Source: a virus
Lineage: Duplodnaviria > Caudoviricetes
IMG/VR virus record: IMGVR_UViG_3300021399_000102
Span: 96,001 to 160,000 of that record
Length of the DNA stretch: 64,000 nucleotides
Direction: 5' to 3' (one strand)
Shown here: positions 1-64,000 of the stretch, piece by piece
Layout: every line of letters starts with the position of its first letter
Numbering within the stretch: position 1 is the first letter of the stretch
Translations under genes and position numbers: made by a program
The notes under the pieces: generated by a model
Databases searched by the model: none
The model's input: only the letters and a program-made list of their open reading frames with translations
What the model was told of the DNA's origin: nothing

Positions 1-263
1 GCATATGCAGTCTCGCTGTCGAGAGCAAGCGTATACGTCGCCTTCGTCTTCTTGAGTGTGACAACCAACGTTGCGGTCGTGTTCGTTTCGGACTCGTCAT
101 CCTCAATGGTCAGAGTGCCAGTGACAGGGGTGGTAGCACCCTCGAACGCGGTCTTTCCAACCTTGGGATACTTAATCGTCGTCTTGAACGTATAGACATC
201 CGTGGATGCCATTGCGAACATAGAACCAGCAACAAGTGCCAGCATCATGATTATCTTCTTCAT
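1..263 (-). CDS. Secreted/exported protein, runs off the left edge of the window (MKKIIMMLALVAGSMFAMASTDVYTFKTTIKYPK...)
   Basis: Manual translation from ATG at 263; classical signal peptide; GAGGAA SD-like motif upstream; not in the ORF track. Confidence 0.7.
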   Translation of the reverse strand, partial: MKKIIMMLALVAGSMFAMASTDVYTFKTTIKYPKVGKTAFEGATTPVTGTLTIEDDESETNTTATLVVTLKKTKATYTLALDSETAY

Positions 264-423
264 TTCTTTGTTTCCTCTTTGTTGTTATTACTTGCTTTTA
301 TGCAGGTTTATAGGGACTTGTGTTGTGTTGTTTATCCCAAACCAACTTTCAAGCATTGTATCAATTATACAAGATTCCTGGTCCCGTATAAAGCTTTGTT
401 GTTGTTAAGATATATTTACGCTG

Positions 424-822
424 TTAAAGATAACTCGGCAGACCCTCTATGCTCCCTTTTTCTTGTTTCCAGCGCTTTTTGAATGCTTTTCCCAACATTT
501 TCATAGTGTCTTTGTTCCCTGTCACCTCTTCATAAATCGGTATCATGTATAGATAAAGGAAGGGAAAGAGGCTTATGTCATTGGGTTTGGATAGATATGA
601 CTTGCTCACTTCAATTGGGTTATCTGAATCCAGATAAAGCCTACACCCCTCGTTGCATTTGCCGTGTTCCTTCAACCAGCAATCCTTGCATCTTTGCTTT
701 TTGGCATTGAGTATGGATTGTCCATGCAAGGCAAGAATCTTGTCTCGCACTTTCACGTCTTCCGGATTTGTCAAGTCAAGATGAAGTTGTGTAAGGGCAG
801 TATTGAGTTCATCCAAGGTCAT
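424..822 (-). CDS. Hypothetical protein with CxxC/CxxxC motifs
   Basis: ORF track; operon packing. Confidence 0.6.
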   Translation of the reverse strand: MTLDELNTALTQLHLDLTNPEDVKVRDKILALHGQSILNAKKQRCKDCWLKEHGKCNEGCRLYLDSDNPIEVSKSYLSKPNDISLFPFLYLYMIPIYEEVTGNKDTMKMLGKAFKKRWKQEKGSIEGLPSYL

Positions 823-829
823 GGTTCAA

Positions 830-1441
830 TTATACATTGAACTGCTTTTTGATGAAGTCATATTCAATTGGAGCGCAATTCCAACGTTCAACGCAAGCGC
901 ATAGCCGATTTGGGTCTATTGTGTTGAAGTATTTACTGCCGTGTACATGCCCATAGATGTTGATAAGTCCATCTGGAATCACGTCCAATGGCTCGTGCGA
1001 GAACACAAACTTTCCATCCAACAGGAAAGGATGCTTGAATGTCCTGTTGAACCCAAGCTCCTTCCAATCGTAGTGTTGCTCTCTATCGTGGTTTCCCATC
1101 AAGAGCCATATTCGTCCATTTAGCCTTGACACGATGTCCTTGATTCTGTTCTTGTTGCCAAAGGAGAAGTCACCCAGATGGAGAACCAAGTCTCTCTTTG
1201 AGACTTTTTCGTTCCACCTCTGAATCATGGCTTCGTTCATTTCATCCCTGTCCTTGAATGGTCTGTTGGCAGCCTCGTAGATTAAAATCCGACGATGGCA
1301 GAAATGCGTGTCAGATACGATCCACAACTTTGCGTCAGATGGCTTGAGATATTCAGACTTGCCCAAGTTGTTCTCTGCGCAAGGGACGTATATTGAACGC
1401 ATCCCTGTGTTGTTTGGCTCTCTGTTTGTTGCTTCGTCCAT
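830..1441 (-). CDS. Calcineurin-like metallophosphoesterase
   Basis: SDTHF, LGDF, GNHD, SHEP, GHVH motifs. Confidence 0.9.
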   Translation of the reverse strand: MDEATNREPNNTGMRSIYVPCAENNLGKSEYLKPSDAKLWIVSDTHFCHRRILIYEAANRPFKDRDEMNEAMIQRWNEKVSKRDLVLHLGDFSFGNKNRIKDIVSRLNGRIWLLMGNHDREQHYDWKELGFNRTFKHPFLLDGKFVFSHEPLDVIPDGLINIYGHVHGSKYFNTIDPNRLCACVERWNCAPIEYDFIKKQFNV

Positions 1442-3276
1442 TATGGTGTAACCTTCTCAAACGTTGGCTTCTGACCGGCTTGGCAACTCGTAAGCTTGTT
1501 CTTGCCAATGTGTTGGTCGTATATCAATCCATCTTCGTGGCAGCGCAATGGCTGCTTGGCAACCCCAAGTCCTGCGCAAAGTTTGCACACGATGTCATCG
1601 GTGTTCTCGTCTCCATGAACTATGGTCAAGTCAACCTTGTCCATCAATTCAATCATCAACTTGCCCAAGGCTCTCGGGTCTATGTTGTCCATGCCATCCA
1701 CCACAATCTCGAAATATGGCTTGCTTGGCTTGACAACTTCCTCCACTGGCTTCTCTGTTGCAACTGCCACCATGTTCTTGGGTGCTTCAACTATGGTTGG
1801 TGTTGGTGTGGGAGTTGTGTCTTCTTTCCAAACAGAAACGATGTGAAGTTCCTTATTCTTTGGCAAAGGTGGTGCTTGAATGACCTTCTCTGGCTCAACC
1901 TTGATTGCTTCTGCCGTGTTGGGGCAATCAACGCCATAGATGTAGTCGGGGGCGTTTGCGTACTTCTCTTCCAACATCGACTTGGTGTCGTAGGTGTCCT
2001 CTTCTTGCGTGTTGATTACCCTCATTCCATAGTTGTTCACGCCAGGAACAGGGACAACACCCTCCTTGAGCTTCAGCTCTTGCTTGAACACAGAGTAATC
2101 CACCTCGTGATGCCACCTGTGGAACTTCCACACGACCTTCGCCACGTCTGGGTGGAGCCGAGCAATCATTTCTGACTTCTCCTTCGTTCCATTGACGTAT
2201 ATTGAGGTCGTGTTTCCACCTTTAACCTTCATCGTAGTGGACTTTCCAAACAAAGCCCAGTTTGCAAGGACAGTACACCAACCATCCTTGAGTATTCGGA
2301 GCGAAAGGTCAGTGTCCTCGTTGAACCTCGCCCTCCACCTGTAGGGCTTCCCATCCTTGCCAACAATGTCGTTTCTGTTGAGGATGCAGGAGTAGATTCG
2401 TGTGTTCATCGTAAATGGGGCATGGTATGCATCCATCGTCACGAACATCTTGTAGTTCAGTCCAAACTGGCCAATGTTCTCGTATCTGTCCACGAAGTCC
2501 TCGCAAGCAGCAAGCAATGCGCCAGTACGGCACTTCACCTTCACGTTGTGCCAGAACCAATGGAATCCCTCTGTGGCGTTGTCATCCATAATCCAATGCC
2601 ACTTCGCGCCACGCCTTACAGAATCGTCCCAAACGAAGTTTCTCGCTGGACCAGACCCCTTTGGAAACTCTGGACCAACATCGTCGCAAGTGTCGTACCT
2701 GTCCTTGTAGCTCATGTCAAGCTGAAGCAAGGTTGCGTATTGGTTCTCTACGTGTGCCTTGTAGTCGTTGTACTCAGAAGGTTCGCAAACCACGAAATGC
2801 TTGACCTCCATCTGCGTGAGGAAGCGTGAGGTGTAGCATTTCTCTGCCCTTCCCTTGGAGATTACGTAGATTGGATATCTATGCTCTGAACTTCCACCAA
2901 CGACCCTCAATTGGGAATACCAACCTGGAATCAACTTTGGATACCAAACTGAAATCGTCTTCTCAGAAATGTTCTGGTCGAACAGCTTGTTGGCAAGCTC
3001 CAAGTCGCCCTCGTTGAACTTGAAATCAACTTGAGCATATGGGGGTGCAGAATCGTGGGATTCGTACATGGGCATCTGCCACCACTGGTCTTTCCACTTT
3101 GCATCCCTCGCAGAATCGTCCTTCTTGGCTTTCTTCTTTGCAGGTTTCTTCTCAACTTTCGTCTTGGAATTGACATCGTATTCCTTCGTCAAACAGGTAA
3201 TGTCCGTCCCATTGCGCTTGTTGAAATCATCCAATGCCTCTTGGTTGGCGAATCTGCAAATAATCCTCGTATTCAT
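1441..3276 (-). CDS. GREB1/TET-associated-like (TAGT) DNA glycosyltransferase with N- and C-terminal extensions
   Basis: YPIYVISKGR, ARNFVWD, HWIMDDN, TRIYSCIL, RFNEDTDLSLRILKDGWCT, KGGNT motifs. Confidence 0.8.
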   Translation of the reverse strand: MNTRIICRFANQEALDDFNKRNGTDITCLTKEYDVNSKTKVEKKPAKKKAKKDDSARDAKWKDQWWQMPMYESHDSAPPYAQVDFKFNEGDLELANKLFDQNISEKTISVWYPKLIPGWYSQLRVVGGSSEHRYPIYVISKGRAEKCYTSRFLTQMEVKHFVVCEPSEYNDYKAHVENQYATLLQLDMSYKDRYDTCDDVGPEFPKGSGPARNFVWDDSVRRGAKWHWIMDDNATEGFHWFWHNVKVKCRTGALLAACEDFVDRYENIGQFGLNYKMFVTMDAYHAPFTMNTRIYSCILNRNDIVGKDGKPYRWRARFNEDTDLSLRILKDGWCTVLANWALFGKSTTMKVKGGNTTSIYVNGTKEKSEMIARLHPDVAKVVWKFHRWHHEVDYSVFKQELKLKEGVVPVPGVNNYGMRVINTQEEDTYDTKSMLEEKYANAPDYIYGVDCPNTAEAIKVEPEKVIQAPPLPKNKELHIVSVWKEDTTPTPTPTIVEAPKNMVAVATEKPVEEVVKPSKPYFEIVVDGMDNIDPRALGKLMIELMDKVDLTIVHGDENTDDIVCKLCAGLGVAKQPLRCHEDGLIYDQHIGKNKLTSCQAGQKPTFEKVTP

Positions 3277-3301
3277 GTCAGAAATCTCCTTGTTCCATGT
3301 A

Positions 3302-3853
3302 TTATACCACAAACGATGTGACTCCGTTAAGGTTATTTACCGAAAGGCTTGTGAAATCGGAGACCCTCTCTGTGTCAAACGCCACGATATTCACTTTCCC
3401 CTTGAAGTCCTTTACGAAGTTTCTGCAAGTGGTATCTATGCGTTTCGCTTGCTCCAACGTGAGTTTGTTTCCAAACTTCTGATTTCTGGCGAAACTCGTC
3501 TCTGGTGAAATGTGAATCCAGATTATCCCAACATCCACTCCATTCTCCAACAACTTGTTCATCATTGGACGCGAGACGCAACGCATTCCCTCCAGAACTA
3601 TGATCTTGTTCTTTGGCAGAAGGTTCATGACTTGTTGAGCGAAGTTTCCAACTTGCTTCCGTTCTACAGAATCAGTTCCATCGCGCCTCTTCTCGCCGGT
3701 GTCGTATCTTCCAATGAGAATGCAATCGTCAAACTCTGTATAGGACATCAAGTCCCGATTGAGTTCACCAGTTCTGCCACGGACAAATGTGTTTCTGACG
3801 AAAGATGACTTCCCAGAATGTGAGCCTCCTATTATGACAACGACCTTGCTCAT
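3302..3853 (-). CDS. P-loop nucleotide kinase of the type associated with phage base modification
   Basis: GGSHSGKS Walker A; IGRY...DGTD and IVLEGMR motifs; adjacent to the glycosyltransferase. Confidence 0.7.
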   Translation of the reverse strand: MSKVVVIIGGSHSGKSSFVRNTFVRGRTGELNRDLMSYTEFDDCILIGRYDTGEKRRDGTDSVERKQVGNFAQQVMNLLPKNKIIVLEGMRCVSRPMMNKLLENGVDVGIIWIHISPETSFARNQKFGNKLTLEQAKRIDTTCRNFVKDFKGKVNIVAFDTERVSDFTSLSVNNLNGVTSFVV

Positions 3854-4185
3854 TTAATCTCAATGCCATGTGGGGACAGCACAAATTCTACGATAGACCA
3901 TTCGTCCTCTGGCTCAATCTTCCAACAGAACTTGAGGTGGAATTGGTTCTTCTCAACCACCTCTTGGGTGTTCACAGTGTCGTTGCATATCACATTCCAT
4001 GCAGAAAGGAAGTCTGAATATTCGCTGATGAGGTTGTTCACCACCACATTGACCCTGTCCCATGTCTCAGAGTTGTTGGGTTCGTAGATGGCGCAACCCT
4101 CTATCGCCTGTGCGATTTCTTCATATACCTTTGGCTTTACAGCCGTCCAATTTTCCTTGTTCGTTGTCATTTCGTTATTCTCCAT
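3850..4185 (-). CDS. Stand-alone protein resembling the tail-sheath C-terminal domain
   Basis: YEPNNSETWDRV...VICNDTVNTQEVVEKNQF pattern resembles sheath FEPNxxxTW...VxCDxxNNTxxxIxxN. Confidence 0.55.
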   Translation of the reverse strand: MENNEMTTNKENWTAVKPKVYEEIAQAIEGCAIYEPNNSETWDRVNVVVNNLISEYSDFLSAWNVICNDTVNTQEVVEKNQFHLKFCWKIEPEDEWSIVEFVLSPHGIEIK

Positions 4186-4534
4186 TTCCCTTGAACGTTT
4201 GCAATCCACCCAATGATTCCTGGCACACCTCGTTGAATCTCTTGATGTTGAATGGCTCTTTGAGCAACCTTATTTCTTCTATGGGTGAAGTGTCCTTGTT
4301 CCCCATTTCCTTGTCGTGACCATAGCAATTGTAGCCGCGTTCAACCACATTCTCGACCCTGACTATCCTCAACCAATCAGATGGATGCTTGCCAGATTCC
4401 TTGTCAGAGAACATATAAGCCTGAAGCTTGGACAACTCCATTCCATGAGTCAAATTGGACCAGGTCTGTCCCTTGTTTCTGCTTCTATGCACCTCCCAGT
4501 ACGTCTTTGTCTTGTACATTCCATCCATCATCAC
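4175..4534 (-). CDS. Hypothetical protein
   Basis: ORF track, operon packing. Confidence 0.55.
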   Translation of the reverse strand: MMMDGMYKTKTYWEVHRSRNKGQTWSNLTHGMELSKLQAYMFSDKESGKHPSDWLRIVRVENVVERGYNCYGHDKEMGNKDTSPIEEIRLLKEPFNIKRFNEVCQESLGGLQTFKGNGE

Positions 4535-4598
4535 TTGAACCTCATTTGACTTCCCTCCGAAGCCTTGTGTGCTGCTTCAAGTTCCCTTACGAATCTAT

Positions 4599-4859
4599 TT
4601 ACCGATTCGACATGATCTTCCCCGATTCAGCTTCCTTTCGCTTCTTCCCACTCCATTCCTCGACATCATGGATATCCAACTTATGCTTTGGCACGACAAG
4701 CACTTCCCCCTGATGCCAGTCAATTCCCATGCAGACGCTATTCACATCCACCACGCAACCATCAGGACATATCCATCCAGAGGGGGAGTTTACGCAGATT
4801 CCAACTTTCGCATCATCGTCCATCAATTCAAGTACATCTTTCAGTTCCTTCACTGTCAT
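4599..4859 (-). CDS. Hypothetical protein (MTVKELK-type small phage protein)
   Basis: GGAGG SD upstream of ATG 4859. Confidence 0.6.
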   Translation of the reverse strand: MTVKELKDVLELMDDDAKVGICVNSPSGWICPDGCVVDVNSVCMGIDWHQGEVLVVPKHKLDIHDVEEWSGKKRKEAESGKIMSNR

Positions 4860-5022
4860 TTCATCCTCCTGCCTTCCTTTAGTGCGTCCTTGGCAAGTCC
4901 AACTGCTCTCCAAAAATAATGAACACCAATCTTCTCCTTGGTTGTTCCATGGTTGATGATGTTTGACCGCATTTCTGCGTCAAGCGCAATGATTCCATTC
5001 AAAGCTTTCTTATAGATATCGT

Positions 5023-5457
5023 TCATTTCTTCAACTCCCCTTTCTCGTCATATTCCTCAAACTTCTCCAATACGTCCATTGGAAACCAAATCTTCGTGTA
5101 TCCTGTTGGATATATCACGCCAACCAACGTGGAGAATCCATTTTCGCTCACCCTGTTCACTGTCTCAATTTCAAGCAAGCAACTCTGATTTCCATCAATG
5201 ACCTTTCTGTCCCAAATGATTCCACGCTTTCCTCGGCAATATGGATCAGGATGCTTGAACGAGACACGGGCATAGGTCTTGCCAGCACGAAACTCCCTGT
5301 TGAGCTTCTCTGCTTCCTCTGGAGTCAGTTGCATAGGAATGTAGTTGCAGTAGACAATGCCAGAGTTCCCCGGCCTTGACGTGCCAAATGTCCTTGTACC
5401 CAATAATCCTACGTCATCTTTCACAAGGAGTTGTCCGTTGTCCATCTTAAGCTTCAT
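5023..5457 (-). CDS. Hypothetical protein
   Basis: ORF track, start trimmed to ATG overlapping the upstream gene. Confidence 0.55.
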   Translation of the reverse strand: MKLKMDNGQLLVKDDVGLLGTRTFGTSRPGNSGIVYCNYIPMQLTPEEAEKLNREFRAGKTYARVSFKHPDPYCRGKRGIIWDRKVIDGNQSCLLEIETVNRVSENGFSTLVGVIYPTGYTKIWFPMDVLEKFEEYDEKGELKK

Positions 5458-5770
5458 CCTTAGATTTCCCTTCCACAGCTTCCTTGATGACATTCTTGAT
5501 AAGCATGAACCCCTCCCCAGGGGAAACGTCCTCTGGTGGAGCATCCCCGCACTTCATCGCTTCAAGCCATTTCTCGTGACACCATTTTGCCAGGTCGTCC
5601 AGCATTTTGTACACTTCGTCTATGTCCTTGGGGGCAATGCTCCAACCCATACGCCAAATGTCTTGCGCAGCCTTTTCCATCAGGGCTTCACAATCCTTGT
5701 TGAACAAGTCTCGCTTGTCCGACCTTGCGTCGTCCCATATCCTTTGCTTTGGCGTTTCAAAGTCAGTCAT
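5447..5770 (-). CDS. Hypothetical protein
   Basis: AAGGAG SD, ATGA overlap. Confidence 0.6.
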   Translation of the reverse strand: MTDFETPKQRIWDDARSDKRDLFNKDCEALMEKAAQDIWRMGWSIAPKDIDEVYKMLDDLAKWCHEKWLEAMKCGDAPPEDVSPGEGFMLIKNVIKEAVEGKSKDEA

Positions 5771-6399
5771 TGGTTGTCTCCTTTGCTTTCAATTATACTA
5801 CGTCTGGTCTTGCGATACACGATTATCCATCCAATGTCGTCGAAGATGCATCCAACGCCCCACATCAGAATTGCGGTCTTGAGCGTTGGCATGGCAAGCA
5901 TCGCAAGGGCGAAACCAACCATGGCGACAGCGTTCCTGGCAATCGACGCTGTGTTGTCGTACATTTCCCTCTCCCTGCCATTCCAAAGCTTGGATTGGAA
6001 CATCATGATGCACTTGCCAATGAAGGTGGTGATTATGGAAGAGTAGAACAAAGTCAAGATTGCGAATATCCACACGTTGTAGTTCACGAACACGAGATAG
6101 CAAGCCAGAAGGAAACTCCCAATGGATTCTGCCAATGCAAACCAGGTGAAGAACCTCATTGCGAATTCCCTGGTTCTGTTCTTCCATATCGCGCCAATGA
6201 CCAAGGCAGACATGCAGAACCACGCACCCTCGAACGAAATGTACTCTGCTGGGAGCTTGGATATGATTTCCTTGACTATTGGAGGATTGGAGTAGGTGTA
6301 AATCAAGCCAGATATGGCAGACGAAAACAGGAGAAACCCTTGGTTCTCCTGAACTTGGATGTTGAACACCCGCTTGAAGAATTGCCAGAATCTCGTCAT
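5767..6399 (-). CDS. Multi-pass membrane protein (about 6 TM, MFS half-like)
   Basis: Several hydrophobic segments; ATGA overlap. Confidence 0.65.
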   Translation of the reverse strand: MTRFWQFFKRVFNIQVQENQGFLLFSSAISGLIYTYSNPPIVKEIISKLPAEYISFEGAWFCMSALVIGAIWKNRTREFAMRFFTWFALAESIGSFLLACYLVFVNYNVWIFAILTLFYSSIITTFIGKCIMMFQSKLWNGREREMYDNTASIARNAVAMVGFALAMLAMPTLKTAILMWGVGCIFDDIGWIIVYRKTRRSIIESKGDNQ

Positions 6400-6749
6400 T
6401 TGGTGAAGGTCTTGAGTGGAAACCAATTGCTGCCATCAAATCCCTTCTTGTTGTATCCATCTTTCACTGCCCAACCATACATTATCAAGTTGCAGTTTGA
6501 TTTGTCTTCAAGGTTGTCGAAGATGGCTTTCGCCTCCGCATAGTCCTTGAACTTTGACGCCTGCGCCTTGTCGTCAACCCAGGATTCGTTCTCCCAGCAC
6601 TGGCACTCGTCCTCTGTCCCAATGCAATCAACCTCGTTGAAGAACTCACTGAAGAACGTCACTTTGCCATTGTGGGGATCTTGGCGAACGATGAGGTATC
6701 TTCTGTCGATTTGCATTCCAACTACACATTTGTCAATCTTCTTTTCCAT
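6396..6749 (-). CDS. Hypothetical protein
   Basis: ORF track. Confidence 0.55.
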   Translation of the reverse strand: MEKKIDKCVVGMQIDRRYLIVRQDPHNGKVTFFSEFFNEVDCIGTEDECQCWENESWVDDKAQASKFKDYAEAKAIFDNLEDKSNCNLIMYGWAVKDGYNKKGFDGSNWFPLKTFTK

Positions 6750-6751
6750 AG

Positions 6752-6958
6752 TCAGCATTCTCCCATGTTCTCCATTGTCCTTGTTGCCATTGTTGCCTTG
6801 CTCAAGGTCTCTGTGGATTCCTCGTACCACTGATCTATTGCTGGTTCCTCCACCTGGATGTTCTGAAGAATCTGATGGAAACGCCAATCTGGAAACCTTT
6901 CAACTGCTTTCCTCACCAATTCAACAATGGCACGGTTCGCTGCTTGTCTTGTCATCAT
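6752..6958 (-). CDS. Hypothetical protein (RFPDWRFHQIL small phage protein)
   Basis: ATGA overlap. Confidence 0.55.
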   Translation of the reverse strand: MMTRQAANRAIVELVRKAVERFPDWRFHQILQNIQVEEPAIDQWYEESTETLSKATMATRTMENMGEC

Positions 6959-7320
6959 TGCTCTATTTCCTCCCATTTTCCATTGACCTTCTTTCCACGC
7001 CAATAGATGATTTCACTCTCAGAGGATGGCAATTTGCTCCATTCTTGGTATCTCTTGTACGTGGAAGTCTTGCGATAGTCTCCATAGGCGTTCCAGAACT
7101 TTACGTTGAGATTTCCCCAGAACCCGATTGGAAACCGGCTTTTCGTCTTGCACAGAACCTCAACCCCATTGTTGGTGACGATATGCGCCCCATAGGAAGT
7201 CGTGTACATCCCATCATAGGGAACGGGATTGAACGATTCAGCAAGATCGTTCATCAAAATGCATCCCGAGAAGAATGAACATGCGATTAGGGCAATCACC
7301 ATGAACTTCAAGTCTTTCAT
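6955..7320 (-). CDS. Putative lipoprotein
   Basis: MKDLKFMVIALIACSFFSGC lipobox; AGGAGG SD. Confidence 0.6.
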   Translation of the reverse strand: MKDLKFMVIALIACSFFSGCILMNDLAESFNPVPYDGMYTTSYGAHIVTNNGVEVLCKTKSRFPIGFWGNLNVKFWNAYGDYRKTSTYKRYQEWSKLPSSESEIIYWRGKKVNGKWEEIEQ

Positions 7321-7331
7321 AGAGCCTCCTT

Positions 7332-7598
7332 TCAATTTGCAAGCCGTTCCTTTACGCCATCCCAATAGCCCTTGTGGAAGCTCAAGTATTCCTTTGAGCA
7401 ACCATCCTTGATTGCGATTACACGTTCAACCGCGAGGCCGTGAACAGCGTCCTGGAGGTTGTTGAGAGCATAGCACATTGGCTTGGGAAGGTGGTGGTAG
7501 TCTCCCGCAACGATGGAATGGGTGAGGTTGAATGCCCATTCAATGACCTTCTTCTCGTTCTCAGTCAATCGTTCAACCTTTGGCAATTCAGATTTCAT
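7332..7598 (-). CDS. Hypothetical protein
   Basis: GGAG SD, ATGA overlap. Confidence 0.55.
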   Translation of the reverse strand: MKSELPKVERLTENEKKVIEWAFNLTHSIVAGDYHHLPKPMCYALNNLQDAVHGLAVERVIAIKDGCSKEYLSFHKGYWDGVKERLAN

Positions 7599-8107
7599 TT
7601 TGTTTCTCCCTTGTTGTTCAACACATCTATTATACGCCTCATATCCTCAATCGTAAAGCCGTATCTCCTGTCGGTTTTCACAATCTTGTCTTTGTCAATA
7701 TATGGCTCTATGTCCACAATCTCGTCATCCACAACGCAATATGCGTCCACTTCTGGATGCTCGGCAAGCCATTGTTTGATCTCCATGCCCCTTCTGCCCT
7801 TTTTGTCGTAGCCAGTCTCGCCGGCAAATACTTCCTCCCTTGGACAGCGAAGTTTCTCTGAGAGAATGTCCCTCCAATTCCTGTCGGGTTGATATGGAGC
7901 GTAGTTTGTGTGGTGTCTCCAAGAGGATGATACCACAATCTTGCAATTGGTGTTGGCTATGATGAACCGAAGTCTGGCAACAAGTTCTGGGTTGAAGCCA
8001 TAACGCCACTCGTCAAGGTCAATCCATTCGTGACTGTCAGATGGTGTTGGGTACATGCAATTCAGAACCCCATCTATGTCCAGGAATAGAACCTTCATGT
8101 CCATCAT
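7595..8107 (-). CDS. HAD-family phosphatase (Swiss-Army-knife RNA-repair type)
   Basis: FLDIDGVLN, IVVSSSWR, RGMEIKQWL, VVDD motifs. Confidence 0.85.
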   Translation of the reverse strand: MMDMKVLFLDIDGVLNCMYPTPSDSHEWIDLDEWRYGFNPELVARLRFIIANTNCKIVVSSSWRHHTNYAPYQPDRNWRDILSEKLRCPREEVFAGETGYDKKGRRGMEIKQWLAEHPEVDAYCVVDDEIVDIEPYIDKDKIVKTDRRYGFTIEDMRRIIDVLNNKGETK

Positions 8108-8874
8108 GCCACTTTCCTGTACACAGGCTTGTGTCCAGGCTTGAGCGAGACCATCTTGCTCTTGCCGAGATGGCGTTTGGGGATGTGCGACTCTCCCTTC
8201 TGAGTGGTGTAGAGCAGTTCGGTTCTGATGCCAAGTTCGCAGCAAATGTCGTTGATTGCCGTCTTTTCCTTTATCTTCCCATGCACCACGGTGATGTAGT
8301 TCTTCTTCTTCAGCTCCACAAGCATCTTGCGCATTTCCTTCATGTCGATGTTCGTGAGGGAGTCTATCACAATCTCTGTGTGGGGTTTCGTGGCGAAGTC
8401 CTCACCCATATACTCGTAGGAATACCGCTCGGAGTTCACGATGTACATGTTCTGATTCCGTCCATTGATCTTTCCATTGGATACATCGCCCTTCTTGCCA
8501 TTCCTCGGTCCTTCCTTCCAAAGGATGGAGTTCGCAAAATGGTGGGCAAGGGATTCGTGGGCGGTTCTGATGAACACCTTGTATCCCTTGTTCACATACA
8601 TCTTGCACAAAGCCTCCATGAACTTCGTGCCAAGTCCAAGCCCCTGGAAGTCAGGAAGTATGACCAGACGGTGAATTGCCTTGCCGAAGTTCAACGAGCC
8701 GTTGGGATATGGTCGGACCGCGCAGAATCCAACATATGCGTCATTCCACTTTAGAACCCAACATTCTGCGGCGATGAGAAGGTCGTGGCTCAGATAGTGA
8801 TGCGGAGCAAATATTTTCCAGACCTCTCGCTTCCGCTCCGGCTCGTCAATTCGCTCGAAGGAGAGGTCGATGCT
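8104..8874 (-). CDS. GNAT acetyltransferase moiety, probably reached by -1 frameshift from the upstream ATPase
   Basis: WKIFAPHHYLSHDL and IHRLVILPDFQGLGLG motifs; the frame has no ATG/GTG/TTG before the first motif. Confidence 0.75.
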   Translation of the reverse strand, partial: SIDLSFERIDEPERKREVWKIFAPHHYLSHDLLIAAECWVLKWNDAYVGFCAVRPYPNGSLNFGKAIHRLVILPDFQGLGLGTKFMEALCKMYVNKGYKVFIRTAHESLAHHFANSILWKEGPRNGKKGDVSNGKINGRNQNMYIVNSERYSYEYMGEDFATKPHTEIVIDSLTNIDMKEMRKMLVELKKKNYITVVHGKIKEKTAINDICCELGIRTELLYTTQKGESHIPKRHLGKSKMVSLKPGHKPVYRKVA

Positions 8875-9533
8875 TTTCCCAGGCAGAACCCCCGAAGGTC
8901 ATATATCTTTTCGGTGTTCAAGTCGATGAGGATGTCTGGCTTGAGCATTGGAATGATGTCGTAGTGGCAACCACAAAAGACCACATTCTTGAGCCCGTTC
9001 TTTCGGATGTACTTCTGAATGCTGTTGCTTGCGCTCATCGCACATTCCCTGTTGACCACGCTCGTGTATTCGTCAATCATGACCTTGGACTCAAGGTTTA
9101 GCGCAAGATCAGCTCGGAATCCCTCGCCTGTGGAGAGGACATTCCTTGGGCGGCACCACTTGGGGATTGAACTCAACCCAACAGCATTGAGTGTCGCCTT
9201 GCCCTTCTTGGGGTTCTCAGGGAAGTTGGAAATGATGGCCTTGGAATTGTCGTAGACCTTCTTGGGGAAGTGCCATCCTGCCTTCTCAAATGCCTTGAGG
9301 AATGTGGACTTTCCAGCTCCAGAAGGGCCGACAATCTGAATGATGTTCACATCCAGATTCAGAATCTCCTGTGGAATGACAAAGGGATATACCTTCGATT
9401 CCCCAGTGAACTCGTAGTCAAACGCCTTTTTGACAAGGTTGATTCCCTCGTCAATCGGCACTTTGCTCACCAATGGCACGTCACTTCGCTTCAATTTGCA
9501 AAGTACGGGCGCGTTCTCCCAACTTTCGCTCAT
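8790..9533 (-). CDS. ABC-type ATPase (ABC-ATPase/GNAT DNA-modification family)
   Basis: GPSGAGKS Walker A, LSTGE signature, IDEYTSVVNR Walker B, CHYDI. Confidence 0.85.
   Translation of the reverse strand: MSESWENAPVLCKLKRSDVPLVSKVPIDEGINLVKKAFDYEFTGESKVYPFVIPQEILNLDVNIIQIVGPSGAGKSTFLKAFEKAGWHFPKKVYDNSKAIISNFPENPKKGKATLNAVGLSSIPKWCRPRNVLSTGEGFRADLALNLESKVMIDEYTSVVNRECAMSASNSIQKYIRKNGLKNVVFCGCHYDIIPMLKPDILIDLNTEKIYDLRGFCLGKASTSPSSELTSRSGSERSGKYLLRITI
8821..8880 (-). promoter_or_regulatory. Putative -1 programmed ribosomal frameshift signal (G_GGA_AAA, 5-nt spacer, stem-loop)
   Basis: Slippery heptamer 8880-8874 in the ATPase frame; stem GACCTCTC/GAGAGGTC extended by CTTC/GAAG. Confidence 0.7.
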
Positions 9534-9563
9534 TTCTTGTGTTTCTCCTTGTTTGTTGGCAAA

Positions 9564-9785
9564 TCACCATCCATAGAAGCCATCGGGTGCTTCTTCAGTC
9601 CCAATGGTCAATGTCTCGTTCTTGAACATTCCGGTCTTCTTCCAGAAGTCGAGACGTGCCTTCGCGTCACGCTTTCGGGGATACCCCTCTCCTGCCCACG
9701 CAGAATGTGCGAACTCCCCATTAGGGTCGCTCGTCTCAATCACATACATGATGCTCTTCTTCGCCATTTTGCTTCCATTCGTCAT
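9564..9785 (-). CDS. Hypothetical protein
   Basis: ORF track. Confidence 0.5.
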   Translation of the reverse strand: MTNGSKMAKKSIMYVIETSDPNGEFAHSAWAGEGYPRKRDAKARLDFWKKTGMFKNETLTIGTEEAPDGFYGW

Positions 9786-10108
9786 ACGATTTCCACGAAC
9801 TTCTCAAGAATGTTCTCGTAGGTCTTCTTCGTCACCCAAAAGCCCTCGAAATCCACTCCATTGATTCCTCGCCCCTTGGCAATGGTAGTCTGAACGTGAT
9901 ACATCTCTGTCGGCGTCCCTGCCTTGTCATAGGACGAAGAGTTGTACTTGAACACCTGGTCTGTAATCGGCTTGTCTGACATGGAAACGATGGTTGTCGG
10001 GTCAATCAAGATGGATGATGGAACATCACCCTCGTTGAGCTTGAACCTATATTCACTGCCATCCCAAACCTGACGGTAGAACTCAATTCGTGTCAATTTC
10101 TTAATCAT
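9782..10108 (-). CDS. Hypothetical protein
   Basis: AAGGAG SD; first gene after the promoter. Confidence 0.6.
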   Translation of the reverse strand: MIKKLTRIEFYRQVWDGSEYRFKLNEGDVPSSILIDPTTIVSMSDKPITDQVFKYNSSSYDKAGTPTEMYHVQTTIAKGRGINGVDFEGFWVTKKTYENILEKFVEIV

Positions 10109-10138
10109 TGCTTCTCCTTGTCTTTCAACAACATCTAT

Positions 10139-10167
10139 ATTATCTCATATCTGCGTCTGAAAGTCAA
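10139..10167 (-). promoter_or_regulatory. Sigma-70-type early promoter
   Basis: TTGACT-N17-GATAAT with TG extension; near-identical element at 13059-13087. Confidence 0.7.
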
Positions 10168-10222
10168 GGGGGTTTCTAAAGAAACAACCTTGTTGTATCA
10201 AGGGGGTTTGGAAGAAAATCTG

Positions 10223-10450
10223 TCACTGTCCCAAACGCGCCATACGCGCTTTTGCCAAACGTTCAGCAGCAGCCTTGCGCTGCTCGTCTGTCATGTTGCG
10301 CGAACGGTTGGGGTTCTTGCCCAGACGATACTGCCAAAGAGGGCAGTCCTTCGCAGGGCATTCCTTGACCTCTCCACGGTCTCCACAACAACAATCCAGA
10401 CATTTTGCCTTGATTGCCTTGATTGGCGTGATGTTCAGTTCTTCGCTCAT
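10223..10450 (-). CDS. Small Cys-rich phage protein (KCLDC...C...CPLW.YR.GKNP)
   Basis: Recognisable phage motif. Confidence 0.7.
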   Translation of the reverse strand: MSEELNITPIKAIKAKCLDCCCGDRGEVKECPAKDCPLWQYRLGKNPNRSRNMTDEQRKAAAERLAKARMARLGQ

Positions 10451-10491
10451 TTCTATTGCCTTTCTTGTTGTATTATACCACTTTTAGGTCG

Positions 10492-10821
10492 TTATCGTAA
10501 ATCACATCGTCCCTTCAACATTTCGTCAAGCTGATTCCAGACTTCCCATTCATACTTCCCAGATTTGACTTGGATTGACAAGAGTTTGTTCAGATTGTGC
10601 AATTTGTTTATGTGGAGAATCCCATATGTCCACAAACCACCTTGATTCTGAACCCGGATGATGGGGTTGTCTTTCCTCTCGGTATCCTCCACGCAGAACT
10701 CAGAATCCTCAAACACGAACTTGAAGGTGCGTTTGAAGGATGCTTCGCCGCTATATGCCTTGACTATCCCATAGAGATATGGGATATGTCCGACGTTCCC
10801 CAATAATACAAGTTCCTCCAT
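10492..10821 (-). CDS. Hypothetical protein, short relative of the two upstream paralogs
   Basis: FKFVF...GLWTYGI...LLSIQVK similarity. Confidence 0.55.
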   Translation of the reverse strand: MEELVLLGNVGHIPYLYGIVKAYSGEASFKRTFKFVFEDSEFCVEDTERKDNPIIRVQNQGGLWTYGILHINKLHNLNKLLSIQVKSGKYEWEVWNQLDEMLKGRCDLR

Positions 10822-11693
10822 TATACGTTTCCCCTACAAGTTTCATCCAAGGAATTCCACACCACATCTGGAGTTTCATCCTCTATATCAACATGATTGG
10901 GGTCGAATATCATCAAGAGGTCGTCCAAGTAGAACACTTCCTTCTTCACCGTCTTGATTTTCACGTCCTTGTAGATTGACTTCACATATTGGGTCTTCAC
11001 GCCCGTTATGAACCGAGGAGGCAGACTCTCCCATTTTTCGTAACCTATGGGTGGAATGCTATATCTCAGCTTTTCTACTTGCATTGAGTGGAAGTTGTCA
11101 TCAAGATCCAGGGGAATTTGACCCATTGGCAATACATCAATCCATCTGTTCAAGCAACTCCTCAATTTGTTTGACTTGGAATTGACGAACCAATATAGTT
11201 TGCAATAGTCGTCCATTGTTCCAAAGTGTAGATTGAGCTTTGACATGTCCTTGGCTTCCACAGCTTTTTCCATGCCATCGCAATAGAAATTCAGCTTCTG
11301 ACCCAGTGTGTCGTCTGGTGCATCGTTGTATAGGGTTCCCGGCCATTCCCAATCTCTTGTGTATGGATTTTTCAACTTTTTGACGTACAACGACACAAGT
11401 TCCCTGCCAATCGTCTGCTCAACTTGACGAAATCCCACAATGCCATATCTCCAAGAGCCATCTTTCCTATATATCTTCGCCAACTTGCTGTATGAACCCT
11501 GTTCGATGTTAGGGTCTCCAACCACGAAGGAGCGGTTGTAGGTGCGTTCAACCAACGTCCCATTCACGTCAAACACAAACTTGTACTTCTTGTTCTCAGA
11601 AGTATGATAAAGGATGCTTTTGACAAGCTTGGACTCCATCTGCTCCTGAATGGAAAGCCGAGTGATGTACTTTATGTCGCTTTGGCTTCCCAT
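10821..11693 (-). CDS. Hypothetical protein, paralog A
   Basis: Shares DGSWxYG, YVKSIY and VWNSLDETCxGNV with 11698-12639. Confidence 0.65.
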   Translation of the reverse strand: MGSQSDIKYITRLSIQEQMESKLVKSILYHTSENKKYKFVFDVNGTLVERTYNRSFVVGDPNIEQGSYSKLAKIYRKDGSWRYGIVGFRQVEQTIGRELVSLYVKKLKNPYTRDWEWPGTLYNDAPDDTLGQKLNFYCDGMEKAVEAKDMSKLNLHFGTMDDYCKLYWFVNSKSNKLRSCLNRWIDVLPMGQIPLDLDDNFHSMQVEKLRYSIPPIGYEKWESLPPRFITGVKTQYVKSIYKDVKIKTVKKEVFYLDDLLMIFDPNHVDIEDETPDVVWNSLDETCRGNV

Positions 11694-11697
11694 CGTA

Positions 11698-12639
11698 TTA
11701 CACATTTCCTTTGCAGGTCTCGTCAAGTGAGTTCCAAACCTCGTTCTCAACCCACTCGTGGGTATCCCCATTCCATTTCCGGACGTTAAGCGCAAGCACG
11801 TCGGCCAACGGAATCACCTTGTACTGCTTGACGCTCTTGTAGTTGTTGCAGTAGATGGACTTGATGTAGGTGTAGCAAAAGACCTTCATTGCGTCCTTTT
11901 CAAGCATGTCAGAGAACGCGCCGAATTCCTCCTTGCAAACCTTGTCCTTCCATTCAGTTAGGACAGGATGCCACCAATCATGTCTATCGAACACAAGGTC
12001 AATGGGCATCTTGACCTTCTCCTTGCCAACGGAAACCTCTTTCCACCTTGCCTTGTTGGTCACGTACTCAGAGCAAAGGGTGTCCTGAACCTTCTGCCAA
12101 TCTGCCAAGGAAACCGTATTGGTCTCTATGGACTTGTCGTCGTTCCGAATCCCATCCCGGATTCGCTCGTTGTACATGGGGATGAGTTCCAGAATCCAAG
12201 CAGGAATCCTGCTGTCCTTATCCACGTCAAAGATGTCCTCAATCTCCCCTGTCTCCTCATTCACAACGCCAACCTTTGCGAACAACGACTGAAGCTTGCA
12301 ATTCTTCTGATAGATTCGCTCCTTGCGCTCCCACAACTTGAAGCCATATTCCCAAGAGCCATCTGACCAAATGAGCTTCACTGCGCAAAGAGTACGACCA
12401 TCCGAGAATGCATCCACGAAATCGTCCTTTCGGCAGACAATCTCCTCAATCTCCATCGTCTTGATGTCTCCATTTGGCGTTGTGACGATCATCCGCATAT
12501 CGTGGTCGTGTCCCTTGATGGGAGAATGCTCCTTGAATCTCTCAATCATGCTCTGAAACACGCCAAGGGTCTTGAATTCCTCCTCAGGAATAAGCTCAAC
12601 CCTCTTGATGTACCTCGTTCCTCTCTTTGACTTCTTCAC
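11698..12639 (-). CDS. Hypothetical protein, paralog B
   Basis: Same shared motifs; GTG start. Confidence 0.65.
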   Translation of the reverse strand: MKKSKRGTRYIKRVELIPEEEFKTLGVFQSMIERFKEHSPIKGHDHDMRMIVTTPNGDIKTMEIEEIVCRKDDFVDAFSDGRTLCAVKLIWSDGSWEYGFKLWERKERIYQKNCKLQSLFAKVGVVNEETGEIEDIFDVDKDSRIPAWILELIPMYNERIRDGIRNDDKSIETNTVSLADWQKVQDTLCSEYVTNKARWKEVSVGKEKVKMPIDLVFDRHDWWHPVLTEWKDKVCKEEFGAFSDMLEKDAMKVFCYTYIKSIYCNNYKSVKQYKVIPLADVLALNVRKWNGDTHEWVENEVWNSLDETCKGNV

Positions 12640-13049
12640 TAGTACAACTCCTCTCCAATCCGATTTTCGTCAAACCCACTCAACTTCCTTTTGCCATACT
12701 CAATGCAACGTAGAATATCCTCGTTGATGAGCTTCGTTCCCTTGAACGTGGAAACCAACAACCGAATCTCCTTTATGTTCATCTTGCTGGGGGAATATTC
12801 CTTTCCGGTCTCTATGAAATATCTCCCTTGCGCCTGATGGAACTGACCATAGTCCATCCGAATGATTTTCCTCTTCGCCAAGGCAGGGACGTGATAGGTC
12901 AATACAACGGAATAGATGTTCCTGTACCCCTTGTCGTGGAATTTCTTGATTCGGCAAGCAGAGTCGTCGTAATATACTATTCCCCTATGTGGTTCTACGA
13001 CAACACTCTTGCCAATTGGCGCAATCTTGCTTTGATTCTTCTTTCGCAT
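12636..13049 (-). CDS. Hypothetical basic protein ending TAG-TGA
   Basis: With TAG as Gln the TGA gives a 4-nt GTGA overlap with the next gene. Confidence 0.6.
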
Positions 13050-13058
13050 GACACCAAT

Positions 13059-13087
13059 ATTATCTCATATTCGCGTCAGAAAGTCAA
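13059..13087 (-). promoter_or_regulatory. Sigma-70-type early promoter
   Basis: TTGACT-ttctgacgcgaatatga-GATAAT. Confidence 0.7.
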
Positions 13088-13157
13088 TAACCCCGTTTGG
13101 GATTTATGTCAGATTTATTTCTTACCAAAAGTGGTCAGATTTAGGAGATTTGGTCAA

Positions 13158-13553
13158 TTATAGTTGGAATTCCGAAACCTTGGCGTCAGTGTTGGTGGAA
13201 AGCCAATCGGCAATCAAGTGCCTATGGCAAAAGTCCCCAATCTTCTCGTAGCAAAGCATTACGGCATTGTCTCCAAGTTTCTCCAACACATTGTGAGGAT
13301 TCAATTTTGACAATACGGTTTCAAGGTATATGTTCTTGTACCATTCCATAGATTCCGGAGAACTTGGATTGTCCTTGAACTTGTCGTGCCATATTCTCCA
13401 CCAGCATCTCTTTGGGGCAAGTTCTGGCATGAACCTTGCATTGGGTGTGTCATAGAAGAACTTTGGCGCATAGCCAGAAACGCACACCAGGTTGTTCAAT
13501 CCACACTCTTGGAGTTTCTTTACTCTTGCGAAATAGGATGTGTAGATGGTCAT
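13158..13553 (-). CDS. DUF488-like protein
   Basis: IYTSYFA, LAP, LCYEKxGDFCHRHLIADWL motifs. Confidence 0.8.
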   Translation of the reverse strand: MTIYTSYFARVKKLQECGLNNLVCVSGYAPKFFYDTPNARFMPELAPKRCWWRIWHDKFKDNPSSPESMEWYKNIYLETVLSKLNPHNVLEKLGDNAVMLCYEKIGDFCHRHLIADWLSTNTDAKVSEFQL

Positions 13554-14002
13554 GCCAGCATTTCCTTGAGCAGATTGGAGCAGAGTTTCTTGTCGCAATT
13601 TGATGGCAGAGACTTCATCATCAATCCAAAGTCCTTCTTCGTCAGACTTCTGCCAAGCTCCTTCTTCTTGTTCGCAATTATTTCCTTGATGATGCCCTCA
13701 AGCATGTCGTCTGGTATCGTAGGTGGAATAAACAAGGACAGGTCAGCAAGTTCATCCTTCGCTTTCTCCTCCAAGTCGGGTCTGTTGGCTGCCTTTGCCG
13801 AGGCTATGGTGTCCTCCAATTGCTTCACTGCCCTCTTTACGCAACCTATGACAACATCCTCAGTGATTTCCTTGCCCTCGTTCACAGTCTTGTTCTTGAT
13901 GTCAGAAACGACCATGCGAAGGGTGTCCCTCGTGGATGCGTTTCCTGACTTCATCGCGTTCTTGATTGTCTCTTGGATTCTCTCGTATGTCTCGCTTGCC
14001 AT
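13550..14002 (-). CDS. GatB/YqeY domain protein
   Basis: IKNAMKSG...LRMVVSDIKN...AVKQLEDTI...FGLMMK pattern. Confidence 0.8.
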   Translation of the reverse strand: MASETYERIQETIKNAMKSGNASTRDTLRMVVSDIKNKTVNEGKEITEDVVIGCVKRAVKQLEDTIASAKAANRPDLEEKAKDELADLSLFIPPTIPDDMLEGIIKEIIANKKKELGRSLTKKDFGLMMKSLPSNCDKKLCSNLLKEMLA

Positions 14003-14020
14003 TGTTGAATTCCTTTCTCT

Positions 14021-14323
14021 TCATCTGATGATTGGCATATTTGGTGATGGTTCCGAAAGAGGTTTGGTTTCTTTTGGATATTTCCTCGCCAGTTCTTTTG
14101 CTGTGAGCATTTCGTCGGCGTTGTGATATCCCTCTGATGCGTACATTATCTTGCAAAGGTTTGACAGCAACTCATCTGATGGATAGCCACCTGGACAGTC
14201 ACCCTCGCATTGGGCTGCAGAATGCAATTCCCTGTCAATCTTGCGCAACGTCCAAGCCATATCCAACGCCTTGTCTCGCAGGCTTTCGTAGTTCAATGTT
14301 TCTTCAGAAGTCATATGATACAT
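14021..14323 (-). CDS. Hypothetical protein
   Basis: ORF track. Confidence 0.5.
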   Translation of the reverse strand: MYHMTSEETLNYESLRDKALDMAWTLRKIDRELHSAAQCEGDCPGGYPSDELLSNLCKIMYASEGYHNADEMLTAKELARKYPKETKPLSEPSPNMPIIR

Positions 14324-14485
14324 TATACCACTTTTGGCTTCAAGTGTTTAACCTTAATCTCGAATATCCTTGGTCTGGTGTTCTTGTCTGGGAATTCTGA
14401 ATGGAATGACAATCTGGCGTCGTCGAACTTCTCAACGTCATATTCCCGACAGTCTTCTTCATTGAAATCTGTCATAAAGTAGAAT

Positions 14486-15109
14486 TCAACATGTTCCATT
14501 TCTTTTCAGAAGCAACAACGATACTCCAATCAAGAACAAAAGCGAAGATGAAGGTTCGGGGACAAAAGGTGGATTATATGTGTAGAAATCAGTTGGAGTC
14601 CATTGCCCATCAGCTGGCGGCCAAACACCACCTTCCCATATGTAATGTTCTCTTAAATAATTTATTGTTGCTGTATTGGATTCAGCTATTGTCTCATCCC
14701 ATATAAACAGATCCAATGCTTCGCTATATGATAAACTTCCAAGTTGTATTTGAAACAGTGCTTCCGAAAACATTTCTGAACTTATATTTACTGGTGATTG
14801 CGATGCCCAGTTTCCAGTGCTTATACCCCTTCCATCACCTGATTCATCAAAAGAGGAATAATCCCAATATTGACCATTGTTATAAATCGGAAGGACGGTG
14901 CTTGTTCCATCATTGAATGTCACCTTTACCCTAGCACCAACGTCATAACCACTATAACCATCTTCTTCCCACGCATAAGGCTCAATAAACGAAACCAAAC
15001 TCATACCATCAACGGTCGCCGTTTCATTTACTAGCCACCACAACATATCCCCCCATCCAGTGAATGGGAGTAGCATCAATAGCAGTCCATATGTCAGTTT
15101 CTTCAACAT
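14486..15109 (-). CDS. PEP-CTERM sorting-signal protein
   Basis: Signal peptide plus C-terminal VPEPSSSLLFLIGVSLLLLKR. Confidence 0.85.
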   Translation of the reverse strand: MLKKLTYGLLLMLLPFTGWGDMLWWLVNETATVDGMSLVSFIEPYAWEEDGYSGYDVGARVKVTFNDGTSTVLPIYNNGQYWDYSSFDESGDGRGISTGNWASQSPVNISSEMFSEALFQIQLGSLSYSEALDLFIWDETIAESNTATINYLREHYIWEGGVWPPADGQWTPTDFYTYNPPFVPEPSSSLLFLIGVSLLLLKRNGTC

Positions 15110-15217
15110 CTCTTCTTTCTACAAAAGCATATTTACATAATTGTACACCAAACGGCAAACAAAAATTATATGGACTGATAATCTCCAGCCCAAAGCTACA
15201 TTCAATTCAATGTTATG

Positions 15218-15817
15218 TCAAAGGCTCTGCAAACGATATGGCTGTGGCTCAACCCAATCTGGATTTACCTTGCTCCCTCTCTTCGTTGGGATCTTATCCT
15301 TTGCAGGAACACGAAGCACCCCAATGTCAGATTGCATGTTGTCGGTGGTGGTTCTGTCCACCCGATATACCGAGTTGGTGGATAGCGTCTGAAGTTCCGA
15401 CATCATCCCCTCCACCCCAGAAGAGGCGTTTGGCATAATGTGATTCACTGCATTTCTGCGCTTCACATCCAAAACCACAAGAACATCGTCCTTCATGTCG
15501 ATTGGAACAGCATCCATAGCCACCATCTCAACAAACCTCTTGACATCTGGATTGGAGAACTCAACCAAGTCCAAAATGGTGTCCGACATCCTGGAAATCA
15601 ATCTCGCCCGTGGATTTGGAAACAGTGATATGGATTTCACCACATCCCTTGCGAACAACGCCTGCTTGGCAGAATTCAATTTCCCCATCTCGGATTTCAA
15701 TGTTTCACTTGAACCAAATGCGCATCTCGTCACTCGGTCGTTCCAATCATATGTTGGAGGTTCCGCAGACAACGAAACCACAAGCATAGCCATAGATATC
15801 ACAGCCAGTATTTTCAT
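15218..15817 (-). CDS. Secreted hypothetical protein
   Basis: MKILAVISMAMLVVSLSA signal peptide; AAGGAA SD. Confidence 0.65.
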   Translation of the reverse strand: MKILAVISMAMLVVSLSAEPPTYDWNDRVTRCAFGSSETLKSEMGKLNSAKQALFARDVVKSISLFPNPRARLISRMSDTILDLVEFSNPDVKRFVEMVAMDAVPIDMKDDVLVVLDVKRRNAVNHIMPNASSGVEGMMSELQTLSTNSVYRVDRTTTDNMQSDIGVLRVPAKDKIPTKRGSKVNPDWVEPQPYRLQSL

Positions 15818-15873
15818 CTTGTTTCCTTTCAAAAGAAATTGAACCACAAACGCAAAGAACCGTAAAGTTGGCA

Positions 15874-16452
15874 TCACTTGTCAAATGCCCCGTAGAGCTT
15901 GAACTTCTTTGAGATAAGATGGGCTTGTTCGTCAGGAAGTGGCTTGAACCACGCCCCAACTGTGCATGTACCATCTGGATTCTCTGGCGTCAGATCGGTA
16001 AGGCACTTGTCGTTGATGTAGCCCCAATCAACCCCCTCAACAAGCCCAAGTTCCTGCACCACTGGCTCAATCTTCGTCTTCAACTGATTGAGATTCTTGC
16101 ATTCGCATATTGTCTTCGTGAAGATGTCGTTGATGTAGCCATTCCATATGTCCTTTGGGATTTCAACAGTAATGCTCACCGACTTCTTTGGAAATTGTGT
16201 CTTTACCTTGAAATATTTTTCCCCAGCCTTGAATGCTTCCTCTGCTTTCTTGCAGACTTCCGGATGCTTGTAGACAGCATACTGACCTGGACGCCACGGA
16301 TCTTCTGCCATCAAGGTGTCAAACTCGTTGTCAACGCAAGGAAACGACTTCAGCATGTTGGTGAAGTATGCTTCTGCACAGTGTCCAATCATGGCAGCAA
16401 GCTTCCCTGGCTTCAGATTCAGGTCTTTCCTGATTATGAACACTCTTCTCAT
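15874..16452 (-). CDS. Peptidyl-tRNA hydrolase, PTH2 family
   Basis: IIRKDLNLKPGKLAAMIGH, FTKTI, INDKCLTDL, TCTVG motifs. Confidence 0.8.
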   Translation of the reverse strand: MRRVFIIRKDLNLKPGKLAAMIGHCAEAYFTNMLKSFPCVDNEFDTLMAEDPWRPGQYAVYKHPEVCKKAEEAFKAGEKYFKVKTQFPKKSVSITVEIPKDIWNGYINDIFTKTICECKNLNQLKTKIEPVVQELGLVEGVDWGYINDKCLTDLTPENPDGTCTVGAWFKPLPDEQAHLISKKFKLYGAFDK

Positions 16453-16453
16453 T

Positions 16454-16735
16454 TCACAATTCCTCGTTCGTAACGTCCGTGTATTGTCCTCTTGCGCAAG
16501 CCAAGTCCATCATCAGAACATCATGCGCCATCTTCTCGGCTTCTTCGTTTGGATCTTCAACTTTCCTATTTCCCAACATAACGTCCATGGGCGTGGAGAC
16601 ATGAAATCCAATCAATCCCCTGTTCGCCTTTTTCCACTCAATCACCTTGTCCAAAGCATCTACGCAACTCCTTGATTCAGATATCGCCGACTCAATGGCC
16701 TTCACCAACTCTAAATCCACTTTACCTTCCATCAT
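16454..16735 (-). CDS. Hypothetical protein (duplicate of 16996-17280)
   Basis: Shared AISES..ALDKVI.W.K.NR.LIG.H..TP.DVM.G.RKVEDP. Confidence 0.7.
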   Translation of the reverse strand: MMEGKVDLELVKAIESAISESRSCVDALDKVIEWKKANRGLIGFHVSTPMDVMLGNRKVEDPNEEAEKMAHDVLMMDLACARGQYTDVTNEEL

Positions 16736-16745
16736 ATTCTCTCCT

Positions 16746-16994
16746 TCACAAATCCTCGAATTGCTCTATGGGTTCTGAACCACCGATTTCAAGCATCCTT
16801 CTCACGTATTGCCTATATTCCTCTAAATCAAGTTGACGAATGAACTTCTCGCAACTGGGGTATTTCCTCAATTGACGTTCATATTCATAACGTCTCTCAA
16901 AGTATTTCATCTTGGCAGCTTCTGCTGGGTTCTCGCGCTCCCATTCATCTTCCAATCTGCTGCCAAACAATCCCCACCAGAACAAGCCAAACAT
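16746..16994 (-). CDS. Hypothetical protein
   Basis: ORF track. Confidence 0.5.
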   Translation of the reverse strand: MFGLFWWGLFGSRLEDEWERENPAEAAKMKYFERRYEYERQLRKYPSCEKFIRQLDLEEYRQYVRRMLEIGGSEPIEQFEDL

Positions 16995-16995
16995 A

Positions 16996-17280
16996 TCACA
17001 TTCCCTCCAATTCCTCAGGAGTGACTTCCATCAACTGTCCCCTTGCAGATTCAAGCAATATCGCCAAGGTGTCTTTGGCAATCTTGTTGGCTTCATTCCA
17101 TGGGTCTTCAACTTTCCTTTGACCACACATGACATCAAGAGGTGTGCCAATATGTATGCCAATCAAGTTCCTGTTCTTCTTCTGCCATTTAATAACCTTG
17201 TCCAATGCCTCGCAATAGTCAACGGACTCTGATATTGCGTTCTCTATGAAGGTCGCAAGTTCCTCGTCAATTTCGTTCAT
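16996..17280 (-). CDS. Hypothetical protein (duplicate of 16454-16735)
   Basis: Same shared motif. Confidence 0.7.
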   Translation of the reverse strand: MNEIDEELATFIENAISESVDYCEALDKVIKWQKKNRNLIGIHIGTPLDVMCGQRKVEDPWNEANKIAKDTLAILLESARGQLMEVTPEELEGM

Positions 17281-17528
17281 TGTTGTTTCTCCATTTCGTC
17301 AAGATTCATTGGCGACATTGAATTGATGCGTCCATAGCATCCCCATCTTGGACTGCCGCAACTTGGGTTCTCCACGACTATGCGAGATATTCCCGAGTTC
17401 TTGTTCTCCAATATGCCCTTGATGCAATCCAATGCGGAATGGATGTTGTCAGTCTCATAGGTGTTCGATGGGAAACCCTCAATGCCAGTTGGCTCAAAGC
17501 AATGTATGCGTATCTTGTTGTTGTCCAT
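17277..17528 (-). CDS. Hypothetical protein
   Basis: ORF track. Confidence 0.5.
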   Translation of the reverse strand: MDNNKIRIHCFEPTGIEGFPSNTYETDNIHSALDCIKGILENKNSGISRIVVENPSCGSPRWGCYGRINSMSPMNLDEMEKQQ

Positions 17529-17549
17529 GATAAGAATTATACGAGAAGA

Positions 17550-18536
17550 TCACAAGTCGTCCTTGCCAATGCAGAGGTTGTCGTCAAATGCGCATTTACC
17601 CTCGATGAAATCCTGATATTGCTTGTGGATGAAATATATCTTCTTCTCAGGATGTTGTTCGACAACCAATCGCATCTTCTCTCTATCTGAATCTGGATAT
17701 CCACCCTTTACTTCAACATAGATGTCTCTGTCGGGGATATATAGGTCAGGAATATAGTTATGCCAATAGTCCTTGAAATACTTGATTGGAGCAGCTTTCA
17801 CCCACAATATGCCGAGCGCGTTCAATCTCAATGCCACATTCTCCTCCCAATGCCCACGCACAGAGAATTCCTTGCCCTCCAAGTTCTTTACCTTGTACCA
17901 CTTTACCTTCACATGTTCTTTATTGAGATACTGGTTCATGACTTGTTCGGCACGTTTGGCAGAGATTTTTTGGCGGGTTTCAAGGGTGTGTCTATGCTGT
18001 ACTGCGGACTTTGATATCTCTCCATTCTTGTACCTTTCAGAATATGTTCTTCCACCTTTTTTATATGCTTCATCATGCTGACTTTTTAGCGGATGTTTAT
18101 CGCAATGTGCAAGATGACCACCTAATTTTCCTGGACTTGATAACAATTCCTCACAATACGGACATCTCCACAAAGTTTCTCCATTTATTATGACTTTTTT
18201 GGCATGTTCGGCATTGTGTTCATCTTCAATATGTTTCTTTAATTCTTTTCTTGTCAATAGAACTTTACCGCACACTTTACAGGTCCAAGTGCCATACGGC
18301 GATTGCTTTGCAACTTTTCCTTCGGCTCTCAATTTGTCGAGATGTGCCTTTACCTTTGGGCTGTTGTGTTCAATCTCTTTGTTTATAGAACCAACATATG
18401 CTTCTTTACATTCCTTGGAGCAGAATCTTCCTGATCCATATGTGTGGTCATGTGGTTCTCCACAATTTTCACAAGGCTTGTCTTTGTTTGCAAGGCGTTT
18501 CTATGCCATTGCTTTACGATAGCGTTCTTTATTCAT
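17550..18536 (-). mobile_element. Putative free-standing homing endonuclease (Zn fingers plus PD-(D/E)xK domain), 328 aa with TAG read as Gln at codon 12
   Basis: CENCGEPHDHTYGSGRFCSKEC, two C2H2-like fingers, GHWEE...YIPDLY...YVEVKG. Confidence 0.7.
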
Positions 18537-18608
18537 ATTATTTTTACCTTTTTGTTGTTGAAGTCATTCGCGTGACTCCAAATGTATTTACTAATAATTA
18601 TACAAGAA

Positions 18609-18638
18609 ATCTACACTAGGCGCGAACCTAGTGTAGAT
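18609..18638. promoter_or_regulatory. Perfect 12-bp hairpin directly downstream of the tRNA
   Basis: ATCTACACTAGG-cgcgaa-CCTAGTGTAGAT; terminator or processing signal. Confidence 0.6.
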
Positions 18639-18645
18639 ATAACTG

Positions 18646-18724
18646 TGGCTGATCCATCCCCTTCACCACGAGGAACCCGGCGGGTTAGGGCCGCCTGTGC
18701 TTTTAGGTATTACACCATGGATCA
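18646..18724 (-). tRNA. Amber-decoding tRNA(CUA), probably Gln, with non-canonical D/T loops
   Basis: TGATCCA TG GTGT AATACCTAAAA GCAC A GGCGG CCCTAAC CCGCC GGGT TCCTC GTGGTGAA GGGGA TGGATCA G CCA: four stems, CTA anticodon (18688-18686), G73, encoded CCA. Confidence 0.85.
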
Positions 18725-18774
18725 ATTGAAACTGTCTCGTTTCTCATCACATTCAATTATACGAAATCTCGGCA

Positions 18775-21700
18775 TCAAGAGTCGCCCAAATCGACAGCAT
18801 CACTGTCTTGCATCATCACTGGTTGTGTCGCGTTTCCTCCTGGTGCATTCTCAATCGCCAACACGCTGCCAACGGGTATCTTGTTGACTTCCTCTATGTA
18901 CTCTTGGAGATTTCCATGCAAGCCAATTGCAGTCTCCTTGATTTCACTAAACGTCTTCTCTGAAATCTTGTCTCCTCTTATGAGTGCAAGCTTCAGTTCG
19001 CGCTCTTCCCTTGGCAAGTTTGCAATCTTGTTCTCGGCCTCTTGCTTGAGGTTCTTCACTTCGTCGCCCAATGACTTCAACTCCTTGTCCGTAACAGATC
19101 CTGGGTCGTTTATCATCTTCTCCAATATGGCTTCGTAGTTCTGCTCCTGCTTTCTGATGGCTTCCATAGCCTTTATCTTTGCGTTGGCGATAGCCAATGC
19201 TTCCTTGCGCTTTGCCTCCTCCTTGAGCTTCTTCTCGCGTTCTTCCTTTTCCTTCGCTTCTTTCTCTGCCTTGCGCTTGGCTTCCTCTGCCTCTTGCTTC
19301 CTCTTTTCCTCCTCAATCTCAGTCATCGTCTTCGGAGGTGGTTCAAGCACCTTGGTCTGAACGTCGCCAGCCTTCTTGACAATCTTGTTCCCTGAGGATT
19401 GCGCATCAAGTCTGGCTTGCTTCTCCTTCTCCAACCTGTCCCAGAATTGCTTTAGTTGCTTGAGGTAGGTGTAGTCCCCTGAGAATCTGGCCTCGAACTC
19501 GGCCTTCTGCATCAGCTTCTTGAGGTCGTTGATGGAACTTTCGAGTTGGACGTCAGACATGCTTCCAATCTTCCCCCAAATGCCCTGCCAAGACTTCAGA
19601 ATCTTGTCCTTGCCCTTGGCGTCAGGGATACCCATCTGCTCCCTGTAGGAATCAAGCTTCCACTTCTGCCAGAAATGTGCGTTGGAATAGTCTATGACCT
19701 TTATCTTCATGTTGGGGAATCGGAGATGCTTGTACATGAAGGCGAAGATTCCCTTTTGGGACATCAAGGTGTTGAGCTTGACGACACCCTTCAGCAATTT
19801 GGCGTTGGTGTCTTCGGTCTTGTATGTGATTTCGTCAGAAAGAAGTTTCTCAACTATGTTCCATTGTGGGAGTACCTTGTACTTGAGGTATTCGAGGAAC
19901 ACCTGAGCGAAGCCAGCTTGGGTTGGCTCGTCACCCATCACTTGCTTCCAATCATAGCCAGATATGCTGGCCATGTTGAAGAACCAGCTCATCAAGTCGT
20001 GGATTCTGTTCGCCTTTTCAACCTTTGTTCCCTTTGGCAATATCCCTTTTCCAATAAGGAAGTCAATCAATGGGATTGCTGCCCCGACAGTTCCCATTAT
20101 CTGACCATTGGCAAACAAGTCCAACGCGCCAGAATCAAGCCAGAAGTCACGGACGTCTCCATATGTGACTCCTGCCGCCTTTGTTCCCCTCCATTCAGCA
20201 ATCGTGGCGAGAGCTTGCGCTTTTCTCTTCTGTCTATTGGCAAACCTCTTTGTGCGTTCCCACCAACCAAGGTTCTTGCCGTCAGAGAGTTCTCCATTTA
20301 CGTCATCTTTAGCCTTGTCGTAGTCGAGGATTCTCTTTGTGTTCTGAATCCCCTTCTTTGCAGCTTGGAATCCCTTTACAGTAAGGAACGCGGCGCCAAC
20401 TGCTGCTGCCCCCACGACTCCACCAACGGCTACACCTGCAAATGCTGCCGTCTTCCATTTCTATCCTGGGCTTAAGTCATCCCATTTCTCGGAAAGCCAA
20501 CCCTGAGATTGCCCCTTCGCAGTCTCCAAGTTGTTGTCCTTGCCTTGAATCTTACCGGCTCGGAGCTTCTTTAGGAACCTTACAAATCTGTCCTTGAACA
20601 GAACATCCTCTTCCTTTTCATATCCACCAATCTTGTGGCTCACCAAAGCGCTGTTCCATTCTGTCCAATATTTTGCCAATTCCTTCGTGTCTATGGCAAG
20701 AGGCTTTCCTGACCATATTGAATACCCATCCCATCCCTTTAGATATCTGTTGTATATTTCACGTATTGCTTTCGCCCTTGCCAATTCATAGAGAATTGGA
20801 TGCACAGAAATCTTTGCCCCATCTTGCATCCATGTGAATGGCATGAATCCTATGGAATCGGCTTCGGCGTCTGCTGGCTTGCCGAAATACACGTCTGCTG
20901 TCTTGTGCAACGCCTCAAAAGGCTTCAATGGGATGATGGAGCGCAAATCAGATGCCATCACCCTATATCCCCTGTTCCATCCTGTATTTGGATCGTACAA
21001 TGGACCTTTTACGTTCTTGAAGCGTTGGGACTTCGACAACTGAAGGATATATGAATCCAATGTCCTTATCTGAGGGACAATGGCGTCTGCCAAATTCTGT
21101 CTGATCTTTTCAGCCTTCTTGTGCATCGCCTCAATCAGCTATGGAGATGCATTCCCCTGCATTCGGGCAATTTGGATGTATTTAAGTTCGTCTGTGAACT
21201 TTTGGGAGGCGTTGTGAATCGTAACAAGAAGGTCGCCAGAATTTTTGGACTTGAGCCTCTTTTCGACATCTTCCTCTGCTGCATCCTTGCTCTTGTCCAT
21301 CTTGTCCTTTTGCATTTTCTCAGCATTGGCGAAGTTCTTGTTTGTGTGGACAGGGACATGGCGCATTATGGCACCCTTCGTGGGCATCTTGCCTCCAGCT
21401 CTGCTTGACGTCTGAAGTCCCTCTATTGCGTTCAATTGACCCTTGAATGGCTTTACTCCCTTGGCATTGGAGAGCAACATCCCCTTGAATTGGGCAACCT
21501 TGCTCTTTCCACTGGCCATTTGGTCCGCAGCCATGTTCTATGCTTGCTTTTCTACTGATGCCCTCTTGCCAGACCACAACGCCATCACCTGGTTCATTAT
21601 GAACGTGAATATCGCAGGGACGAACTTGGATATGAATATCAAGGTGGAGCCAGCACCAGGGAGAAACAGATTGAGGATGAATCCAATCGCAGCAACAATC

Positions 21701-23871
21701 GCGCCAGCCGCCTTCTTCGTGTGTCCTATGATGATTGAGGCAAATATTCGTATCAGATTGTATTTGGTCGTTATCAAGTCCTTGAAGATGCCCTTCTTGC
21801 CAAAGAGCTTATTCTTCATGTCGCCAAAGAAGAACTTTAACCTGTCCCAATAGTTGGGAAGTCCAACTGTTATGAAGTTCCATATGCCAAGGCCAATGGC
21901 TTTCAACGTGTCCCATCCAGGGATTGGAATTCCGAATATGGAGAACTTAGAACCATCAGATTTTGGCATGTAGGTGGCGCACCATTTTCTGAGAGCCAAT
22001 CTGGCGAGGGTGATGAGAATGAGACCACCTATGATGGTGAATGCAATTGGGGCGATTCCACCCATGAGCAATCCAAGAAGTCCTGGTCCCTTTGGCTTCT
22101 TCTTGAGATCCTTTATGCCTTTCTTGGTTGCATCCAAGTCCTTGGATATGGTGGCTTCAGAATTGTCAATCTTCTTCATCTGCTTTTGCAGACCACCCTG
22201 AATCTTCGTGAAGTTCATCGTGAAGCCATTCTTGAACTTCTTGTTGTTCAATTGTTGTTGAACATTCTGATGCACCTTTCCAAGCGCATTGAGGACTCCA
22301 TTTTTGGTAATCTTGCTTCCACCCTCGCCATCTTCAGAAGATGGTTGTGGAGCTGGAAGTTGAGCTTTCTATGGACTTACATGTGGTACACCAGGTAGAT
22401 GTAAATATCCGCAAATTGGGCAAGGATGTTCCCCATTTTTGGACGGCTTCACATTGAGTTTCGTGTCTTTGGGCTTCTGTGGTGGTTGAAGCTTTGTCTC
22501 ACCGGCCTTCTTCGCTTCCTCTCCTGCCTTGGAAACCTTCGGAACCAATGGACTCAATTCATCCTTCGGTGGTTGTTCCTCCTTTGGATTCTTCTTTGCG
22601 TCAAGATTATCTGTGTCCTTTAGGGTTATCCTCTCCTGATCTTGCTACTTCATCTTCTGAGCAAGGTCTTGTTGAAGCTTGGACTTGTCAAATCCAACTT
22701 CGGGATTGGATATTTTAGTGTCTGCCTTCTATGTAAGGGCGTCAGATTTGTCTGTGTCTTTGTTGTACGCTTCCTCAACCTTCGCCATTGGGCGAATCAA
22801 TGGTGCGGGGATTGGGGTCTTTATCTTTCCATCAAGGATGTTCTTGGCGTATATCGTTCGGAGATATTTTTCCTTTTCCTTTGGATCTTGTATCTCCTGA
22901 AGTGCCTTTGCTTGCTCTGGGGTTATGTTTGGGATAGGAACCTTTGGCGCACCTTCCATTGCAAGAACTTTTCTCCCAAGCTCGTTCTTGGAGGTGTCTA
23001 TCGCAGAGGTTCCTTGTCCAGAAGCCTTTGGTTGTTGGGCTTCCTTCCAAGACTTCTCCTTCGCCTTGAGTTCCTCAACTGCCTTCAACTGCCCCTTTAC
23101 GCCAGCAACGAGCTTGTCCCAATTGATTTTTCTCTGCTCCTTTGCCGCGTCAGTTAGGTTCTTGTCCTCCATCAAGGTTTGGGCGAGAATGTTCTTGCTT
23201 GCATTGCCAGTTGCTTGGTTGAACTTCTCCATCAACTTGGAAAGTTCATTGAGGTGTTCGTCCTTCCATTTCGTCTCGTCTTCTGCAACTTGCCCAAGTG
23301 TCTCTGATATCTCAGTTGTTTGCTGCGAAGATTCTGCCTTCAGATTGTCCAAGTCCTCTTGCTGTCCAGCCAAGGACTTCGCATACTCCAACCTGCGTCT
23401 CTCGTATTCCCTGGAGAGATTCAACTTGACTTGCAATATTGAAGTTTGCAATTCGTCTATGAAGTCAAGCACAACCTGCATTGGGTCGCAGGTCTCTGGG
23501 TCGAGGGTCTTTGTGACAACCTTCTTGGTTGTTTCTGAGACCAATGCCTCATCCACCTTGTCTGGCTCTATTCCCTCTTGCTTGCTCTTGATTACCTCAA
23601 TGAGCTTGTCAACGGCATCCGTATCTTGGACGATTTCAAGAAAGTCGTCGTTCAAGGAACGATATACTGTACGCAACAAGGTCTCTGAATTAGCACCTTG
23701 CTTCAACAACGCCCCATTTGTGAATGCGTCGAAGAGCTTGGTCATGTTGGCATAGATTTCCTCCATGTTCTTTGTCTTGGATACGTTCTCTACGCTTCCG
23801 ACAAAGGACTTGAAGTTCTCTGTGGCCGAATTAAAGACCTTTTGGTTGTCTATTGTGCTTGATTGTGCCAT
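18775..23871 (-). CDS. Tape-measure-like virion protein, 1698 aa (6 in-frame TAG)
   Basis: Six track ORFs in one frame separated only by TAG (22729, 22645, 22369, 21538, 21139, 20461); coiled-coil and TM segments. Confidence 0.75.
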
Positions 23872-23991
23872 TATGTCACATTTCCATCGTTATCGGTATT
23901 TACCATTTTTGTGATTGGTTTGCAACTGACATATAGCATAACGGTGGTCAATTGCTTGGCCACCGTGTGTTCCTTTTTGTTCTGCTTTATG

Positions 23992-24630
23992 TTATGGAAG
24001 TGTAGTTGCTCCTGGATGCATGGAATCAAGAGATACCCAATTCTCCCCGAAATTGTCGTCGTCAGAATCCTCGTATGGCTCGTCAGCCCTTGGGTCAAGT
24101 GATATTGTCTTGAATGTGCTTGGATCGTAGTGTAACCTGTTGCAAATTGCCTCGATTCTGTTCTGACCAAGTTCCTCGTGTTGGAACCTCTGCGCCTCAT
24201 CTATGTTGTCTGTGAGGACAAGCTCCTTTCCATCCATCGTGGAGACGTAGCCGTGCATGTCGAGGTCGTCGTCATCCATGCGTATCACGATTTCCTCGGA
24301 AATGTCAGCTTCTTCATCGCTTTCGTTCTTAACCTTGTCGTTGTTGAGAGTGGCATCCAAAGCTCCATCAAGTTCCTTGTCATCCTTGAGATTGTCAATG
24401 GCTTTTTGATCTACACCCTTGTCAAGTAGAATGTCCTGCTTTTGCTCTGGCGTCAGAGAATCCTTTGAGATTTCAATGGTATTTTCGTCATCTTCCTTCA
24501 CTATGTCGGTCTTGTCGTCCTTTACGAGCTTGTTGTTGGCGTTTAGCTCTATATTGACAACGCCCTTTTCCATCAATTCCTTGTCAAGGTTCTCGTTAAT
24601 CTGAATCAGTTTATCATAATACTTTCCCAT
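23992..24630 (-). CDS. Acidic hypothetical late protein
   Basis: ORF track; GTAAATA motif upstream. Confidence 0.6.
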   Translation of the reverse strand: MGKYYDKLIQINENLDKELMEKGVVNIELNANNKLVKDDKTDIVKEDDENTIEISKDSLTPEQKQDILLDKGVDQKAIDNLKDDKELDGALDATLNNDKVKNESDEEADISEEIVIRMDDDDLDMHGYVSTMDGKELVLTDNIDEAQRFQHEELGQNRIEAICNRLHYDPSTFKTISLDPRADEPYEDSDDDNFGENWVSLDSMHPGATTLP

Positions 24631-24669
24631 GTCATAACCTCTGTTGGTTTGGTTCTATTTACAATCATT

Positions 24670-25788
24670 TCAGCGAAATGGTCTCATTGCGTCGGCCACC
24701 ACCTTGAACAATTTGTTTCTTGTATCTGAATCCTGAAAGTCCATCAATCCTCTTGCCATCTTGTAGAACTCCCTATCGGTCATCATTTGGAGCAAGAAGT
24801 CAGTGGCATCCACGTTGTGCAAGGTGCAGTCAAGTTCAAACGACTCGAACACCCCATCTGCTGTCTTCATCCATTCATCCACCATCAAAGTGGAAAGGTC
24901 TTTCTTCTCCAATTTCTCGAAGTTCTCGTTCCAATTCTTCTCAATTTTCTCTTGACTGAACAACTTGTATGTTCCACCAGTAGGGGATAGTTTGTCCAGT
25001 TCTTGGCAGAGTTGATTCCAAGCCATCATCTTCACCCTGTTGGTGTATATCCCCTTCTCGTCAGCAAGTATGTGCTTTATGAGCAATTGGGGTGGGTTCA
25101 ATTCATGTCCAGGTTTCCAGGTTCCGCGCAAGTTGAAGCCCATCTTGTTGAACTTTGACAGGAACTCAAAGTATTTGGAGAGGTTTCCAACAAGCACGAT
25201 ATGCTCTGCCTCTGACAATTCTTGGAAGAACTTTGGGTGCAAGAACTCCGGCAAGAACAAGGAATAGCTGAAGTCAATCTTGCTCTTGTCCTTTGTCTCT
25301 AGAAACTCTTGAATCTTGTTCAGAAGCATTTGCCTTGGGAGCAGTCCTCTTTGGAGTACTGTCAAGTCTGCGTCCTTCATGTTGTTTCCAAGCATGGTCA
25401 ATGGATTGTGAAGGGGATCTCCACCAAGAAAGCCAGTTTCAAGCAAGAACCTCTTGTAGTCGATGATAAGTTCCTTGTTGCTTGAAGATTCCATCTGATA
25501 GTTGAAGTACATTCTGGTGATTCTTGGCATTCCTGGGATGCAAGCGAACAATCTGTGCCTGAATGGAATGCTGAACTTGTCCAATACGTCAAGCTTGAAC
25601 ATCCAATATGAACAAAGGGACATTCTCACTGCGTCAAAGAGAATGTTGTCGTCAGCGAGAGAACAGTTCAATTCGACCACAGCAGGTGTGGTCGCTGGAG
25701 ACATAATCAAGTCATCCAAGTTCAAGGGACATTGAATGTAGTCCTTTGGATTTGGTGGAGCAATGTTCTTCTTCTTTCCTGGCATCAT
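24670..25788 (-). CDS. Hypothetical protein
   Basis: Long ORF, start trimmed to MMPGKKK. Confidence 0.65.
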   Translation of the reverse strand: MMPGKKKNIAPPNPKDYIQCPLNLDDLIMSPATTPAVVELNCSLADDNILFDAVRMSLCSYWMFKLDVLDKFSIPFRHRLFACIPGMPRITRMYFNYQMESSSNKELIIDYKRFLLETGFLGGDPLHNPLTMLGNNMKDADLTVLQRGLLPRQMLLNKIQEFLETKDKSKIDFSYSLFLPEFLHPKFFQELSEAEHIVLVGNLSKYFEFLSKFNKMGFNLRGTWKPGHELNPPQLLIKHILADEKGIYTNRVKMMAWNQLCQELDKLSPTGGTYKLFSQEKIEKNWNENFEKLEKKDLSTLMVDEWMKTADGVFESFELDCTLHNVDATDFLLQMMTDREFYKMARGLMDFQDSDTRNKLFKVVADAMRPFR

Positions 25789-25841
25789 ATGAAGTATACA
25801 ACTTGCGCCAAAAATGGTAAATACAGTTGATGGATACTGAA

Positions 25842-28463
25842 ATGACAACAAGAGGCGAGACTGGAGCGCAAATTGGCGGCCAGATGGGCGCACAAGCTGG
25901 TGGTTCTGCTGGCGCTGCGATTGGTTCTGCCTATGGCGGCCCCATTGGAGGAATGATTGGCCAGTACATTGGCGAGAAAGTGGGAGAACAAGTTGGCTCT
26001 GCTGTTGGAGACTATGCTGAAGATACTGCCACTGACATGGCGAAGGACATGTTGAACAGCGAAGAACCACAGAAGAAGAAAGGTGGTGGATGTGGCGGTG
26101 GAGCTGGAAAAGGCGACTCAAGTTCTGACAGTGCAGAATATCCATCTGGGGGAGATCCAGAGAAAGACTTGGGCGACGTTGGCATGGACGATGTTGATGA
26201 TTCTGTCAACAGGATGTGCAAGAAGGTCTTTACAGTATATAGGGCAATTCCAAAATTCGCCTCCTGCCCAACTGCATATCGAGACAACGTTTCCGATCAA
26301 TTCACGCCACAAGACGACTTGCTTACGATGGAGAAGACCGTAAGGGACTTCTTGAAGCTTGAAGGGAAGATATACGATCCTCAAACAACCAATCCAAGGT
26401 TCTTCGCCCCAGAGGGATGGGTGCAACACTACGAGAAGGACAAGAACGTGGTGCTTGCTGCCCTTGACCAATACAAGGCGAACATCCTCAGGATGGAACA
26501 CCTCTACACATTGGTGGACAAGAACTCATACGACAAGTTGAAGTCCATTCCAAACCAAGATTGCAAGGAGAAGTTTCAGACCAACATAATGTGGACGTCC
26601 AGAAGCTTGAAGGATTGGGCGAACAATTGGTTCATCAATCGGATTCCATATTCTTTCACCAAACTCTACTTTCAGGACTATTGGGTTCCTGGTCTCACAG
26701 GACAAATGGTGGAATGGATGAAGCTCGGTACGTATGTTGAGTATGGTGGCGTAAGGGCAATCTCAAACGAAACTTCCATAAGGTTGGTGGATAGGCTTGA
26801 AGCTGTGATTGACAGGTTGATGAACAAGGCAGCAGTGGAGCAAACGATTTCCCAATACGTCAATATCAAGGAGCAAATAGAGGCTACGGCAAAGCAGAAG
26901 GAGGAAAAGATTTTCACCTCCAGGATAATAGACTCCCAGATGGGCAAGAAATTGGGGGTGACAGATACAGGAGTGGAGAACCAAAAGATTGAGGGTACGA
27001 CATACATTGCTCCAAAGGAGGATTAGGTGGAGCAATTCAATCTGATATGCAAATTGAGTTGCGTCAAGAACCTCTTCAAGACGTTTCGGGAGAAGTCCCT
27101 TGAAGCAATGAAGGGATGCAGATGCGTTGCTCCTTCTGGTCCTGGTCCATTTCCCCTCATTTGGTGCAACATAGATGTTCTCGCGGCAAAGGTATATTGT
27201 GCTCTGGGCGTGTTGAACGAACTCATAGAAGACAAGAAAACCGACCATGAGAATCTTGGATGGCATTGCTCAGTGACACACGCCCCATTGTGTCCGAAGC
27301 AACTCAAAATGCACATAACAGCATTCAAGTGCGTGATACGTTAGGGTGTCATAGACGTTATGGTAAATCAAGCGTTGTTGCCAAAGAAAGGCAAGAACAT
27401 CTTGGATTCCATGTTCAACCAACTTTGGGAATATGGAGAGAAGGGACCGACGATTGAGCTTCCAAGTTGGTGTCAAATGGCGATTGACAGTGTCAATGCC
27501 TTTGAGGATTCCTTGTTGGATGCTTGGACTGAGGTATATGACTGCTGGGAGCGCGAATTCTTGACCAGACTTTGGTGGATACAAGTTGAACACCATGGTG
27601 GGGGAACAGATGGAATCATAAATTGCAAGAACAATTGGTTGAGGTTGCAAGAAGTTCCGGTTACCACAGAACATGACCATACGCACGTAATACCAAGTCA
27701 AACCATTATGGATCCTGGCCCAATCGTCATTGAAACTGAAGCACCAACAGAATAGGTTGTGATAAACCAATATGTTGAGTCAGAGACAGCGGCAAGTACA
27801 GGATACGATTCTTACAACTTCGACACTTGTGCATTGAAGGGGCATTTCGTTTGTCCCGGACATCTTACCAAATTGCTCAAGCCATTATGCGTCTGCTACA
27901 AGGTGCATAACATAGAGTATTTGGCTTGCAACTACCGTGCATTTGTGAAGGAACTTTGTCAGTGGATGGTTGCTGCGATAGAAGCGGTTGGAATCAAGCA
28001 AGCTGCAATCTCTGCGGTCATGGCTGACCCAACTCTCAATGGAAATTGTGGCAACGCTGGATGCCAAGGGCCGCTTGGGAAGATAAACGAGCTGAGGGAG
28101 AAGAACCACAAGCTTCTTGAAAAGGTTGAACACGCCTACGGCATATATTATGATGTCAATAACATGAAGAACAAGAAGGAATACGATGAAGAGATAGCCT
28201 TGCACGAACTCCAGCCAAACAAGTATTCCAACGAGGACATGCTGAACATGTCGTCAAGTCTCCAATCCGAATCCAACGAGTCTGGGCTTGACGCCGATCT
28301 TTGCCAAGGTGGTATAGACATCCCCGAGTTGAAGCCGTGGAACCACCTCAGCTTGTCGGAGAACAAGGTGAAGCCAGAATGCTTGCCATCCAAGTGCGCC
28401 TGCAACAAGTTTGACAAGCTCATCAAGAGCATTGCCAATTTCGAGACTTGGTTCTCCAAATGA
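25842..28463 (+). CDS. 873-aa late protein with N-terminal glycine zipper and Cys-rich C-terminal half (3 in-frame TAG)
   Basis: Four ORFs in one frame joined through TAG at 27024, 27342, 27753; ends TGA. Confidence 0.75.
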
Positions 28464-28481
28464 TTTGGCTCAGGAAATGAT

Positions 28482-28505
28482 TGATTGTTCCATGTGGAAC
28501 AATCA
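28482..28505. terminator. Hairpin between convergent genes
   Basis: TGATTGTTCC-atgt-GGAACAATCA. Confidence 0.55.
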
Positions 28506-29027
28506 GCCAAATGTGGTGCTGAACACCCTCAACACCTCGCAGTTGAAGTGAATCTTCTCGTGGATGTTGATTGCGTTGTTGGCAACGTAGTCCTCAAGAT
28601 TGCGCTCCAACATCAAGTTGAAGTACATGTTGAGCCAATACGCAACAGCCTGGGAACGGGAACGTCCTGCCCAACAATGAATCTTGATGGTGGCGTTGTG
28701 GTCTTTCTTCCAAATGTCCATCACCCAGTTCATTATGTCAGACGCAATTTCCTTGGTGAAGAATATGGGCTGACGCTTCCCATCACCAAACTTTGCCTTG
28801 ATTATGGGATGCTCCATATCGTGATAGAAACGATATGGGTCTATGTCGTCAAAGTGGACAACCTTGGCGTTGATGTTGTTCCTCGCAATGCGCCTGTCAA
28901 GGGCAGCGTGCTTCTCATCTGTGTCATCGTGACCAGTATAGGAGTCCCGAATGGACAGAAGGTTGCACCCAGGACACTTCTCTGCGACCTTCAACACCTT
29001 GTTCAAGCTGTATACTTCAATCTTCAT
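28503..29027 (-). CDS. Protein-tyrosine/dual-specificity phosphatase-like protein
   Basis: HCWAGRSRS (CX5R) loop; HFDDI. Confidence 0.8.
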   Translation of the reverse strand: MKIEVYSLNKVLKVAEKCPGCNLLSIRDSYTGHDDTDEKHAALDRRIARNNINAKVVHFDDIDPYRFYHDMEHPIIKAKFGDGKRQPIFFTKEIASDIMNWVMDIWKKDHNATIKIHCWAGRSRSQAVAYWLNMYFNLMLERNLEDYVANNAINIHEKIHFNCEVLRVFSTTFG

Positions 29028-29409
29028 GTTTGTTATTTACTACTTCTTCTATTTCAGATATGGGAATGTCGTCCTTGTATATGAAGCTCCTGCCATATTC
29101 TCGTTTGGATACATGCCCATCATATTCAATCTTCGACTTGTTGAGGTTCTTTGTCTTTACCTTTAGAACAATATCCCCTTTCCAAACCAAGCCATTTGTA
29201 AGTTCAATGCTGTCAGCGAGAAACACGCCCCAATCTGACACTTCGTTTCCCATCACATCAAACTTCAACCTCTTGAACCTCCAATGAGATGCTGGTGTTC
29301 CTGAATGTCGAATCTTGCCATCATACTTGATTTGAGTATAGGCTTTCATCGTGGTTCTGTGATAGAGATATTCAGGAACATCAAACATACCCATATTATA
29401 GTGCATCAA
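29017..29409 (-). CDS. Possible ADP-ribosyltransferase-fold protein
   Basis: YLYHRT...I..DG.I, VFLADS, IVLKV, Y.DDIP pattern. Confidence 0.45.
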   Translation of the reverse strand: MMHYNMGMFDVPEYLYHRTTMKAYTQIKYDGKIRHSGTPASHWRFKRLKFDVMGNEVSDWGVFLADSIELTNGLVWKGDIVLKVKTKNLNKSKIEYDGHVSKREYGRSFIYKDDIPISEIEEVVNNKHED

Positions 29410-29431
29410 GGTCGGAAAGTCAATGACCCTT

Positions 29432-30295
29432 TCACAGCAGTTCCTTCAATTCCTTTGGGGACATGAACTCCTTTACAACGTCAGGGAGAACCCTTGCGAA
29501 GTTCCTGAAGTCGTAGAGATGGTTTGTGGCAGCATAGAGCAGAACCTTTCTGGGGTTTATCCTGGGGTTCATCAATTGGATGTCAAACCCAGGATCCACC
29601 ATCGTTGGGTTCTTTGCGAACCAACTATCGACAAGCCGTTTCTCTTCTGTGTAATGGATGACGACGAATTGATCAGAGTATTCGTCCTCCAACTTTGCAA
29701 GTTCTTCCTTTCCACGGCCGTTCCAAGCAATCACGTATTTCGTCTTTGGACGTTTGACCTTCCCCTCCCAACCAACGATGATTCTGCTGTCGGAGTTCTC
29801 CACCTCAGGATAGTTGAATCCATTTGACTTTACTATCTCAGCAAGTATCTCGCTTCCATCCGAATCGTCTGTTGATGGATATGACGCCTTTGGTGTCCAG
29901 TTAGCATTCAAGATCCATTCGTCAGCCAATTGTGGGTTCTCTGGCAAGGAATCGTGCATGTACAGAATGTTGCTTCCATCAACCTTGCTTGACAATGACC
30001 TTGCGAAGTCAATTGTATAGGGAAATCCATTTCTCGCCCCACAGTTGCAGATTCCAATTGACCGATATTCCTTCGCAAGTTTCAACCCAGCGTAGAAGCC
30101 CATCAAGCGCAAGGAACTGTACTCTGCATTGTGGTGATATTCAACAATGACGTTCCTCTTGGAGAAGAACATCTTGTTGAATTCATCCCAATCCACCGGG
30201 AATCCAACGTTGGGGTCGGAATCAGGAGGCATGCAATCCAGTTGCTTGCGCTTGTACTGAATCAACTTCTTGAGGTCGAACTTCTTGCCACTCAT
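29432..30295 (-). CDS. Hypothetical protein coupled to the sigma factor
   Basis: ATGA overlap. Confidence 0.6.
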   Translation of the reverse strand: MSGKKFDLKKLIQYKRKQLDCMPPDSDPNVGFPVDWDEFNKMFFSKRNVIVEYHHNAEYSSLRLMGFYAGLKLAKEYRSIGICNCGARNGFPYTIDFARSLSSKVDGSNILYMHDSLPENPQLADEWILNANWTPKASYPSTDDSDGSEILAEIVKSNGFNYPEVENSDSRIIVGWEGKVKRPKTKYVIAWNGRGKEELAKLEDEYSDQFVVIHYTEEKRLVDSWFAKNPTMVDPGFDIQLMNPRINPRKVLLYAATNHLYDFRNFARVLPDVVKEFMSPKELKELL

Positions 30296-31086
30296 TTCAC
30301 GAGTTTCCTGAGGTAACTTGCCATTGGAGAATTGCGAATCTTCTCGAACGCACTTGCCTGAAGTTGGGAGATGCGAACTTTGCTGAGGTGAAGTTCAACA
30401 GAGATGTCGGTCTGGGTCTTTCCCTTGAGAACGCCCTTCACTACCAGTATCTCCTTCTTGTTGAGAATCTTTGGAAGTTTCTTCATCATAGCCCCTACAG
30501 CATTCACCATATCCCGTTCCAACATGAGCTCGTCCTCGTTCTTGAAGTTACGACCCATGATGTAGTTCGTGTCCAAGCTGCTCTTGGAGATTACGGTTGC
30601 GATGGTGTCGTTGTCCTCTTCGCCCCCAATGGGCGCGTCTATGGAGATTACGCTCATGTTCATCTGAAACTTGTGGTTGAGGGCAGAAATCTCCTCAGCA
30701 ACAGTACCACTCTTGGCGTATGCGTTCTGATGCTGCATGATTGCCCAGCGGATTGGATTGGTAATCCAAGTGGAAATCTTGCCCTTCCTCTTGGGGTCGT
30801 ATTTCTTCAACGCCTCCACCATTCCAATCACTGCCTTCTGAAACACGTCCTCGTTCTTGTTGAACGCCATCTTGTTGACGAGCTTGAACACCAAGCCCAG
30901 GTTGTGCTTCAAGGCTTCGTTGACAAACTTGTCCTTCATTGCGTTGCTGCGCCACTTCCCGGTCTTGGTGGTGCAGGATTTCACGAATTCAGCTTCCTCT
31001 TGCGCCGTCCAAGTTGGATTGGACTTCGCAATCTCAGAATACACATCTATTACGCTTTTCACCATTTCTTGTATTTCTCCGTTCAT
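30292..31086 (-). CDS. Phage-encoded sigma-70 family RNA polymerase sigma factor
   Basis: HNLGLV, DVFQKAVIGMVEALKKYDP.R.GKISTW, SIDAPI, region-4 HTH SKVRISQLQ..A..K. Confidence 0.9.
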   Translation of the reverse strand: MNGEIQEMVKSVIDVYSEIAKSNPTWTAQEEAEFVKSCTTKTGKWRSNAMKDKFVNEALKHNLGLVFKLVNKMAFNKNEDVFQKAVIGMVEALKKYDPKRKGKISTWITNPIRWAIMQHQNAYAKSGTVAEEISALNHKFQMNMSVISIDAPIGGEEDNDTIATVISKSSLDTNYIMGRNFKNEDELMLERDMVNAVGAMMKKLPKILNKKEILVVKGVLKGKTQTDISVELHLSKVRISQLQASAFEKIRNSPMASYLRKLVK

Positions 31087-31178
31087 GTTTGAGTGTCAAG
31101 ATTGCAGCAGACTACCCACGCATCCCTTACCTTCTCCATGGCTGCGCAAGCGACTACTTCTCCTTTGACTTCGCCAAT

Positions 31179-31208
31179 AGTATATCATATCTCAGGAGCG
31201 TTTGTCAA
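31179..31208 (-). promoter_or_regulatory. Early promoter for the sigma operon
   Basis: TTGACA-N18-TATACT with shared upstream CCAAAGGGGTA motif. Confidence 0.6.
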
Positions 31209-31261
31209 TACCCCTTTGGTATTCCTATCAACGTTGTTGATACTCAATAGACCTTTGACAA

Positions 31262-31291
31262 GAAAAAGACCACATTTGCATGTGGTCTTCT
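31262..31291 (-). terminator. Rho-independent terminator
   Basis: AAGACCACA-tgcaaa-TGTGGTCTT followed by T-rich tail. Confidence 0.6.
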
Positions 31292-31466
31292 GATTTCAGA
31301 TTGGAATGTCCATTCATCAATTTTCTTCACTCTCGTCCGTTTCTTCGTCGCTTAACCCTGCATATTCCTTGTCCACTTCATCGTAATAGTCATCGTCTTC
31401 CAAGTCATCCCAATCATCCCAATTCTCGTCATCCAAATCGTCATATTGACAAGATGAACCGTTCAG

Positions 31467-31637
31467 TCAATAGGGGATGTGGATATCCACGCTATTGACC
31501 TCATCCTTCACGTCAAATACGTCTAGATCATCGCCAATAACGTCCCCATGGTTGTCAATGATTCTGACCTTTGCGGTATCCCGAAACTTCTCGTCACCAC
31601 ATTCTTGAAGCCGTTGTACCAATTCGTTGATTGTCAT
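31467..31637 (-). CDS. Small hypothetical protein (MTINELVQRL...), followed in frame by an acidic tail after one TGA
   Basis: Manual translation; ATGA overlap with the MTase. Confidence 0.55.
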   Translation of the reverse strand: MTINELVQRLQECGDEKFRDTAKVRIIDNHGDVIGDDLDVFDVKDEVNSVDIHIPY

Positions 31638-32467
31638 TGTTCTGTTCCTTCGTTTAAGCTTTCCTTCTTCCCTATTATACCAGAAGTGGAATCTGGCGTA
31701 AAGTCCTTCTGCGCTTCCTCAACCCTTTTCTTGGCGACATCAAAGTATTTCTGCTCCAACTCAATGCCAATGCCCCTTCTCCCCTCCAATACTGCTGCCA
31801 CCATCGTAGTCCCAGAACCCATGGTTGCGTCAAGTACTGTCTCCCCTTCGTTGGTGTATGTGCGTATGAGCCATCGGCAAAGATCCACGCTCTTCTCGGT
31901 TGGGTGGTTTCCAGTGCAATGCGGTCTTGGAAAGCTCAATATGGACTTCGGGAACTTCTTGCCATCGACGCCAGCCACATGTGCCGTCGGCCATCTCTCC
32001 AGAGACCCATAGCATCTGTTCGTCTTCTTGTGCTTGCCCATCCCCTGCATGTGGTTTGGCTCTCGCCCATTCAAGTCCTCAAGCTGTGGATTGTATGTCG
32101 GAAGCGAACGGTAGAACACGCAGATGTCCTCATGATATCGCAATGGCATTCTCTTCGCGTTCAGGAATCCAGACGCCCTGCACTTGTCCCATATCAGATT
32201 GTACCTCCAATATTTGGGTTGCGACATCATCAACTGGGCAGTGAACATCCCCTGTGCGAACAACACAACCGCACCATTTGGCTTCAACACCCTCCAGAAT
32301 TGCTCCCACAACGGCTCCATTGGCAGCTGGCAATCCCAGCCCCCAGCCTCGCTTGCCTTGTTCGTCACGCCATAGGGCAAGTCAGTTATGATGCAATCCA
32401 CAGAGCCATCAGGTATCGTTGGCAATGCCTTCAAGCAATCGTTGTGTATGAGGTTGATGTTAGCCAT
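31634..32467 (-). CDS. DNA methyltransferase (N4-C/N6-A, beta class)
   Basis: DLPY, HPTEK, LDATMGSGTT. Confidence 0.9.
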   Translation of the reverse strand: MANINLIHNDCLKALPTIPDGSVDCIITDLPYGVTNKASEAGGWDCQLPMEPLWEQFWRVLKPNGAVVLFAQGMFTAQLMMSQPKYWRYNLIWDKCRASGFLNAKRMPLRYHEDICVFYRSLPTYNPQLEDLNGREPNHMQGMGKHKKTNRCYGSLERWPTAHVAGVDGKKFPKSILSFPRPHCTGNHPTEKSVDLCRWLIRTYTNEGETVLDATMGSGTTMVAAVLEGRRGIGIELEQKYFDVAKKRVEEAQKDFTPDSTSGIIGKKESLNEGTEQ

Positions 32468-33209
32468 TTTCGAGCCTCTTCTTCGCCAACTCAAAATAAG
32501 TCTTCTCCTTCTCTATGCCAATGAACTTGCGCCCTGTCTTTTGGCAAGCAATTCCTGTCGTTCCACTTCCCATGAATGGGTCGAGAACAACATCGTCTTG
32601 ATATGAATAGAGTTGGATAAGTCTATATGGAAGTTCCATGGGGAACGGAGCTGGGTGTCCAATCTTCTTCGTCTCTGGCTTCATTTGCCAAACTGAATCA
32701 GTGAACTTCACGAACTCCTCCTTGGTGATCGTGGAAACGCCCTTCGTCAGACGCTTCTCTGTCTTGCCGAACACCAATATATACTCGTGTTGCGTGGGTA
32801 TTGATGGAGCAGAAGCACTCATGTACGATCCCCAAGCGGCTCGGTTGGATGTCGTTTGCTTGTCCCAGATTATGGTGGACAGTGGAATGAACCCAATCTC
32901 CTGAGCCATTCCAATGAAGTGGGCGTGTGTTGGTATCTTCCCGTTCTTGCCGTCCCCAATGTTGATGCAAAGACGTCCATCTGCCCTCAGGACGTGCATG
33001 CATGCCTTGAACACTCGCTTCATCCACGCAAGGTATTCGTGGTATTCAAGGTTGTCGTCATAGTTCTCGTAGCCATCCTTCTTGAACTTGTTGTTTCCGA
33101 GATTGACGTTGTAGGGAGGAGAAGTGATTATCAGATTCACCGGAATAGCTCCCATCGCTTTCATTGCCTTGACGCAATCTTCATTGAACAATGCCATATG
33201 ATGTTCCAT
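32460..33209 (-). CDS. DNA methyltransferase (SPPY, likely N4-C)
   Basis: TSPPY, HPAPFP, LDPFMGSGTT. Confidence 0.9.
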   Translation of the reverse strand: MEHHMALFNEDCVKAMKAMGAIPVNLIITSPPYNVNLGNNKFKKDGYENYDDNLEYHEYLAWMKRVFKACMHVLRADGRLCINIGDGKNGKIPTHAHFIGMAQEIGFIPLSTIIWDKQTTSNRAAWGSYMSASAPSIPTQHEYILVFGKTEKRLTKGVSTITKEEFVKFTDSVWQMKPETKKIGHPAPFPMELPYRLIQLYSYQDDVVLDPFMGSGTTGIACQKTGRKFIGIEKEKTYFELAKKRLENG

Positions 33210-33876
33210 CTTCTTCCAATCTCCCTTTCGCAATGTCGTAATACTTCTGGTCCCGTTCAATTCCAATGAAGTTTCTGTTGGTTTCCTTGCAAGCAACACC
33301 ACAAGAGCCAGTTCCCATGAACGGGTCGAGAACCAAGTCTCCCTCGTTGCTTGAATTTCTGATGTAGAACTTCAACAAGTCCACAGGTTTCTCGCAAGGG
33401 TGGGTCTTGTTTCCAATTATATTGTTGAATTGATGGACAGTCTTGCTTCCACCAATGTCGTTTATCCACTTCGCCTTGCCCTTCCTCAAGAACAATACAT
33501 ACTCGCAATTCTTCATGTAGTATTGGGATGGAGTGCAATTGTTCTTCTCCCACACCAAGAGGTTGTGGAGTTGGAATCCAGATTTGTCGGCTTCAACCAT
33601 CATGTCCTTTAAGTTCAAGGCGTTGGTGAAGATGTAGGCATGTGTGTCTGGCTTCAGAACCTTGAACACCAATGGCATCCAGTCGCTGATTTCAATGTCG
33701 TTCTGATGCTTGAACAGATTTCGATTTCCAGATAGCATTCCCTTTGGTCTGTTGCCAGAATCTCCACCAGATATGGTCTTGTAGGGTGGGTCAGTGACAA
33801 CTAAATCCACGTATCCCTCTGGCATCTTCGTGAGAAGTTCCAATGAGTTTCCATTCAACAACTCAATTCTTGGCAT
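33181..33876 (-). CDS. DNA methyltransferase (DPPY, likely N6-A)
   Basis: TDPPY, HPCEKP, LDPFMGTGS. Confidence 0.9.
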   Translation of the reverse strand: MPRIELLNGNSLELLTKMPEGYVDLVVTDPPYKTISGGDSGNRPKGMLSGNRNLFKHQNDIEISDWMPLVFKVLKPDTHAYIFTNALNLKDMMVEADKSGFQLHNLLVWEKNNCTPSQYYMKNCEYVLFLRKGKAKWINDIGGSKTVHQFNNIIGNKTHPCEKPVDLLKFYIRNSSNEGDLVLDPFMGTGSCGVACKETNRNFIGIERDQKYYDIAKGRLEEDGTSYGIVQ

Positions 33877-34109
33877 CAGAACTCCTTTCTCACTATGACT
33901 ATGTACAATTCATCTTCTTTAATATACCAGTTGTTCAACTCATAGTCGAACAACTCGCATTTGTCGAACAGAAAGCCAATGGCGAAATCCTTGTCAGCAC
34001 AAGTTCCATATTCCCTTTCCATTTTGGCATTGAATGCGTCTATCCTGATGGGCTGGCCATAATGACCATGCGTTGGGAAAGACAAGATGGTTTCCATAAG
34101 TTCAATCAT
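33876..34109 (-). CDS. Hypothetical protein
   Basis: AAGGAG SD; TGATG coupling. Confidence 0.55.
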   Translation of the reverse strand: MIELMETILSFPTHGHYGQPIRIDAFNAKMEREYGTCADKDFAIGFLFDKCELFDYELNNWYIKEDELYIVIVRKEF

Positions 34110-35089
34110 CAGAACTCCTTTTCAATCTCGTCAAGGTCTGCAAGCCACATGTCCTCAATATATGGAGATATGAATTCCATTTTCATCACGGCCATTTATC
34201 TCCACTGAATCAGATGCAAAAAATCCACGTTCCTCATGATTTTCATTTACAATGTCATTCAAGTCTATTGTTTCAACCTTTTCAATCGGTTTCAGCTTTG
34301 ACCTTAACTTTTCTGTCAATGCATAGACAATCAAATCATTTGATTTTCGTAAATCAGTAAGTTTAAGTCGTGTGGAGTTAAGACTATTTGTCTGTAGAAC
34401 AACAATGTGTTCATATTCCATCTCTTTCAATTTGGTCAGGATTTCAGAAAGATCGGCCTTTAAGATCTTGATTATCATTGGAACACCAAGCTCGGTTTTG
34501 TCTATCTGAAGGAGCATTTCTTTGCCATATGCATCTTTTACTGTCGGTGAGTCAACACTTGTTTCAGAATCACCTTCAAATGTCTTTGTTATTCTGAATC
34601 CATATTGTGTGAAGTCTTTTGCGCGTTTCATAAACCAATCTCCATGTGGGTCATAATTTTCCTTGAATAGATGTTCAGGGTGTTCTATACATTCTTGGAC
34701 ATGTATCATTTCATGGATAATAGATTCAATCCATTCATGTAGTGTAAGCATAGTTGAGGAATTCAACTCAATTCCGTCAACGTCAACAATTTCATCGCCA
34801 TAAATGGTTATATTTGTCTTCCCAATATGGTGTTTCTTTGGAGATTTCTCCATTGTAAATGTCAAATTTTTCGGCAGGGAATTTTCAAAGAACCTCTCGT
34901 TTAATTTCAGATATGCAACTTCAAGAAATTTCTCGGTAGGTGTATATTTCTTTTCGGATAAATCTCCATCAATGACCTTCATTACTATAGCATCATCTTC
35001 TGGGGTGTATTCTTCAGATACTATTCGTTTCCACTTCATGTTCAAAACTCCTTTTCAATCTCGTCGAGATCTGCAAGCCACATGTCCTC
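34109..35089. repeat. 48-bp direct repeat (34109-34156 and 35042-35089) of the topoisomerase 3' end flanking the SprT-like gene
   Basis: 45/48 identical; both copies encode EDMWLADLDEIEKEF-stop. Confidence 0.85.
34155..35045 (-). CDS. SprT-like zinc metalloprotease
   Basis: Y.KLN..FF...LP, IIHEMIH, PHGDWF; visibly AT-richer than its neighbours. Confidence 0.75.
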   Translation of the reverse strand: MNMKWKRIVSEEYTPEDDAIVMKVIDGDLSEKKYTPTEKFLEVAYLKLNERFFENSLPKNLTFTMEKSPKKHHIGKTNITIYGDEIVDVDGIELNSSTMLTLHEWIESIIHEMIHVQECIEHPEHLFKENYDPHGDWFMKRAKDFTQYGFRITKTFEGDSETSVDSPTVKDAYGKEMLLQIDKTELGVPMIIKILKADLSEILTKLKEMEYEHIVVLQTNSLNSTRLKLTDLRKSNDLIVYALTEKLRSKLKPIEKVETIDLNDIVNENHEERGFFASDSVEINGRDENGIHISIY

Positions 35090-36427
35090 TATGCTTTCCT
35101 TCTGGGTGGTCTTGATAAGTTCCTTAAGGTTCTTGATTTTCTCGGTCAATTCTGCCATCTTCTCCTTTGTGATTGAGGACATTGGCATGTTCAAGAGGTA
35201 GTTGTAGGAACCATCCTTCTGGATAATCTTGTCGGTCTTCTCCAACTGCTTGACGATATCTTCCTTCTTCTTGTTCTTGATGTGGATGGTTTCGTCAATA
35301 ACGCCCTTGCACCAGACATATTTGGACATGTCAAGCTGGATTTCCTCAAGGTATTTCTTCAAGAGGTAGTCCTTGCGCTTCTGATAGAAGTCAAGGCGAA
35401 TCTTGATGAACGCATCCAGAATCTCCTTGATGTTGTTGAACTCCTTGATTCGGTTGTTCTCGTCGATGCAATTCAACTGCTCGTTCAATGGCTTTGCCAG
35501 ATTGAAAGCCTTTACCAAAGAATCCATGTCCTTGTGGGAGTCGAAGAACACGCGCTTGACCTTGATTGTGAACTCAAACTTGTCAGCCTTTGGATCAGAC
35601 AAGTCGTCATAGTCCTCAATGTTTCCCTTCTCCACCAGACCATCCAAGAACTTGACATAGGAGGCGTATGTGGTGGTGATTGGGATTTCAGTGATGTGCA
35701 GGGTGTTGGAATTGACCTTCTCAATCACACCATAGTTCAGAATCTTCGTGGTCGTCTTTCCATCTGCGTCCTTCTCCTTGACGAGCTTTGTCTCGCCCAA
35801 GAAGCCCTTGAACCAAGGCAATGCGTTCTCAATGTGCGGAACCTTGTCGGTCTTGTTGAGGATGGCGCGAATGTACTTGAGAATCTCCTTTGGGTTTCTC
35901 GGATATATCTTCTGGGAATAGCCAGTTGAGATGCCATCAGAGCCATTGAGGAACAACGTCGGGAATACTGGCACGTAGTATGCTGGCTCAATTTCGTTGC
36001 CCTCGAACATCTGCCCCTTGCAAAGTGGTCTGTCCTTGTCGTAGAGCTTGCTCACCAAAGGAGAGATTGAGACGAAGGTGTATCTTGAAGCAGCAGGATC
36101 TGGCGAATACCTCGTGCCAAAGTTGCCGTGTCCGACAATCAATGGGTAGTTGTTTCCACCAACGAAAGATTGAGCCAACGTGCAAATTGCGCCATCCAAG
36201 TTGGTCTCGCCGTGGAGATACATGGACTTCAAGGAGACCGTAGCAGACATTTGGCTGGTCTTTGTCCTTGTGTTGGGGTTTCCAAAGTTCTCCAACATCG
36301 TCCAAATGATCTTGCGGTGCGCGTTCTTGAACCCATCAATGTAGGACGAGCATTTGCGGATGAGGTCGTAGGAGGCGTATGAAGGAACCTCCTCCTTGTA
36401 GAAATCTGTTATGTTCTTCTCGTTCAT
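35042..36427 (-). CDS. DNA topoisomerase II, GyrA/ParC-like subunit (T4 gp52-like)
   Basis: DGFKNAHRK, YLHGE, GNFG, AASRY catalytic Tyr, NGSDGISTG. Confidence 0.95.
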   Translation of the reverse strand: MNEKNITDFYKEEVPSYASYDLIRKCSSYIDGFKNAHRKIIWTMLENFGNPNTRTKTSQMSATVSLKSMYLHGETNLDGAICTLAQSFVGGNNYPLIVGHGNFGTRYSPDPAASRYTFVSISPLVSKLYDKDRPLCKGQMFEGNEIEPAYYVPVFPTLFLNGSDGISTGYSQKIYPRNPKEILKYIRAILNKTDKVPHIENALPWFKGFLGETKLVKEKDADGKTTTKILNYGVIEKVNSNTLHITEIPITTTYASYVKFLDGLVEKGNIEDYDDLSDPKADKFEFTIKVKRVFFDSHKDMDSLVKAFNLAKPLNEQLNCIDENNRIKEFNNIKEILDAFIKIRLDFYQKRKDYLLKKYLEEIQLDMSKYVWCKGVIDETIHIKNKKKEDIVKQLEKTDKIIQKDGSYNYLLNMPMSSITKEKMAELTEKIKNLKELIKTTQKESIEDMWLADLDEIEKEF

Positions 36428-36440
36428 TTTGCCAATCTCC

Positions 36441-38375
36441 TTATACCATGTCGATGTCGAAGGTGTAGTCCGAAATCAACTTCTTGCGCTCGTCAGATTT
36501 GTCTCCATTGAGCCAGTTGTCTATGTACGCCTGACCTTCCTCGTCCAACTTGAACGTCTGAATGAACTGCTCAACTCCACCATTCTCCTTGAAGAGCTTG
36601 ATGAACATTTCCTTCGGAAACGAACCCAATCCCTTGTAGTACTGAATCGCATACTTGGACATGTCGTTGCTTGACTCGAACTCCTTGAACTCAGAAAGGT
36701 CGAAGAACATCTTGTGAACCTTCGTCATTCCCTTGTCCTTGAACACGATTGCAAGAGGTGTCCTCAATCTACAAACCATTCCCTTGTCGAACATCCACGG
36801 CGCGAACTTCATGAACCAACCGAGGTAGATGGATGAAATGTGGATTCCATCGGCATCTGCATCGGACGTAATCACGAACTTCTTGAAGTTTAGGTTCTGC
36901 TCCTTTGGGTTGGTGATGTCCAACCCCAATATCGTGATGATGTCGCTGAACTCTTGGTTCTTCAACAACTGAGCCGAAGTCGCGTCATAGGCGTTTATGC
37001 CAACTCCACGGGACGCATAGTAGCCAAATCCTTCACGCCCTACTGCTGCAGACACGCCACCACGCGCAGACAATCCCTCGCACACCATCAAGTAGTTGTT
37101 GCTCCCGATTGGGCGAATGTACTTGTCCACAGAAATCTTCACCTTGGACTTGCCAGCTTGCTTTAGAGCAACCCTTTCCTTGACCTCCTCCTTGAGCTTG
37201 AATGTCTCAACGATTGGGTCGAGGATGTATTCGTTCTTGAGGATGTTCTTCGCCAACTTCTCCCAATCAACAGACTCGCCAAAGTATTTGGTTATCTCGG
37301 ATGGAAGGTTTGTCAATGTCTCCTTGGTTTGGGAGTCGAACTTGAGGTTGGGAAAGTCCCGAAGGAACACAACCATGGACAACTTGTTCTTGACGTCAGC
37401 AGGCTTGATGTTTTTGAACTTCTTGACCAGCTTCTCCCTCACTGGCGTGACGAGCTTATCAACGATGTAGTCGATGTGGTTTCCACCTCTGTTCAAAGCC
37501 AAGCCATCAACATAGGTGAAGAAGTTGAATTCGTCTGTCTCGTTTGGATAGACCCCAATGAACCCACGGTCGAACACCTGGAAGGTTATGTGCTCAGAGA
37601 AGAGATTGAGGAAGGTCTTGTCATTGACATTCACCTGCTTGCCGTTGAGCGAGAACTTGATTCCAGGGAAGGTGATGCCAAGGCAAATCAACCTCTGACG
37701 CATCAACTCCACATATACTGGGTCAATCTTCTCCATCCCAAACCTCTTGAAGTCTGGAACGAACTTGATTCTGACCCCACGCTCCTTGGATTCAGAAACT
37801 TCGGTTTCAACTGTCTCCAAGTTGTTCTTCGCAACCACCTTGCAAAGTTTCTTGCCATCGTCAGAGATGCCAACGAACTTCTTGGAGAAGATTGAGGTGC
37901 ATTTGGAGCCGAGACCATGGGAACCGACCGTAGTCTTGTCGTCACTGTCCTTGAAGTTGGAGCCAGAGAACAGGCGCGTCCATGCAATCTCGGGCAAATA
38001 GGTCTCGGAAATCTTCTTCTTCTCCTCGTCCGACATTCTGGAGTCAGTGATGTCCTTTATGTCCTTGCGAATCACTGGGATGCCAGGGCCGTTGTCCTCA
38101 ATGTACACCCACCCCTCGTCAATGACAACCTTCACCTTGCCCTTCGCCCCTTGATACTTCACGAGCGAGTCCACGGAGTTGTCGAGGATTTCGTCGATAA
38201 TCTTTCTGAAAGCAGGGATGTAGGAAACTTCCTTGTATTCCACGCCCTCCTTGTCAATCATGAACAGCTTTTGCGTCAGAGGCTGCATGCTTCCGAGCCA
38301 CATACCACTGCGCTTTAGGATTTGCTGAACCCCACTAATAGCCTCAAAGTCTTCTACTTGTTTGTTTGTCTTCAT
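36441..38375 (-). CDS. DNA topoisomerase II, GyrB-like subunit (T4 gp39+gp60-like)
   Basis: EILDNSVD, DNGPGIP, GSHGLGSK, EGLSA, DADADGIHI, YYKGLGS. Confidence 0.95.
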   Translation of the reverse strand: MKTNKQVEDFEAISGVQQILKRSGMWLGSMQPLTQKLFMIDKEGVEYKEVSYIPAFRKIIDEILDNSVDSLVKYQGAKGKVKVVIDEGWVYIEDNGPGIPVIRKDIKDITDSRMSDEEKKKISETYLPEIAWTRLFSGSNFKDSDDKTTVGSHGLGSKCTSIFSKKFVGISDDGKKLCKVVAKNNLETVETEVSESKERGVRIKFVPDFKRFGMEKIDPVYVELMRQRLICLGITFPGIKFSLNGKQVNVNDKTFLNLFSEHITFQVFDRGFIGVYPNETDEFNFFTYVDGLALNRGGNHIDYIVDKLVTPVREKLVKKFKNIKPADVKNKLSMVVFLRDFPNLKFDSQTKETLTNLPSEITKYFGESVDWEKLAKNILKNEYILDPIVETFKLKEEVKERVALKQAGKSKVKISVDKYIRPIGSNNYLMVCEGLSARGGVSAAVGREGFGYYASRGVGINAYDATSAQLLKNQEFSDIITILGLDITNPKEQNLNFKKFVITSDADADGIHISSIYLGWFMKFAPWMFDKGMVCRLRTPLAIVFKDKGMTKVHKMFFDLSEFKEFESSNDMSKYAIQYYKGLGSFPKEMFIKLFKENGGVEQFIQTFKLDEEGQAYIDNWLNGDKSDERKKLISDYTFDIDMV

Positions 38376-38432
38376 GTTGTATCACATTATACTTGATTTT
38401 GCGTATGTTGAATTATTTACGCGATTCAGATG

Positions 38433-38795
38433 TCAAAAGACACATTCAACAACCCTGTTCAACGTCCCATTCTCGTTCACACCCATCAAATCCTCAAGCT
38501 GATGTTGCCTTGTTCCAATCTCTTTCCCATCCAAAATGTCCTGCCCAACTCCCTCAATCTGAAGATACACCTCCCCATCAAGCCATGACTCATCGCAGTC
38601 AATGGTCAGAAGAGCCTCAATGACCTTGTTCACGAAGTTGTCCCAAGTGCCAAACTTCTCCTTCACCTCGTCCCACTGCGATTCATGCTCCCCAAACTGG
38701 TCTTGCAAAGCAAGCTCCACCTCTGGACGGATGTCCTTTGGCGTTGTGAATACAGTGTCCTCAGTTGTTTGGTTGAGTATTTCGTAGATCGTCAT
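38433..38795 (-). CDS. Acidic hypothetical protein
   Basis: ORF track. Confidence 0.55.
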   Translation of the reverse strand: MTIYEILNQTTEDTVFTTPKDIRPEVELALQDQFGEHESQWDEVKEKFGTWDNFVNKVIEALLTIDCDESWLDGEVYLQIEGVGQDILDGKEIGTRQHQLEDLMGVNENGTLNRVVECVF

Positions 38796-38828
38796 TTTCT
38801 GTTCCCTTCTTCGTATATTATACCACTT

Positions 38829-39200
38829 TTAGTTGTATGCGTTCAACATGTCTTCCATCAAGTCGGCGTCAATATTGGTCTGCCCATCGTCAGATTCCGT
38901 GATGAATATGCGTCCATCCTTGTCAACGAACATTACCTTGTGGGTAAGAGAGACATCGAACATGAACTCCAGAAATTCCTCCTTGTCCCTCTCGTTGTAG
39001 TCTGTGAATCCCACTATCTTGACATAATGTGGATGACCATTCTTGAACTTGATATCATATACCCTGAGGACAGACTTCTGCCAATTCCATTGGGACATTA
39101 TGCTCATCATGACTACTGTTGGCATTCCGTTGTTGATTTCCAAGTAATGGATATCTGACTGAGTGATGGTGTTCCAGGATATGTCATTCAGACTCAACAT
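38829..39200 (-). CDS. Paralog-array member 1
   Basis: MFDVSLTH...ESDDGQTNIDADLME. Confidence 0.75.
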   Translation of the reverse strand: MLSLNDISWNTITQSDIHYLEINNGMPTVVMMSIMSQWNWQKSVLRVYDIKFKNGHPHYVKIVGFTDYNERDKEEFLEFMFDVSLTHKVMFVDKDGRIFITESDDGQTNIDADLMEDMLNAYN

Positions 39201-39600
39201 TGTTCAATTTCCTTATTATCGCTTCCACCACATCTGCATCTATGTTGGTCGTGTTGTGTGCTGTCTTCGCCAACGCTATCTCGTTGAAGCCAATTATGTT
39301 CGTGTCAATCCATAGGATGGCGTATGAGAGGGATATGTCCATCAATTCAGAAATCAGTTTGTCCAAGTCGTTTGGCATGAAATACACAACCTCTTGCTTG
39401 CAGAATCTTCCATCCACATAACGTATGTTCTTCAGCCTCAGAATCTTGCCTTGCTTGCCAGTGGAGCGCAATCTGGATATTTGGTTCAATATCTCGTCCT
39501 TCTGGATGAAAGACGCATGTTGAACCCTATTGCATTCAGAATTTGTCAAGCTGAACATTATCGTTCCACCATTGTTTACGCTTGTCTCGTCAAATATCAT
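39184..39600 (-). CDS. Paralog-array member 2
   Basis: LMDISLSY...HNTTNIDADVVE. Confidence 0.75.
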   Translation of the reverse strand: MIFDETSVNNGGTIMFSLTNSECNRVQHASFIQKDEILNQISRLRSTGKQGKILRLKNIRYVDGRFCKQEVVYFMPNDLDKLISELMDISLSYAILWIDTNIIGFNEIALAKTAHNTTNIDADVVEAIIRKLNNVESE

Positions 39601-40039
39601 GTGGCTTCCTTGCTTCGTTGGCTTCTTCCACAACCTTAACCAACGCGGAAATAACCTCTTCGTCTATGTTGGTCGTGTTGTCTCCGGATTTCTCCAAGTA
39701 TATGCCAGTGAGGGTGTCAGTTGAGACATATCTTATGGTATATCCCTCTATGGACGCCTGAAAGAGGTATCCAACCAAGGCATCCAAGTCCTTGAAGTTG
39801 TACATATCAAAGGAAATCTGGTCGCGGAACACAGTGTCATTCCTTTTCCAAGGAACATCCTCATCCCAGAAAATCTTGTTTACCTTGATGTTGAACGAAT
39901 CGAAGTCCCATTTCTCTATCATGGTGGACAACACCATGTCCTTGGTAAACCACTTCTGGTCTTTTACCCAAGATAGACCGCCGTGGAGAAGCATAACCTT
40001 CTCCCCCTCGTACATTTCCCTGTCAAGATATTTGTGCAT
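39590..40039 (-). CDS. Paralog-array member 3
   Basis: LFQASIEG...SGDNTTNIDEEVIS. Confidence 0.7.
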   Translation of the reverse strand: MHKYLDREMYEGEKVMLLHGGLSWVKDQKWFTKDMVLSTMIEKWDFDSFNIKVNKIFWDEDVPWKRNDTVFRDQISFDMYNFKDLDALVGYLFQASIEGYTIRYVSTDTLTGIYLEKSGDNTTNIDEEVISALVKVVEEANEARKPHDI

Positions 40040-40401
40040 CAGTCTATCTTCCCCACTATGGCTTCTATGGTTTCGGCGCCTATTGAAGTTCCCTCGGTGG
40101 TCTCCTCCACATACAAGTTGAATGGTTCGGAAAGTCCAACGATTCTGTGGTAGTGCGCGATGTCGAACATGTCTCCAATGAACTCGTCCCTTTGGATTGT
40201 CAACGAATAGTCCCTTGAAATCAACTTCACCTTGCCAAGAGTATCCCTCACGACCTTGTATACCCGAATCCAAATGGCGTTTCCCCCAGAAAACAGCCAG
40301 CGAACGTCCTCGTCTGTAATTGGATGGCGTTTCGCCCGGTTGAGGACGATTAGATTCAGATTATCAGCTGGGTATGGTCTATCTGTTGGCTTGAACATCA
40401 T
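40039..40401 (-). CDS. Paralog-array member 4
   Basis: MFDIAHYHRIVG...ETTEGTSIGAETIE. Confidence 0.65.
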   Translation of the reverse strand: MMFKPTDRPYPADNLNLIVLNRAKRHPITDEDVRWLFSGGNAIWIRVYKVVRDTLGKVKLISRDYSLTIQRDEFIGDMFDIAHYHRIVGLSEPFNLYVEETTEGTSIGAETIEAIVGKID

Positions 40402-40931
40402 TTGCCACCTCCAAGTTTATAGAGGGAGTTTCGCATTATCTTCCTCTGCTCTTCCTCCACCAACCTTTCCTCTTCCTCAATGGAGGCAATTCTGATGATT
40501 TCTTGGATTCTGCCCATAACCTCGTCGTCTATGTTGAGCTCAGATGGGTCTGAAGTGCGGGCAAGCCACAACGAGCCAGAATACAACGCCACGATTCCAT
40601 GAAGGTCAGCGAGATTCGCCAATTCAGTGGATATGGTTTCCTCGCCATTTGGCAACACGAACATCTTGCTGCGCTTGTGTGTTGGCTTTCCTGCAAAGTC
40701 GCCTAAGAGAACATGGATTGTGACAAGTCCCCTCATTGGCTTCCACTCGTATTTCAACCTGTCCATTATCCATTTCTTCGACAGGAACTCGCAACCACCA
40801 AGAAGCTCCCTCTCATGGTCGTCCAACTGAAAGACATATGGATCGGTGCAATCCTTCCAAGAGATTTCAATGGCAGGAGCAATCAACAATCTCCTATTGG
40901 AGATTTGCACGTTTGGTTGCGCTACATTCAT
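40398..40931 (-). CDS. Paralog-array member 5
   Basis: ELANLADLHGI...DPSELNIDDEVM. Confidence 0.7.
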   Translation of the reverse strand: MNVAQPNVQISNRRLLIAPAIEISWKDCTDPYVFQLDDHERELLGGCEFLSKKWIMDRLKYEWKPMRGLVTIHVLLGDFAGKPTHKRSKMFVLPNGEETISTELANLADLHGIVALYSGSLWLARTSDPSELNIDDEVMGRIQEIIRIASIEEEERLVEEEQRKIMRNSLYKLGGGK

Positions 40932-41401
40932 TTCCCAGATCCTTCCAATCCAAGCTTATTGGCTATTCTGTCAACAGTTGTTGCGTCTATGTTCAATTCC
41001 ATTGGATCCCTGACCTTCCGAACCCATATCTGGCTTCCACTCATCCTGATGATGCCATGAAGGTCGGACAAGTTGGCAAGTTCAACTATGAAGTCGTCCT
41101 TCTTGTCAGGAATGGGAAACTCCTGCTTCGTCTTCCACGTCGGCTCCATGTTCTCGTATTCCCACACAACAATGCCAACCATTCCCCTCTTGTTGGGTCT
41201 CCATCCCTTGAGCAATTTCTTGAGTCTGTTCTTGGAGAGGAAGCAACAACCACGTAGCCTACGTGCTTCGTCGTCCCAAACCCTGTCCCTAACCTTTCCT
41301 CCACCCATAACGTCAATTCCATTTGGGTCCATGAGTGTTGGAAAGACCCTTCTCACCATTGGTATCAACACATTCGGCGTGTAATAGTTAGTCATAATCA
41401 T
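40928..41401 (-). CDS. Paralog-array member 6
   Basis: ELANLSDLHGI...DPMELNIDATTV. Confidence 0.7.
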   Translation of the reverse strand: MIMTNYYTPNVLIPMVRRVFPTLMDPNGIDVMGGGKVRDRVWDDEARRLRGCCFLSKNRLKKLLKGWRPNKRGMVGIVVWEYENMEPTWKTKQEFPIPDKKDDFIVELANLSDLHGIIRMSGSQIWVRKVRDPMELNIDATTVDRIANKLGLEGSGK

Positions 41402-41802
41402 CTCCGAAACGCATTGGTGAACTCTTCCAGAACATCAGCGTCGATGTTGGTTCCCCCATTCTCCGATGCTCCAACATAGACCTTGAACACATAATCGTCT
41501 TGCTTGAGCAAGATTATGGTGTTGCCCAAGGAGAGATTCGCCAAATCTTGGATTAGCGCGTCTCCATCCTTTGGAAGGACATAGATATTTTGCTGCTTTG
41601 TCCACTCTAAATAGTGCTTGTCCATGTTCCTTACGTGCCAAAGGACAAGTCCGCAATTGTTGAGATTCCATTTCTTGAGGATATTGACAATGAGCTGACT
41701 CTCGTTTACTGGACCCCAGCCCCAGTTGCGTATGTTTCCAACCTCCTGAAAGGTGAGTGGAAATTCATTGTCTTCAAGGTCATGGCATGGGCTTTGTTTC
41801 AT
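41398..41802 (-). CDS. Paralog-array member 7
   Basis: DLANLSLGNTI...SENGGTNIDADVLE. Confidence 0.75.
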   Translation of the reverse strand: MKQSPCHDLEDNEFPLTFQEVGNIRNWGWGPVNESQLIVNILKKWNLNNCGLVLWHVRNMDKHYLEWTKQQNIYVLPKDGDALIQDLANLSLGNTIILLKQDDYVFKVYVGASENGGTNIDADVLEEFTNAFRR

Positions 41803-41816
41803 TGTGCGAACCCCCG

Positions 41817-42212
41817 TTAAATTGTGTTTCTTGTCTTCGTTGCGACTATTGCTTCCATCACTTCGGCGTCGATGTTGCTTGTATGGTCTTCTGATTCAAC
41901 AAGTGCGACTTCAACTCCCATTCCCGGTATGTTGATTCCCACTATGGTATGCGTCAAGGACAACTCCGAAAGGTCAGAAACAATCCTGTCCATCTTGTTG
42001 GGCATGATATACAACTGTTCTTGGCAGAACCAATCAATGCCATTCTGAAACAAGTAGAATACCTTCACTACGCTACTGCACCTTTGCTTCTTGGCATTCA
42101 ACTTCTTGAGCAATTCATCCCTCTTCATGGGCAAATGCGCACTTCCAATCCAACGCCACATTGGATTGTCACGTTCAACCAAATAATATAGTTCATTGTC
42201 CATGAAGACCAT
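41817..42212 (-). CDS. Paralog-array member 8
   Basis: DLSELSLTHTI...ESEDHTSNIDAEVME. Confidence 0.75.
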   Translation of the reverse strand: MVFMDNELYYLVERDNPMWRWIGSAHLPMKRDELLKKLNAKKQRCSSVVKVFYLFQNGIDWFCQEQLYIMPNKMDRIVSDLSELSLTHTIVGINIPGMGVEVALVESEDHTSNIDAEVMEAIVATKTRNTI

Positions 42213-42213
42213 T

Positions 42214-42720
42214 TTACTTGTTCCACTCCTCCCAAGCGATATAGTCGTCCTCGGACTTGGCGTTGTCCTCGAACGTTCCCCACTTCAAGACGCAACCGGC
42301 GAGACCAGAGGCAATCCAAATGGGATAGCACCAATACTGATATGCGTCCCTAATGGACTCTGCGGAGAAATCAATGCCCATTCTCTTATCTTCTGGCTTG
42401 ATGTCTTTGTTGTTGTCAAGTTCCACGATATGACGGGCGTTGAAGATTGCCACTTCCCTGGGAGTAGGGGGTCGGATTTGATGCTCAGAGAACTGCTCAT
42501 CCCAAATGTTGAGAAGGTAGTTAAGATAGTTGTTGTCGTCAATGAAATGCCCGTTGAGCCAACGAAGATACTGATAGGCGTCCGGATTGTTTAGCGGAAG
42601 GCGAAGATTGTGCAAGTCCTTGTCCTTCATATAGTGCAGAAACTCCATGTAGTCAACGCTCTTGATGGCGTTGAACTCCTTGTCATCCTTCGGACGCCAT
42701 TTGATTTCAGGTAATTCCAT
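42214..42720 (-). CDS. Hypothetical protein (not an array member)
   Basis: GAGG SD; first gene after the promoter at 42754. Confidence 0.6.
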   Translation of the reverse strand: MELPEIKWRPKDDKEFNAIKSVDYMEFLHYMKDKDLHNLRLPLNNPDAYQYLRWLNGHFIDDNNYLNYLLNIWDEQFSEHQIRPPTPREVAIFNARHIVELDNNKDIKPEDKRMGIDFSAESIRDAYQYWCYPIWIASGLAGCVLKWGTFEDNAKSEDDYIAWEEWNK

Positions 42721-42753
42721 ATCAACCTCGCTTTCCTTGGCTTCAACACATAT

Positions 42754-42782
42754 ATTATCTCATATTCCGAACAGAATGTCAA
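42754..42782 (-). promoter_or_regulatory. Early promoter
   Basis: TTGACA-N17-GATAAT, TG extension. Confidence 0.75.
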
Positions 42783-42859
42783 TAGACCTTTGGTCTATTC
42801 CTGCTATTCTTCAATACCCCCTTGGCATTCAATCAAACTTGTTTGATTTCAATATCTCC

Positions 42860-43285
42860 TTATGCGGATAGTTCAAGCCCACACGCTTCCCAATGCGCCA
42901 ATGTTTGGTACTTTCTCTTGTCCTTCAACTCCATCAACCGATTGTAGGTGGAATCGAGGATGTCAAAGGTTATGTTGGTCTGCCCATCATTTGAGGGAAC
43001 CAGATGCCATTCAAGGAAGAAGTTCCCGTTGATTTTGGCTATTGAGTGTGTAAGAGACCACTTCATCATTTCTGCATAGAACAAGTCCTTGTCTTCATTT
43101 TTGCGAAGGTCAAGCTTTATTTCCTGCCGTTTGCATCCATTGTCGCAAATGTTTATTACTATGTAGCAATTCTCAACCTTGAGTTTCTGTATTTCTGAGG
43201 ACAACTGCCCCTCAGATGGAATCTCTGATGGAAGGTCTACCTTGAGGTAACTTCCCTTGTATTTGTTGTAGAATGGCTTTCTCAT
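42860..43285 (-). CDS. Paralog-array member 9
   Basis: MMKWSLTHSI...SNDGQTNITFDILD. Confidence 0.75.
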   Translation of the reverse strand: MRKPFYNKYKGSYLKVDLPSEIPSEGQLSSEIQKLKVENCYIVINICDNGCKRQEIKLDLRKNEDKDLFYAEMMKWSLTHSIAKINGNFFLEWHLVPSNDGQTNITFDILDSTYNRLMELKDKRKYQTLAHWEACGLELSA

Positions 43286-43665
43286 ATCCTAACATTGAAC
43301 TTCTTGAGAATTGATTCAATGAGCTTTCCATCCACGTTCGTGTTTCCGATGGATTCCCGTATGACTATAAGGAGATTTCTCTTTCCACATGGGTCGTTGT
43401 CCTTGGTTATTCCAATGATTTCGTGGGTCAAGGAAAGGTCGAACATGAACTTGACGAACGATTCAACCTCCTCCGGTATTCCAAAGAATTTACGATAGCA
43501 GGTTTCCTTATCAACCGGATTGAAGATGTGTATGAACAAAGATTCCAATTTTATTGCATCCAGAAGCGGAAATAAGGCGTCAGTGGTCAATGATGGCTTG
43601 TTCAACCACGTTTCGCGCTCTTTCAATGTTATTGGATTGAAATACATTTCTCGATCTATGATCAT
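43282..43665 (-). CDS. Paralog-array member 10
   Basis: MFDLSLTHEI...ESIGNTNVDGKLIE. Confidence 0.75.
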   Translation of the reverse strand: MIIDREMYFNPITLKERETWLNKPSLTTDALFPLLDAIKLESLFIHIFNPVDKETCYRKFFGIPEEVESFVKFMFDLSLTHEIIGITKDNDPCGKRNLLIVIRESIGNTNVDGKLIESILKKFNVRI

Positions 43666-44054
43666 TTTTCATACCTTTGCGACAGTGCATCAATCAAAGT
43701 CGGCGTTATGTTGGTGCATCCATTCTTGGATTCAACCAAGGTGATTACGTCAGCATAGATGTTCTCCCCCAAGTTGTCTGAGTAGATGTTCCTTCCTATG
43801 CAGTAGTCTATGATGGTGTTGTTCAAGGACATGTCGAACAAATGTCCTATAAGCTGTTCTGCTCCACTTGGAACAGTGAACGTCCATGCAGTTCCCCATC
43901 CATCGTTGGTCAATCTCCTGACGATTACGGTCTTGATGAACTGTTTGGTGTTGTGCTTGATGTAGTTCACCACCCAAGTTGAATCATAGGGTTGCCAAGT
44001 TCTGACCATCTTGTTCTGATAGAATTGTTGTCTGAATCTCTTTCCCTCAATCAC
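43662..44054 (-). CDS. Paralog-array member 11
   Basis: LFDMSLNNTI...ESKNGCTNITPTLID. Confidence 0.75.
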   Translation of the reverse strand: MIEGKRFRQQFYQNKMVRTWQPYDSTWVVNYIKHNTKQFIKTVIVRRLTNDGWGTAWTFTVPSGAEQLIGHLFDMSLNNTIIDYCIGRNIYSDNLGENIYADVITLVESKNGCTNITPTLIDALSQRYEK

Positions 44055-44530
44055 CCTTCCACCACCATTCCATTCAATTCCTCGTTCAATGTCTTGATTG
44101 GCCGCTTGACAACCTCAAAGATAAGCTCCACGATTTCGTCAGTGATGTTCGTTGTGCCATCCTCAGATTCCACCACATAGATGGTTGCTGATCTTGGATT
44201 CACCCCAAGAATCCTATGGTTCAAGGACAAGTCGAACATGTCAGAGACAATCCTGTTTATGTTCATCGGCAACTCGTATGCCCTGGTGTTGAACAGGTAT
44301 TTTGGGGGAACCCAGTTCATATGGGATGTTTCCGGATCCAGTTGCTTCACCTTCGACACGCAAACAACCCCACAGAACCACTCTTGGATTGGCTTGATGT
44401 CCAATATGTCATTCTTGAGTTGGGCTTCGTCATAATCCACGAAGAACTTTGCCACAGACGAGAATTCCCCGGAATCTCCTGGCTTCCAATAGCCCCGGGT
44501 ATCCATCATCATCTTTGTTGAACTTGACAT
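44051..44530 (-). CDS. Paralog-array member 12
   Basis: MFDLSLNHRI...ESEDGTTNITDEIVE. Confidence 0.75.
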   Translation of the reverse strand: MSSSTKMMMDTRGYWKPGDSGEFSSVAKFFVDYDEAQLKNDILDIKPIQEWFCGVVCVSKVKQLDPETSHMNWVPPKYLFNTRAYELPMNINRIVSDMFDLSLNHRILGVNPRSATIYVVESEDGTTNITDEIVELIFEVVKRPIKTLNEELNGMVVEG

Positions 44531-44943
44531 CTTGGCTTCCTTTTGTTCAATTGCTTGGCAATCTTCTTATGAATGTCCATCATCGCCTCCATCACTTCAT
44601 TGTCTATGTTGGTGCTTCCATCCTTGGACTCCTCCACCACCATCTCCAGGTATTGGGCATCCACCGCAATCAACTTGTGGGTCAGGGAAAGCGAGAACAA
44701 GTCAGAGCAAAGCTCGTCCAATCCATGACCTGACGTCATGTCGTAGCTTCCCAACATGCGAACATTGAGATATTTTGATTGTCGAACCTCGTAGATGTTG
44801 ATGGAGAACATGAAGTCCTCAACCACTTTCCTTCTCTTCGTGTCGTTGTATGACTTCTTCCAAGTGAGTTTCCTTCCCTCCTTCACAAGGTCGCTCATTC
44901 CCTTGCTGGCGTCACTCCAATCGTTGTTGTCTTTGATTAGCAT
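44509..44943 (-). CDS. Paralog-array member 13
   Basis: LFSLSLTHKL...ESKDGSTNIDNEVME. Confidence 0.75.
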   Translation of the reverse strand: MLIKDNNDWSDASKGMSDLVKEGRKLTWKKSYNDTKRRKVVEDFMFSINIYEVRQSKYLNVRMLGSYDMTSGHGLDELCSDLFSLSLTHKLIAVDAQYLEMVVEESKDGSTNIDNEVMEAMMDIHKKIAKQLNKRKPRCQVQQR

Positions 44944-44946
44944 TTC

Positions 44947-45939
44947 TCACAACCTCCAATCTGGGCTCAACTTCTCCAGCTCGTTCCAATCAAATGGAAG
45001 GTTGAAGAACTCAAGCAATTCTGTGTTCTCCTTCATTCCATTGAAGATTTTTGGTGCATGGATGTATATGTAGATGAACAAGTCCATGACATCGAATTGA
45101 GTCTCAATCATATTCATCTCAAACACAATTTCCTCGAAAGTCCGAAGATCCTTGAAGAGCCTTTCACCAAACACAGATGGAATGCGCTCGAACTGATCAG
45201 ACCACAGTTTCTCCAATGCTAGTGTGTTCGTGGAATTCAATTGAAGGACATTGACAACCCAATTGAATGTGTTAGTTTCACCAGAGACGAGAAGTTGCTT
45301 GAGCAATGTGTTCACGGCGTGGGCAAGGTAGGGAACCGAGCTTCTTGCTGACCATCCAGTTACGCCAAAGATGTCTCCAATGGATGACAATATGACATAT
45401 TGCGTCCTGGTGGAGAAGCCAAGGAAATTGCCAGCCATCAGCATTGACCTGGCGAGATAGGACTCCCGAAGGAACATCTTGACATCCCCCTTGTCTGCCG
45501 AGATTGCCTCCACGAGCTTGTTGAAGTCAACGTCTCCTGACGCTACTTTGTCGTCTTCAATGAACCGACCCTTGTACCCATCGCTTCTGAACCTGATGAG
45601 GTTGGCGTTTCCGCGAAAATTGTCCCTCAGTTCCTTCATGATCTCTGGATAGATGTCCTCTTCCACCAGGAAATGTGCGAGGGATTCTTCTGCGAAGCAC
45701 ATGTCCAATGGATGAAGAGATTCCACATGTCTTGCGAGAAAGTCATTGACCCTGTATGGATGGGCAGCAAGGTCATATAGGTCGTACACGAACGCACTGT
45801 GCTTGTAGATGTCCTCAATCTGACTTTCGTGGCTCTTAAGGAACGCCACAACCACCTTGAAGTCGGTTCCATCCATAAACATCTCGTCCAGAACCCTTGA
45901 CAAGGACACTTCTGTCGATATGGAATGATCGTAGTTCAT
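44947..45939 (-). CDS. Hypothetical protein heading the array operon
   Basis: AAGGAG SD; 330-aa ORF. Confidence 0.7.
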   Translation of the reverse strand: MNYDHSISTEVSLSRVLDEMFMDGTDFKVVVAFLKSHESQIEDIYKHSAFVYDLYDLAAHPYRVNDFLARHVESLHPLDMCFAEESLAHFLVEEDIYPEIMKELRDNFRGNANLIRFRSDGYKGRFIEDDKVASGDVDFNKLVEAISADKGDVKMFLRESYLARSMLMAGNFLGFSTRTQYVILSSIGDIFGVTGWSARSSVPYLAHAVNTLLKQLLVSGETNTFNWVVNVLQLNSTNTLALEKLWSDQFERIPSVFGERLFKDLRTFEEIVFEMNMIETQFDVMDLFIYIYIHAPKIFNGMKENTELLEFFNLPFDWNELEKLSPDWRL

Positions 45940-45972
45940 GTGCCTATTTCTCCTTTGCTCAACAACACCAAT

Positions 45973-46002
45973 ATTATATCATAAACTGGCTTCTGATGTC
46001 AA
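45973..46002 (-). promoter_or_regulatory. Early promoter
   Basis: TTGACA-N18-TATAAT, shared upstream motif. Confidence 0.7.
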
Positions 46003-46108
46003 TACCCCTTTGTAGGTATTCATGCCAACTTGCTTGGCAATCAATACCCCTTTGGAACTTCACGAAATGGCTTGGAAGTGGTATAATTGGGAATAAAGGA
46101 GAATAGGA

Positions 46109-47158
46109 ATGATTGACTTTGAGGAAGATATATTGGAGAACTCTGGAACTGGGGAATTCGCGCCAACAAGGGATGAGGGACTTTGGGTCACTAAATACCG
46201 ACCAAGGACATTGGAGCATTTTTGCCTTGACCCAAAGTTGAAGGCTCTATTTCAGAAGCAAATTGACGCAAATGACGTTCAGAACGTGTGTTTGGTTGGG
46301 GGTCCAGGAATTGGAAAGACAACTCTGGCCCTGATTCTGGCCAATTCAAGCAAGGATTCTGACATATTGTTCGTGAGTTGCGCATCTGGCGAGGGCAAGG
46401 TGGAGTCAATCCAGTCAAAGATTATCCCATTCTGCCAAAGCGCATCGAGTGGTCGCAAGTTCGTGATATTGGACGAATTGGATTCAGCGTCAGCAACGCA
46501 AGCCAACTCCTTCCAAAAGGCTTTGAGGAACGTAGTGGAGGCATTCCCAGATTGCAGGTTCATTGCCACTGCAAACTATCAAACCAACATCATCGGGCCA
46601 CTTTGCCCTTCAAGGCTTCCTCCCAAGATGTTGAGTTTCTCGGTGTCAGAGATGATTTCCAATCTTCTCTATATCCTTGGCGAAGAGAACATTGAGATTG
46701 TAAGCGAGGCGACAAAGACAAAGCAGTTCCTAGGTAGCCTCATCAAGTCCTACTACCCAGACATGCGTTCGGTTGTGGGTCAATTGCAAGCAGCTTGCGT
46801 TGGTGGGACATTGGATGTGGAGAACATCACCATCAACAACAAGGAGGCAATCAAGAACGCATTGGCTCAATTCCTCTCGCTCGTAAAAGGAGCGGGAACG
46901 CCACTTGAAATGCGCAAGGCGTACAACAACGAGATTCTGGCGTTTGGAAACAATGGCAATCTTTCCAAGCTTTACTCACCACTTGGTCTCGCCGAGGAAA
47001 TCTTGAACTACTTGATTGAAAATTACAACATAGATCCAGAGGACTTGATGGTACTCGTGGAGTACATCTACAAGATTGAGCATTCTGTGGATGGCGAGAC
47101 CCAGTTCTTTGGGTTCTTGCTCAAGGTAAAGACAATCGACTTCAACAAAGGAGCATGA
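46109..47158 (+). CDS. Clamp-loader AAA+ subunit (T4 gp44/RFC-like)
   Basis: LWVTKYRP, GGPGIGKTT, ILDELD, FIATANY, YPDMR. Confidence 0.9.
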   Translation: MIDFEEDILENSGTGEFAPTRDEGLWVTKYRPRTLEHFCLDPKLKALFQKQIDANDVQNVCLVGGPGIGKTTLALILANSSKDSDILFVSCASGEGKVESIQSKIIPFCQSASSGRKFVILDELDSASATQANSFQKALRNVVEAFPDCRFIATANYQTNIIGPLCPSRLPPKMLSFSVSEMISNLLYILGEENIEIVSEATKTKQFLGSLIKSYYPDMRSVVGQLQAACVGGTLDVENITINNKEAIKNALAQFLSLVKGAGTPLEMRKAYNNEILAFGNNGNLSKLYSPLGLAEEILNYLIENYNIDPEDLMVLVEYIYKIEHSVDGETQFFGFLLKVKTIDFNKGA

Positions 47159-47159
47159 G

Positions 47160-47372
47160 ATGACGTTCGAGGAATACTACAATTATTGCAGAAGCAACAA
47201 GATTGACATTACAAAGTGGAAACTAAACACTCTCCATCAGAAGTTGATGGACAACAACCAACCACTTACTGAATCTGAAGTATGCGCCAAGTTGTTTCTT
47301 GAAAAGGTTGGGTATGTCACTTGGCTATGGGACAATCCACCACAACCAATTGACGACAAGGCAAAGAAATGA
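47160..47372 (+). CDS. Hypothetical protein
   Basis: AAGGAG SD. Confidence 0.5.
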   Translation: MTFEEYYNYCRSNKIDITKWKLNTLHQKLMDNNQPLTESEVCAKLFLEKVGYVTWLWDNPPQPIDDKAKK

Positions 47373-47509
47373 AGTTAGGTTTGGGGCTTTGCACAAGGCA
47401 GACAATTGGACATTCGTTGGCATGGCAGATGGAAGCACGAAGACGAAACTGTGTGAGGAATACACATCTTCTATGCTATGATGTGTAAATACATGCATTG
47501 AAAGCAACT

Positions 47510-47911
47510 ATGGAAAATAATTCACCAATAGATTCAGGACTTCCAAGAAACCCAACAGAGTTCAAGGGGGCAATAACAAGGTTGAGATATTTTGGGGATT
47601 GCAGGAACACAGTTGATGTAGATGGCATGTGGGATGCAACCCAAATGGCAGGTGTTGTTGGTCAGTCAAGCATAGTTCCATTCAAGTCAATAGTCTGTGA
47701 GTTCATGGATGGAGACAGAAAGGTTCCTGCGAAAGTCAGAAAATGGATGGCAAAGAACCAGAACTCCCTTGAAGATACCTCCAAGATAGTGTTTGGGCTT
47801 AACGAACATCAAGGTATATTCTTCGCGTACATAACTGACTTTGACATTCATTTCTTCTTTGACGCAAAGTTCGAGAACTGGAAGGAAATCCCAAAGCCGA
47901 AATCTGTATAA
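47510..47911 (+). CDS. Hypothetical late protein
   Basis: GTAAATA at 47485-47491. Confidence 0.6.
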   Translation: MENNSPIDSGLPRNPTEFKGAITRLRYFGDCRNTVDVDGMWDATQMAGVVGQSSIVPFKSIVCEFMDGDRKVPAKVRKWMAKNQNSLEDTSKIVFGLNEHQGIFFAYITDFDIHFFFDAKFENWKEIPKPKSV

Positions 47912-47956
47912 TTGAATGTGTGAATAGCACGATAATTGCCTAAAAGAGAAACATCA

Positions 47957-47993
47957 AAGAACCGTAGGTGCTGGGTGGCATCTACGGTTTCTT
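47957..47993. terminator. Bidirectional terminator hairpin
   Basis: AACCGTAGGTGC-loop-GCATCTACGGTT between convergent genes. Confidence 0.65.
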
Positions 47994-48016
47994 CATCTTG
48001 TCATGTGATGTGGATG

Positions 48017-48865
48017 TCAGGAATCCATCGTGCAGTATGTCTCGCCATCTGATATGTTTGCGGCGAATATCCACAATGCCTTTTCGGCCAATTCCCTTGC
48101 ATCCATCTCAGCAAGCTCCTCCTCGTCCCATGCTCCATATTCCCTCAACCACCTTCTGGCACGTTCCACTGGGAAGTTCTGGTCGAACTTAAGTTCATCC
48201 ACCCAAACAGACACATCGTCGTCAACCCGTCCTGGATGCGAACATGCCTTTACGCACTCGTCTGGAAGTGGTGACTTGTCTGGATCTATGCCAAACTCGT
48301 CTATTGCCCAATCAGGTGGAGTCAATTCCCCAATTTCGTTGAACCAACCGGATTCCCCATCTGAAAGGTAAGAAGAACCTTCATTCACGGCAGAGGAGTT
48401 CCTAATTTCATGATCAACTATGTCGATTGTGTCCAATGTGTCGCCGCGAAGAGACTCCACCCACGAGAACAAGTCACTGTCCTCCCCAAGTGCAGTCCTG
48501 ACGTCATCTGACACATCCTATAGTCTTTGACCAATCTCGTCTAGTCTTCTCCTTGTTCTCTGAAGCAGAAACCTCTTCGCGTTGCCATTTATGCTTGGTG
48601 TGCCGGCGTCCCTGGATTCAGAAATATACTCATCATCGGTATCATCCGACCTCTCAGCAAGAATGCCCTTGATGTCGTCAATGGTGTCGCCAAGATCCAT
48701 TGAATGTGAGTCGAGTCTTGCGAAAAGGAAGGTCTCGCCACGTGCATCACGTATTGTGTTCGCAGCATCGTCCAGCAGCTGCTTTGCCTTGATGGTCGCT
48801 TCCAACGCCTGCTTAATCAACATATCGTCATTGGAACTTCTTTCCTTGATTGTTCTTCTTTTCAT
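48017..48865 (-). CDS. Late protein, 282 aa (1 in-frame TAG), possible internal head protein
   Basis: ORFs 48518-48865 and 48017-48514 in one frame joined by TAG; AGGAG SD. Confidence 0.7.
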
Positions 48866-48901
48866 CTCGTATCTCCTATTCTAAACTATAGATATATTTA
48901 C

Positions 48902-49651
48902 TCAAATCTTCTACCCATATCTCCTCAGGAAGTCCTCCCTTGCAGCCTTTTGCATCTCCATCATCTTCTGCTGTTGCTCGTCTTGCGCCACCGGTGACTT
49001 CATTTGCGTTTCCATCCCGTTCTTGTCAAGCAACACGAAATGCGTATATGCGCAAGTGAAGGAATGTTGGATTTCATCTGCTTCAGAATAGGACAATTGA
49101 AGGTCAGAGAATGCCTTTATCCAACAGTTCTTGAACCTGAATCCAACTATGGGCTTCTTGTAGGGCGAGAGCAATGTAACATCTATGTCGCAGGCGTTTA
49201 TCAAACCATTTGCCTCTACGTTTCCAGTATCAAGTGCATTCACACCCTTGTTTACAGGAGCGTTGTTCATGCACCAATTGTAAAGCGCACGGTAGTCTGT
49301 CCAATCCGCACTCACGAAGTAGTTGAATGTGATTTCCTTGCTGCCAGGAGACATTGTATATGTCGGCCTTTCAATCTCAATGGAACGATACATAACCTTG
49401 TCAGTACCCATTTCAATTGAAGGAATCGTGAATGTTGATAGACGGAGATTGACATTTTGAAAATCTGGCCCGAGGCACAAATAAATCGGAATATCTGCCA
49501 CCCATTTGTTTTTGGCAGCAAAAGCATTTTGATTAGAAATCCCGTCATTTGCATTGACATTGATTCCAGGATACACCAACTACTATTTCCTGTTCAAGTT
49601 CCTAGTTTGGTTTGGATGTTGAAAGTGATTGACATTATTGGGTATAGACAT
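48902..49651 (-). CDS. Tail completion/tube terminator protein (T4 gp3-like), 249 aa with 3 in-frame TAG
   Basis: FTIPSI...ITFNYFVSADWTDYRALYNW...F.NCWI..FSDLQLSY pattern; ATG 49651 reached through TAG-TAG. Confidence 0.65.
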
Positions 49652-51077
49652 GCTTGAATACCTCCTTTAGGTTATTGATGTCTTTTCCACGAAGTATAGT
49701 GACATTGTTGGCAAGCATGCATTGATGCTTCGCTTCAAACTTTGCACATTCTCTGGCATATCGTTCATCGGACCATTTTTTGTTTCGATATGGATTGAAC
49801 ATGACTTCATGTCCCGATTCATCCACCTTGAAGAATTGATCTCCCTTGACTTCATATATCTTTCCATTTATAAGAAAGTCGGGTTGATATATCCATTTCC
49901 TTTCACAACATTCATATGTGAAAGATATATTTGGTTGATATTCACACGCTATATTGATGTTCTTGCAATAGTCATATACCTTAATTTCCCATTTGGAATC
50001 AAACCACATCCCATCATGCCAATATCTTTTCCTTCTTCGCACATGACAGACATGAGTTTGTTGGTATAATATGCCTCCGTGGTTTCGTCTATTAGTTTCT
50101 TGGCATTTATTCACCAATTCTTTCTTTTCTTGTTCGGACTTTTGCTCCCATTTCAATTTCCTGGCTTCAATGGCTTCTGGTCTGTTTCCTGGATCGGATG
50201 TTCCATATGTTTGCTGGAAAGCACATCGTATCTTTTCATTAGTCTCTTTTGATGCAAACCCTATTCCATTGTATCTGTCCATCTGCGTTTCCATTGCCCT
50301 GTTAAGTATATCTTTTGATTGCATTGGATTCTTGACACCAATCTTCTCCAAGCAAGTTCTTTCCCTGGATTCGACTGTTTGTCTAATCTCTTCCTCGGTT
50401 TTCTTGCTCCAAGTTTCATTTAACATGTCCTTGAATTCTGGTCGTTGAGTTGGATAATCCACATTCCATTTTCTTCTGCAGGTTGCTTTTCGCTTGGCCT
50501 TCCCTTCTTTTGTCTGGCATGCCAATTTTCCGCCATGATTCATCCTATCGTGCTTTTGTGTCAGTTCTATATTGTTGTAATTTTCGTTTCCATACTTCTC
50601 TTTCAAGGTAGCCTTGGACTTTCTTGTTCGTTCGTCAATTTCCTCTTTAGTCTTGTTCCTCCAAATCTGACGAAGATGTTCTTTAGCCTCTGGCAATTGA
50701 CCCCAACAATTCACGCCATGCGCTTTCTTGAAATTGTCTCGCATTGTCTTTTTTGTCTCTTCTGACTTCATTGCGCAAGAGTTGCAACAATAATCGCAAT
50801 AACCCCTCGGGACGGAATCTATGTTCTTCCATTCAAGCGGTTTATTGCATTCTGGATTCTTGCATCTTGGAAAGTCTGTCAAGTCGTGGACAATCCAATA
50901 CAGCTTTGTTCTGAAGGTATAGAATGGGTCAGAAAGATGTGTAGAGGTCTTCCACTCCACGAAGTCCTTGAGGTACGATTTCTTCTTGAAGATCATGCCA
51001 TAGGACTTATACTTGGAGCATATGTCCTTCACTTCTGTGGTATATTTCTCCACCTCTTCTGGCGTATATTCTTCCAT
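49635..51077 (-). mobile_element. Putative free-standing homing endonuclease (KYG/HGV-type repeats plus PD-(D/E)xK domain)
   Basis: CxNPEC...YCCNSC; repeated T..EKYG.ENY-like units; FDSKWE...YQPDF...YEVKG. Confidence 0.7.
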
Positions 51078-51085
51078 ATATTCAA

Positions 51086-51271
51086 TTATACCTTGTGTAT
51101 TTCACCTGTTGCCTTGGTATTTTTATCGTCCTCAACAAAGAACAAGCTCCCCTCAAACGCCTGGCGTCTTTCTTCAGCTTCCTCAGAACCATCTACGCCT
51201 TGTCCCATGGACTTGCGCAAACGGTCATATTCCTCTGGAGTTACTGAATAGAATCTAACTGGAATTGCCAT
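51086..51271 (-). CDS. Small late protein
   Basis: GTAAATA at 51305-51299. Confidence 0.5.
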   Translation of the reverse strand: MAIPVRFYSVTPEEYDRLRKSMGQGVDGSEEAEERRQAFEGSLFFVEDDKNTKATGEIHKV

Positions 51272-51360
51272 TGTCTCTCATCTTCGTTTCGTTTATGGTA
51301 TTTACCATTCTCGCTATGCAAAGGTAAATATTATCCAACAACCAATACACAACACATAAC

Positions 51361-51531
51361 ATGAGCTACAACCCAAGGAAAGACGACGTATATCGTCGGC
51401 TTCAGAATCTTCTTCAGTCAATTAAAATGGACAGTTTCAGCTTGACCAGCGACGATTAGTATTTTCTGGAGATGAAACTTGACGAATTCAAGAAACTGCT
51501 TGACGAGAAATACGACAACAAATCAAATTGA
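51361..51531 (+). CDS. Small late protein, 56 aa (1 in-frame TAG at 51457)
   Basis: Manual translation; GTAAATA at 51324-51330. Confidence 0.55.
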
Positions 51532-51611
51532 TTTACTACTACAAGTGAAATCAAACGGACTACCTCACATAGAAGAGGTAGCCGTTGTTCCTTTGACACA
51601 TTAATAATGTA

Positions 51612-53432
51612 TCAATCTTGCTCATATTGGTATTTGACTTTAATGAGCTTGAGACCCTTTGCAACGATTCTGTTGTTGGCAATCTCGCTTTGAGTGAGTT
51701 CAACTGGCTTCCATACCTTGTTCCTGATTTCAATTGACAAGGCATCGGAAATTTCTTCGGAATCTCCCTCCAACGCATCTTCAGTGAATGAACCAACTCC
51801 ACCAGTATGGCTGATGAAGAAAGAATATCCATCTGGGTCGAGAACGGTATATCTCTCGGTATAGGGGAATGCCCCGCCATAGTCGAACACGCGCCATCCA
51901 TCTGATTCAGAATCAATGGACTCGTCATATTCCTCGCCCGCATCTTCATCTTCTTCGTCTTGGTCGTAGATGCTTTGATATCCAGAATTCACTGCGTCAG
52001 CCAAGTCAGGAGCATTGAGTTCAATGTCAATGATTCCAGCATAGTATCCGGAGGTCTTGACATCAATATGGTCTGCCACAATCTTCTCCCTTGGAAGATC
52101 TATATGCATCCATCCATATCCATAGCTGAATGTGATGTCAAGTTCCTGATTCTCAACCTCATTCCTCAAATCTTGCTCGGACTCCTCGTCGTCTTCCCAT
52201 TGCTTGGAATAGACCACGGTCGCCACACCACCATCAATCTGGGCTGTTGGCGTATCGCCAAACTCATGGGCTTGCCAGAAGAAGTCGTTCTCATAATCCT
52301 CTGCACCAATCTCGTATTCACTAGGAAGGATTTCAACTTTGCATTCGTAATAGCCATAGTATTTGTCCGGAACGAGCTTCTTGCTCAATATCTTCCCGAA
52401 CTTCAAGCCCTTGATTGTCACGGTATAGCCAGCGCCAGCTCCTTCCTTCACAAGTTTCTTGGATTCTTCCATGTTGGAGTTGTCCAAATGTACTGTCTCT
52501 CCCACATCCAATTCCTTCAACTGCTTGGTTGGAATATCCTTGAGACCATATGTTTGAAGGAATGCATGAATATGCGTCAAAGTAGTTGTAGAGAGGTAGT
52601 CGTTGAGAAGCGAGAAGTCTTGTCCGTTTCCACCTTCACATCTTTCAATTCTGGCAACCGGAGTGTCGTATGAAAGGAGCGTGAAACCATCTCCATCGTC
52701 CTCTACATACGCCTTGCGTCCAAATGAGGCGCGTCCATTTGTGGGTTCAAGTTCGCGTCTCATTCCCTCGTTATACCTCATTCCGAGTCCATCGTCTTCC
52801 ACCAAACCTTCGTCTGTCCAAAGCAACCAATCCTTGACTCGCTTCTTGTCCCTTTCGCTGGCTTCGCTTGGATAGACATCATCAACACTATATCCAAAGT
52901 AGTCCTCAATCATTCCAGAGAGGTTCATTTCCCCATCACCTTCGTAGATATATGAAGGAACTTTGATGTATACACTCGTTGGCAAGCCTTCCGGTGGCTC
53001 ATCACCTTCTACATCCCAAGCAACGGAAACACGAAGGAAGGTATATTCCTCGTCGTTTGCGATTCTGTCATTGAGTTTAGATTCTTTAATTTTTTTCATG
53101 ATTTTGCTCTCTTTTTTGCAGTTGTTGCGATCAAGGACGAGTTCACCAATCCTTATCAGTTTGCCAAGATATGAATTCAATCCAGCAAGGGAAGTGCGTT
53201 TTCCAATTCCAATCGCGGTTTTCAGGTCTTCGTCTGCGCCAGGTATCCCATCATAGGAGTCCAGAATGTCCTTTGCCAGTATGTCCAAAATATTGGCGTT
53301 CTATGTGTTCCCGCCAAATTGCATCTGATATTCGTACCATTTGCGAACATTCTCTATCGTCTAGTCGTTCAGTTGCATGCCTTCAAGTGGCATGTCTCGC
53401 AAGCTCTCGTTGAATCTTGATATTGTCTTCAT
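51612..53432 (-). CDS. Acidic multidomain late protein, up to 606 aa (2 in-frame TAG), possible internal head protein
   Basis: Extends 5' of the track ORF through two TAGs to ATG 53432; FNES/IKES/VKEG motifs. Confidence 0.65.
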
Positions 53433-53458
53433 GATGTTATTATTTACAATAAACACCA

Positions 53459-54454
53459 TCAAAACATCGCTGAGGCCTTTACGCCAATGACAGTTACATA
53501 TATCTCAGACTTCGCGTTCTGAGACATGACATTGAGATTGAGGTGCATGAGGTTCAGCTTTGATATGACAATCTCAATGTCCTTTGCCTTGGAGGTTGCC
53601 ACAAAGCTTCGGCAGGTGGTTGCCAATGAGTCCAAGATGGTCTTGTTGCAAAGGAACACGAAGTTCAGGGCAGTGCTGTTGATTGGGCAGATGTCCTTGT
53701 AGTTCTCTGCTGCGAACGTAATCTTGCCAAACTCCACACTCACCTTGTTTCCAATGTTGGACTTGACGAGCTTTTGGTTGTCAGAGATTGTGGCATAGAG
53801 GGTGTTTGTCAATGGGTCTTTGATTACGTCATCTTCAATCTTGGCTTGCTCTGGCGTCTGAACCTTGATGGAGCTTTCTGTGGTCTCTGACAAGGTGGAC
53901 ATGAGATCGTTGATTTCACTGAACTTGTTGGCATTGACCGTGGCAGTCATCAAGAAGTTTGAGTTCAAGTCCTCAAGGTTGGCCGTTTGATGGACGACAT
54001 TGCCATATTTTGATGGAACCAGAACCTTCTCGATGTTTCCAAGTTGGCTTTCCATTATGGCGTTCGTGGATAGCTGGAACTTGATGTTGTATTTGGGCGA
54101 GGCGATTCGGATATAGCTTGCTTTGTCGCAAACCATCAACTTCACCTTACCTGAACTGAACAACGTGCTGTCCTTGATGTCGTAGTATTTGCCAATGTTC
54201 TTCAACACCACTATGAGCTTCTTCACGTTTGGGATGAACAACGTGATGTTGTCAGGACAGCCTTCTTGCTCTTCCTCAATGTGTATTGATGATGTGAACA
54301 AGTCAGACTTGCCAGTAGCCCACTTGTTGAACATCGTGGTTTCCTTCAACCCAATCGTGGCTTGGCAACATGAAGCTGCCAAAGTCGTGTCAAATGTCGT
54401 CAATGCGCCGAGCAGTTGCTCGAAATCCTCTACCTTCAACTTGAATTCTGCCAT
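53459..54454 (-). CDS. Hypothetical protein, possibly sliding-clamp-like
   Basis: Size, beta-rich pattern and replication context only. Confidence 0.4.
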   Translation of the reverse strand: MAEFKLKVEDFEQLLGALTTFDTTLAASCCQATIGLKETTMFNKWATGKSDLFTSSIHIEEEQEGCPDNITLFIPNVKKLIVVLKNIGKYYDIKDSTLFSSGKVKLMVCDKASYIRIASPKYNIKFQLSTNAIMESQLGNIEKVLVPSKYGNVVHQTANLEDLNSNFLMTATVNANKFSEINDLMSTLSETTESSIKVQTPEQAKIEDDVIKDPLTNTLYATISDNQKLVKSNIGNKVSVEFGKITFAAENYKDICPINSTALNFVFLCNKTILDSLATTCRSFVATSKAKDIEIVISKLNLMHLNLNVMSQNAKSEIYVTVIGVKASAMF

Positions 54455-54473
54455 TGTCTATACGCCTTTCCAA

Positions 54474-55166
54474 TCAGTATGAAGCAACCAACCAAAGCCT
54501 GTCTTCGGTGTCCATCGTCTCCTTTACGACTTTCCGTATGTTCTCCTGGTAGTGCTTCACGTCGATAAAATCAACAAATGGATCATTCACCTTCAAGTCC
54601 TTCAGACAATCGCCCAAGATTCTATATCCAATCTTCTGGGAGAAGTAGCCAATCCATTTCGCAATTCCAAACTCCAACACCTTGCCATTCCATTTTTCCC
54701 CCATTACCCAAACCCTATATGGATCAATCTCCCTGATGAAGTCCCCGCATGGCTTGAGTGGCCGATTGTCCCTTCTGCACTCCTTGAACAAGTCATAGAG
54801 ATTCCAAGAGCAAGAGTCGAATATGGTTGTTCCAGGGAGCTTGTCGCAGTCGAAATTCAGGTGCGTGTTTCCATCTTCGTGGCCAGAGATTGAATCCACA
54901 ATCCACCTCAAATAGACATTGAAGTCTGAATCGCGCATCCGGACGAGGCACTTCACGAGATCTTCTGACCCCGATACATTCTTGAGAATGTCATCCTTTG
55001 TCAGGGTTTGGCACTTGTCCTTGAGTTCCTTCCATTTCTCTGCCCTCTTCTCCTTCTCGTCCCCCAAATACCAGCAAAATCCACTTTCTATGGCTTCTCT
55101 CAATGCGTAGATTTCCTCAAGGTCTATGCTTTTGGGTGTGCGAACCACTGACATGTCAAGTCCCAT
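54474..55166 (-). CDS. Hypothetical protein (MGLDM-start phage family)
   Basis: MGLDM N-terminus; AGGAG SD. Confidence 0.6.
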   Translation of the reverse strand: MGLDMSVVRTPKSIDLEEIYALREAIESGFCWYLGDEKEKRAEKWKELKDKCQTLTKDDILKNVSGSEDLVKCLVRMRDSDFNVYLRWIVDSISGHEDGNTHLNFDCDKLPGTTIFDSCSWNLYDLFKECRRDNRPLKPCGDFIREIDPYRVWVMGEKWNGKVLEFGIAKWIGYFSQKIGYRILGDCLKDLKVNDPFVDFIDVKHYQENIRKVVKETMDTEDRLWLVASY

Positions 55167-55292
55167 TCTCGTCTCTCCTAATTTGTTGTCTATTCAATTA
55201 TACACCATCTTGGTTGTTGAATTAAGCGTTTACTTCCATTCGTGGGAATGGTATAATTGAGAAGAACTGCAAGAGGATTTCACAGACGACCT

Positions 55293-56816
55293 ATGGCGAA
55301 TTACAATGGCAAATCAAATGACGTGTTCAAGGAAGAATTGTCGAGCAAGACCCTTGAACTTATGTTGTTTCGGGAAATGATTGTCAATCAAGAGTTTCTT
55401 GGGAGACTTTCAGATGTGGTGGATTTCAGATGGTTTCGCACCCCACACATACGCTTGATGGCAGAGTTTGCAGTTGGATACTTCAGAAAATATGGTGGAT
55501 TGGTCTCAAGGGACTTGATTGAGTCCATGATTCAGAGAAGGAACGAGAATCAAGTCATTGAAGCGAACAAGATTGACCTCAATGTTGCATTATACGACTT
55601 CAACAAGGCGAAGGAGCTTGACCTTGGCTCAATGGAGAAGTCAGCACAAATCTCCAAGATTCAGGAGTACGTGAAGCAAGAAGCAATGAGGAATGCCCTT
55701 CTGGATTCAGCAACAAGCCTTGAAAGCAAGGACACAGATGGGTTGATTGAGAATACCCTCAAGAAGTTCGACGACATTCAGAGGATTCTGTTCGAGGAAA
55801 TAGATTTTGGCGTGGAGATGTCAGCAGAGGAAGTTGATGCATCGCTTGAAGACCACATCGACTTTCTCACAAATCCCTCAGCGAGAATTCCCACTCTTTG
55901 GGGATGCCTTGATGATGTCACCCACGGTGGATTTTTCAAGGATGGAAAGTTCTTGGGGGTGTTCATGGCTCAGGCTGGCCTTGGAAAGTCCAACATCTTG
56001 GCGAATTTGGGCTACAACTTCTTGAAGCAGAACCTCAAGGTGGCAGTGATCTCGATGGAGATGAGCCAGAATGTGTATCTTCGCAGATTCGACTCGCTCA
56101 TATCCAAGATTGACATCGACGAATTGGGGTTGTCCAGCATGGTTGGGCAGTTGAAGGAGAAGGTTGAGAGGTTCTACAAGTTCGACTATCCGGGTGCAAG
56201 GCTCAACATCAAGGAGTTTCCACCCAACAGCAAGTCGGCGAAGAACTTGGAGCAGTATGTGGAGGAATTGGTGGTGGCGAAGGGATGGAAGCCAGACGTC
56301 CTCATCATAGACTACCTCAACCTGCTCAAGCCAAATGGTGGTTCGTCAAAGGGTGATGCCTCACTATATGAAGATGGCAAGATTGTGTCAGAGCAACTTC
56401 GCGCATTGTCATATCATCTTGAGATTCCAGTTCTCACAGCAGTTCAGTGCAACTCCAGTGGCTTCAACACAGCAGACATTGGAATGCAGAACATCGCTGA
56501 ATCCAGGGGCATTGCCCATACTGCCGACTTCATCGCTGGTCTATATCAAACCGAAGACGAGCAAGTTCAAGGCGTGTTCCACATGAAGATATTGAAGTCC
56601 CGTCTTGGCGAGAGCAAGAACTTGAAGTTTGAGTTCGACAAGCACACGATGGAGTTCAGAGACATCAATGACGTTGTGGATACCAATGAAGCGAAGGAAA
56701 TTGTCGCAAGTTCCACAAACTCAAACCTCATCAAGAAGTCACTTGGATTGCCAAAGTGTCAAGTTGATGACATTGAAGCAGACATATTGTTCAAGAACGA
56801 CTTGGGGATGCCGTGA
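55293..56816 (+). CDS. Replicative DnaB-like helicase (T4 gp41-like)
   Basis: AQAGLGKS, SMEMS, IIDYLNL, TAVQCN, AESRGIAHTADF, LKSR. Confidence 0.92.
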   Translation: MANYNGKSNDVFKEELSSKTLELMLFREMIVNQEFLGRLSDVVDFRWFRTPHIRLMAEFAVGYFRKYGGLVSRDLIESMIQRRNENQVIEANKIDLNVALYDFNKAKELDLGSMEKSAQISKIQEYVKQEAMRNALLDSATSLESKDTDGLIENTLKKFDDIQRILFEEIDFGVEMSAEEVDASLEDHIDFLTNPSARIPTLWGCLDDVTHGGFFKDGKFLGVFMAQAGLGKSNILANLGYNFLKQNLKVAVISMEMSQNVYLRRFDSLISKIDIDELGLSSMVGQLKEKVERFYKFDYPGARLNIKEFPPNSKSAKNLEQYVEELVVAKGWKPDVLIIDYLNLLKPNGGSSKGDASLYEDGKIVSEQLRALSYHLEIPVLTAVQCNSSGFNTADIGMQNIAESRGIAHTADFIAGLYQTEDEQVQGVFHMKILKSRLGESKNLKFEFDKHTMEFRDINDVVDTNEAKEIVASSTNSNLIKKSLGLPKCQVDDIEADILFKNDLGMP

Positions 56817-56848
56817 AGACATTGTTGGCGATGTCATTTTCCAACAAT

Positions 56849-58231
56849 TCAAGTATAAAAATTGGAAACAGCAAGTCTTCTGCAGGTCGGAACCAATATA
56901 GTGGACTGGACCCAGTTTATCCCATCGGTCGAATAGAGAGTTGGGTTGTTTGCGTCCCTGTATTGATGTACATTCGCGGCCTATGAACTTGAATTGATTA
57001 CTGAACGAAGAGCTAACACAAACATGCTTCCAGTAAATATAAGATGTGCTCCAGAAGTCTGGACAGTAACCGTTGGCTACTGTGATGAATATTGCGTTTC
57101 TTTATCAAATGTCACTGTTGGCAGTTTCTTGACTTGTCTCCATCCAGAAAGTAGGTTTCCATTTGCTGTTTTTGTATAGATATAGTCCTATGCGACAAGA
57201 ACATAAACGCCATTGCCTTCCACTATACGCACCCTGTAATGATAATCCCATTCAATTGGTATTGAGTTCCCATTGGTGTCAGTTGGGTATTGGTCATATA
57301 CCCATGAAATGCCATCTGAACCGAGTGTTCCAATGCAAAAGCAAACGGTGTGGTAGTGCATAGAATCTATCGAAGCACCGGCACATACTATTTGGTTGTT
57401 TATTATTGTGCAACTGTTGTAATCGAAATTGGTAGCAGATAGACGATTAAGTGCGTTAGTGAAAGTCTATCCCCCATCAATGGAGAAGTCCAATTTCCCT
57501 CCACCACATGTATGCATGACCAAAAACACGTCTTTCATCTCGTTTGATACGGTTATGCGTCCGTAGCAACAATCTTCAAACACATCAGTAGTCATGTAGA
57601 CATCTGTCCCAGCAGTGTTAAGTTTAGACCGTGTCCAATTTATTCCATCGGTGGAATACCATGGACCCACGTAGTCTCCTGCTGTTTCCCCTGGATAAAC
57701 TGGATCGCACACAACTATGTATCTTGGTGAGTTTTCGTACAGTCCACCACAGCAAAATACCATTTTCTACATTTTTGTATTGCCATCTATCCAATTTATT
57801 CCATCGGTGGAATATTGGGGTCTTGCGCTGGTTCCAGTAGTATACACAGTACGTATGAACTTTCCTTCGGGTCCAGACCAGCACACGCTTGATACTGGCA
57901 ATATGCTTGCATCTTCACTATCTCTCCAATTGAAGTTTGTTTCAGTTGCGTCGCCAACATATTGGGTTGCTCCCATCGTGCTGCTATCATATCCATTTAT
58001 TCCTGTAGATAGACCGAATGCTCCAACAACAGTACTATACTATCTCCATATGGCATATAATGTCGTGTCTCTTGGAAAACCGGCTTCTACATAATCGCCA
58101 TCTTGGTATTGCACATTGATGGCGTTTTTATCTGTATTCCAACCCATGAAGTCGAATCCTGGACGAACAAATGTATTTGCGTTCAGTTTTGTCTTCAAGT
58201 TTCTCAGTGTTCTTTGTGTTTGCTTCGCCAT
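56849..58231 (-). CDS. Putative receptor-binding/fibre protein with Asp-box-like repeats, 460 aa (6 in-frame TAG)
   Basis: Continuous frame with TAG as Gln; three YSTDGINW and one FSIDGGQTF; N-terminal InlB-B-like repeat. Confidence 0.7.
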
Positions 58232-58245
58232 GTTGATATTTGTCC

Positions 58246-59151
58246 TTATGCTATCTTTATATCCAATTTAAGTATTTTCATAGTTACAACATCAAACTGG
58301 CTCTGTGTCAAGTTGTAGCCAGTTGGTCCTTTGTAGTACAACCGGATCACATTGTCTCCAGTGGTTTTACTTACCAATTTGCTGTTCAATCCTGTCGCCC
58401 CCAAAGCCTTGAATTCTTTGTATTGGGGAAAAGACGATGGATACTAAAGCTATACCACATAGTTTGTATTTGGGCAAAACCTGATGCCAAACTAACTATA
58501 TGTGTTACTATCTGCGTCATTGTTTATAACAATCCAATTGTTAGAAGTTTGGGTAATTCCAAACATTCCACTGCTAACACCACTACTAATTGCTGTGAAG
58601 TAATTTCCACCTGTATTCAGGTTGTCGTTGATGAACTATGTTATTTGTTGTGGCGTTTGGTTTTCAATCGTAACAATCCCAGATTCCATTGTATTTGCAT
58701 ACACAAGTGGTACGATACGCAAGGTATAGGAATATGACGTAGTTGTAGGATTTATTTTTATGACAGATCCAGATCCACAATAAAACCCTACATCCGAAAA
58801 TCGTGCCGGTACCGAAACAGAATCCACAATACAAGGTACACTAGTGGAGTCACCACCATTAATATTTGTGCGATAATACCACACAAAGCAATCACACGGA
58901 ATGGTAACCGATTGTTGCGAAAGTATTGAACCTACCGTAATCGTAGATCCCCAATCCGGGATATTTCCATTGTATATGTTCCCGCTTGTATTTCCTAAGT
59001 TAGATATTCCTATTTTGGATCTCAGACTTGCAATGGATACCTTCTTCGACCTATTTGTTCTTTCGCTTGTGTCTACGATGTATAGGATGTCATCGTCGGC
59101 GATGTCATTTTCCTGCAACTCGGTCATTTCACTTACTTTTATGTTTGACAT
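58246..59151 (-). CDS. Putative fibre-associated virion protein, 301 aa (4 in-frame TAG)
   Basis: MSNIKVSEM...DDILYIVD...SKKVSI N-terminus; reads through TAGs to TAA 58246. Confidence 0.65.
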
Positions 59152-59167
59152 TATTTGTTTCCCCCTA

Positions 59168-62100
59168 TTATTCGACGATTATGTTATCGTTATTTTCTGC
59201 TATTATTGGAATGTCGTCCTCTGTGACAAGAAACTCATCCCCATCGTTTGAGTCGAATGTCAATGTCACAGGATCTTCAATCCACTTTGCATACAACGTT
59301 TTGTCTTCTGCAAAATCGCAGATGTGTGCGTTTTCTCCAGACGATGTGTAGTATTGCACTCCTCCTCCATTTGGGTAAGAGTAGTATCCACCAAAGATGT
59401 ATCCTGTCCTCGTTGGTGGGGTTATGGTTGGCATTGCCTCACCATAGGTTGCTGTCACGCCTGATGTTCCACCAGTCCCGTTTTGCCTATTGAATGTCAC
59501 TGTACATTGAATGGCTTGCCATGTAGGAGTCATTGTAATGTCACCGAATGTATTGGCAGGAATGTACAATTTTTCGGGGTCAGTGCTGATCACATAAGGA
59601 CTTGTACCACTATACCCAGAAAATGTCCAACCAGATATTCTATATCCTGTTCTTTCAGGCAATGTAATTGATATGTTGCTTTGCAAACTTGAAGATTTGT
59701 AGTAGTGGTTTGGTGTAGTGAAGCCAGAAGAACCACCATTTGGATTGACAGTTATTGTATATCCATTGCGCCACCAAGCATATAATGTATGGTTATTCGG
59801 TGTAGTTACCGTGGTACTTGAATCCACCAATGTCCCAGATGAAGTGTCAGACTGGGCTTCTGTATACCACCCACTAAACAAGGTATACTATACATTGGTT
59901 GTTGGTGTTGGCAATTCTCCATATGGAGAACCATATGTAACCAACTTGGATGTGGGGGATACCGAACCATGTCCTGGATTGAAGGTCACGGTATATTTGG
60001 GAGATTCCCAAACAGCATATAAATCAACTGTCGCTCCATCTGTTGAAGTAAGATTCTTCACACTTTGTCCATTGTTGTATTCTTTGTTTCCATCTCTGCT
60101 CTTTGCCCAACCTTGAAACGTGCTGCCTGTTTTGGAGAAACCATTTGGACTCAAGCTCTATTCAATGCCATATGTGAAGTTCTATGGATCCATAGTCCCG
60201 GTTCCACCATTCGGGTTGAATCTCACCGAATAGGTGTTTGGTTTCCATTGTGCTGCAATTGTTACCTATCCATCATTCAATTCTGTCAAGTTATTGAAAC
60301 TCACTGCACCACTTGGACTTCCATTTGCGCATAGCATTGACGAAGATGTTATGATATTATTGCACGATGATATGGATGTTCCATATTTTGCGGTAGTTGT
60401 ATTCAATCCACTTTCCACACACCAACCCTTGAACTGGTATCCTGTTCTGACCAAGGCGTCAACAAGAAATGCGTTGTCAAATGTTGCAGATATGTCAGAG
60501 AGAGTCCCACCATATCCATTGCTTATATGCACAAAATATGTGTTCGCCTCCCAATTTGCGATTATCTCCATATCCTCTTCTGGGGCAATATCAGAGGAAA
60601 CAACTTTCCTTTCCAACGTCTCATCATCAGTATACCAACCAGAGAATTGATATCCTTGTCTCACAGGAATTGGGAAATCTCCAGATGGGGTGTTTCTTTC
60701 GTAACTAAACGCCTGCCCTGTCCAACAACTCCTTGTCTATGGAACATCATCCTCAAAGTAGCCCAAGTTCGTATTGAAGGTAAGTGTCATCTTTCCATCC
60801 TTCCAATGGGCATAAAGCGTGTGGTTGCTTGGAGTTGTCACTATTGTGCTTGACTTTACTTCAGAACCTCCTCCCTCACGTGTGAACCATCCAATAAAGG
60901 CATAATCGTCGTGAGTTGGCGTTGGCAATGTTCCATATTCCTGTCCATATGTCACTGACTTTGTTTGATGCTCAACATTCCCCTCTGTTGGGTCAAATGT
61001 CACGACGTAATTGTTGGCAGTCCAATGGGCATACAATGTTGTTGGTGCTGATGGTTGATATTCCTGTCCAGAACCATCTATCTCGATTCCATCATTGTTC
61101 GGGGAAGTCCACCATTTGGTGAATGTATATCCTGTCCTGTTGGCGTTTGGCAAATATATATTGCCCCAATTTCCCCATTTGGCATACAATGTTATGCTGG
61201 TTTCTGTTGTCAAGTTCTTGACATTCTATTGGTTGTTGTAGATCTTGTCCCCGGCGGCGCTCGTCGCCCAACCCAAGAATTCCCTATATGAAGTCAAACT
61301 GGATTCTGTTGGATATCCACCGTTTCCGTTGAAGCTTACCACCAAAGAGTTAGAGAACTCGTTCTATCTCAACTTCTGATATACATCGTATGTGAATGTC
61401 TGATCTTCCATCGTACCAGTTCCACCGTTGGCATTGAACTTCACGATGTATATTCTGATATCCCAATTCGCCACATAGGACTTGTTTCCTGTTGAACCTG
61501 TTGGAATGGATACTTCGGTTTGTGGCGTATTGCCATTGCTTCCTGTCCATCCAACGAATTGACGGCCAACATATTCTGGCGTAAGCAAGTCATACTTGTT
61601 TGACTCTATATTATAACTTGCTCTTGGTGTTTGACCAGAACTCCAACTTCCACCATTGAGGTTGTATGATATGGTATAGTTGGTCAAGTTCCAATGTGCG
61701 TAACATTCAAAGCTATGCTCCACTGTCAAGTCACTTGTTATTTGTTCTCCATCTTCTGACCACCAATGGTCTTGGCTATATCCTGTTCGGTTTGCTATTG
61801 GAAGCGTACCAACTTTAGAGCCATATTCCCTCTCTGAGGTAAATGTCTCGCATCCAGGATAGTTTGGATTCCAAGTGATTGTGTATGTATCGGCTATCCA
61901 CTGCTCATACAAGTTCAAGTCGTTATATACCTTCTTTGTTGCAAATACTTGATCACCATCTGTCCTTGCAGTAAACCATCCCTTGAATGTATATCCCTAT
62001 CTTGTTGGGTTTGGTGGAAGTTCCCCAAGTCTTGCACCCTGTCGTATTTTTGGGTGGCGTCCAGATTCACCATCCCATATTATGTATGGGGCCGTTTCGT

Positions 62101-64000
62101 TTTCTTTATAGAATCTAATGATATATTCAGGAACTTCTGGCTTGTTCCAATGGGCATAATATGTTACGTTGTCGTTTATTACCTTCCACGATTCGTCAAT
62201 CTTGCTTCCCTGATTTGGTCTATGGTCTGTATACCATCCATCAAATCCAGTAACCATTTCTGGAAGTTCATCCGGAATTGGAAGAAAGCCAATCTCATCT
62301 CCATGATTGTATGTCCTCTTGAAAATCGTGTCTGAACCCCCAAGACCACAATTTGTGGATGCGCAGTTGTATTTTGCAGTATGTTCATTGACATTGAATG
62401 TCACTGTATGCTTGATTGTCTGCCATTGTGCGGTATAGTAGGAATTTCCCTACACAATGTCGTTTCTTACATCAGTGTGGTTCTTTATGCTTCCATCCGG
62501 ACATTTCCATCCAATTAATTCATATCCTGTTCTCTCTGGTTTCACGGGAGGAAATGGATATTCACCAATAGTTTCGCCAATAGTCTTTTCACCCGCCCAG
62601 TTTCCATATGGGTCATGTCCAGCTGGCTTGAACATACCTCCATTTCCCAAGAAGTACACTTTGCACTTGTTGTCCTTCGGCTCACCTGTTATCTCGCGTT
62701 CTGCGTCAGTAAGTTCAGTGCACTCCCAAATATATACCTTCATGTAGGGGGGCAAGTTGTCGTGGGGCAACGTGATTTCATTTTCCTTTTTGCTTGGATA
62801 TTCAAGAGGGCTTATTTGATAGTTCCTGTTTGTGTTCTCGATTTTAACAGAGTTTCTTGTGTCACTGCTTGCCAAGGCTGTATTGACGATTTTCGCGTCG
62901 CCTCCCTTGTTCTTTGCCATCCACTCCTGCTCTCGTGTCGTTATTTGACTTTCGTTTGATGGTAGAGTTTCTGAATGGGAATGGATAGGTATGTTGGATT
63001 CCCTCAATTCCACATATTCCTCGCCAAGCTTCTTACCTGGGATGTCTATAGTAATATCATATTCCTTTACATGTGATTCATCCCATGCTCCTGGACTATG
63101 ATGTTGTATGAATACATAAACAACATTATTATATCTTACCAAGTCCCCAATCTAATATTCGTTTGATGTGTTAAATATGGATATTGTTGAAATGTCCATA
63201 TTGACTCCCCTCAAGAAGTTCTCTATTCTGCGCCAAGATTTTCCACCATAGTTTGCTATGACCTTTTGCTCTGTGTCGTCGGTGTATGATATTATGATTC
63301 GTCCAATGTAGTTCAATGGTGGAACTGACTTGCAAAGTTGTTCAGCAATTTCAATCTTCTCTTCTATGGCATCCAAACGCTTGGAAGCTTGGTTGTACCA
63401 TTGCATGAATTCAGATACTGGCATGAGAAGACCATCAAGAAGCTTCATCAACAATTCATTCATCGAGCCATCTTTGGTGGAAAGTTCCTTGTTGGTCTTG
63501 TCTGAGAATATGTCAAGGAGCATTTGCAGTCCCTGACGCCACAGTTGGATTTGTTGCTTTCCATCATAGGCTATTCTCAATATGCAGTCATGTGGAGTAA
63601 GATTCTCTTCAATGTAGTCCGGAAGCTCGCACACCATTGCTGAATCGTATCTGGATTCTGCTGCGCTATTTTGCCTTTTTCCGTCTTCGGCTTGTCCATC
63701 TCGGATTTCGGCGATTCGCTTGACGATTTCTTCGTATGTTTCAGTAGATTCAGTAAATCCTCTTATGGTTGGTTGATTTGCATCCCAATATCTGACGTAT
63801 ATGTTCAAGGAAGGTGGGACATTGTTGTGTTCTTTCTTTGGATTTCTCCAATCCAATATGTTCTGTCCCCAAAGTGGATATGTCAATGCTTCATTTGTGG
63901 CGTGTTCCAAAGGGGTTGCCTTGCCTCCAATAGATGGTCCGTATTTTGTACCCTATGCCACCAACTCCTTGCTTCCAATCGTGAAGTCTCCAATCAATTG
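59168..64000 (-). CDS. Giant virion protein (>1610 aa, start beyond window): gp10-C/collar-like domain plus many InlB-B (Listeria/Bacteroides) repeats; 11 in-frame TAG
   Basis: Single frame to the window end, only TAG interruptions; repeats VTFNxNGG...PTRxGYxFxGWY...TLYAxW. Confidence 0.8.

Follow-up and report, generated by a model that had tools for sequence, protein, structure and literature searches.

In the window, a 64,000-nucleotide stretch of phage DNA, one gene on the minus strand is very probably decoded in two ways through a programmed −1 ribosomal frameshift, by which it would give both a short ABC-type ATPase and a long ATPase-acetyltransferase. This reading of the sequence is supported because the family to which the gene belongs is normally fused, the break between its two frames is real, the slippery heptamer and the hairpin at the break are conserved, and the −1 frame, which opens without a start codon, is under selection. 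A programmed −1 shift yielding an ABC-ATPase/GNAT fusion had been proposed in an initial annotation of the same DNA, and comparison with relatives makes it the best-supported reading.

Results

Two Overlapping Reading Frames

The ATPase is encoded by ORF1 (8790–9533, minus strand; 247 amino acids), which defines frame 0 and in which residues 1–215 make up the ATPase domain. The residues FCLGK are followed by a tail of 27 amino acids, described earlier as low-information and found here to be without homology, which ends at a TGA (8792–8790, minus strand). The acetyltransferase (GNAT) frame is −1 relative to the ATPase frame. Upstream it is shut by a TGA at 8899–8901 (minus strand), and it is open from 8898, six codons before the heptamer. 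Its portion of the fusion (8107–8874, minus strand; 256 amino acids) ends at the TGA 8106–8104, and consists of a GNAT domain (residues 1–165) and a C-terminal domain of 90 amino acids. A −1 slip at the heptamer would join 220 and 256 residues to a fusion of 476 amino acids, the length originally estimated, with the junction ...FCLGK-SIDLSFER..., while the −1 frame itself reads PSGVLPGK-SIDLSFER around the heptamer.

That only a few codons separate the opening of the −1 frame from the heptamer, with no start ahead of it, as the initial annotation had it, is borne out: no ATG, GTG or TTG occurs in this frame for 69 codons after its opening. The first canonical start is a TTG at 8692–8694 (minus strand), corresponding to an ORF at 8104–8694. 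Initiation there would give a GNAT part that lacks its first 60 residues, i.e., its N-terminal strands and helices, as placed by a modelled fused homolog. The next gene, HAD_SAK_2 phosphatase-like (7598–8107, minus strand; Pfam PF18143, E 6.8e-28), has an ATG that overlaps the GNAT stop (ATGA), which is context and lies outside the frameshift signal.

The stops relevant to the ATPase/GNAT gene are all TGA, and TAG is absent from the gene. When TAG is counted as a sense codon, the window's longest stop-to-stop frame increases from 646 to 1704 amino acids, and this fits the earlier remark that a frameshift would be a second recoding layer in this phage. Reading TGA as sense was also considered and rejected, since all six frames then open alike, and neither a start nor an in-frame fusion results here.

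Both Halves Match One Protein Family

The profile phrog_11143 matches ORF1 with E 1.3e-45 (residues 24–210 on profile positions 8–191), and it matches the −1 frame at profile positions 211–352, collinear with the match to ORF1. When the two halves are aligned by hhalign to 59 fused homologs, ORF1 residues 14–215 fall on profile positions 23–226 (probability 100) and −1 frame residues 15–164 on positions 240–388. As judged from these profiles, the phrog_11143 family is normally a single fused protein, and both domains of the present gene match one profile in order. Compared with the fused family, the halves are collinear and all motifs are intact, but here they occupy two frames and carry the additional 90-amino-acid C-terminal domain.

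The Walker A motif GPSGAGKST (residues 69–77; 9303–9329), the ABC signature LSTGE (9123–9137), the Walker B motif VMIDE (9069–9083) and the H-loop His190 (CH190; 8964–8966), all on the minus strand, coincide with columns that do not vary in alignment A2 of the fused family. The Pfam ABC_tran score of ORF1 is 22 bits, under the 25-bit cut-off. By its motifs, and by the fold of a modelled homolog, ORF1 has the features expected of an ABC ATPase nucleotide-binding domain. The −1 frame has the features expected of a GNAT acyltransferase: its Pfam Acetyltransf_1 score is 40.3 bits against a cut-off of 20.7, and it contains a motif A of the form Q/RxxGxG/A, the predicted acyl-CoA pyrophosphate-binding loop RLVILPDFQGLGLG (8629–8670, minus strand). 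The invariant GNAT columns of alignment A1 are R69, L70, V71, L73, P74, D75, Q77, G78, G80 and G82, and the columns that match GNAT motif A are likewise invariant in alignment A2. The C-terminal domain (residues 166–256; 8107–8379, minus strand; alignment A1) is a domain without an assigned role that occurs also in Thomasclavelia phage TR-TP1; its match to HTH_46 (E 0.002) is below cut-off and gives only a weak hint of a winged helix.

In an AlphaFold model of the fused homolog L037 (pLDDT 85), the break site maps to the loop of 10 residues that links the ABC fold to the first strand of the GNAT. A fold search with this model relates the ABC part to the nucleotide-binding domains of Wzt, MalK and MetN and the GNAT part to Naa50-type GNATs; it confirmed both folds and gave no functional lead. 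Searches of PDB sequences with the gene returned remote ABC and GNAT matches only.

The Putative Frameshift Signal

The heptamer, the stem and a nearby GGGGG run all lie, relative to the ATPase frame, where the initial annotation had placed them. The heptamer G_GGA_AAA (8874–8880, minus strand) is in the X_XXY_YYZ register, with frame-0 codons CTG GGA AAA, and its letters G (8880), GGA (8879–8877) and AAA (8876–8874) are inside the overlap of the two frames. After a 5-nt spacer, GCAUC (8869–8873, minus strand), begins the predicted stimulatory hairpin (8821–8868, minus strand), which consists of 8 bp, a bulge and 4 bp (12 bp in all) with a loop of about 23 nt. Its arms are GACCUCUC-CUUC and GAAG-c-GAGAGGUC, its minimum free energy is −20.8 kcal/mol, and its end adjoins a conserved Trp codon (8820–8818, minus strand). 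The z-score of the hairpin is only −1.45, 17 of 200 shuffled sequences folding as well, and an in-frame heptamer within the 35-codon overlap is expected by chance with a probability that we estimate at roughly 13%. By themselves, the heptamer and the hairpin of the window are weak signals, and the hairpin is not exceptional; it is because of the comparison with relatives that the signal rises above chance.

IS1 and IS3 elements use G_GGA_AAA and A_AAA_AAA alongside other heptamers, and the tetramers U_UUU and C_CCC shift when a stimulator is present (PMC4066793). Early studies in E. coli, as described in the introduction of the same paper, rated G_GGA_AAA as inefficient (PMC4066793), a point against the frameshift reading. 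In the PRFect paper, "five" and "fivetwo" are among the backward (−1) slippery motif classes (PMC10885494), and G5 and G5A2 fit these two classes on our reading of the class names.

The GGGGG run (8889–8893, minus strand) lies 8 nt upstream of the heptamer, as noted originally, but a part in the signal finds no support in the comparison: the run is kept in L004, reads CGAGGG in L005 and is missing in L010 and L011. It encodes a conserved Arg-Gly and probably consists of just these codons, outside the frameshift signal. An SD-like enhancer and an alternative slip site were both rejected as roles for the run, since it is not conserved and Arg-Gly coding explains it.

The Frame Break in Independent Assemblies

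The heptamer at 8874–8880 is crossed by contigs from four runs in three studies (the source run of the window and three others, two of these from other studies) and none has an indel there, the comparison being one of assembled contigs rather than raw reads, so that rare length variants would not show. The identical split is found in the separately assembled IMG/VR contigs L004, L005/L006, L010 and L011. From these assemblies, which bear on the earlier suggestion to check for a sequencing indel, the frame break is judged to be real DNA.

Conservation and Selection among Close Relatives

Four close jumbo-phage relatives of 414–434 kb (L004, L005/L006, L010 and L011) retain the split. The window, L004 and L005 have the heptamer G_GGA_AAA, and at exactly its position L010 and L011 have A_AAA_AAA instead; the spacer length and the stem are the same in all five sequences of this clade. 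The initial annotation had asked for just this conservation in split homologs, and in the close clade it holds for five of five sequences. All 12 consensus stem pairs are unchanged across the five sequences, save the innermost, which is broken in one. When the five sequences are aligned by codons over about 1.4 kb, the two stem arms, with 16 and 11 nt, exceed every other unchanged stretch of nucleotides in length, while only 32% of the codons of conserved residues are identical overall. The synonymous rate dS is 0.16–0.49 in the region of overlap and hairpin, compared with about 0.8–1.3 elsewhere, and this reduction could partly reflect the two overlapping frames. There is no covariation in the window's stem among the five sequences, where the pairs are invariant, and the stems of other clades occupy different alignment columns, so that a joint covariation test is impossible.

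Relative to L004, the closest relative, dN/dS is 0.10 for the GNAT and C-terminal domains and 0.04 for codons 29–60 of the −1 frame, a segment downstream of the frame-0 stop and upstream of the first start codon. By these ratios (0.04–0.10), the GNAT portion is under purifying selection, including where it has no start codon. A blastn search with the gene found no match in 50,697 phage records, which means that only protein-level relatives exist there.

Split and Fused Loci across the Family

The wider survey consists of the 80 best matches per collection, i.e., the best 160 of roughly 850 stretches in two scans; the sample is biased toward relatives of the window's gene, and its counts are not phylogenetically independent. 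The 166 loci comprise 126 fused, 36 with a −1 split and 4 with a +1 split, and the offset is −1 in 36 of the 40 split loci. A slippery motif is present in 24 of 26 distinct −1 splits, nearly always 44–59 nt before the conserved Trp codon, and absent from the other two (L069 and L093). When a 19-nt window at that place is searched, a heptamer or a run of five is found in 21 of 26 split loci compared with 7 of 107 fused loci. The type of motif varies by clade (G_GGA_AAA, A_AAA_AAA, G_GGG_GAR, U_UUU_N, A9–10 and T7), and so do the hairpins, which begin 3–7 nt downstream of the slip motifs. L031 and L086 have a 13-bp stem with a compensatory change from A-U to C-G, L012 has a 14-bp stem (z −6.75) and L013 one of 12 bp, while a few split clades (L001 and L016) have no stable hairpin. 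The mean folding z-score at the junction is −1.6 in split versus +0.08 in fused loci (Mann-Whitney p 7e-5).

A quick IQ-TREE phylogeny requires at least four changes for the split and puts its origins at four or more; in one clade, whose 14 distinct rows diverge deeply, every row is split. Relatives with the −1 split include Lactococcus phage P335, Streptococcus prophages, and Oenococcus and Thomasclavelia phages. Two genes are annotated in all five of the cultured phage records with the split that were examined, with the labels "ABC transporter" and either a truncated "hypothetical protein" or "N-acetyltransferase", and as a consequence the full enzyme is missing from the protein sets of these five records. 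Our literature searches for a frameshift in the ABC-ATPase/GNAT family found nothing relevant.

Discussion

Proposed Decoding by a −1 Slip

Consider a ribosome that translates the ATPase domain in frame 0 and reaches G_GGA_AAA, with the hairpin 5 nt downstream. A fraction of such ribosomes would slip back by one base, the tRNA-Gly re-pairing from GGA to GGG and the tRNA-Lys from AAA to AAA, and would proceed at AGC (Ser) into the GNAT frame to make the long fusion. Ribosomes that do not slip would end 27 codons further on and release the 247-residue ATPase with a meaningless tail. The features that point to such a mechanism appear together in these sequences: an in-register heptamer, a stable hairpin 5 nt downstream, a selected frame without a start and conservation above chance. 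That ribosomes make the slip, that the short and the long product each have a function and that the ratio between them is important are inferences, as is the view of the initial annotation that the shift sets this ratio.

Alternative Explanations

The same recoding could take place at another site or by another mechanism, through a single-tRNA slip at the G5 run (CGG_GGG_U, 8893–8889, minus strand) or through stuttering of RNA polymerase. The −1 frame is already open at G5, a G5 run is the inferred slip site in a clade of Firmicutes phages, and transcriptional slippage is plausible in other clades, where the site is A9–A10 or T7 and where fused members have an in-frame A10 at the same linker. 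However, G5 is missing in L005, L010 and L011, which retain the position of the heptamer and its 5-nt distance to the stem; RNA polymerase slips on runs of about 8–9 or more, far longer than G3A4, and the contigs are without length variation. This variant is improbable, and about equally so is a model with two separate proteins, in which the GNAT would start alone, from a non-canonical start or by reinitiation, and bind the ATPase non-covalently with no frameshift involved. Such a model agrees with the two-gene annotation of every examined cultured record with the split, with the presence of some ATG, GTG or TTG between frame opening and conserved Trp in 13 of 26 split loci, and with the work of Antonov et al., who count the frame transitions of ABC-transporter clusters as cases of translational coupling (PMC3711429). 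The remaining 13 of 26 loci have no start before the Trp, and in the window the start-free stretch of 69 codons, ended by a start that would remove 60 GNAT residues, speaks against separate initiation. So do the conserved −1 frame residues, which begin directly at the slippery site, and separate proteins would leave unexplained both the enrichment of motifs and hairpins at that spot and the predominance of the −1 offset (36 of 40).

It is very unlikely that the gene is decaying after a genuine 1-nt deletion which killed the fusion, so that GNAT is no longer made. Isolated broken copies do occur in the family, namely L024 (a +1 split, sister of the fused L022), L069 and L093 (both without a slippery motif) and L114/L116, but the split persists with both frames intact in a clade with branches up to 0.8 changes per site, the catalytic motifs of the present gene are all intact, and dN/dS downstream of the break is 0.04–0.10 against the closest relative. 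As for an indel introduced into a homopolymer by sequencing or assembly, which would hide a gene that is truly in frame, there are short G and A runs at the site, and the window's source run is among those compared; yet in three other runs, of which two belong to other studies, the contigs over the site have no indel, and four separately assembled relatives share the −1 split with the Sanger-era phage P335, which leaves such an error with a negligible chance.

Likeness to Known Systems

The programmed −1 shift proposed here has several counterparts. In E. coli, dnaX makes tau and gamma through a −1 shift at A_AAA_AAG with a hairpin, while Thermus uses transcriptional slippage on A9. As in dnaX, an ATPase gene would give two products from one slip site, with ribosomal or transcriptional solutions depending on the lineage (a heptamer with a hairpin here, A9, A10 and T runs elsewhere in the present family), but the slip in dnaX leads to the shorter product and here it would lead to the longer one. 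TmcA/NAT10, in which a helicase-type ATPase is joined to a GNAT, makes N4-acetylcytidine in RNA; it shares with the present enzyme the coupling of a P-loop ATPase to a GNAT with a nucleobase as substrate (here a prediction), but its ATPase is not of the ABC type, and the likeness is an analogy only. The tail assembly chaperone G/GT of lambda shifts at G_GGA_AAG, which differs from the heptamer of the window only in the last base, and in both cases a conserved phage −1 shift extends a protein C-terminally. G/GT is a structural-assembly gene and near-universal in long-tailed phages, whereas ABC-GNAT is an enzyme and split in some lineages; a phage cluster of tail-chaperone-type frameshifts is described in PMC3711429. 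The orfA-orfB transposase of IS3/IS911 elements shifts −1 at A_AAA_AAG, A_AAA_AAA or G_GGA_AAA with a 3′ hairpin or pseudoknot (PMC4066793), and the parallel extends to the short frame-0 protein, the X_XXY_YYZ slip before a structure that gives a fusion with a catalytic domain, and the heptamers themselves. The proteins are unrelated, and unlike in IS3/IS911 the phage ABC-GNAT family is commonly unsplit and acquired the split several times.

Function and Significance

The neighbours of the gene in its relatives are a methylase or ParB-like gene upstream, a DNA polymerase that is adjacent or fused (in L018 to a family-A polymerase), an exonuclease and HNH; these DNA-related neighbours fit a predicted acylation of DNA bases. 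In Streptococcus phage MismyG the GNAT is followed by a gene with an ASCH domain, a fold linked with ac4C. A search of the 201-kb phage record, 48% complete, gave no ParB_N gene. The enzyme is predicted to be an ATP-dependent acyltransferase that acts on a DNA base, from the family that PMC7824862, citing Iyer et al. 2013, describes as "GNAT coupled with an ABC ATPase"; the DNA-modification role that the initial annotation predicted for it is this published prediction.

When ABC ATPases act, they do so as dimers, and mixed dimers of the short and the long product are conceivable. Tentatively, and with more doubt than confidence, the split may be seen as an adaptation, evolved repeatedly, by which the enzyme's stoichiometry is fixed, giving an active particle in which ATPase heads outnumber the GNAT (or GNAT-polymerase) arms. 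If ABC dimers are obligatory and fewer GNAT arms are needed, it would follow that lineages converged at least four times on recoding at the same interdomain loop, by whatever motif was at hand (heptamer and hairpin, runs of G5, C5 or U5, or long runs of A or T). If this is true, the family would be a natural system for how frameshift signals arise and are exchanged.

To our knowledge, few programmed frameshifts are well supported apart from those of tail-chaperone, IS and dnaX genes. Here an enzyme gene is split, in jumbo phages, in temperate phages that infect lactic acid bacteria and streptococci, and in prophages from several phyla, and its many different slippery motifs and hairpins, all placed at a single homologous position, constitute a natural series for the evolution of frameshift signals. 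Since Lactococcus phage P335, the Streptococcus prophages and the Oenococcus and Thomasclavelia phages have hosts in culture, bench tests are feasible for the recoding as well as for the predicted DNA acylation.

Two Overlapping Frames and Their Predicted Domains

On the minus strand, positions 9533-8104 hold two overlapping frames. Frame 0 (ORF1, 9533-8790, 247 aa) contains a P-loop and matches ABC-type ATPases, and its C-terminus reads ...DLRGFCLGK, followed by 27 residues without homology and a TGA. The -1 frame, closed upstream by a TGA at 8901-8899, reads PSGVLPGK-SIDLSFER...WKIFAPHHYL and ends at the TGA 8106-8104; counted from where this frame opens, the first ATG, GTG or TTG codon comes only after 69 codons (TTG at 8694). 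All on this same strand, a GGGGG run occupies 8893-8889, the heptamer G_GGA_AAA lies at 8880-8874 in the X_XXY_YYZ register of frame 0, and a hairpin (8868-8821; 8 bp, a bulge and 4 bp; -20.8 kcal/mol) starts 5 nt past the heptamer. Every feature of the initial annotation, i.e., the frames, heptamer, hairpin, GGGGG run and absent start codon, is present in the sequence. Taken alone these signals are not compelling: a heptamer is no unusual find in 35 codons of overlap, and the hairpin has a z-score of only -1.45. TAG is absent from the gene, where the relevant stops are all TGA; reading TAG as sense lengthens the longest open frame of the window from 646 to 1704 aa.

In Pfam searches, the -1 frame gives a GNAT domain with 40.3 bits at a cut-off of 20.7, and frame 0 gives only sub-threshold P-loop/ABC matches. 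Decisive for what the two frames are predicted to encode is that a single PHROGs family, phrog_11143 (357 positions), matches both of them, with its positions 8-191 aligned to frame 0 and 211-352 to the -1 frame. When placed on a profile of 59 fused homologs, which have both domains in one frame, ORF1 residues 14-215 fall on positions 23-226 and residues 15-164 of the -1 frame on positions 240-388, so that the break is confined to some 13 positions of the profile. In the AlphaFold model of one fused homolog, L037 (pLDDT 85, pTM 0.81), a loop of 10 residues connects an ABC nucleotide-binding fold to the GNAT fold that follows, and it is at this interdomain loop that the slippery site of the window's gene lies. 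Walker A, the signature motif, Walker B, the H-loop His and GNAT motif A are intact, and the frame-0 tail past FCLGK has no counterpart within the phrog_11143 family. Behind the GNAT domain lies a 90-aa C-terminal domain (8107-8379, minus strand), common to the window's gene and the Thomasclavelia phage and absent in the streptococcal and lactococcal phages, for which there is only a sub-threshold winged-helix hint.

Presence of the Break in the DNA

The initial annotation had named a sequencing indel among the points to be checked. In contigs of public sequencing runs, those from four runs in three studies of animal gut metagenomes span 8874-8880, and none has an indel there. The only nearby indels lie inside the hairpin loop (8834-8843) in one sheep-gut run; in its contigs the loop shows a deletion of 3 nt as well as paired +1/-1 indels, with hairpin arms and heptamer free of indels. 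The same -1 split also occurs in separately assembled IMG/VR contigs of 414-434-kb phages, with GNAT parts 51-86% identical to that of the window. The break is real DNA.

Conservation and Selection among Close Relatives

The expectation that heptamer and stem are kept in split homologs is borne out in the close clade, where position, spacer and stem are the same in all five genes (that of the window and those of the jumbo-phage relatives L004, L005, L010 and L011). The heptamer context is CTG_GGA_AAA in the window, L004 and L005 and CTA_AAA_AAA, at the identical position, in L010 and L011; in each case a 5-nt spacer is followed by the stem GACCUCUCC...GAGAGGUC. The two stem arms (16 and 11 nt) are the longest invariant nucleotide runs in the five-gene codon alignment of about 1.4 kb, over the whole of which the five genes share the same codon at only 32% of the conserved residues. 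Because the stem is invariant, these five sequences display no covariation in it. The upstream G5 run is not conserved in this clade.

Over codons 1-28 of the -1 frame, synonymous divergence is 0.16-0.49, compared with roughly 0.8-1.3 in the remaining gene. Comparison of the window with L004 (dS about 0.8) gives a dN/dS of 0.06 in the ATPase part, 0.10 in the GNAT and C-terminal part, and 0.04 in a stretch of the -1 frame, codons 29-60, that is past the frame-0 stop and still ahead of any canonical start codon. On these sequence comparisons, the downstream -1 frame is translated.

Recurrence of the Split in the Family

A tblastn search with the GNAT part matched 47 cultured phage records, and of the six in which the junction was read, five show the -1 split of the window's gene at the equivalent domain joint: Thomasclavelia phage TR-TP1, Streptococcus phages Javan141 and MismyG, Lactococcus phage P335 (orf24/orf25) and Oenococcus phage Vinitor-27. 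In all five, the frame-0 stop falls inside the codons of the HHYL motif, and the split is annotated as two genes. In the sixth, Tenacibaculum phage pT24, the family's cited example, ATPase and GNAT start in one frame and an in-frame TGA interrupts the GNAT part past FTWNGVPV (L167:1420-1620), for which a nonsense mutation, TGA recoding and read-through of the stop are possible explanations; this record annotates two 'ABC transporter ATP-binding' genes.

Two scans added 160 loci, being the best 80 matches per collection and therefore biased toward relatives of the window; together with the six cultured records, the 166 classified loci comprise 126 fused, 36 -1 split and 4 +1 split genes. A slippery motif (G_GGA_AAA, A_AAA_AAA, [CU]UG_GGG_GAR, U_UUU_N, A9-A10 or T7) is found at the linker in 24 of 26 distinct -1 splits, mostly 44-59 nt ahead of a conserved Trp codon (8820-8818 in the window), and half of the 26 (13) have no canonical start codon ahead of this Trp. 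Within the 19-nt stretch of the linker at this distance, a heptamer or 5-run in the ATPase frame occurs in 21/26 split versus 7/107 fused loci. The U_UUU_N loci of streptococcal and lactococcal phages have a C5 run nearby. The +1 splits and the two motif-less -1 splits (L069, L093) have the look of ordinary errors or decay, being either located elsewhere or sister to fused genes that are intact. At L069:1873-2000 the -1 split is at the same linker, with AGGAGG (Arg-Arg codons) just upstream of it; this locus is either a decayed copy or has an unrecognised shift site.

When 65 distinct rows (ATPase plus GNAT) are placed on a quick maximum-likelihood tree, at least four changes between fused and split states are required. 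The window's clade, 14 rows with branch lengths up to 0.8, takes in jumbo-phage contigs and the Thomasclavelia phage and is split throughout. By this tree, the streptococcal/lactococcal pair is a separate origin of the split; L069 is a singleton amid fused genes, and L082 adjoins fused genes with an in-frame A10 run at the same linker.

Other clades have hairpins of their own: a 13-bp stem, 3 nt past A7, in which a compensatory change has turned one A-U pair into C-G (L031/L086), a perfect 14-bp stem with z of -6.75 (L012), a 12-bp stem after the slippery site (L013), and a 9-bp stem seen by eye, not folded (L087). In the streptococcal/lactococcal clade, CCCCCAC pairs with GUGGGGG 5-6 nt past a conserved U5 run, with a GCCCAC/GUGGGC pairing, by eye, in L131. 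When 70-nt junction windows are folded against shuffles, the mean z is -1.6 for split (n = 18) and +0.08 for fused loci (n = 40), with a Mann-Whitney p of 7e-5 that is descriptive only, because the sequences are related to one another. A few split lineages (L001, L016) have no stable structure at the junction.

Mechanism

The best reading of the window's gene, on comparative grounds, is canonical -1 ribosomal frameshifting. At G_GGA_AAA the tRNAs would re-pair from GGA to GGG and from AAA to AAA, a slip that the hairpin would stimulate, so that a shift would give a 476-aa ATPase/GNAT fusion and frame-0 termination the 247-aa ATPase. IS1/IS3 elements contain both G_GGA_AAA and A_AAA_AAA, among other heptamers, and with a stimulator present frameshifting also takes place at U_UUU and C_CCC tetramers (PMC4066793). 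The backward slippery motif classes of PRFect, from its annotated, mainly phage frameshift set, include 'five' and 'fivetwo' (PMC10885494), which by our reading G5 and G5A2 fit. Transcriptional slippage is an equally good candidate in the A9/A10/T7 clades, but in the window the runs are too short for it. Fused loci L042, L071 and L084 carry an in-frame A10 run in the linker, where the A9/A10 run of their split relatives (L082, L094, L139, L146, L155) is in the -1 arrangement; slippage may give two products in either state. Frame transitions in ABC-transporter gene clusters have been classed by Antonov et al. as translational coupling (PMC3711429).

Gene Context and Implications

The phrog_11143 family is the 'GNAT coupled with an ABC ATPase' for which Iyer et al. 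(2013), as cited in PMC7824862, predicted transfer of an acyl group onto a DNA base. The gene context in relatives is compatible with such a DNA-directed role. Phages of lactic acid bacteria and streptococci have, upstream of the ATPase, a methylase or ParB/Srx-like gene that extends over its start. This overlap is exactly 22 nt in all of the streptococcal, lactococcal and Oenococcus phages concerned (L002:1854-1875, L003:1896-1917, L168:890-911, L169:902-923) and is a second conserved overlap of the module. ParB_N has no match in the phage record (201.6 kb, 48% complete). In TR-TP1 the gene is flanked by exonuclease, DNA polymerase and HNH genes, the polymerase being the next, separate gene; in L018 (2459-5266), L019, L020 and L026 the GNAT frame stays open into a family-A DNA polymerase that includes a 3'-5' exonuclease domain (Pfam), and the frameshift product there would be an ATPase-GNAT-polymerase. 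Directly 3' of the GNAT gene of MismyG lies an ASCH-domain gene (L169:2018-2386), and as ASCH proteins are linked with N4-acetylcytidine, this neighbor offers a lead that the predicted enzyme acetylates cytosine. In the window, the next gene (7598-8107, minus strand) encodes a phosphatase-like HAD_SAK_2 ('Swiss Army Knife RNA repair') protein and is probably coupled translationally to the frameshift product only, since its ATG overlaps the GNAT stop (ATGA).

No description of a frameshift in the ABC-ATPase/GNAT family was found in the literature searched. The type of mechanism is itself well known, and the value of the case lies in its convergence, its testability and the many records in which the split form is entered as two genes. 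The window contributes an example of the classical form, heptamer plus hairpin, from a jumbo phage with recoded TAG, and the analysis links the split form to cultured phages of Gram-positive bacteria.

Follow-up and report, generated by a model that had tools for sequence, protein, structure and literature searches.

How a phage that reads TAG as sense supplies a tRNA for that codon is the question raised by a CUA-anticodon cloverleaf whose loops lack the conserved residues of the tRNA elbow. TAG-recoded phages (code 15) with an amber suppressor tRNA(CUA) are known among crAss-like, Lak, Agate, Sapphire and jumbo phages, and a suppressor was detected in just 40% and 61% of the recoded genomes; missed tRNAs were predicted there, with their structure undescribed (Borges et al., 10.1101/2021.08.26.457843; PMC13037316; PMC12386605). 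The stretch of DNA analysed here, hereafter the window, is 64,000 nucleotides long and is part of a linear viral contig of 201,557 nt (G000) that is 48% complete. Its relatives are complete genomes of 414-434 kb, and the source is a giant gut phage, a jumbo phage of ~420 kb of which the contig represents about half.

Recoding of TAG in the phage genome

TAG is read through in genes that the phage needs. Frames of 3621, 2616, 1825 and 1698 codons contain 14, 8, 12 and 6 TAG codons, respectively, and five TAG fall within the matched domain of the T4 gp15-like tail sheath stabiliser. Of the 15 informative TAG sites, 8 are aligned with Gln and, in the reverse direction, Gln is the commonest residue opposite the stops of relatives (15/49 versus a background of 3%); its enrichment is roughly tenfold or greater whichever way the comparison is made, with Glu second. 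TAG is most likely read as Gln by the phage, judging from these alignments. The first-pass annotation had proposed the tRNA as the decoder of a TAG-as-Gln code: the syntenic position of the gene, its status as the sole CUA tRNA of a complete relative, the read-through of TAG and the enrichment of Gln all agree with a probable decoder, but the second place of Glu (10/49) tempers the assignment to Gln.

TAG is unevenly spread between promoter classes, with 99 in genes of the GTAAATA class (33,080 codons) versus 8 in the TATAAT class (11,635 codons), genes having been assigned crudely to the nearest motif. A phage-encoded sigma-70-like factor (30292-31086 of the window) may be what recognises one of these motifs. 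The complete relative G004, a recoded genome of 414 kb, contains 87 TAG in 19 frames of at least 800 codons, and an odd-type tRNA like that of the window is its only CUA tRNA in strict, loose and intron-allowing cloverleaf scans. No release factor and no Glu or Gln synthetase was found in three complete relatives; in the case of the synthetases, this means that charging must come from the host.

Structure and authenticity of the tRNA gene

The tRNA(CUA) gene occupies 18646..18724 on the minus strand and is 79 nt long including its encoded CCA. Every element of the cloverleaf described in the first-pass annotation was found: a 7-bp acceptor stem with G73 and CCA; a 4-bp D stem with an 11-nt loop devoid of GG; a 5-bp anticodon stem around the loop CCCTAAC, with the anticodon CUA at 18686..18688 and C33 at 18689; and a 5-bp T stem with an 8-nt loop (18669-18662) devoid of TTC. 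Overlooked there was the additional loss of G53-C61, the T stem closing with C-G. The TATAAT placed about 30 nt upstream is located at 18756..18761 (minus strand), 31 nt from the gene, and is an element of the promoter-like motif GTATAATTG, which is conserved at this place in every relative with a tRNA in the same slot. The downstream hairpin is likewise present, with 13 bp followed by a T-rich run in a terminator-like arrangement (18609..18638, minus strand), and the same hairpin lies 3' of the G004 orthologue.

Over the 5' end and anticodon arm, tRNA(CUA) is identical to a canonical phage Sup-CUA at 33/40 positions, and the numbering follows from this match: G53 and U54 are retained, the T-loop GGY corresponds to positions 55-57 and the D-loop RCC to positions 18-20. 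In the window these motifs are ACC (18706..18708, minus strand) and GGT (18665..18667, minus strand), and in both orthologues they are GCC and GGC. The T stem is slipped by one base, leaving G53 in the loop and giving the T-loop its 8 nt, and the D-loops of odd-type amber tRNAs are 11-12 nt long. The gene does not conform to the canonical tRNA pattern (RF00005: G18, G19, G53-C61, U54-U55-C56, purine 57, 7-nt T-loop), and what it possesses is the CUA cloverleaf of a phage amber suppressor, with a 3' CCA and kept by compensatory change. Its predicted escape from tRNA finders was borne out, since ARAGORN finds nothing in the window and Rfam yields no tRNA match (RF00005, up to E 10); the rebuilt corner is why standard finders miss it.

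A strict cloverleaf finder with free loops gave 26 matches in the 201-kb contig, consisting of 24 array tRNAs, the amber tRNA and one likely chance match, and returned 0-1 match in each of three shuffled genomes, none of them CCA-ended. The folding energy of tRNA(CUA) alone is unremarkable (z = -0.51), and in every variant the cloverleaf comes within ~1 kcal/mol of the fold of minimum energy. The gene recurs letter for letter in an independent sample (L236) despite 20 differences in 330 flanking bases and is therefore not an assembly error. Reads from RNA run X4 cover 18450-18486 only, outside the tRNA gene, and speak neither for nor against its expression. Searches with the exact anticodon-arm pattern in IMG/VR returned just two chance matches, the D-arm pattern gave 87 matches with no tRNA among them, and T-arm patterns fixed on the stem of the window had no match in viral, metagenome or GTDB contigs. 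No relative was found among cultured phages or GTDB genomes.

The CUA anticodon, G73 and the absence of G18G19 and T-psi-C are shared with tRNA-Pyl, and the gene might accordingly encode a pyrrolysine tRNA or a non-decoding tRNA mimic. tRNA-Pyl, however, has one linker base, a 6-bp anticodon stem, a short D-loop and a 3-nt variable loop, and needs PylRS (PMC7609411). The amber tRNA departs from it in linker, anticodon stem, D-loop and variable loop, with two bases between the acceptor and D stems, a 5-bp anticodon stem, an 11-nt D-loop and U1-A72. The identity with canonical Sup-CUA and the alignment of TAG to Gln also speak against a pyrrolysine tRNA or mimic, a very improbable reading that is already largely refuted.

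Genomic position of the amber tRNA

In most relatives examined, the amber tRNA occupies one slot: the promoter-like motif, a leader hairpin and the tRNA lie directly after the gene for a 1698-aa protein (18775..23871, minus strand), which has no assigned function and 6 in-frame TAG, and whose conserved C-terminus marks the slot in all relatives. The 5' leader hairpin GAAAC/GTTTC (18728..18743, minus strand) stands before most slot tRNAs of any type, with a loop that varies and is GAAA or GCAA in some, and it is a possible processing signal. In one more distant group (L138, L233) the slot is without an amber tRNA. Elsewhere it holds a canonical tRNA (G002), an A18-G19 / G55-C56 type (L133, L135, L231, L277), a type with a long variable arm (L125, L136, L226, L228) or the odd type, and CUA tRNAs detectable by ARAGORN occupy it in ten relative loci. 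In L232/L234 and L231, remnants of the 5' half of a tRNA-Gln-type gene, left by replacement in the slot, stand directly after the big gene and ahead of the intact amber tRNA.

A free-standing endonuclease (Phage_endo_I / PD-(D/E)XK-like; 17550..18536, minus strand) follows the tRNA behind a GTAAATA motif at 18591; it has a TAG at codon 12 and is replaced or absent in relatives. The endonuclease genes 3' of the tRNA differ by strain (window, L126, L226, L228, L236), each with a TAG at ~codon 9-12 that makes it dependent on the suppressor with which it travels, suggesting homing-driven exchange, as for T4 SegB (PMC2330249). The divergence of the loops may thus be DNA-driven, homing endonucleases cutting conserved tRNA sequence and swapping the slot, with the new elbow a tolerated by-product. 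This explanation, for which the presence of at least four tRNA types in the slot also argues, is nevertheless rather unlikely given that no endonuclease lies behind either orthologue (L227, L238) and that array tRNAs have rewired elbows too. It concerns cause, not structure, and is compatible with a suppressor that carries a D/T helix.

Further downstream lie a PTH2-type peptidyl-tRNA hydrolase (15874..16452, minus strand), which is directly after the tRNA in G004, and a free-standing YqeY-domain gene (13550..14002, minus strand). Amber gating of PTH2, reported for other phages, was rejected, as neither the PTH2 of the window nor that of G004 has an internal TAG. The idea that YqeY goes with the odd elbow was likewise rejected, since in relatives the gene is also found close to slots that hold tRNAs of other types.

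Orthologues and compensatory change

Two further variants of the odd-type amber tRNA were found, L134/L227 and L238, giving three in all. The L134/L227 variant stands in tandem with an A18-G19-type amber tRNA (L134:3890-4053, and the same in L227), one of the two being detectable and the other not, and the odd tRNA is redundant there because of this second, detectable CUA tRNA. The L238 variant was retrieved by a T-arm pattern that left the D-loop and anticodon free, yet it carries GCC and CUA. The expectation that homologues preserve stems and anticodon was upheld, with all 24 proposed pairs formed by standard pairs in the three variants (72/72 cells) and CUA retained. Two-sided changes number seven: two in the acceptor stem, two in the anticodon stem, two in the T stem and one between the loops. 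The observed pairing was reached by 0/500 shuffles, a control that, as the tool warns, related sequences can beat, and slid controls gave 0-1 two-sided pairs. Covariance model R1 scores the three variants, from which it was itself built, at 103-108 bits versus at most 48 bits for canonical Sup-CUA tRNAs; with it, G000 shows this one copy alone, and G001 and G002 give no match. The set U1-A72, G2-C71, G10, U35 and G73, which we take to be tRNA-Gln identity elements, is invariant in the three variants.

C33, which had been put forward as one of the defining departures, is not a family feature. Both orthologues have U33, making C33 a strain trait, and it also occurs in 5 array tRNAs and 3/104 canonical Sup-CUA tRNAs. 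Along with G58, it is private to the strain group of the window, and the two are possibly both weakening. These private bases would fit a weak or deliberately leaky suppressor, or a copy decaying in the lineage of the window, with the real decoder in the unsequenced half of the genome; with G000 at 48% completeness, the part still missing could contain a second suppressor, and tRNA remnants in the slot of G001 and L231 indicate that copies decay there. Weakness or decay is nonetheless quite unlikely: the stems are all intact with compensatory changes, the gene is identical in a second sample with diverged flanks, C33 is found in otherwise normal tRNAs and the orthologue is the only CUA tRNA of the complete G004.

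The proposed contact of the D-loop with the T-loop

The D-loop RCC and T-loop GGY change together, from A-U in the window to G-C in both orthologues. It had been suggested that the complementarity of ACC and GGT rebuilds the elbow contact with reversed polarity. The covariation of the motifs and the inversion of the 19-56 pair held, but a reversed-polarity copy of G18.U55 plus G19-C56 fits less well than a three-pair antiparallel helix. The single model that fits all three variants joins 18-57, 19-56 and 20-55, with a possible fourth pair in two variants; its three Watson-Crick pairs can form in every variant, and one of them shows a two-sided change. When the loops are shuffled, three complementary bases appear in 47-69% of cases; the ACC/GGT match of one sequence by itself is thus no more than chance would give, and the support comes from the homologues. 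CC and GG, being invariant, are uninformative by covariation, and the helix has one compensatory event behind it, which taken alone has an estimated chance probability of roughly 0.1-0.15. A short antiparallel D/T helix of 3 bp, with the inverted C19-G56 pair at its centre and an 8-nt T-loop around it, accounts for these sequences better than a mirrored canonical elbow and is the probable structure.

The tRNA arrays of the clade provide a comparison. The contig has an array of more than 40 genes at 182.8-194.6 kb, in which Gln(UUG) and Gln(CUG) are present and no CUA tRNA was found. Across the arrays of four genomes (L121, L279, L280 and G004; ~100 tRNAs, including a few doubtful finder entries), tRNAs with a 7-nt T-loop combine UC at 55-56 with D-loop GG in 58/58 cases, GC with AG in 27/27, UG with GC in 4/4 and UU with GA in 3/3. 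Compensation this strict implies that selection for pairing acts on the loops. Elbows with C19-G56 or A18/G55 are frequent in these arrays, and the table, with C19-G56 in 4 array tRNAs, makes the inverted pair ordinary in the clade; a limited literature search found no description of natural tRNAs of either kind. The odd amber tRNA resembles the rewired array tRNAs of the same genomes (A18-G19/G55-C56, G18-C19/U55-G56, G18-A19/U55-U56) in its compensated 19-56 change, whereas they, unlike it, keep a 7-nt T-loop, purine 57 and the normal T-stem register.

The three rewired combinations also fit a working amber tRNA of canonical elbow geometry, with an inverted C19-G56 and a non-standard 18.55 contact, in which the extra T-loop base would be bulged and the A-U/G-C match coincidental. 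A G19C/C56G swap is reported to be neutral for aminoacylation (PMC3602588). The canonical elbow rules fail for the odd amber tRNA, however, since each register breaks in at least one variant: U55-G56 needs a D-loop GC, which is absent from the copy in the window, and G55-G56 needs AC, which is absent from both orthologues, and puts a pyrimidine at 57 versus the purine of all listed array tRNAs. Canonical geometry is therefore a fairly unlikely alternative to the inter-loop helix.

Proposed function and comparison with known suppressors

With reasonable though not high confidence, the gene is read as a working amber suppressor of Sup-CUA descent, with an elbow rebuilt as a D/T helix and a role in read-through of late-gene TAG. 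Sequence, stem conservation, slot synteny, the sole CUA tRNA of G004 and the read-through of TAG make this reading probable, and from them we infer expression, timing, host charging and the three-dimensional helix. The tRNA would be a descendant of the phage Sup-CUA family, which is widespread and derives from tRNA-Gln. It would be transcribed from the TATAAT-type promoter to the terminator hairpin, ahead of the GTAAATA-type late genes, and its place behind TATAAT fits such early expression. Processing of the 5' end would occur next to the leader hairpin. Host enzymes would then charge the tRNA with Gln through U1-A72, G2-C71, U35 and G73, which are charging determinants for GlnRS and GatCAB, and the charged tRNA would read through TAG in late structural genes. 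In the predicted fold, a one-base slip of the T stem would free G53 and create the 8-nt T-loop, and R18-C19-C20 would pair antiparallel with G55-G56-Y57 over 3 bp (4 bp in two variants), with the L shape kept.

By every sequence test the amber tRNA is a code-15 phage suppressor tRNA. It shares with that group the CUA anticodon, tRNA-Gln-type acceptor and D stems, a concentration of TAG in late structural genes and the absence of a phage synthetase, and its 5' end and anticodon arm are nearly the same as those of IMG/VR Sup-CUA tRNAs. Unlike them, it lacks G18G19, T-psi-C and G53-C61, has an 8-nt T-loop and an 11-12-nt D-loop and is missed by ARAGORN and RF00005. A further comparison is with laboratory suppressors that reportedly trace back to libraries of E. 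coli tRNA-Ala(CUA) in which the T-loop had 8 nt. These are active laboratory-selected suppressors with a D/T inter-loop double helix, as the title of the study has it (Kotlova 2007), and their existence indicates that such a design can translate. The likeness is drawn from that title, and those suppressors are artificial, whereas the amber tRNA occurs naturally and derives from tRNA-Gln.

Suppressor tRNAs of phages are familiar, and a build with a rebuilt D/T contact seems undescribed in nature; the probable inter-loop helix, the evidence for a sole decoder and the clade-wide covariation table are probably new. The change of elbow may reflect compensated drift that is neutral, or else the avoidance of homing nucleases or of host proteins that read the elbow. 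A bolder reading, and a doubtful one, is that this natural tRNA is essential, has a D/T double helix of 3-4 bp within an 8-nt T-loop in place of the elbow, and has been kept because it escapes host elbow readers (anti-phage tRNA nucleases, T-loop modifying enzymes) yet still passes RNase P, Gln charging, EF-Tu and the ribosome. If the inter-loop helix is real, a natural tRNA translates in a bacterial cytoplasm without the G18/G19-T-psi-C elbow, and the D/T double helix, so far from laboratory selections only, occurs in nature. The sole CUA tRNA of G004, invisible to standard finders, offers an answer to the 40-60% of recoded phage genomes in which no suppressor tRNA is found. Amber read-through provides a direct assay, with the three natural variants and at least three other slot tRNA types as controls, and the ~100 array tRNAs constitute a natural table of compensatory mutations for the elbow.

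Other unusual tRNAs were observed in the clade and beyond. The odd tRNA has its nearest canonical kin in Sup-CUA tRNAs with a bulged T stem from other phages (L006, L063, L107). Many array T-loops lack U54/A58 (L121, L279, L280, G004), and long variable arms, unusual for the isotypes, occur in several Thr, Asn and Ile tRNAs (L279: Ile GAT, Thr and Asn; L121: Ile GAT, at G000 190809-190896). The variable arm of tRNA-Gln is normally short. In the same slot, at L136:5676-5767, L228:6227-6318, L226:5211-5303 and L125:1369-1458, are amber tRNAs whose acceptor ends are of the tRNA-Gln type but whose variable arm has ~18-22 nt, and such tRNAs also occur in unrelated phages (L011, L022, L032, L044, L057, L100).

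Follow-up and report, generated by a model that had tools for sequence, protein, structure and literature searches.

Is a tandem array of 13 small, highly diverged genes in the genome of a giant phage really one gene family, and if so, what would the phage do with so many versions of one small protein? The question was raised by an initial annotation of a 64,000-nucleotide stretch of viral DNA (hereafter the window), which described 13 genes at positions 38829-44943 as paralogs. All 13 ORFs are present on the minus strand, and they indeed constitute one paralog family of a giant uncultured T4-like phage. None of the outcomes that the initial annotation had named as speaking against it was observed. 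When family HMMs were built with one member left out at a time, every omitted member was recovered (E 1.2e-8 to 2.8e-19, Z=441), and no other window ORF matched the family HMM (441 ORFs; best non-member E 0.26). Pairwise phmmer comparisons joined all 13 members in a single network, and a 14th member (m14) is found on the contig just beyond the end of the window. Within the contig, identity reaches a maximum of 44% over 64 aa, and the other members are 18-31% identical to m08. The sub-clade of m05 and m06 that had been proposed on the basis of an ELANLxDLHG sequence (41% identity over 106 aa) is borne out by a phmmer E value of 1e-18, by 98% tree support and by orthologues in three other genomes. 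The members are mildly acidic, with a median pI of 5.2 vs 6.8 for the crude contig proteome.

The array is flanked by the topoisomerase II subunits (35042-38375) and the clamp loader (46109-47158) and consists of two tightly packed blocks, each with a near-consensus sigma-70 promoter and a lead gene that does not belong to the family (Table 1). In most members, the start codon overlaps the stop codon of the preceding gene (as ATGA or GTGA), and the two blocks are probably translationally coupled operons. It had been claimed that both blocks stand behind strong promoters, and this is true insofar as the two sites match the consensus at 12/12 and 11/12 positions, each with the TG extension (46002->45973 and 42782->42754), but what they precede are the non-members h330 and x168. 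Sites of such quality occur 23 times in the 201.6 kb contig, as compared to about 3 expected by calculation, and no late-type GTAAATA was found inside the array. The early-type promoters at both block heads are conserved in relatives. Upstream of h330, the promoter of the complete relative G003 is perfect and shares the GGGGTA extension, G002 has a 12/12 promoter with other upstream bases, and the close relatives L039 and L040 carry near-consensus equivalents, while a P2-equivalent promoter is kept in L039, L040, G002 and G003. The hairpin upstream of P1 has a predicted RNA fold of -16.7 kcal/mol (z -3.3, with 0/200 shuffles as good), and its hairpin/box sequence is kept in L039. The array would be an early one, although a match to the sigma-70 consensus does not in itself show timing. 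TAG is absent, internally or as a stop, from all members as well as from h330 and x168, such that all of them are readable before any TAG recoding.

Neither lead gene matches the family HMM. For h330, no match was found in Pfam, PHROG, NCBIfam or PADLOC either, and its 66 homologues are all without a name; it heads the main array as a single copy in the complete relatives G001-G003 (39-54% identical; dN/dS 0.19-0.21). Its synteny with the main array and its presence as one conserved copy are compatible with the candidate docking role that it had initially been given. x168 is likewise single-copy (52-72% identical), is in G001-G003 invariably followed directly by members, and has 33 invariant columns across 37 sequences (dN/dS 0.14-0.15). 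Its AF2 model is all-helical (pLDDT 91.3), and a fold search with it gave no match (best Z 4.2).

Table 1. Elements of the array, in the direction of transcription; positions are those of the window.
Feature	Position	Strand	Remarks
Hairpin and duplicated GGGGTATTGA box, directly upstream of P1	46003..46050	-	Resembles PeSL stem-loop/promoter cassette
Promoter P1, TTGACA-18-TATAAT, extended -10 TG (12/12)	45973..46002	-	
h330, lead gene of block 1, non-member, single copy	44947..45939	-	
m13, 144 aa	44509..44943	-	Leave-one-out E 2e-16; dN/dS 0.30 and 0.63; G003 orthologue 57%
m12, 159 aa	44051..44530	-	Leave-one-out E 3e-18; dN/dS 0.24 and 0.49
m11, 130 aa, GTG start overlapping m12 stop	43662..44054	-	Leave-one-out E 1e-10; dN/dS 0.28 and 0.33; G003 orthologue 47%
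m10, 127 aa	43282..43665	-	Leave-one-out E 7e-13; in L039, absent from L040
m09, 141 aa, final gene of block 1	42860..43285	-	Leave-one-out E 1.2e-8; dN/dS 0.56 vs L039; absent from L040
Small hairpin and GGGGTATTGA-like boxes ahead of P2	42783-42859	-	Fold z -2.0
Promoter P2, TTGACA-17-GATAAT with TG (11/12)	42754..42782	-	
x168, lead gene of block 2, non-member, single copy	42214..42720	-	
m08, 131 aa, member modelled	41817..42212	-	Leave-one-out E 5e-19
m07, 134 aa	41398..41802	-	Leave-one-out E 2.8e-19; dN/dS 0.23 and 0.20
m06, 157 aa, ELANLxDLHG sub-clade	40928..41401	-	Leave-one-out E 1.1e-13
m05, 177 aa, ELANLxDLHG sub-clade	40398..40931	-	Leave-one-out E 9e-12
m04, 120 aa	40039..40401	-	Leave-one-out E 6e-9; G003 orthologue 72%
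m03, 149 aa from ATG at 40039	39590..40039	-	Leave-one-out E 7.6e-14; G003 orthologue 59%
m02, 138 aa from ATG at 39600	39184..39600	-	Leave-one-out E 6.6e-16; dN/dS 0.13 and 0.26
m01, 123 aa, final gene of block 2	38829..39200	-	Leave-one-out E 4.2e-15; G003 orthologue 71%

This layout calls to mind the hyperplastic regions (HPRs) of T4-type phages, where variable ancillary or adaptive genes are bounded by stem-loop/sigma-70 promoter cassettes, the PeSLs (Comeau, Arbiol & Krisch 2014, PMC4122927; Arbiol et al. 2010, PMC2839356). As in such regions, the array is a variable block of small genes between conserved core modules (flanks 66-92% identical in G001-G003, namely 92/92/70% for the topoisomerase and 83/66/89% for the clamp loader in G001/G002/G003), and its content differs among close relatives via indels and exchanges (13 copies in this phage, 14 in L039, 9 in L040). 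The two near-perfect sigma-70 promoters, each preceded by a hairpin, may correspond to PeSLs. The position of the array also matches that of a co-oriented stretch in T4, upstream of gene 39, which holds small early genes such as goF, motB, srd and modA. However, the HPRs of T4-type phages are populated largely by ORFans that are unrelated to one another and often have a PeSL each, whereas here there is one paralogous family in two long, probably coupled operons, and PeSL-like elements are confined to the operon heads.

How does the array change over short evolutionary distances? The comparison of copy number and dN/dS that the initial annotation had proposed shows that copy number in close relatives varies through deletion and cassette replacement. 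With core genes 90-98% identical, L039 carries one extra member, and L040 is without four. The one traceable deletion, in L040, used homology between two paralogs and not a PeSL: m03 is deleted save for its 3' tail, and m05 is fused to this tail, such that the L040 counterpart of m05 is an m05/m03 chimera that marks the deletion junction. In L039, m08 (69.5% identical) and m04 (only 54%) appear to be replaced, and the latter value in an otherwise close relative suggests cassette replacement; m04 is absent from L040. All members are under purifying selection, with a constraint 2-8 times weaker than that on the replication genes at the flanks (dN/dS 0.13-0.63, as compared to 0.06-0.08 for topoisomerase and clamp loader). 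In 12 of the 13 genes, dN against L039 is higher in the N-terminal than in the C-terminal half (pooled dN/dS 0.29 vs 0.19). Direct signs of an arms race are absent, as the dN/dS of the whole genes is well below 1.

Over longer distances, the family proves to be old. The complete relatives G001-G003 (414-434 kb) have 20-26 copies per genome, and in a tree over four genomes, the members group by orthologue and form no genome-specific clades (the 14 rows of G000 require 14 label changes), which means that the duplications are older than the split of the four phages. The earlier description as an old gene-accordion expansion is therefore correct as to age, but the term gene accordion is unsupported, because it implies recent amplification and even the closest pair on the contig has no more than about 44% identity. 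Conservation between genomes is uneven, with 71-79% identity for the G003 orthologues of m01, m04 and m14, at best 37-38% for reciprocal orthologues in G001, and no reciprocal orthologue in G001-G003 for m07, m09 and m10. In metagenomes, full-length profile matches fall into 252 clusters (50% identity). By tblastn, no family match was found in 50,697 phage records, and cultured T4-type phages are without the family. As far as our searches reach, the family is confined to a lineage of T4-like phages of roughly 415-435 kb known only from metagenomes.

The family had not been recognized initially, and this was upheld by our searches. The members gave no match above noise in Pfam, PHROGs, NCBIfam or PADLOC, and a Pfam search with 140 family sequences gave no match of any kind, including to the NUDIX and SMI1_KNR4/SUKH models. 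The best hit of a sequence profile search against the PDB had an E value of 0.22, and PDB fold and BFVD searches were without a match. The family is previously undescribed, without a known family or structure match in the libraries searched. SUKH/polyimmunity proteins were considered, since they likewise form arrays of diverged paralogs, and no SUKH structures were among the fold-search matches listed, although such lists may miss a shared fold. In the internal proteins of T4 (IPI-III type), a conserved N-terminal capsid-targeting sequence is common to the paralogs. No shared sequence of this type was found here; the N-terminal regions are the least conserved, and before about residue 43 there is no conserved column except Met1 and scattered hydrophobic positions.

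The AF2 model of m08, the sole member folded, to which the other members align over the profile, predicts one alpha/beta domain (pLDDT 87.2, pTM 0.80) with the element order beta1, alpha1, beta2-beta3 hairpin, alpha2, beta4-beta5 hairpin, loop and alpha3. The signature L..LSLTH.I / ES.DG.TNID..V falls on alpha2, beta4, beta5, the loop and alpha3 of this model, and the loop is polar or acidic and conserved (E106, S107, D109, T112, N113, D115). Conservation of at least 90% is found only at S85, N113 and I114 (68% at H88, 67% at D109, 56% at E106). The N-termini do vary, as had been stated, but in the m08 model the "variable N-terminus" is part of the one folded domain and does not form a module of its own. 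Among structural neighbours, only beta-beta-alpha-beta-beta domains of the beta-grasp type recur (protein L/G B1, ubiquitin-like), which have the same element order as m08 residues ~45-110 (beta2-beta3, alpha2, beta4-beta5), with scores at the aligner's chance level (e.g., 1ymh_E, Z 3.2, rmsd 3.4, 56 aligned). In contrast to these domains, the family has the additional beta1/alpha1 and the conserved loop with alpha3, and there is no sequence relation.

What, then, might the members do? The best explanation, which we put forward tentatively, is that they are diversified early proteins that use one scaffold to bind different host targets. The unmodified host RNA polymerase would transcribe the array genes right after infection, and the members would be cytoplasmic, non-enzymatic binding proteins. 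A binder fits better than an enzyme because there is no invariant catalytic set. The conserved C-terminal half would mainly be the fold core, with T-N-I-D resembling a helix-capping box and D-G a turn, and it would be through the N-terminal face (beta1, alpha1, beta2-beta3), which evolves faster, that each paralog has its own host target, which it may block or redirect for takeover or counter-defence. The array would then be a counterpart, built from one family, of the ancillary gene palette in T4-type hyperplastic regions.

Alternatively, in a refined form of the adaptor idea of the initial annotation, the invariant C-terminal loop-helix could dock on a common partner (x168, h330 or a host hub), and the variable half could recruit different targets to it, a reading that we regard as unlikely. 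It draws on the fact that the two lead genes occur as single copies, show far stronger conservation than the members, and stay at the block heads in four genomes as well as in L039 and L040, and also on the single base between x168 and m08, which suggests coupled translation. However, 15-20 of the 20-26 copies in the complete relatives belong to dispersed arrays that are far away from both lead genes. The gathering of conserved polar residues in one loop and helix would suit a docking site, but T-x-x-D and D-G are readable simply as capping box and turn, and the m08 model is one domain and not two modules.

It also seems improbable to us that the members serve the phage's own programme, as accessory factors of replication, transcription or assembly or as hetero-oligomer subunits, and are not directed at the host. 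The position among replication genes, the purifying selection throughout and the ancient orthogroups retained across genomes would be expected of such factors, and the well-kept orthologues of m01, m04 and m14 could equally fit housekeeping. Yet members are dispensable in nature, as seen from the losses and the gain in L040 and L039, three of them are without a reciprocal orthologue in three complete genomes, and cultured T4-type phages do entirely without the family.

We give still less weight to the idea that the members bind small molecules or metals (for instance, as sponges of host immune signals) or are weak enzymes with an S/H/E/D/N pocket. S85, H88, E106, D109, N113 and D115 lie near one another along the chain, in the region of beta4, beta5 and the loop, and the polar/acidic loop could serve to bind a ligand, a metal or a partner and not as a structural staple, but H88, D109 and E106 are missing in at least one third of the members, including m02, m03, m05, m06, m07 and m11. 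Nudix-like structural neighbours of m08 recur, though weakly: the best is 5t3p_A (NUDT7; rmsd 4.7, 86 aligned), whose Z of 3.6 falls short of what the fold aligner gives as its chance level, and several other Nudix structures are listed as well. Foldseek gave E 0.06 and TM 0.21, and the 140 sequences were without any Pfam match. Furthermore, a single ligand hardly explains 20 or more diverged paralogs. There is a similarly slight chance that the 20-26 paralogs form a library of substrate receptors that dock via the near-invariant S...TNID loop-helix on a shared hub, be it x168, h330 or a host machine, with every paralog delivering a different host protein to it, which would make them a bacterial-virus counterpart of the F-box or BTB adaptor families, with a fold without a solved relative. 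Finally, the notion of unrelated small ORFs with only a short motif in common, which the low pairwise identities might invite, is refuted by the leave-one-out E values as low as 3e-19, the 252 clusters matching the profile full-length, the dN/dS well below 1 of every copy, and the confident fold obtained from the joint alignment.

Tandem gene arrays have been described in the jumbo phages G and 121Q (Hua et al. 2017, PMC5646251). There, too, kilobases are given to head-to-tail copies of one small protein, but arrays of this recent kind consist of very similar copies, and the copies in our phage are at most ~44% identical, older than the split of the four phages and distributed over several arrays per genome, and the protein families are unrelated (no PHROG match and no tblastn match in the phage records). 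Large eukaryotic DNA viruses also have multigene families, such as MGF360/505 of ASFV and the ankyrin and BTB-kelch families of poxviruses. These resemble the present family in having diverged paralogs on one scaffold, strain-variable copy number and an assumed handling of host factors, but there is no sequence or fold relation, and our phage has a prokaryotic host. Large phages spend much extra DNA on families of this kind, and roles are known for almost none. It appears that the plastic-region architecture described for T4-type phages of 160-250 kb is retained in a lineage with genomes twice as large that reportedly recodes TAG, and that in this giant lineage one diversified family stands in for the usual mix of ORFans. 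Should the individual copies prove to counteract different host factors or defences, new inhibitors could readily be drawn from them. The family is unusually tractable, with 252 clusters, a confident model without a structural neighbour, clear orthogroups across the complete genomes and two conserved companion genes, and natural variants without particular copies already exist.

The 13 minus-strand ORFs that the initial annotation had described as a tandem array of diverged paralogs are present between the topoisomerase II genes and the clamp loader (see table), and they make up a genuine, ancient multigene family, kept by selection and without a recognised fold class. Their start codons, of which those of m02, m03 and m11 were set after codon inspection, mostly overlap the stop of the preceding gene. 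Pairwise phmmer comparison links all 13 genes, and the homology goes beyond chance, because a profile of the other 12 recovers each omitted member (E 1.2e-8 to 2.8e-19). Among the window's 441 ORFs of at least 50 aa, the full profile scored the 13 members at E<=1e-26 and the next ORF at 0.26; by this comparison the lead genes of the two blocks, h330 and x168, are not family members. TAG is found neither inside nor at the end of any of the 13 members, of x168 and h330, or of the gene immediately downstream, so that these gene boundaries do not depend on the genetic code in use and standard decoding suffices to read the genes.

The source of the window is a distant T4-like phage, whose topoisomerase II large subunit has only ~33% identity to T4-type gp39. 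Its IMG/VR contig (201,557 bp), of which the window spans bases 96001-160000, is ~48% complete according to CheckV, which agrees with the occurrence of proteins identical to x168 and h330 on a 422-kb contig. A whole-contig search revealed a 14th member of 142 aa (...SLAY...ESKDGTTNIT...), which lies alone, apart from the main array, ~1 kb past the window end, and whose orthologue in G003, one of three complete relative genomes (G001 to G003), is 79% identical. Since the contig holds just about half a genome, more dispersed arrays are likely. On the far side of the clamp loader, a tail-tube-like and a homing-endonuclease-like protein adjoin the replication genes.

Coordinates of the array, its promoters and neighbouring genes (window positions unless a sequence is named)
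Feature	Position	Strand	Remarks
gp52-like subunit	35042-36427		recognisable
Topoisomerase II large subunit	36441-38375	minus	start at 38375
GTAAATA motif	38414		in ~57-bp gap upstream of topoisomerase start
Acidic 120-aa gene	38433-38795	minus	own promoter, 10/12 + TG (38846->38817)
Family members m01-m13	38829-44943	minus	two blocks
Start of m02	39600	minus	ATG
Start of m03	40039	minus	ATG
Start of m11	44054	minus	GTG
x168	42214-42720	minus	lead gene of block 2
P2, promoter ahead of x168	42782->42754	minus	TTGACA-17-GATAAT with TG, 11/12
Hairpin and box region before P2	42783-42859	minus
h330	44947-45939	minus	lead gene of block 1
P1, promoter ahead of h330	46002->45973	minus	TTGACA-18-TATAAT, extended -10, 12/12
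Hairpin and box region before P1	46003-46050	minus
Clamp loader	46109-47158	plus	recognisable
Tail-tube-like protein	48911-49579	minus	phrog_45, E 5e-14
Homing-endonuclease-like protein	49635-51077	minus	480 aa; phrog_3339, E 2.5e-10
14th family member	G000:C1:161005-161433 (= L001:3006-3434)	minus
DruA-match gene	L040:9311-9877	minus	188 aa; L040 is ERZ920286 scaffold_45 (414,386 bp)
DUF7487 genes	L039:8556-9491; L040:15586-16206		PF24308

The family was also correctly called unrecognised: its individual members have no match in Pfam, PHROGs, NCBIfam or PADLOC, 140 family sequences gave zero Pfam matches, and the family profile found nothing among PDB sequences (best E 0.22). Its named database relatives are all labelled 'hypothetical protein', and no description of the family was found in the literature, where phages G and 121Q are described as carrying analogous arrays of other families (PMC5646251). 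When 1.84 billion representative proteins were scanned in full with HMMER, 252 clusters scored E<=1e-3 (73 of them E<=1e-10), and individual window paralogs had one-to-one counterparts among the hits. Among the best 150 of these 252 clusters, 149 are 48-193 aa long, many spanning the whole profile; the remaining one, P0125, has 985 aa with six weak stretches and is a false positive, being an unrelated repeat protein. No longer, fused forms turned up when they were looked for, a negative that the tool rates as weak evidence; a 278-aa ORF of G002 carries the family domain, has no Pfam match and may have an over-extended start. With a degenerate DNA pattern for TNIDADVI we reached IMG/VR contigs of 433,895, 418,068 and 414,060 bp, all with terminal repeats and rated 100% complete, which carry 20, 26 and 26 copies by the broad profile, arranged as one main array and several dispersed ones. 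An IMG/VR search with m08 alone found nothing; neither blastn of the array nor tblastn of m12 (E<=1) gave a match in 50,697 GenBank phage records, and the profile has no match in T4 or KVP40 at E<=1.

AlphaFold2 modelling of m08 from a 140-sequence alignment (mean pLDDT 87.2, pTM 0.80) yields an order of elements (E10-12, H31-40, E48-57, E60-69, H74-87, E88-94, E99-106, H116-123) that indicates one domain. Within it, the first part of the shared motif, L..LSLTH.I, lies at the end of alpha2 and in beta4, and the second, ES.DG.TNID..V, at the end of beta5, in the next loop and at the start of alpha3; T112-x-x-D115 looks like a putative helix-capping box and D-G like a putative turn. Foldseek against PDB and BFVD found nothing at E<=1e-3, and the best of 48,161 chains in VIA-align (NUDT7, Z 3.6, rmsd 4.7, 86 aligned), like several beta-grasp domains near Z 3, is at chance level according to the tool notes.

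We favour the reading that the members are diversified non-enzymatic binding proteins, probably aimed at host targets, in which the conserved half would serve chiefly as the core of the fold. In another version of this reading they may act as adaptors that dock on one of the lead genes' products (x168 or h330) or on a host hub; a complex prediction for x168 and m08, both given as alignments, scored 0.01 against a mark of 0.32, which counts neither for nor against binding. Both lead genes are single-copy and unchanged in position in G001, G002 and G003 as well as in the close relatives L039 and L040, with identities in the three complete genomes of 64%, 72% and 52% for x168 and 47%, 39% and 54% for h330. 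The model of x168 is all-helical (pLDDT 91.3), and 33 of its positions are invariant in 37 sequences; it has no family match, and Foldseek and VIA-align of the model gave nothing above chance. This strongly constrained protein deserves study in its own right. An enzymatic role for the family was set aside, since only S85 (91%), N113 (96%) and I114 (95%) are near-invariant and the candidate catalytic residues H88 (68%), D109 (67%) and E106 (56%) are not, which argues against a shared catalytic site. DNA mimicry was considered and rejected as well: the proteins are just mildly acidic (median pI 5.2 versus 6.8 for a crude contig proteome), with three of the 14 contig copies basic.

That the expansion is old, as first proposed, is borne out by a quick IQ-TREE phylogeny with 86 members taken from four genomes, in which many deep forks are unresolved. 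Members cluster by orthologue and not by genome, so the duplications pre-date these phages; the 14 rows of the window's contig show 14 label changes versus a shuffled-label mean of 13.1, that is, no genome-specific grouping. The closest pair within the contig shares 44% identity over 64 aa. The best reciprocal family orthologues in G001 reach just 37-38%, while topoisomerase and clamp loader stand at 92% and 83%; the family orthologues in G003 span 32% to 79%, and for m07, m09 and m10 no reciprocal orthologue exists in G001, G002 or G003. Rates were estimated from the two close relatives with DNA. Against L039 and L040, dN/dS is 0.13-0.56 and 0.20-0.63 for family members, 0.14 and 0.15 for x168, 0.19 and 0.21 for h330, and 0.07 and 0.08 for the clamp loader; the topoisomerase gene, which is not on L039, gives 0.06 against L040. 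In 12 of the 13 genes dN against L039 is higher in the N-half than in the C-half, and pooled dN/dS falls from 0.29 in the N module to 0.19 in the C module.

Copies continue to be lost and exchanged. Between neighbouring genes dS leaps from 0.17 to above 1.2, and m04 has only 54% identity in L039, which together point to cassette-level replacement. L039 has 14 members, including an extra 162-aa gene between its m08 and m07 counterparts, and L040 has nine, lacking m10, m09, m04 and m03. One L040 gene corresponds to m05 at nt 1-481 (465/481) and, at nt 465-513 (45/48), to the 3′ end of m03; here a deletion has joined two paralogs through a shared stretch of ~17 nt. The flanks disagree in their relationships to G001, G002 and G003 (topoisomerase 92, 92 and 70%; clamp loader 83, 66 and 89%), so that recombination has taken place across or within the array region.

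Strong sigma-70-type promoters head this plastic region, which lies between replication genes. The array has only two sizeable intergenic gaps, each with such a site (P1 and P2); sites of 11/12 or better number only 23 in the whole contig versus ~3 expected by chance, our own estimate for uniform composition. Both positions keep near-consensus promoters in L039, L040, G002 and G003, both sites in G003 and one in G002 retain an upstream GGGGTA extension, and 12/12 promoters also lie close upstream of several dispersed arrays. Ahead of the h330 promoter lies a hairpin of significant stability (-16.7 kcal/mol, z -3.3), an arrangement much like the 'PeSL' cassettes of T4-type hyperplastic regions, which consist of a stem-loop and a near-perfect sigma-70 promoter (PMC4122927). 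Before each promoter there are a small hairpin and one or two extra GGGGTATTGA boxes, which are copies of the -35 region; this layout, kept in L039, L040 and G003, resembles PeSL cassettes and could alternatively be a candidate regulator binding site. The array genes are probably expressed early, and the late-type motif GTAAATA has zero occurrences inside the array. Its sole copy in 38300-46200 could be a separate candidate promoter for the topoisomerase genes, if co-oriented.

Between clamp loader and h330, where the window has just a 170-bp promoter region, L040 carries an inserted gene with a match to Pfam DruA (PF14236, Druantia-associated). Downstream of m01 there is an unrelated acidic gene with its own promoter, and the close relatives have DUF7487 genes at this spot, a further replacement, here at the array's edge.

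Follow-up and report, generated by a model that had tools for sequence, protein, structure and literature searches.

In this phage, a minority of genes, chiefly those for tail, fibre and other late proteins, very probably use UAG as a codon for glutamine (genetic code 15). The window analysed here (64,000 nucleotides) spans bases 96001-160000 of a virus contig 201.5 kb in length. CheckV put the completeness of this contig at 48% and contigs of close relatives measure 367-433 kb; the source of the window is a huge myovirus-like phage of the gut whose genome measures roughly 420 kb, about half of it being covered by the contig. The samples resemble gut metagenomes.

Searches with the 616-aa late protein as query recovered no related locus among viral contigs, and a megablast of 20 kb against deposited phages gave no match. 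Homologues of the 1698-aa gene were found; a tblastn of its product against 50,697 deposited phage records returned no sequence relative. The gp15-like gene matched T4-like cyanophages only, at about 24% identity, and most of the TAG-rich proteins had no family in PHROGs and Pfam.

TAG inside long frames and its distribution

Reading TAG as a sense codon extended the longest frames of the window from 647 aa to 1705 and 1611 aa, the longest elsewhere on the contig being 3621 and 2586 aa. The contig holds 113 in-frame TAGs. Gene calls placed 40 in the window, or 41 with the long form of an endonuclease gene, close to the approximately 39 counted in the sequence-only reading of this DNA; 36 of the window TAGs are separated from both gene ends by more than 15 codons. 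The same-frame coding score was positive after 87% of 107 TAGs versus 18% after TAA/TGA, a persistence of coding signal that bears out the proposal of a sense codon made in that reading. Likewise, the phrog_45 tail tube and Flg_new family matches run across TAGs. Database fragments of relatives stop exactly before TAG46, TAG231 and TAG498, and the stops encountered inside alignments of relatives were always TAG, never TAA or TGA.

The tail-fibre-like frame contains 11 TAGs and no other stop within the window (Table 1). It extends beyond the window to 64645, which gives a gene of 1825 aa with 12 TAGs, composed of a conserved N-terminal part and 14 Listeria-Bacteroides (Flg_new) repeat units. 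The product of the 460-aa gene is probably a receptor-binding protein. In-frame minus-strand TAGs had been named at 60182, 60158, 61226, 61997 and 12639, and all five are present. At the last position the TAG-TGA is as described, yet the argument that it restores a gene overlap is neutral, since the GTG start overlaps either stop.

Stops of the 207 genes first called with TAG as sense were TGA (141) or TAA (66), a result that follows from the way in which these genes were called. More telling is the position of TAG relative to gene ends: it occurred within 30 codons of the gene end in eight cases and within 2 codons in only four genes; in the tail tube gene one TAG lies 2 codons upstream of the TGA stop. 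As a terminator TAG thus plays hardly any part, but it could still act as one in the four genes where it stands 0-2 codons before TGA/TAA. The same four genes, in which TAA/TGA follows TAG like a back-up stop that was kept, are compatible with TAG being a stop throughout and the long frames being decayed or split genes, or genes joined by rare leaky readthrough. This explanation would also fit the absence of a release-factor gene from the contig, and as long as the tRNA described below has not accumulated, early in infection, translation probably does end at TAG. Yet we consider it very unlikely: frames of 1.7-3.6 thousand codons are free of TAA/TGA across 6-14 TAGs, coding signal continues in frame, relatives keep the frames while swapping TAG with CAG/CAA, and a dedicated CUA tRNA is conserved among them. 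Moreover, an essential fibre gene interrupted by 12 TAGs would be expected to yield near-zero full-length product by low-efficiency readthrough.

In-frame TAG is restricted to a part of the gene set: 35 of the 209 genes on the contig (17%) carry it and 83% avoid it. The carriers include the tail tube, gp15-like, fibre, tape-measure-like and giant genes; no TAG was found in genes for topoisomerase, DnaB helicase, clamp loader, sigma factor and glycosyltransferase or in other recognisable replication/transcription genes. The recoding is biased to tail and other late-type genes. In the 1698-aa gene, TAG is kept at four of the five positions aligned in the relative at 96% identity. A host that itself uses TAG as sense, its code being mirrored by the phage, is extremely improbable, as the avoidance of TAG by 83% of the genes, including all recognisable replication/transcription genes, fits a standard-code host and the phage has its own CUA tRNA gene.

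Table 1. Coordinates of the features discussed in the text (positions in the window)
Feature	Position	Strand	Remarks
Free-standing YqeY-domain gene, TAG-free	13550..14002	-	Pfam YqeY, E 2.3e-25
PTH2-like peptidyl-tRNA hydrolase gene, TAG-free	15874..16452	-	Pfam PTH2, E 2.5e-8
Terminator-like 13-bp hairpin with T-rich tail	18609..18638	-	directly after the tRNA
Candidate amber suppressor tRNA, anticodon CUA	18646..18724	-	read from sequence; comparison with relatives
1698-aa gene, 6 internal TAGs	18775..23871	-	membrane and coiled-coil-like stretches; ends 50 nt upstream of the tRNA
878-aa gene, 3 TAGs, weakly tape-measure-like	25827..28463	+	phrog_167, E 1.2e-6
TAG-free replication/transcription block	29432..47158	.	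sigma-like factor, topoisomerase II subunits, clamp-loader ATPase, paralogue array
Tail tube gene, 3 TAGs	48902..49651	-	phrog_45, E 9.3e-14, residues 35-228
Two late-type genes: 616 aa, 2 TAGs; 342 aa, 1 TAG near start	51612..54487	-	
460-aa gene, 6 in-frame TAGs	56849..58231	-	one weak Flg_new-like unit, N-terminus
301-aa gene, 4 in-frame TAGs	58246..59151	-	open only with TAG as sense
Tail-fibre-like gene, Flg_new repeats	59168..64000	-	single open frame with TAG as sense; Pfam Flg_new, E 3.6e-83

Identity of the inserted residue

Homologue columns at TAG sites, proposed earlier as a check on the residue, were enriched in Gln. In the 1825-aa gene, Q occupied the column at TAG46 in 21/22 homologues and that at TAG231 in 19/43, and one TAG column of the gp15-like tail gene was Q in 28/28, but these raw counts are partly circular as some database homologues had been translated with TAG as Q. 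Codons were checked in relatives verified under table 11; the Q residues of P0003 and P0116 are genuine CAA/CAG because both translate by table 11. TAG46 and TAG1140 of the 1825-aa gene correspond to CAG in relatives, and TAG231 corresponds to CAA. Over all alignments, with LRR-repeat genes left out of the codon tallies because their repeat register makes alignments unreliable, the non-TAG codons facing TAGs of this phage were CAG/CAA in 12/26 cases versus a background of 3.2% (p 7e-12). Reciprocally, TAGs of relatives faced CAG/CAA of this phage in 6/16 cases. Gln thus made up 46% of the aligned non-TAG codons, below the 73% Q-to-Q conservation of the same alignments, which indicates that many TAGs occupy variable positions.

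A likelihood test on 42 aligned observations placed Gln first with an lnL of -104, followed by Lys with -152, so that no other residue came closer than 48 ln units to Gln; with sites collapsed the margin was 16 ln units. These margins count against a sense codon read as another residue (Lys, Glu, Tyr, Ser, Trp, Leu or pyrrolysine), which we judge highly unlikely. Columns other than Q do occur in relatives (P at gp15 site 317, S at 247, K or L at 37) and ARAGORN labels the CUA tRNAs 'Pyl', this being a naming habit only; yet the conserved columns are all Q, and the non-Q residues are scattered with no second one recurring. Pyrrolysine was rejected as a candidate, its sole pointer being the ARAGORN label and the homologue columns being without Lys.

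Repeats within the fibre protein had been put forward as naming the residue, which was true for the closest Flg_new pair and not for the remaining repeats. In this pair (53% identical) TAGs face Q in 3/4 cases and P in 1/4. The alignment of 13 Flg_new repeats consisted of variable columns that did not name the residue, and the case built on PTR(TAG)GYTF proved weak, its column being mostly T across the 13 repeats. The other two fibre-region genes contributed little here: TAG columns of the 460-aa gene were uninformative on the residue, with distant homologues and variable columns, and the 301-aa gene had neither a PHROG/Pfam match nor a usable homologue for its TAG columns. Comparison of Gln content between TAG-bearing and TAG-free genes was also uninformative. 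Taken at the level of sequence comparison, the interpretation of the TAG residue as glutamine is supported.

A candidate CUA tRNA and its neighbourhood

The candidate tRNA lies in the slot after the giant late gene, which holds a CUA tRNA in every relative examined (96, 75, 69 and 60% identity). It displays a 7-bp acceptor stem, U1-A72, G73 and an encoded CCA. Its form is non-canonical, with C33 in the anticodon loop and altered D and T loops that lack G18-G19 and T-psi-C. No CUA tRNA was found on the contig by ARAGORN (standard, intron and low-threshold settings), Rfam or a U33-requiring pattern, the latter having missed the element because of its C33. The tRNA is identical in the 96% relative and recurs in the same form in the 75% relative, where three base pairs carry compensatory changes. 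CUA tRNAs called by ARAGORN occupy the same slot in the relatives at 75%, 69% and 60% identity, and one relative carries both forms, canonical and non-canonical, in tandem. In the 96% and 69% relatives, too, a hairpin is located after the tRNA. The fold energy was no better than that of shuffled sequences (z -0.5), so support for the structure comes from comparison and not from energy. An exact search with the anticodon arm among viral contigs gave two matches, both in unrelated sequence.

Among the phage's own tRNAs, the best match of the CUA tRNA was tRNA-Gln(UUG), with an identical D stem. This match, the shared D stem and U1-A72 with G73 point to a putative origin from tRNA-Gln. A host glutamine-charging system would then charge the phage CUA tRNA with Gln, and the charged tRNA would outcompete release factor 1. 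Early genes, being TAG-free, would be readable by the host's standard code, and complete products of TAG-bearing late genes would have to await the suppressor tRNA, in line with the timing model proposed by Borges et al. Neither a release-factor nor a GlnRS gene, for which a search had been suggested, was detected on the 201.5-kb contig (about 48% of the genome), and no RF-1/PCRF-type domain, including RF2, was found on the same sequence.

Two further translation-related genes occur in this region. The YqeY gene lies 4.6 kb downstream of the tRNA, with a similar neighbourhood in relatives, and the PTH2-like gene is syntenic in relatives. Any role of YqeY or PTH2 near the suppressor tRNA is speculative. 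It is conceivable, though rather doubtful, that the code switch rests on a rebuilt amber tRNA invisible to tRNA finders, the canonical form being fully replaced here and in the 96% relative, with YqeY and PTH2 possibly aiding charging or recycling.

Relation to known recoded phages and suppressors

Recoding of this kind is already known from code 15 phages (Borges et al., bioRxiv 10.1101/2021.08.26.457843), and peptide-level proof exists for crAss-like phages (Peters et al., PMC9523058); what is new is this lineage together with its odd tRNA. Code 15 is needed to annotate the genome and its 367-433 kb relatives. Annotation by code 11 breaks the genes for fibre, tube and giant virion proteins into dozens of pieces, as is already visible in public protein sets. 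The phage would represent a further large-phage lineage that keeps early genes host-readable and gates late genes by a stop-codon switch. [quoted passage not shown] The tRNA missed here by ARAGORN and Rfam offers a concrete example of these and, if the reading as a rebuilt tRNA is true, many 'suppressor-less' recoded phages may hide tRNAs like that at 18646-18724.

Code 15 gut phages (Lak, crAss-like, Garnet, Amethyst, Sapphire and Agate) share with this phage in-frame TAG read as Gln, a phage-encoded CUA tRNA and a concentration of recoding in structural and late genes over several modules. The share of recoded genes is 17% here versus 26% in Sapphire (bioRxiv 10.1101/2021.08.26.457843). Genome sizes differ, relatives of this phage reaching 367-433 kb compared with about 560 kb in Lak (540-660 kb across that clade) and 150-210 kb in other clades. 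Some Lak and Agate phages have an accessory RF2, which is not a defining trait, whereas none was seen on this half-genome. A further difference is the non-canonical suppressor tRNA of this genome, which tRNA finders miss.

[quoted passage not shown] Like them, this phage has translation-related helpers, here YqeY and PTH2, near its suppressor tRNA and written in the standard code. Yet the stop codon and the helpers are different, and a synthetase or release factor was not found on this contig.

The classical amber suppressor supE/glnV of E. coli is a tRNA-Gln with anticodon CUA. The predicted tRNA resembles it in its tRNA-Gln-like body (U1-A72, G73), its CUA anticodon and its presumed charging by the glutamine system, but is phage-encoded and distinguishes itself by C33 and altered D and T loops. 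While supE/glnV provides weak suppression, the predicted tRNA would serve genome-wide recoding of late genes.

Readthrough of TAG and its use near gene ends

An in-frame TAG was present at every coordinate named by the sequence-only reading, which had proposed that TAG encodes glutamine (code 15). The frame coding for a fibre protein with Flg_new repeats was open with 11 TAGs and extended beyond the window edge to yield 1825 aa and 12 TAGs (see table). Treating TAG as a sense codon yielded stop-to-stop frames of 1705 and 1611 aa in the window, where the longest had otherwise been 647 aa. No such lengthening was observed with TAA as sense, and TGA as sense inflated frames everywhere, as expected of the commonest stop. 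Genes were called by codon usage with TAG as sense, and 3 of the 209 genes were added or corrected by hand. The contig carried 113 in-frame TAGs in 35 of these genes, including frames of 3621, 2586, 1825 and 1698 aa. The window accounted for 40 of them, or 41 if an endonuclease gene is taken in its long form, close to the 39 or so counted by eye; 36 were located more than 15 codons from both gene ends.

Coding signal continued across these codons. Among the 107 testable TAGs, the same-frame codon-usage score downstream was positive in 87%, and the original frame was the best of three in 90%, versus a positive score in only 18% after real TAA or TGA stops. Family matches of the tail tube and Flg_new likewise spanned TAGs. 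In the fibre protein, TAGs occupy positions 46, 231 and 498, and public protein fragments of relatives stopped exactly one residue short of them (45, 230 and 497), so those relatives carry TAG there and were cut by code-11 gene callers. All in-alignment stops encountered in the DNA of relatives (tblastn) were TAG, none being TAA or TGA.

As a terminator, TAG is almost unused: only 8 of the 113 occurred 30 codons or fewer from a gene end. Four genes displayed a TAG 0-2 codons before TGA or TAA (see table), compared with about one predicted by chance. Such sites may be earlier TAG stops secured by an additional one, or TAG may still terminate there early in infection. The TAG-TGA at 12639 was present as reported, but the GTGA gene overlap invoked in favour of recoding proved neutral, since both stops overlap the GTG start.

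Residue inserted at TAG

TAG was converted to X before alignment. When residues 1-680 of the fibre protein were run exhaustively against 1.8 billion representatives, 337 hits were returned. Glutamine occupied 21 of 22 homologue positions in the TAG46 column and 19 of 43 in the TAG231 column, followed by S (5) and Y (4); TAG498 was located inside an insertion. In the gp15-like tail gene, which lies outside the window and carries seven TAGs, one TAG column was Q in 28 of 28 and Q was the commonest residue in two others. TAG had, however, already been translated as Q in some public-collection proteins (P0060 / L018). Since such translations can render Q counts circular, codons were checked in the DNA of relatives. 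The sequences of the homologous proteins P0003 and P0116 follow from table 11.

At well-aligned sites facing our TAGs, relatives displayed TAG 8 times, CAG or CAA 12 times and other codons 14 times, the latter spread over ten residues. Glutamine codons thus occupied 12 of 26 non-TAG sites, the Gln background being 3.2% (p about 7e-12). Conversely, our CAG or CAA faced 6 of 16 TAGs of relatives. Log-likelihoods, calculated with substitution frequencies from the same alignments, were -104 for Gln, -152 for Lys and -162 for Asn, and the margin for Gln was still 16 when relatives were collapsed per site. In the fibre gene, a 94% relative likewise had TAG at position 46, where another had CAG; relatives carried CAA at TAG231 and CAG at TAG1140, the latter within the segment YNNQ*NVKNLT previously read as glutamine from a repeat. 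Internal repeats, on which the residue had originally been based, agreed for the closest pair (53% identical), where 3 of 4 TAGs faced Q, but columns were variable when all 13 repeats were considered. Two smaller genes within the region singled out earlier carried no weight on the residue: homologues of the 460-aa gene were only distant and none were found for the 301-aa gene. Codon-checked homologue columns and likelihood together support the initial interpretation, and TAG is very probably a sense codon read as glutamine.

A candidate CUA tRNA and neighbouring genes

Neither ARAGORN nor Rfam detected any tRNA in the window or a CUA tRNA anywhere on the contig. Next to the gene coding for the 1698-aa protein appeared a candidate CUA tRNA (see table), which a pattern search for CUA tRNAs had missed because it required U33. 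Its anticodon arm consists of a 5-bp stem and a CC-CUA-AC loop; the D and T stems are 4 and 5 bp long, and their loops are devoid of the usual GG and T-psi-C motifs. It is preceded by a TATAAT box and followed by a 13-bp terminator-like hairpin. Its fold energy was no better than that of shuffles. The best match among the phage's own tRNAs was, by a modest margin, tRNA-Gln(UUG), with which it shares U1-A72, positions 8-9 and the D stem.

The corresponding slot was reached in relatives via homologues of the neighbouring 1698-aa gene. A 96% relative carried an identical element. A 75% relative displayed the same form with U33 and with compensatory changes in two acceptor pairs and one anticodon-stem pair; there (L025 3711-3948), the non-canonical copy follows the giant gene in tandem with a canonical, ARAGORN-called CUA tRNA, each with its own TATAAT box. 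ARAGORN-called CUA tRNAs occupied the slot in 69% and 60% relatives. The upstream CGTATAAT box was kept in all these relatives.

The release-factor or GlnRS genes suggested as a check were not encountered, no such domain being found on the 201.5-kb contig, about half of the genome. Free-standing YqeY domain and PTH2 hydrolase genes, both TAG-free, occurred within 5 kb of the tRNA and were syntenic in relatives; a role in charging or recycling the candidate tRNA is speculation.

Features of the window and of the whole contig (genome positions)
Feature	Window	Genome	Strand	Remarks
Candidate CUA tRNA	18646-18724		-	7-bp acceptor stem with U1-A72, G73, encoded CCA
Fibre protein frame	59168-64000, extending to 64645		-	Flg_new repeats
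Near-stop TAG	12639			TAG-TGA
Near-stop TAG	48911			last TAG of tail tube
Near-stop TAG		~51,766		
Near-stop TAG		~82,127		
Endonuclease gene	17550-18536		-	Phage_endo_I / phrog_945
Glycosyltransferase gene	1441-3312		-	623 aa; Pfam TAGT, E 3.5e-35
DUF7487 / homing-endonuclease-like gene	49635-51077		-	
tRNA array		182.8-194.6 kb		32-35 tRNA genes
Intron_gpI match (Rfam)		192,758-193,060 (L008 17758-18060)	-	33.1 bits, E 1.4e-6; outside window
tRNA with ~31-nt insertion (Rfam)		190,269-190,371 (L008 15269-15371)	-	41.7 bits
Adapter remnants		1-12; 201,546-201,557		CTCTTCCGATCT at start, AGATCGGAA at end

Genome context and relation to known recoded phages

The window comprises bases 96001-160000 of a single contig of 201,557 bp (45% G+C), classified as linear in IMG/VR with a CheckV completeness of 48%. 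Both contig ends carried Illumina adapter remnants; they are artefacts of assembly and do not represent the termini of the genome. Metagenome contigs carrying close relatives of its proteins were 367-433 kb long, which puts the complete genome at probably about 420 kb. The genes present are those of a T4-like myovirus, broadly understood, with topoisomerase II subunits, DnaB helicase, clamp loader, sigma-like factor, tail tube and a gp15-like sheath stabiliser. Within the tRNA array (segment L008), a group I intron match was flanked by apparent halves of a long-variable-arm tRNA, no CUA being evident, and another tRNA was read by ARAGORN only as intron-containing. A TAG-free protein with a TET-associated glycosyltransferase domain hints at hypermodified DNA bases. 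The DUF7487 gene, which separates the tail tube gene from late genes nearby, adjoins the gp15-like gene in relatives L010 and L012, which suggests a mobile element within late modules.

TAG-bearing genes made up only 17% of the total and coded for tail, fibre, tape-measure-like and giant proteins; no recognisable replication, transcription or DNA-modification gene contained TAG. The motif GTAAATA occurred 62 times on the whole contig versus about 25 expected, and was found within 100 nt upstream of 13 of 35 TAG-bearing versus 21 of 174 other genes (odds ratio 4.3, p 8e-4). Its occurrence extends beyond the former, since the TAG-free topoisomerase and glycosyltransferase genes are preceded by it too. 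The motif was also present upstream of the endonuclease gene just downstream of the tRNA and terminator, whose codon 12 is TAG and which, in relatives, has TAGs near its start too. The gene distribution of TAG and GTAAATA fits the published timing model, according to which the host code suffices for early genes and late genes need a phage code switch (bioRxiv 10.1101/2021.08.26.457843).

Late-gene TAG-to-Gln recoding with phage CUA tRNAs, and sometimes RF2, was described in Lak, crAss-like and several gemstone clades (bioRxiv 10.1101/2021.08.26.457843), was confirmed by peptides in crAss-like phages (PMC9523058) and was surveyed in jumbo phages. Recoding itself is thus already known. No relative of this lineage was found among deposited phages. 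A published survey (bioRxiv 10.1101/2021.08.26.457843) raised the suspicion that TAG-recoded phages seemingly devoid of a suppressor tRNA, 60% of the total, carry ones that escape detection. This genome constitutes a further case of TAG-to-Gln recoding, and its candidate tRNA offers a concrete example of a putative suppressor tRNA missed by finders (ARAGORN, Rfam).
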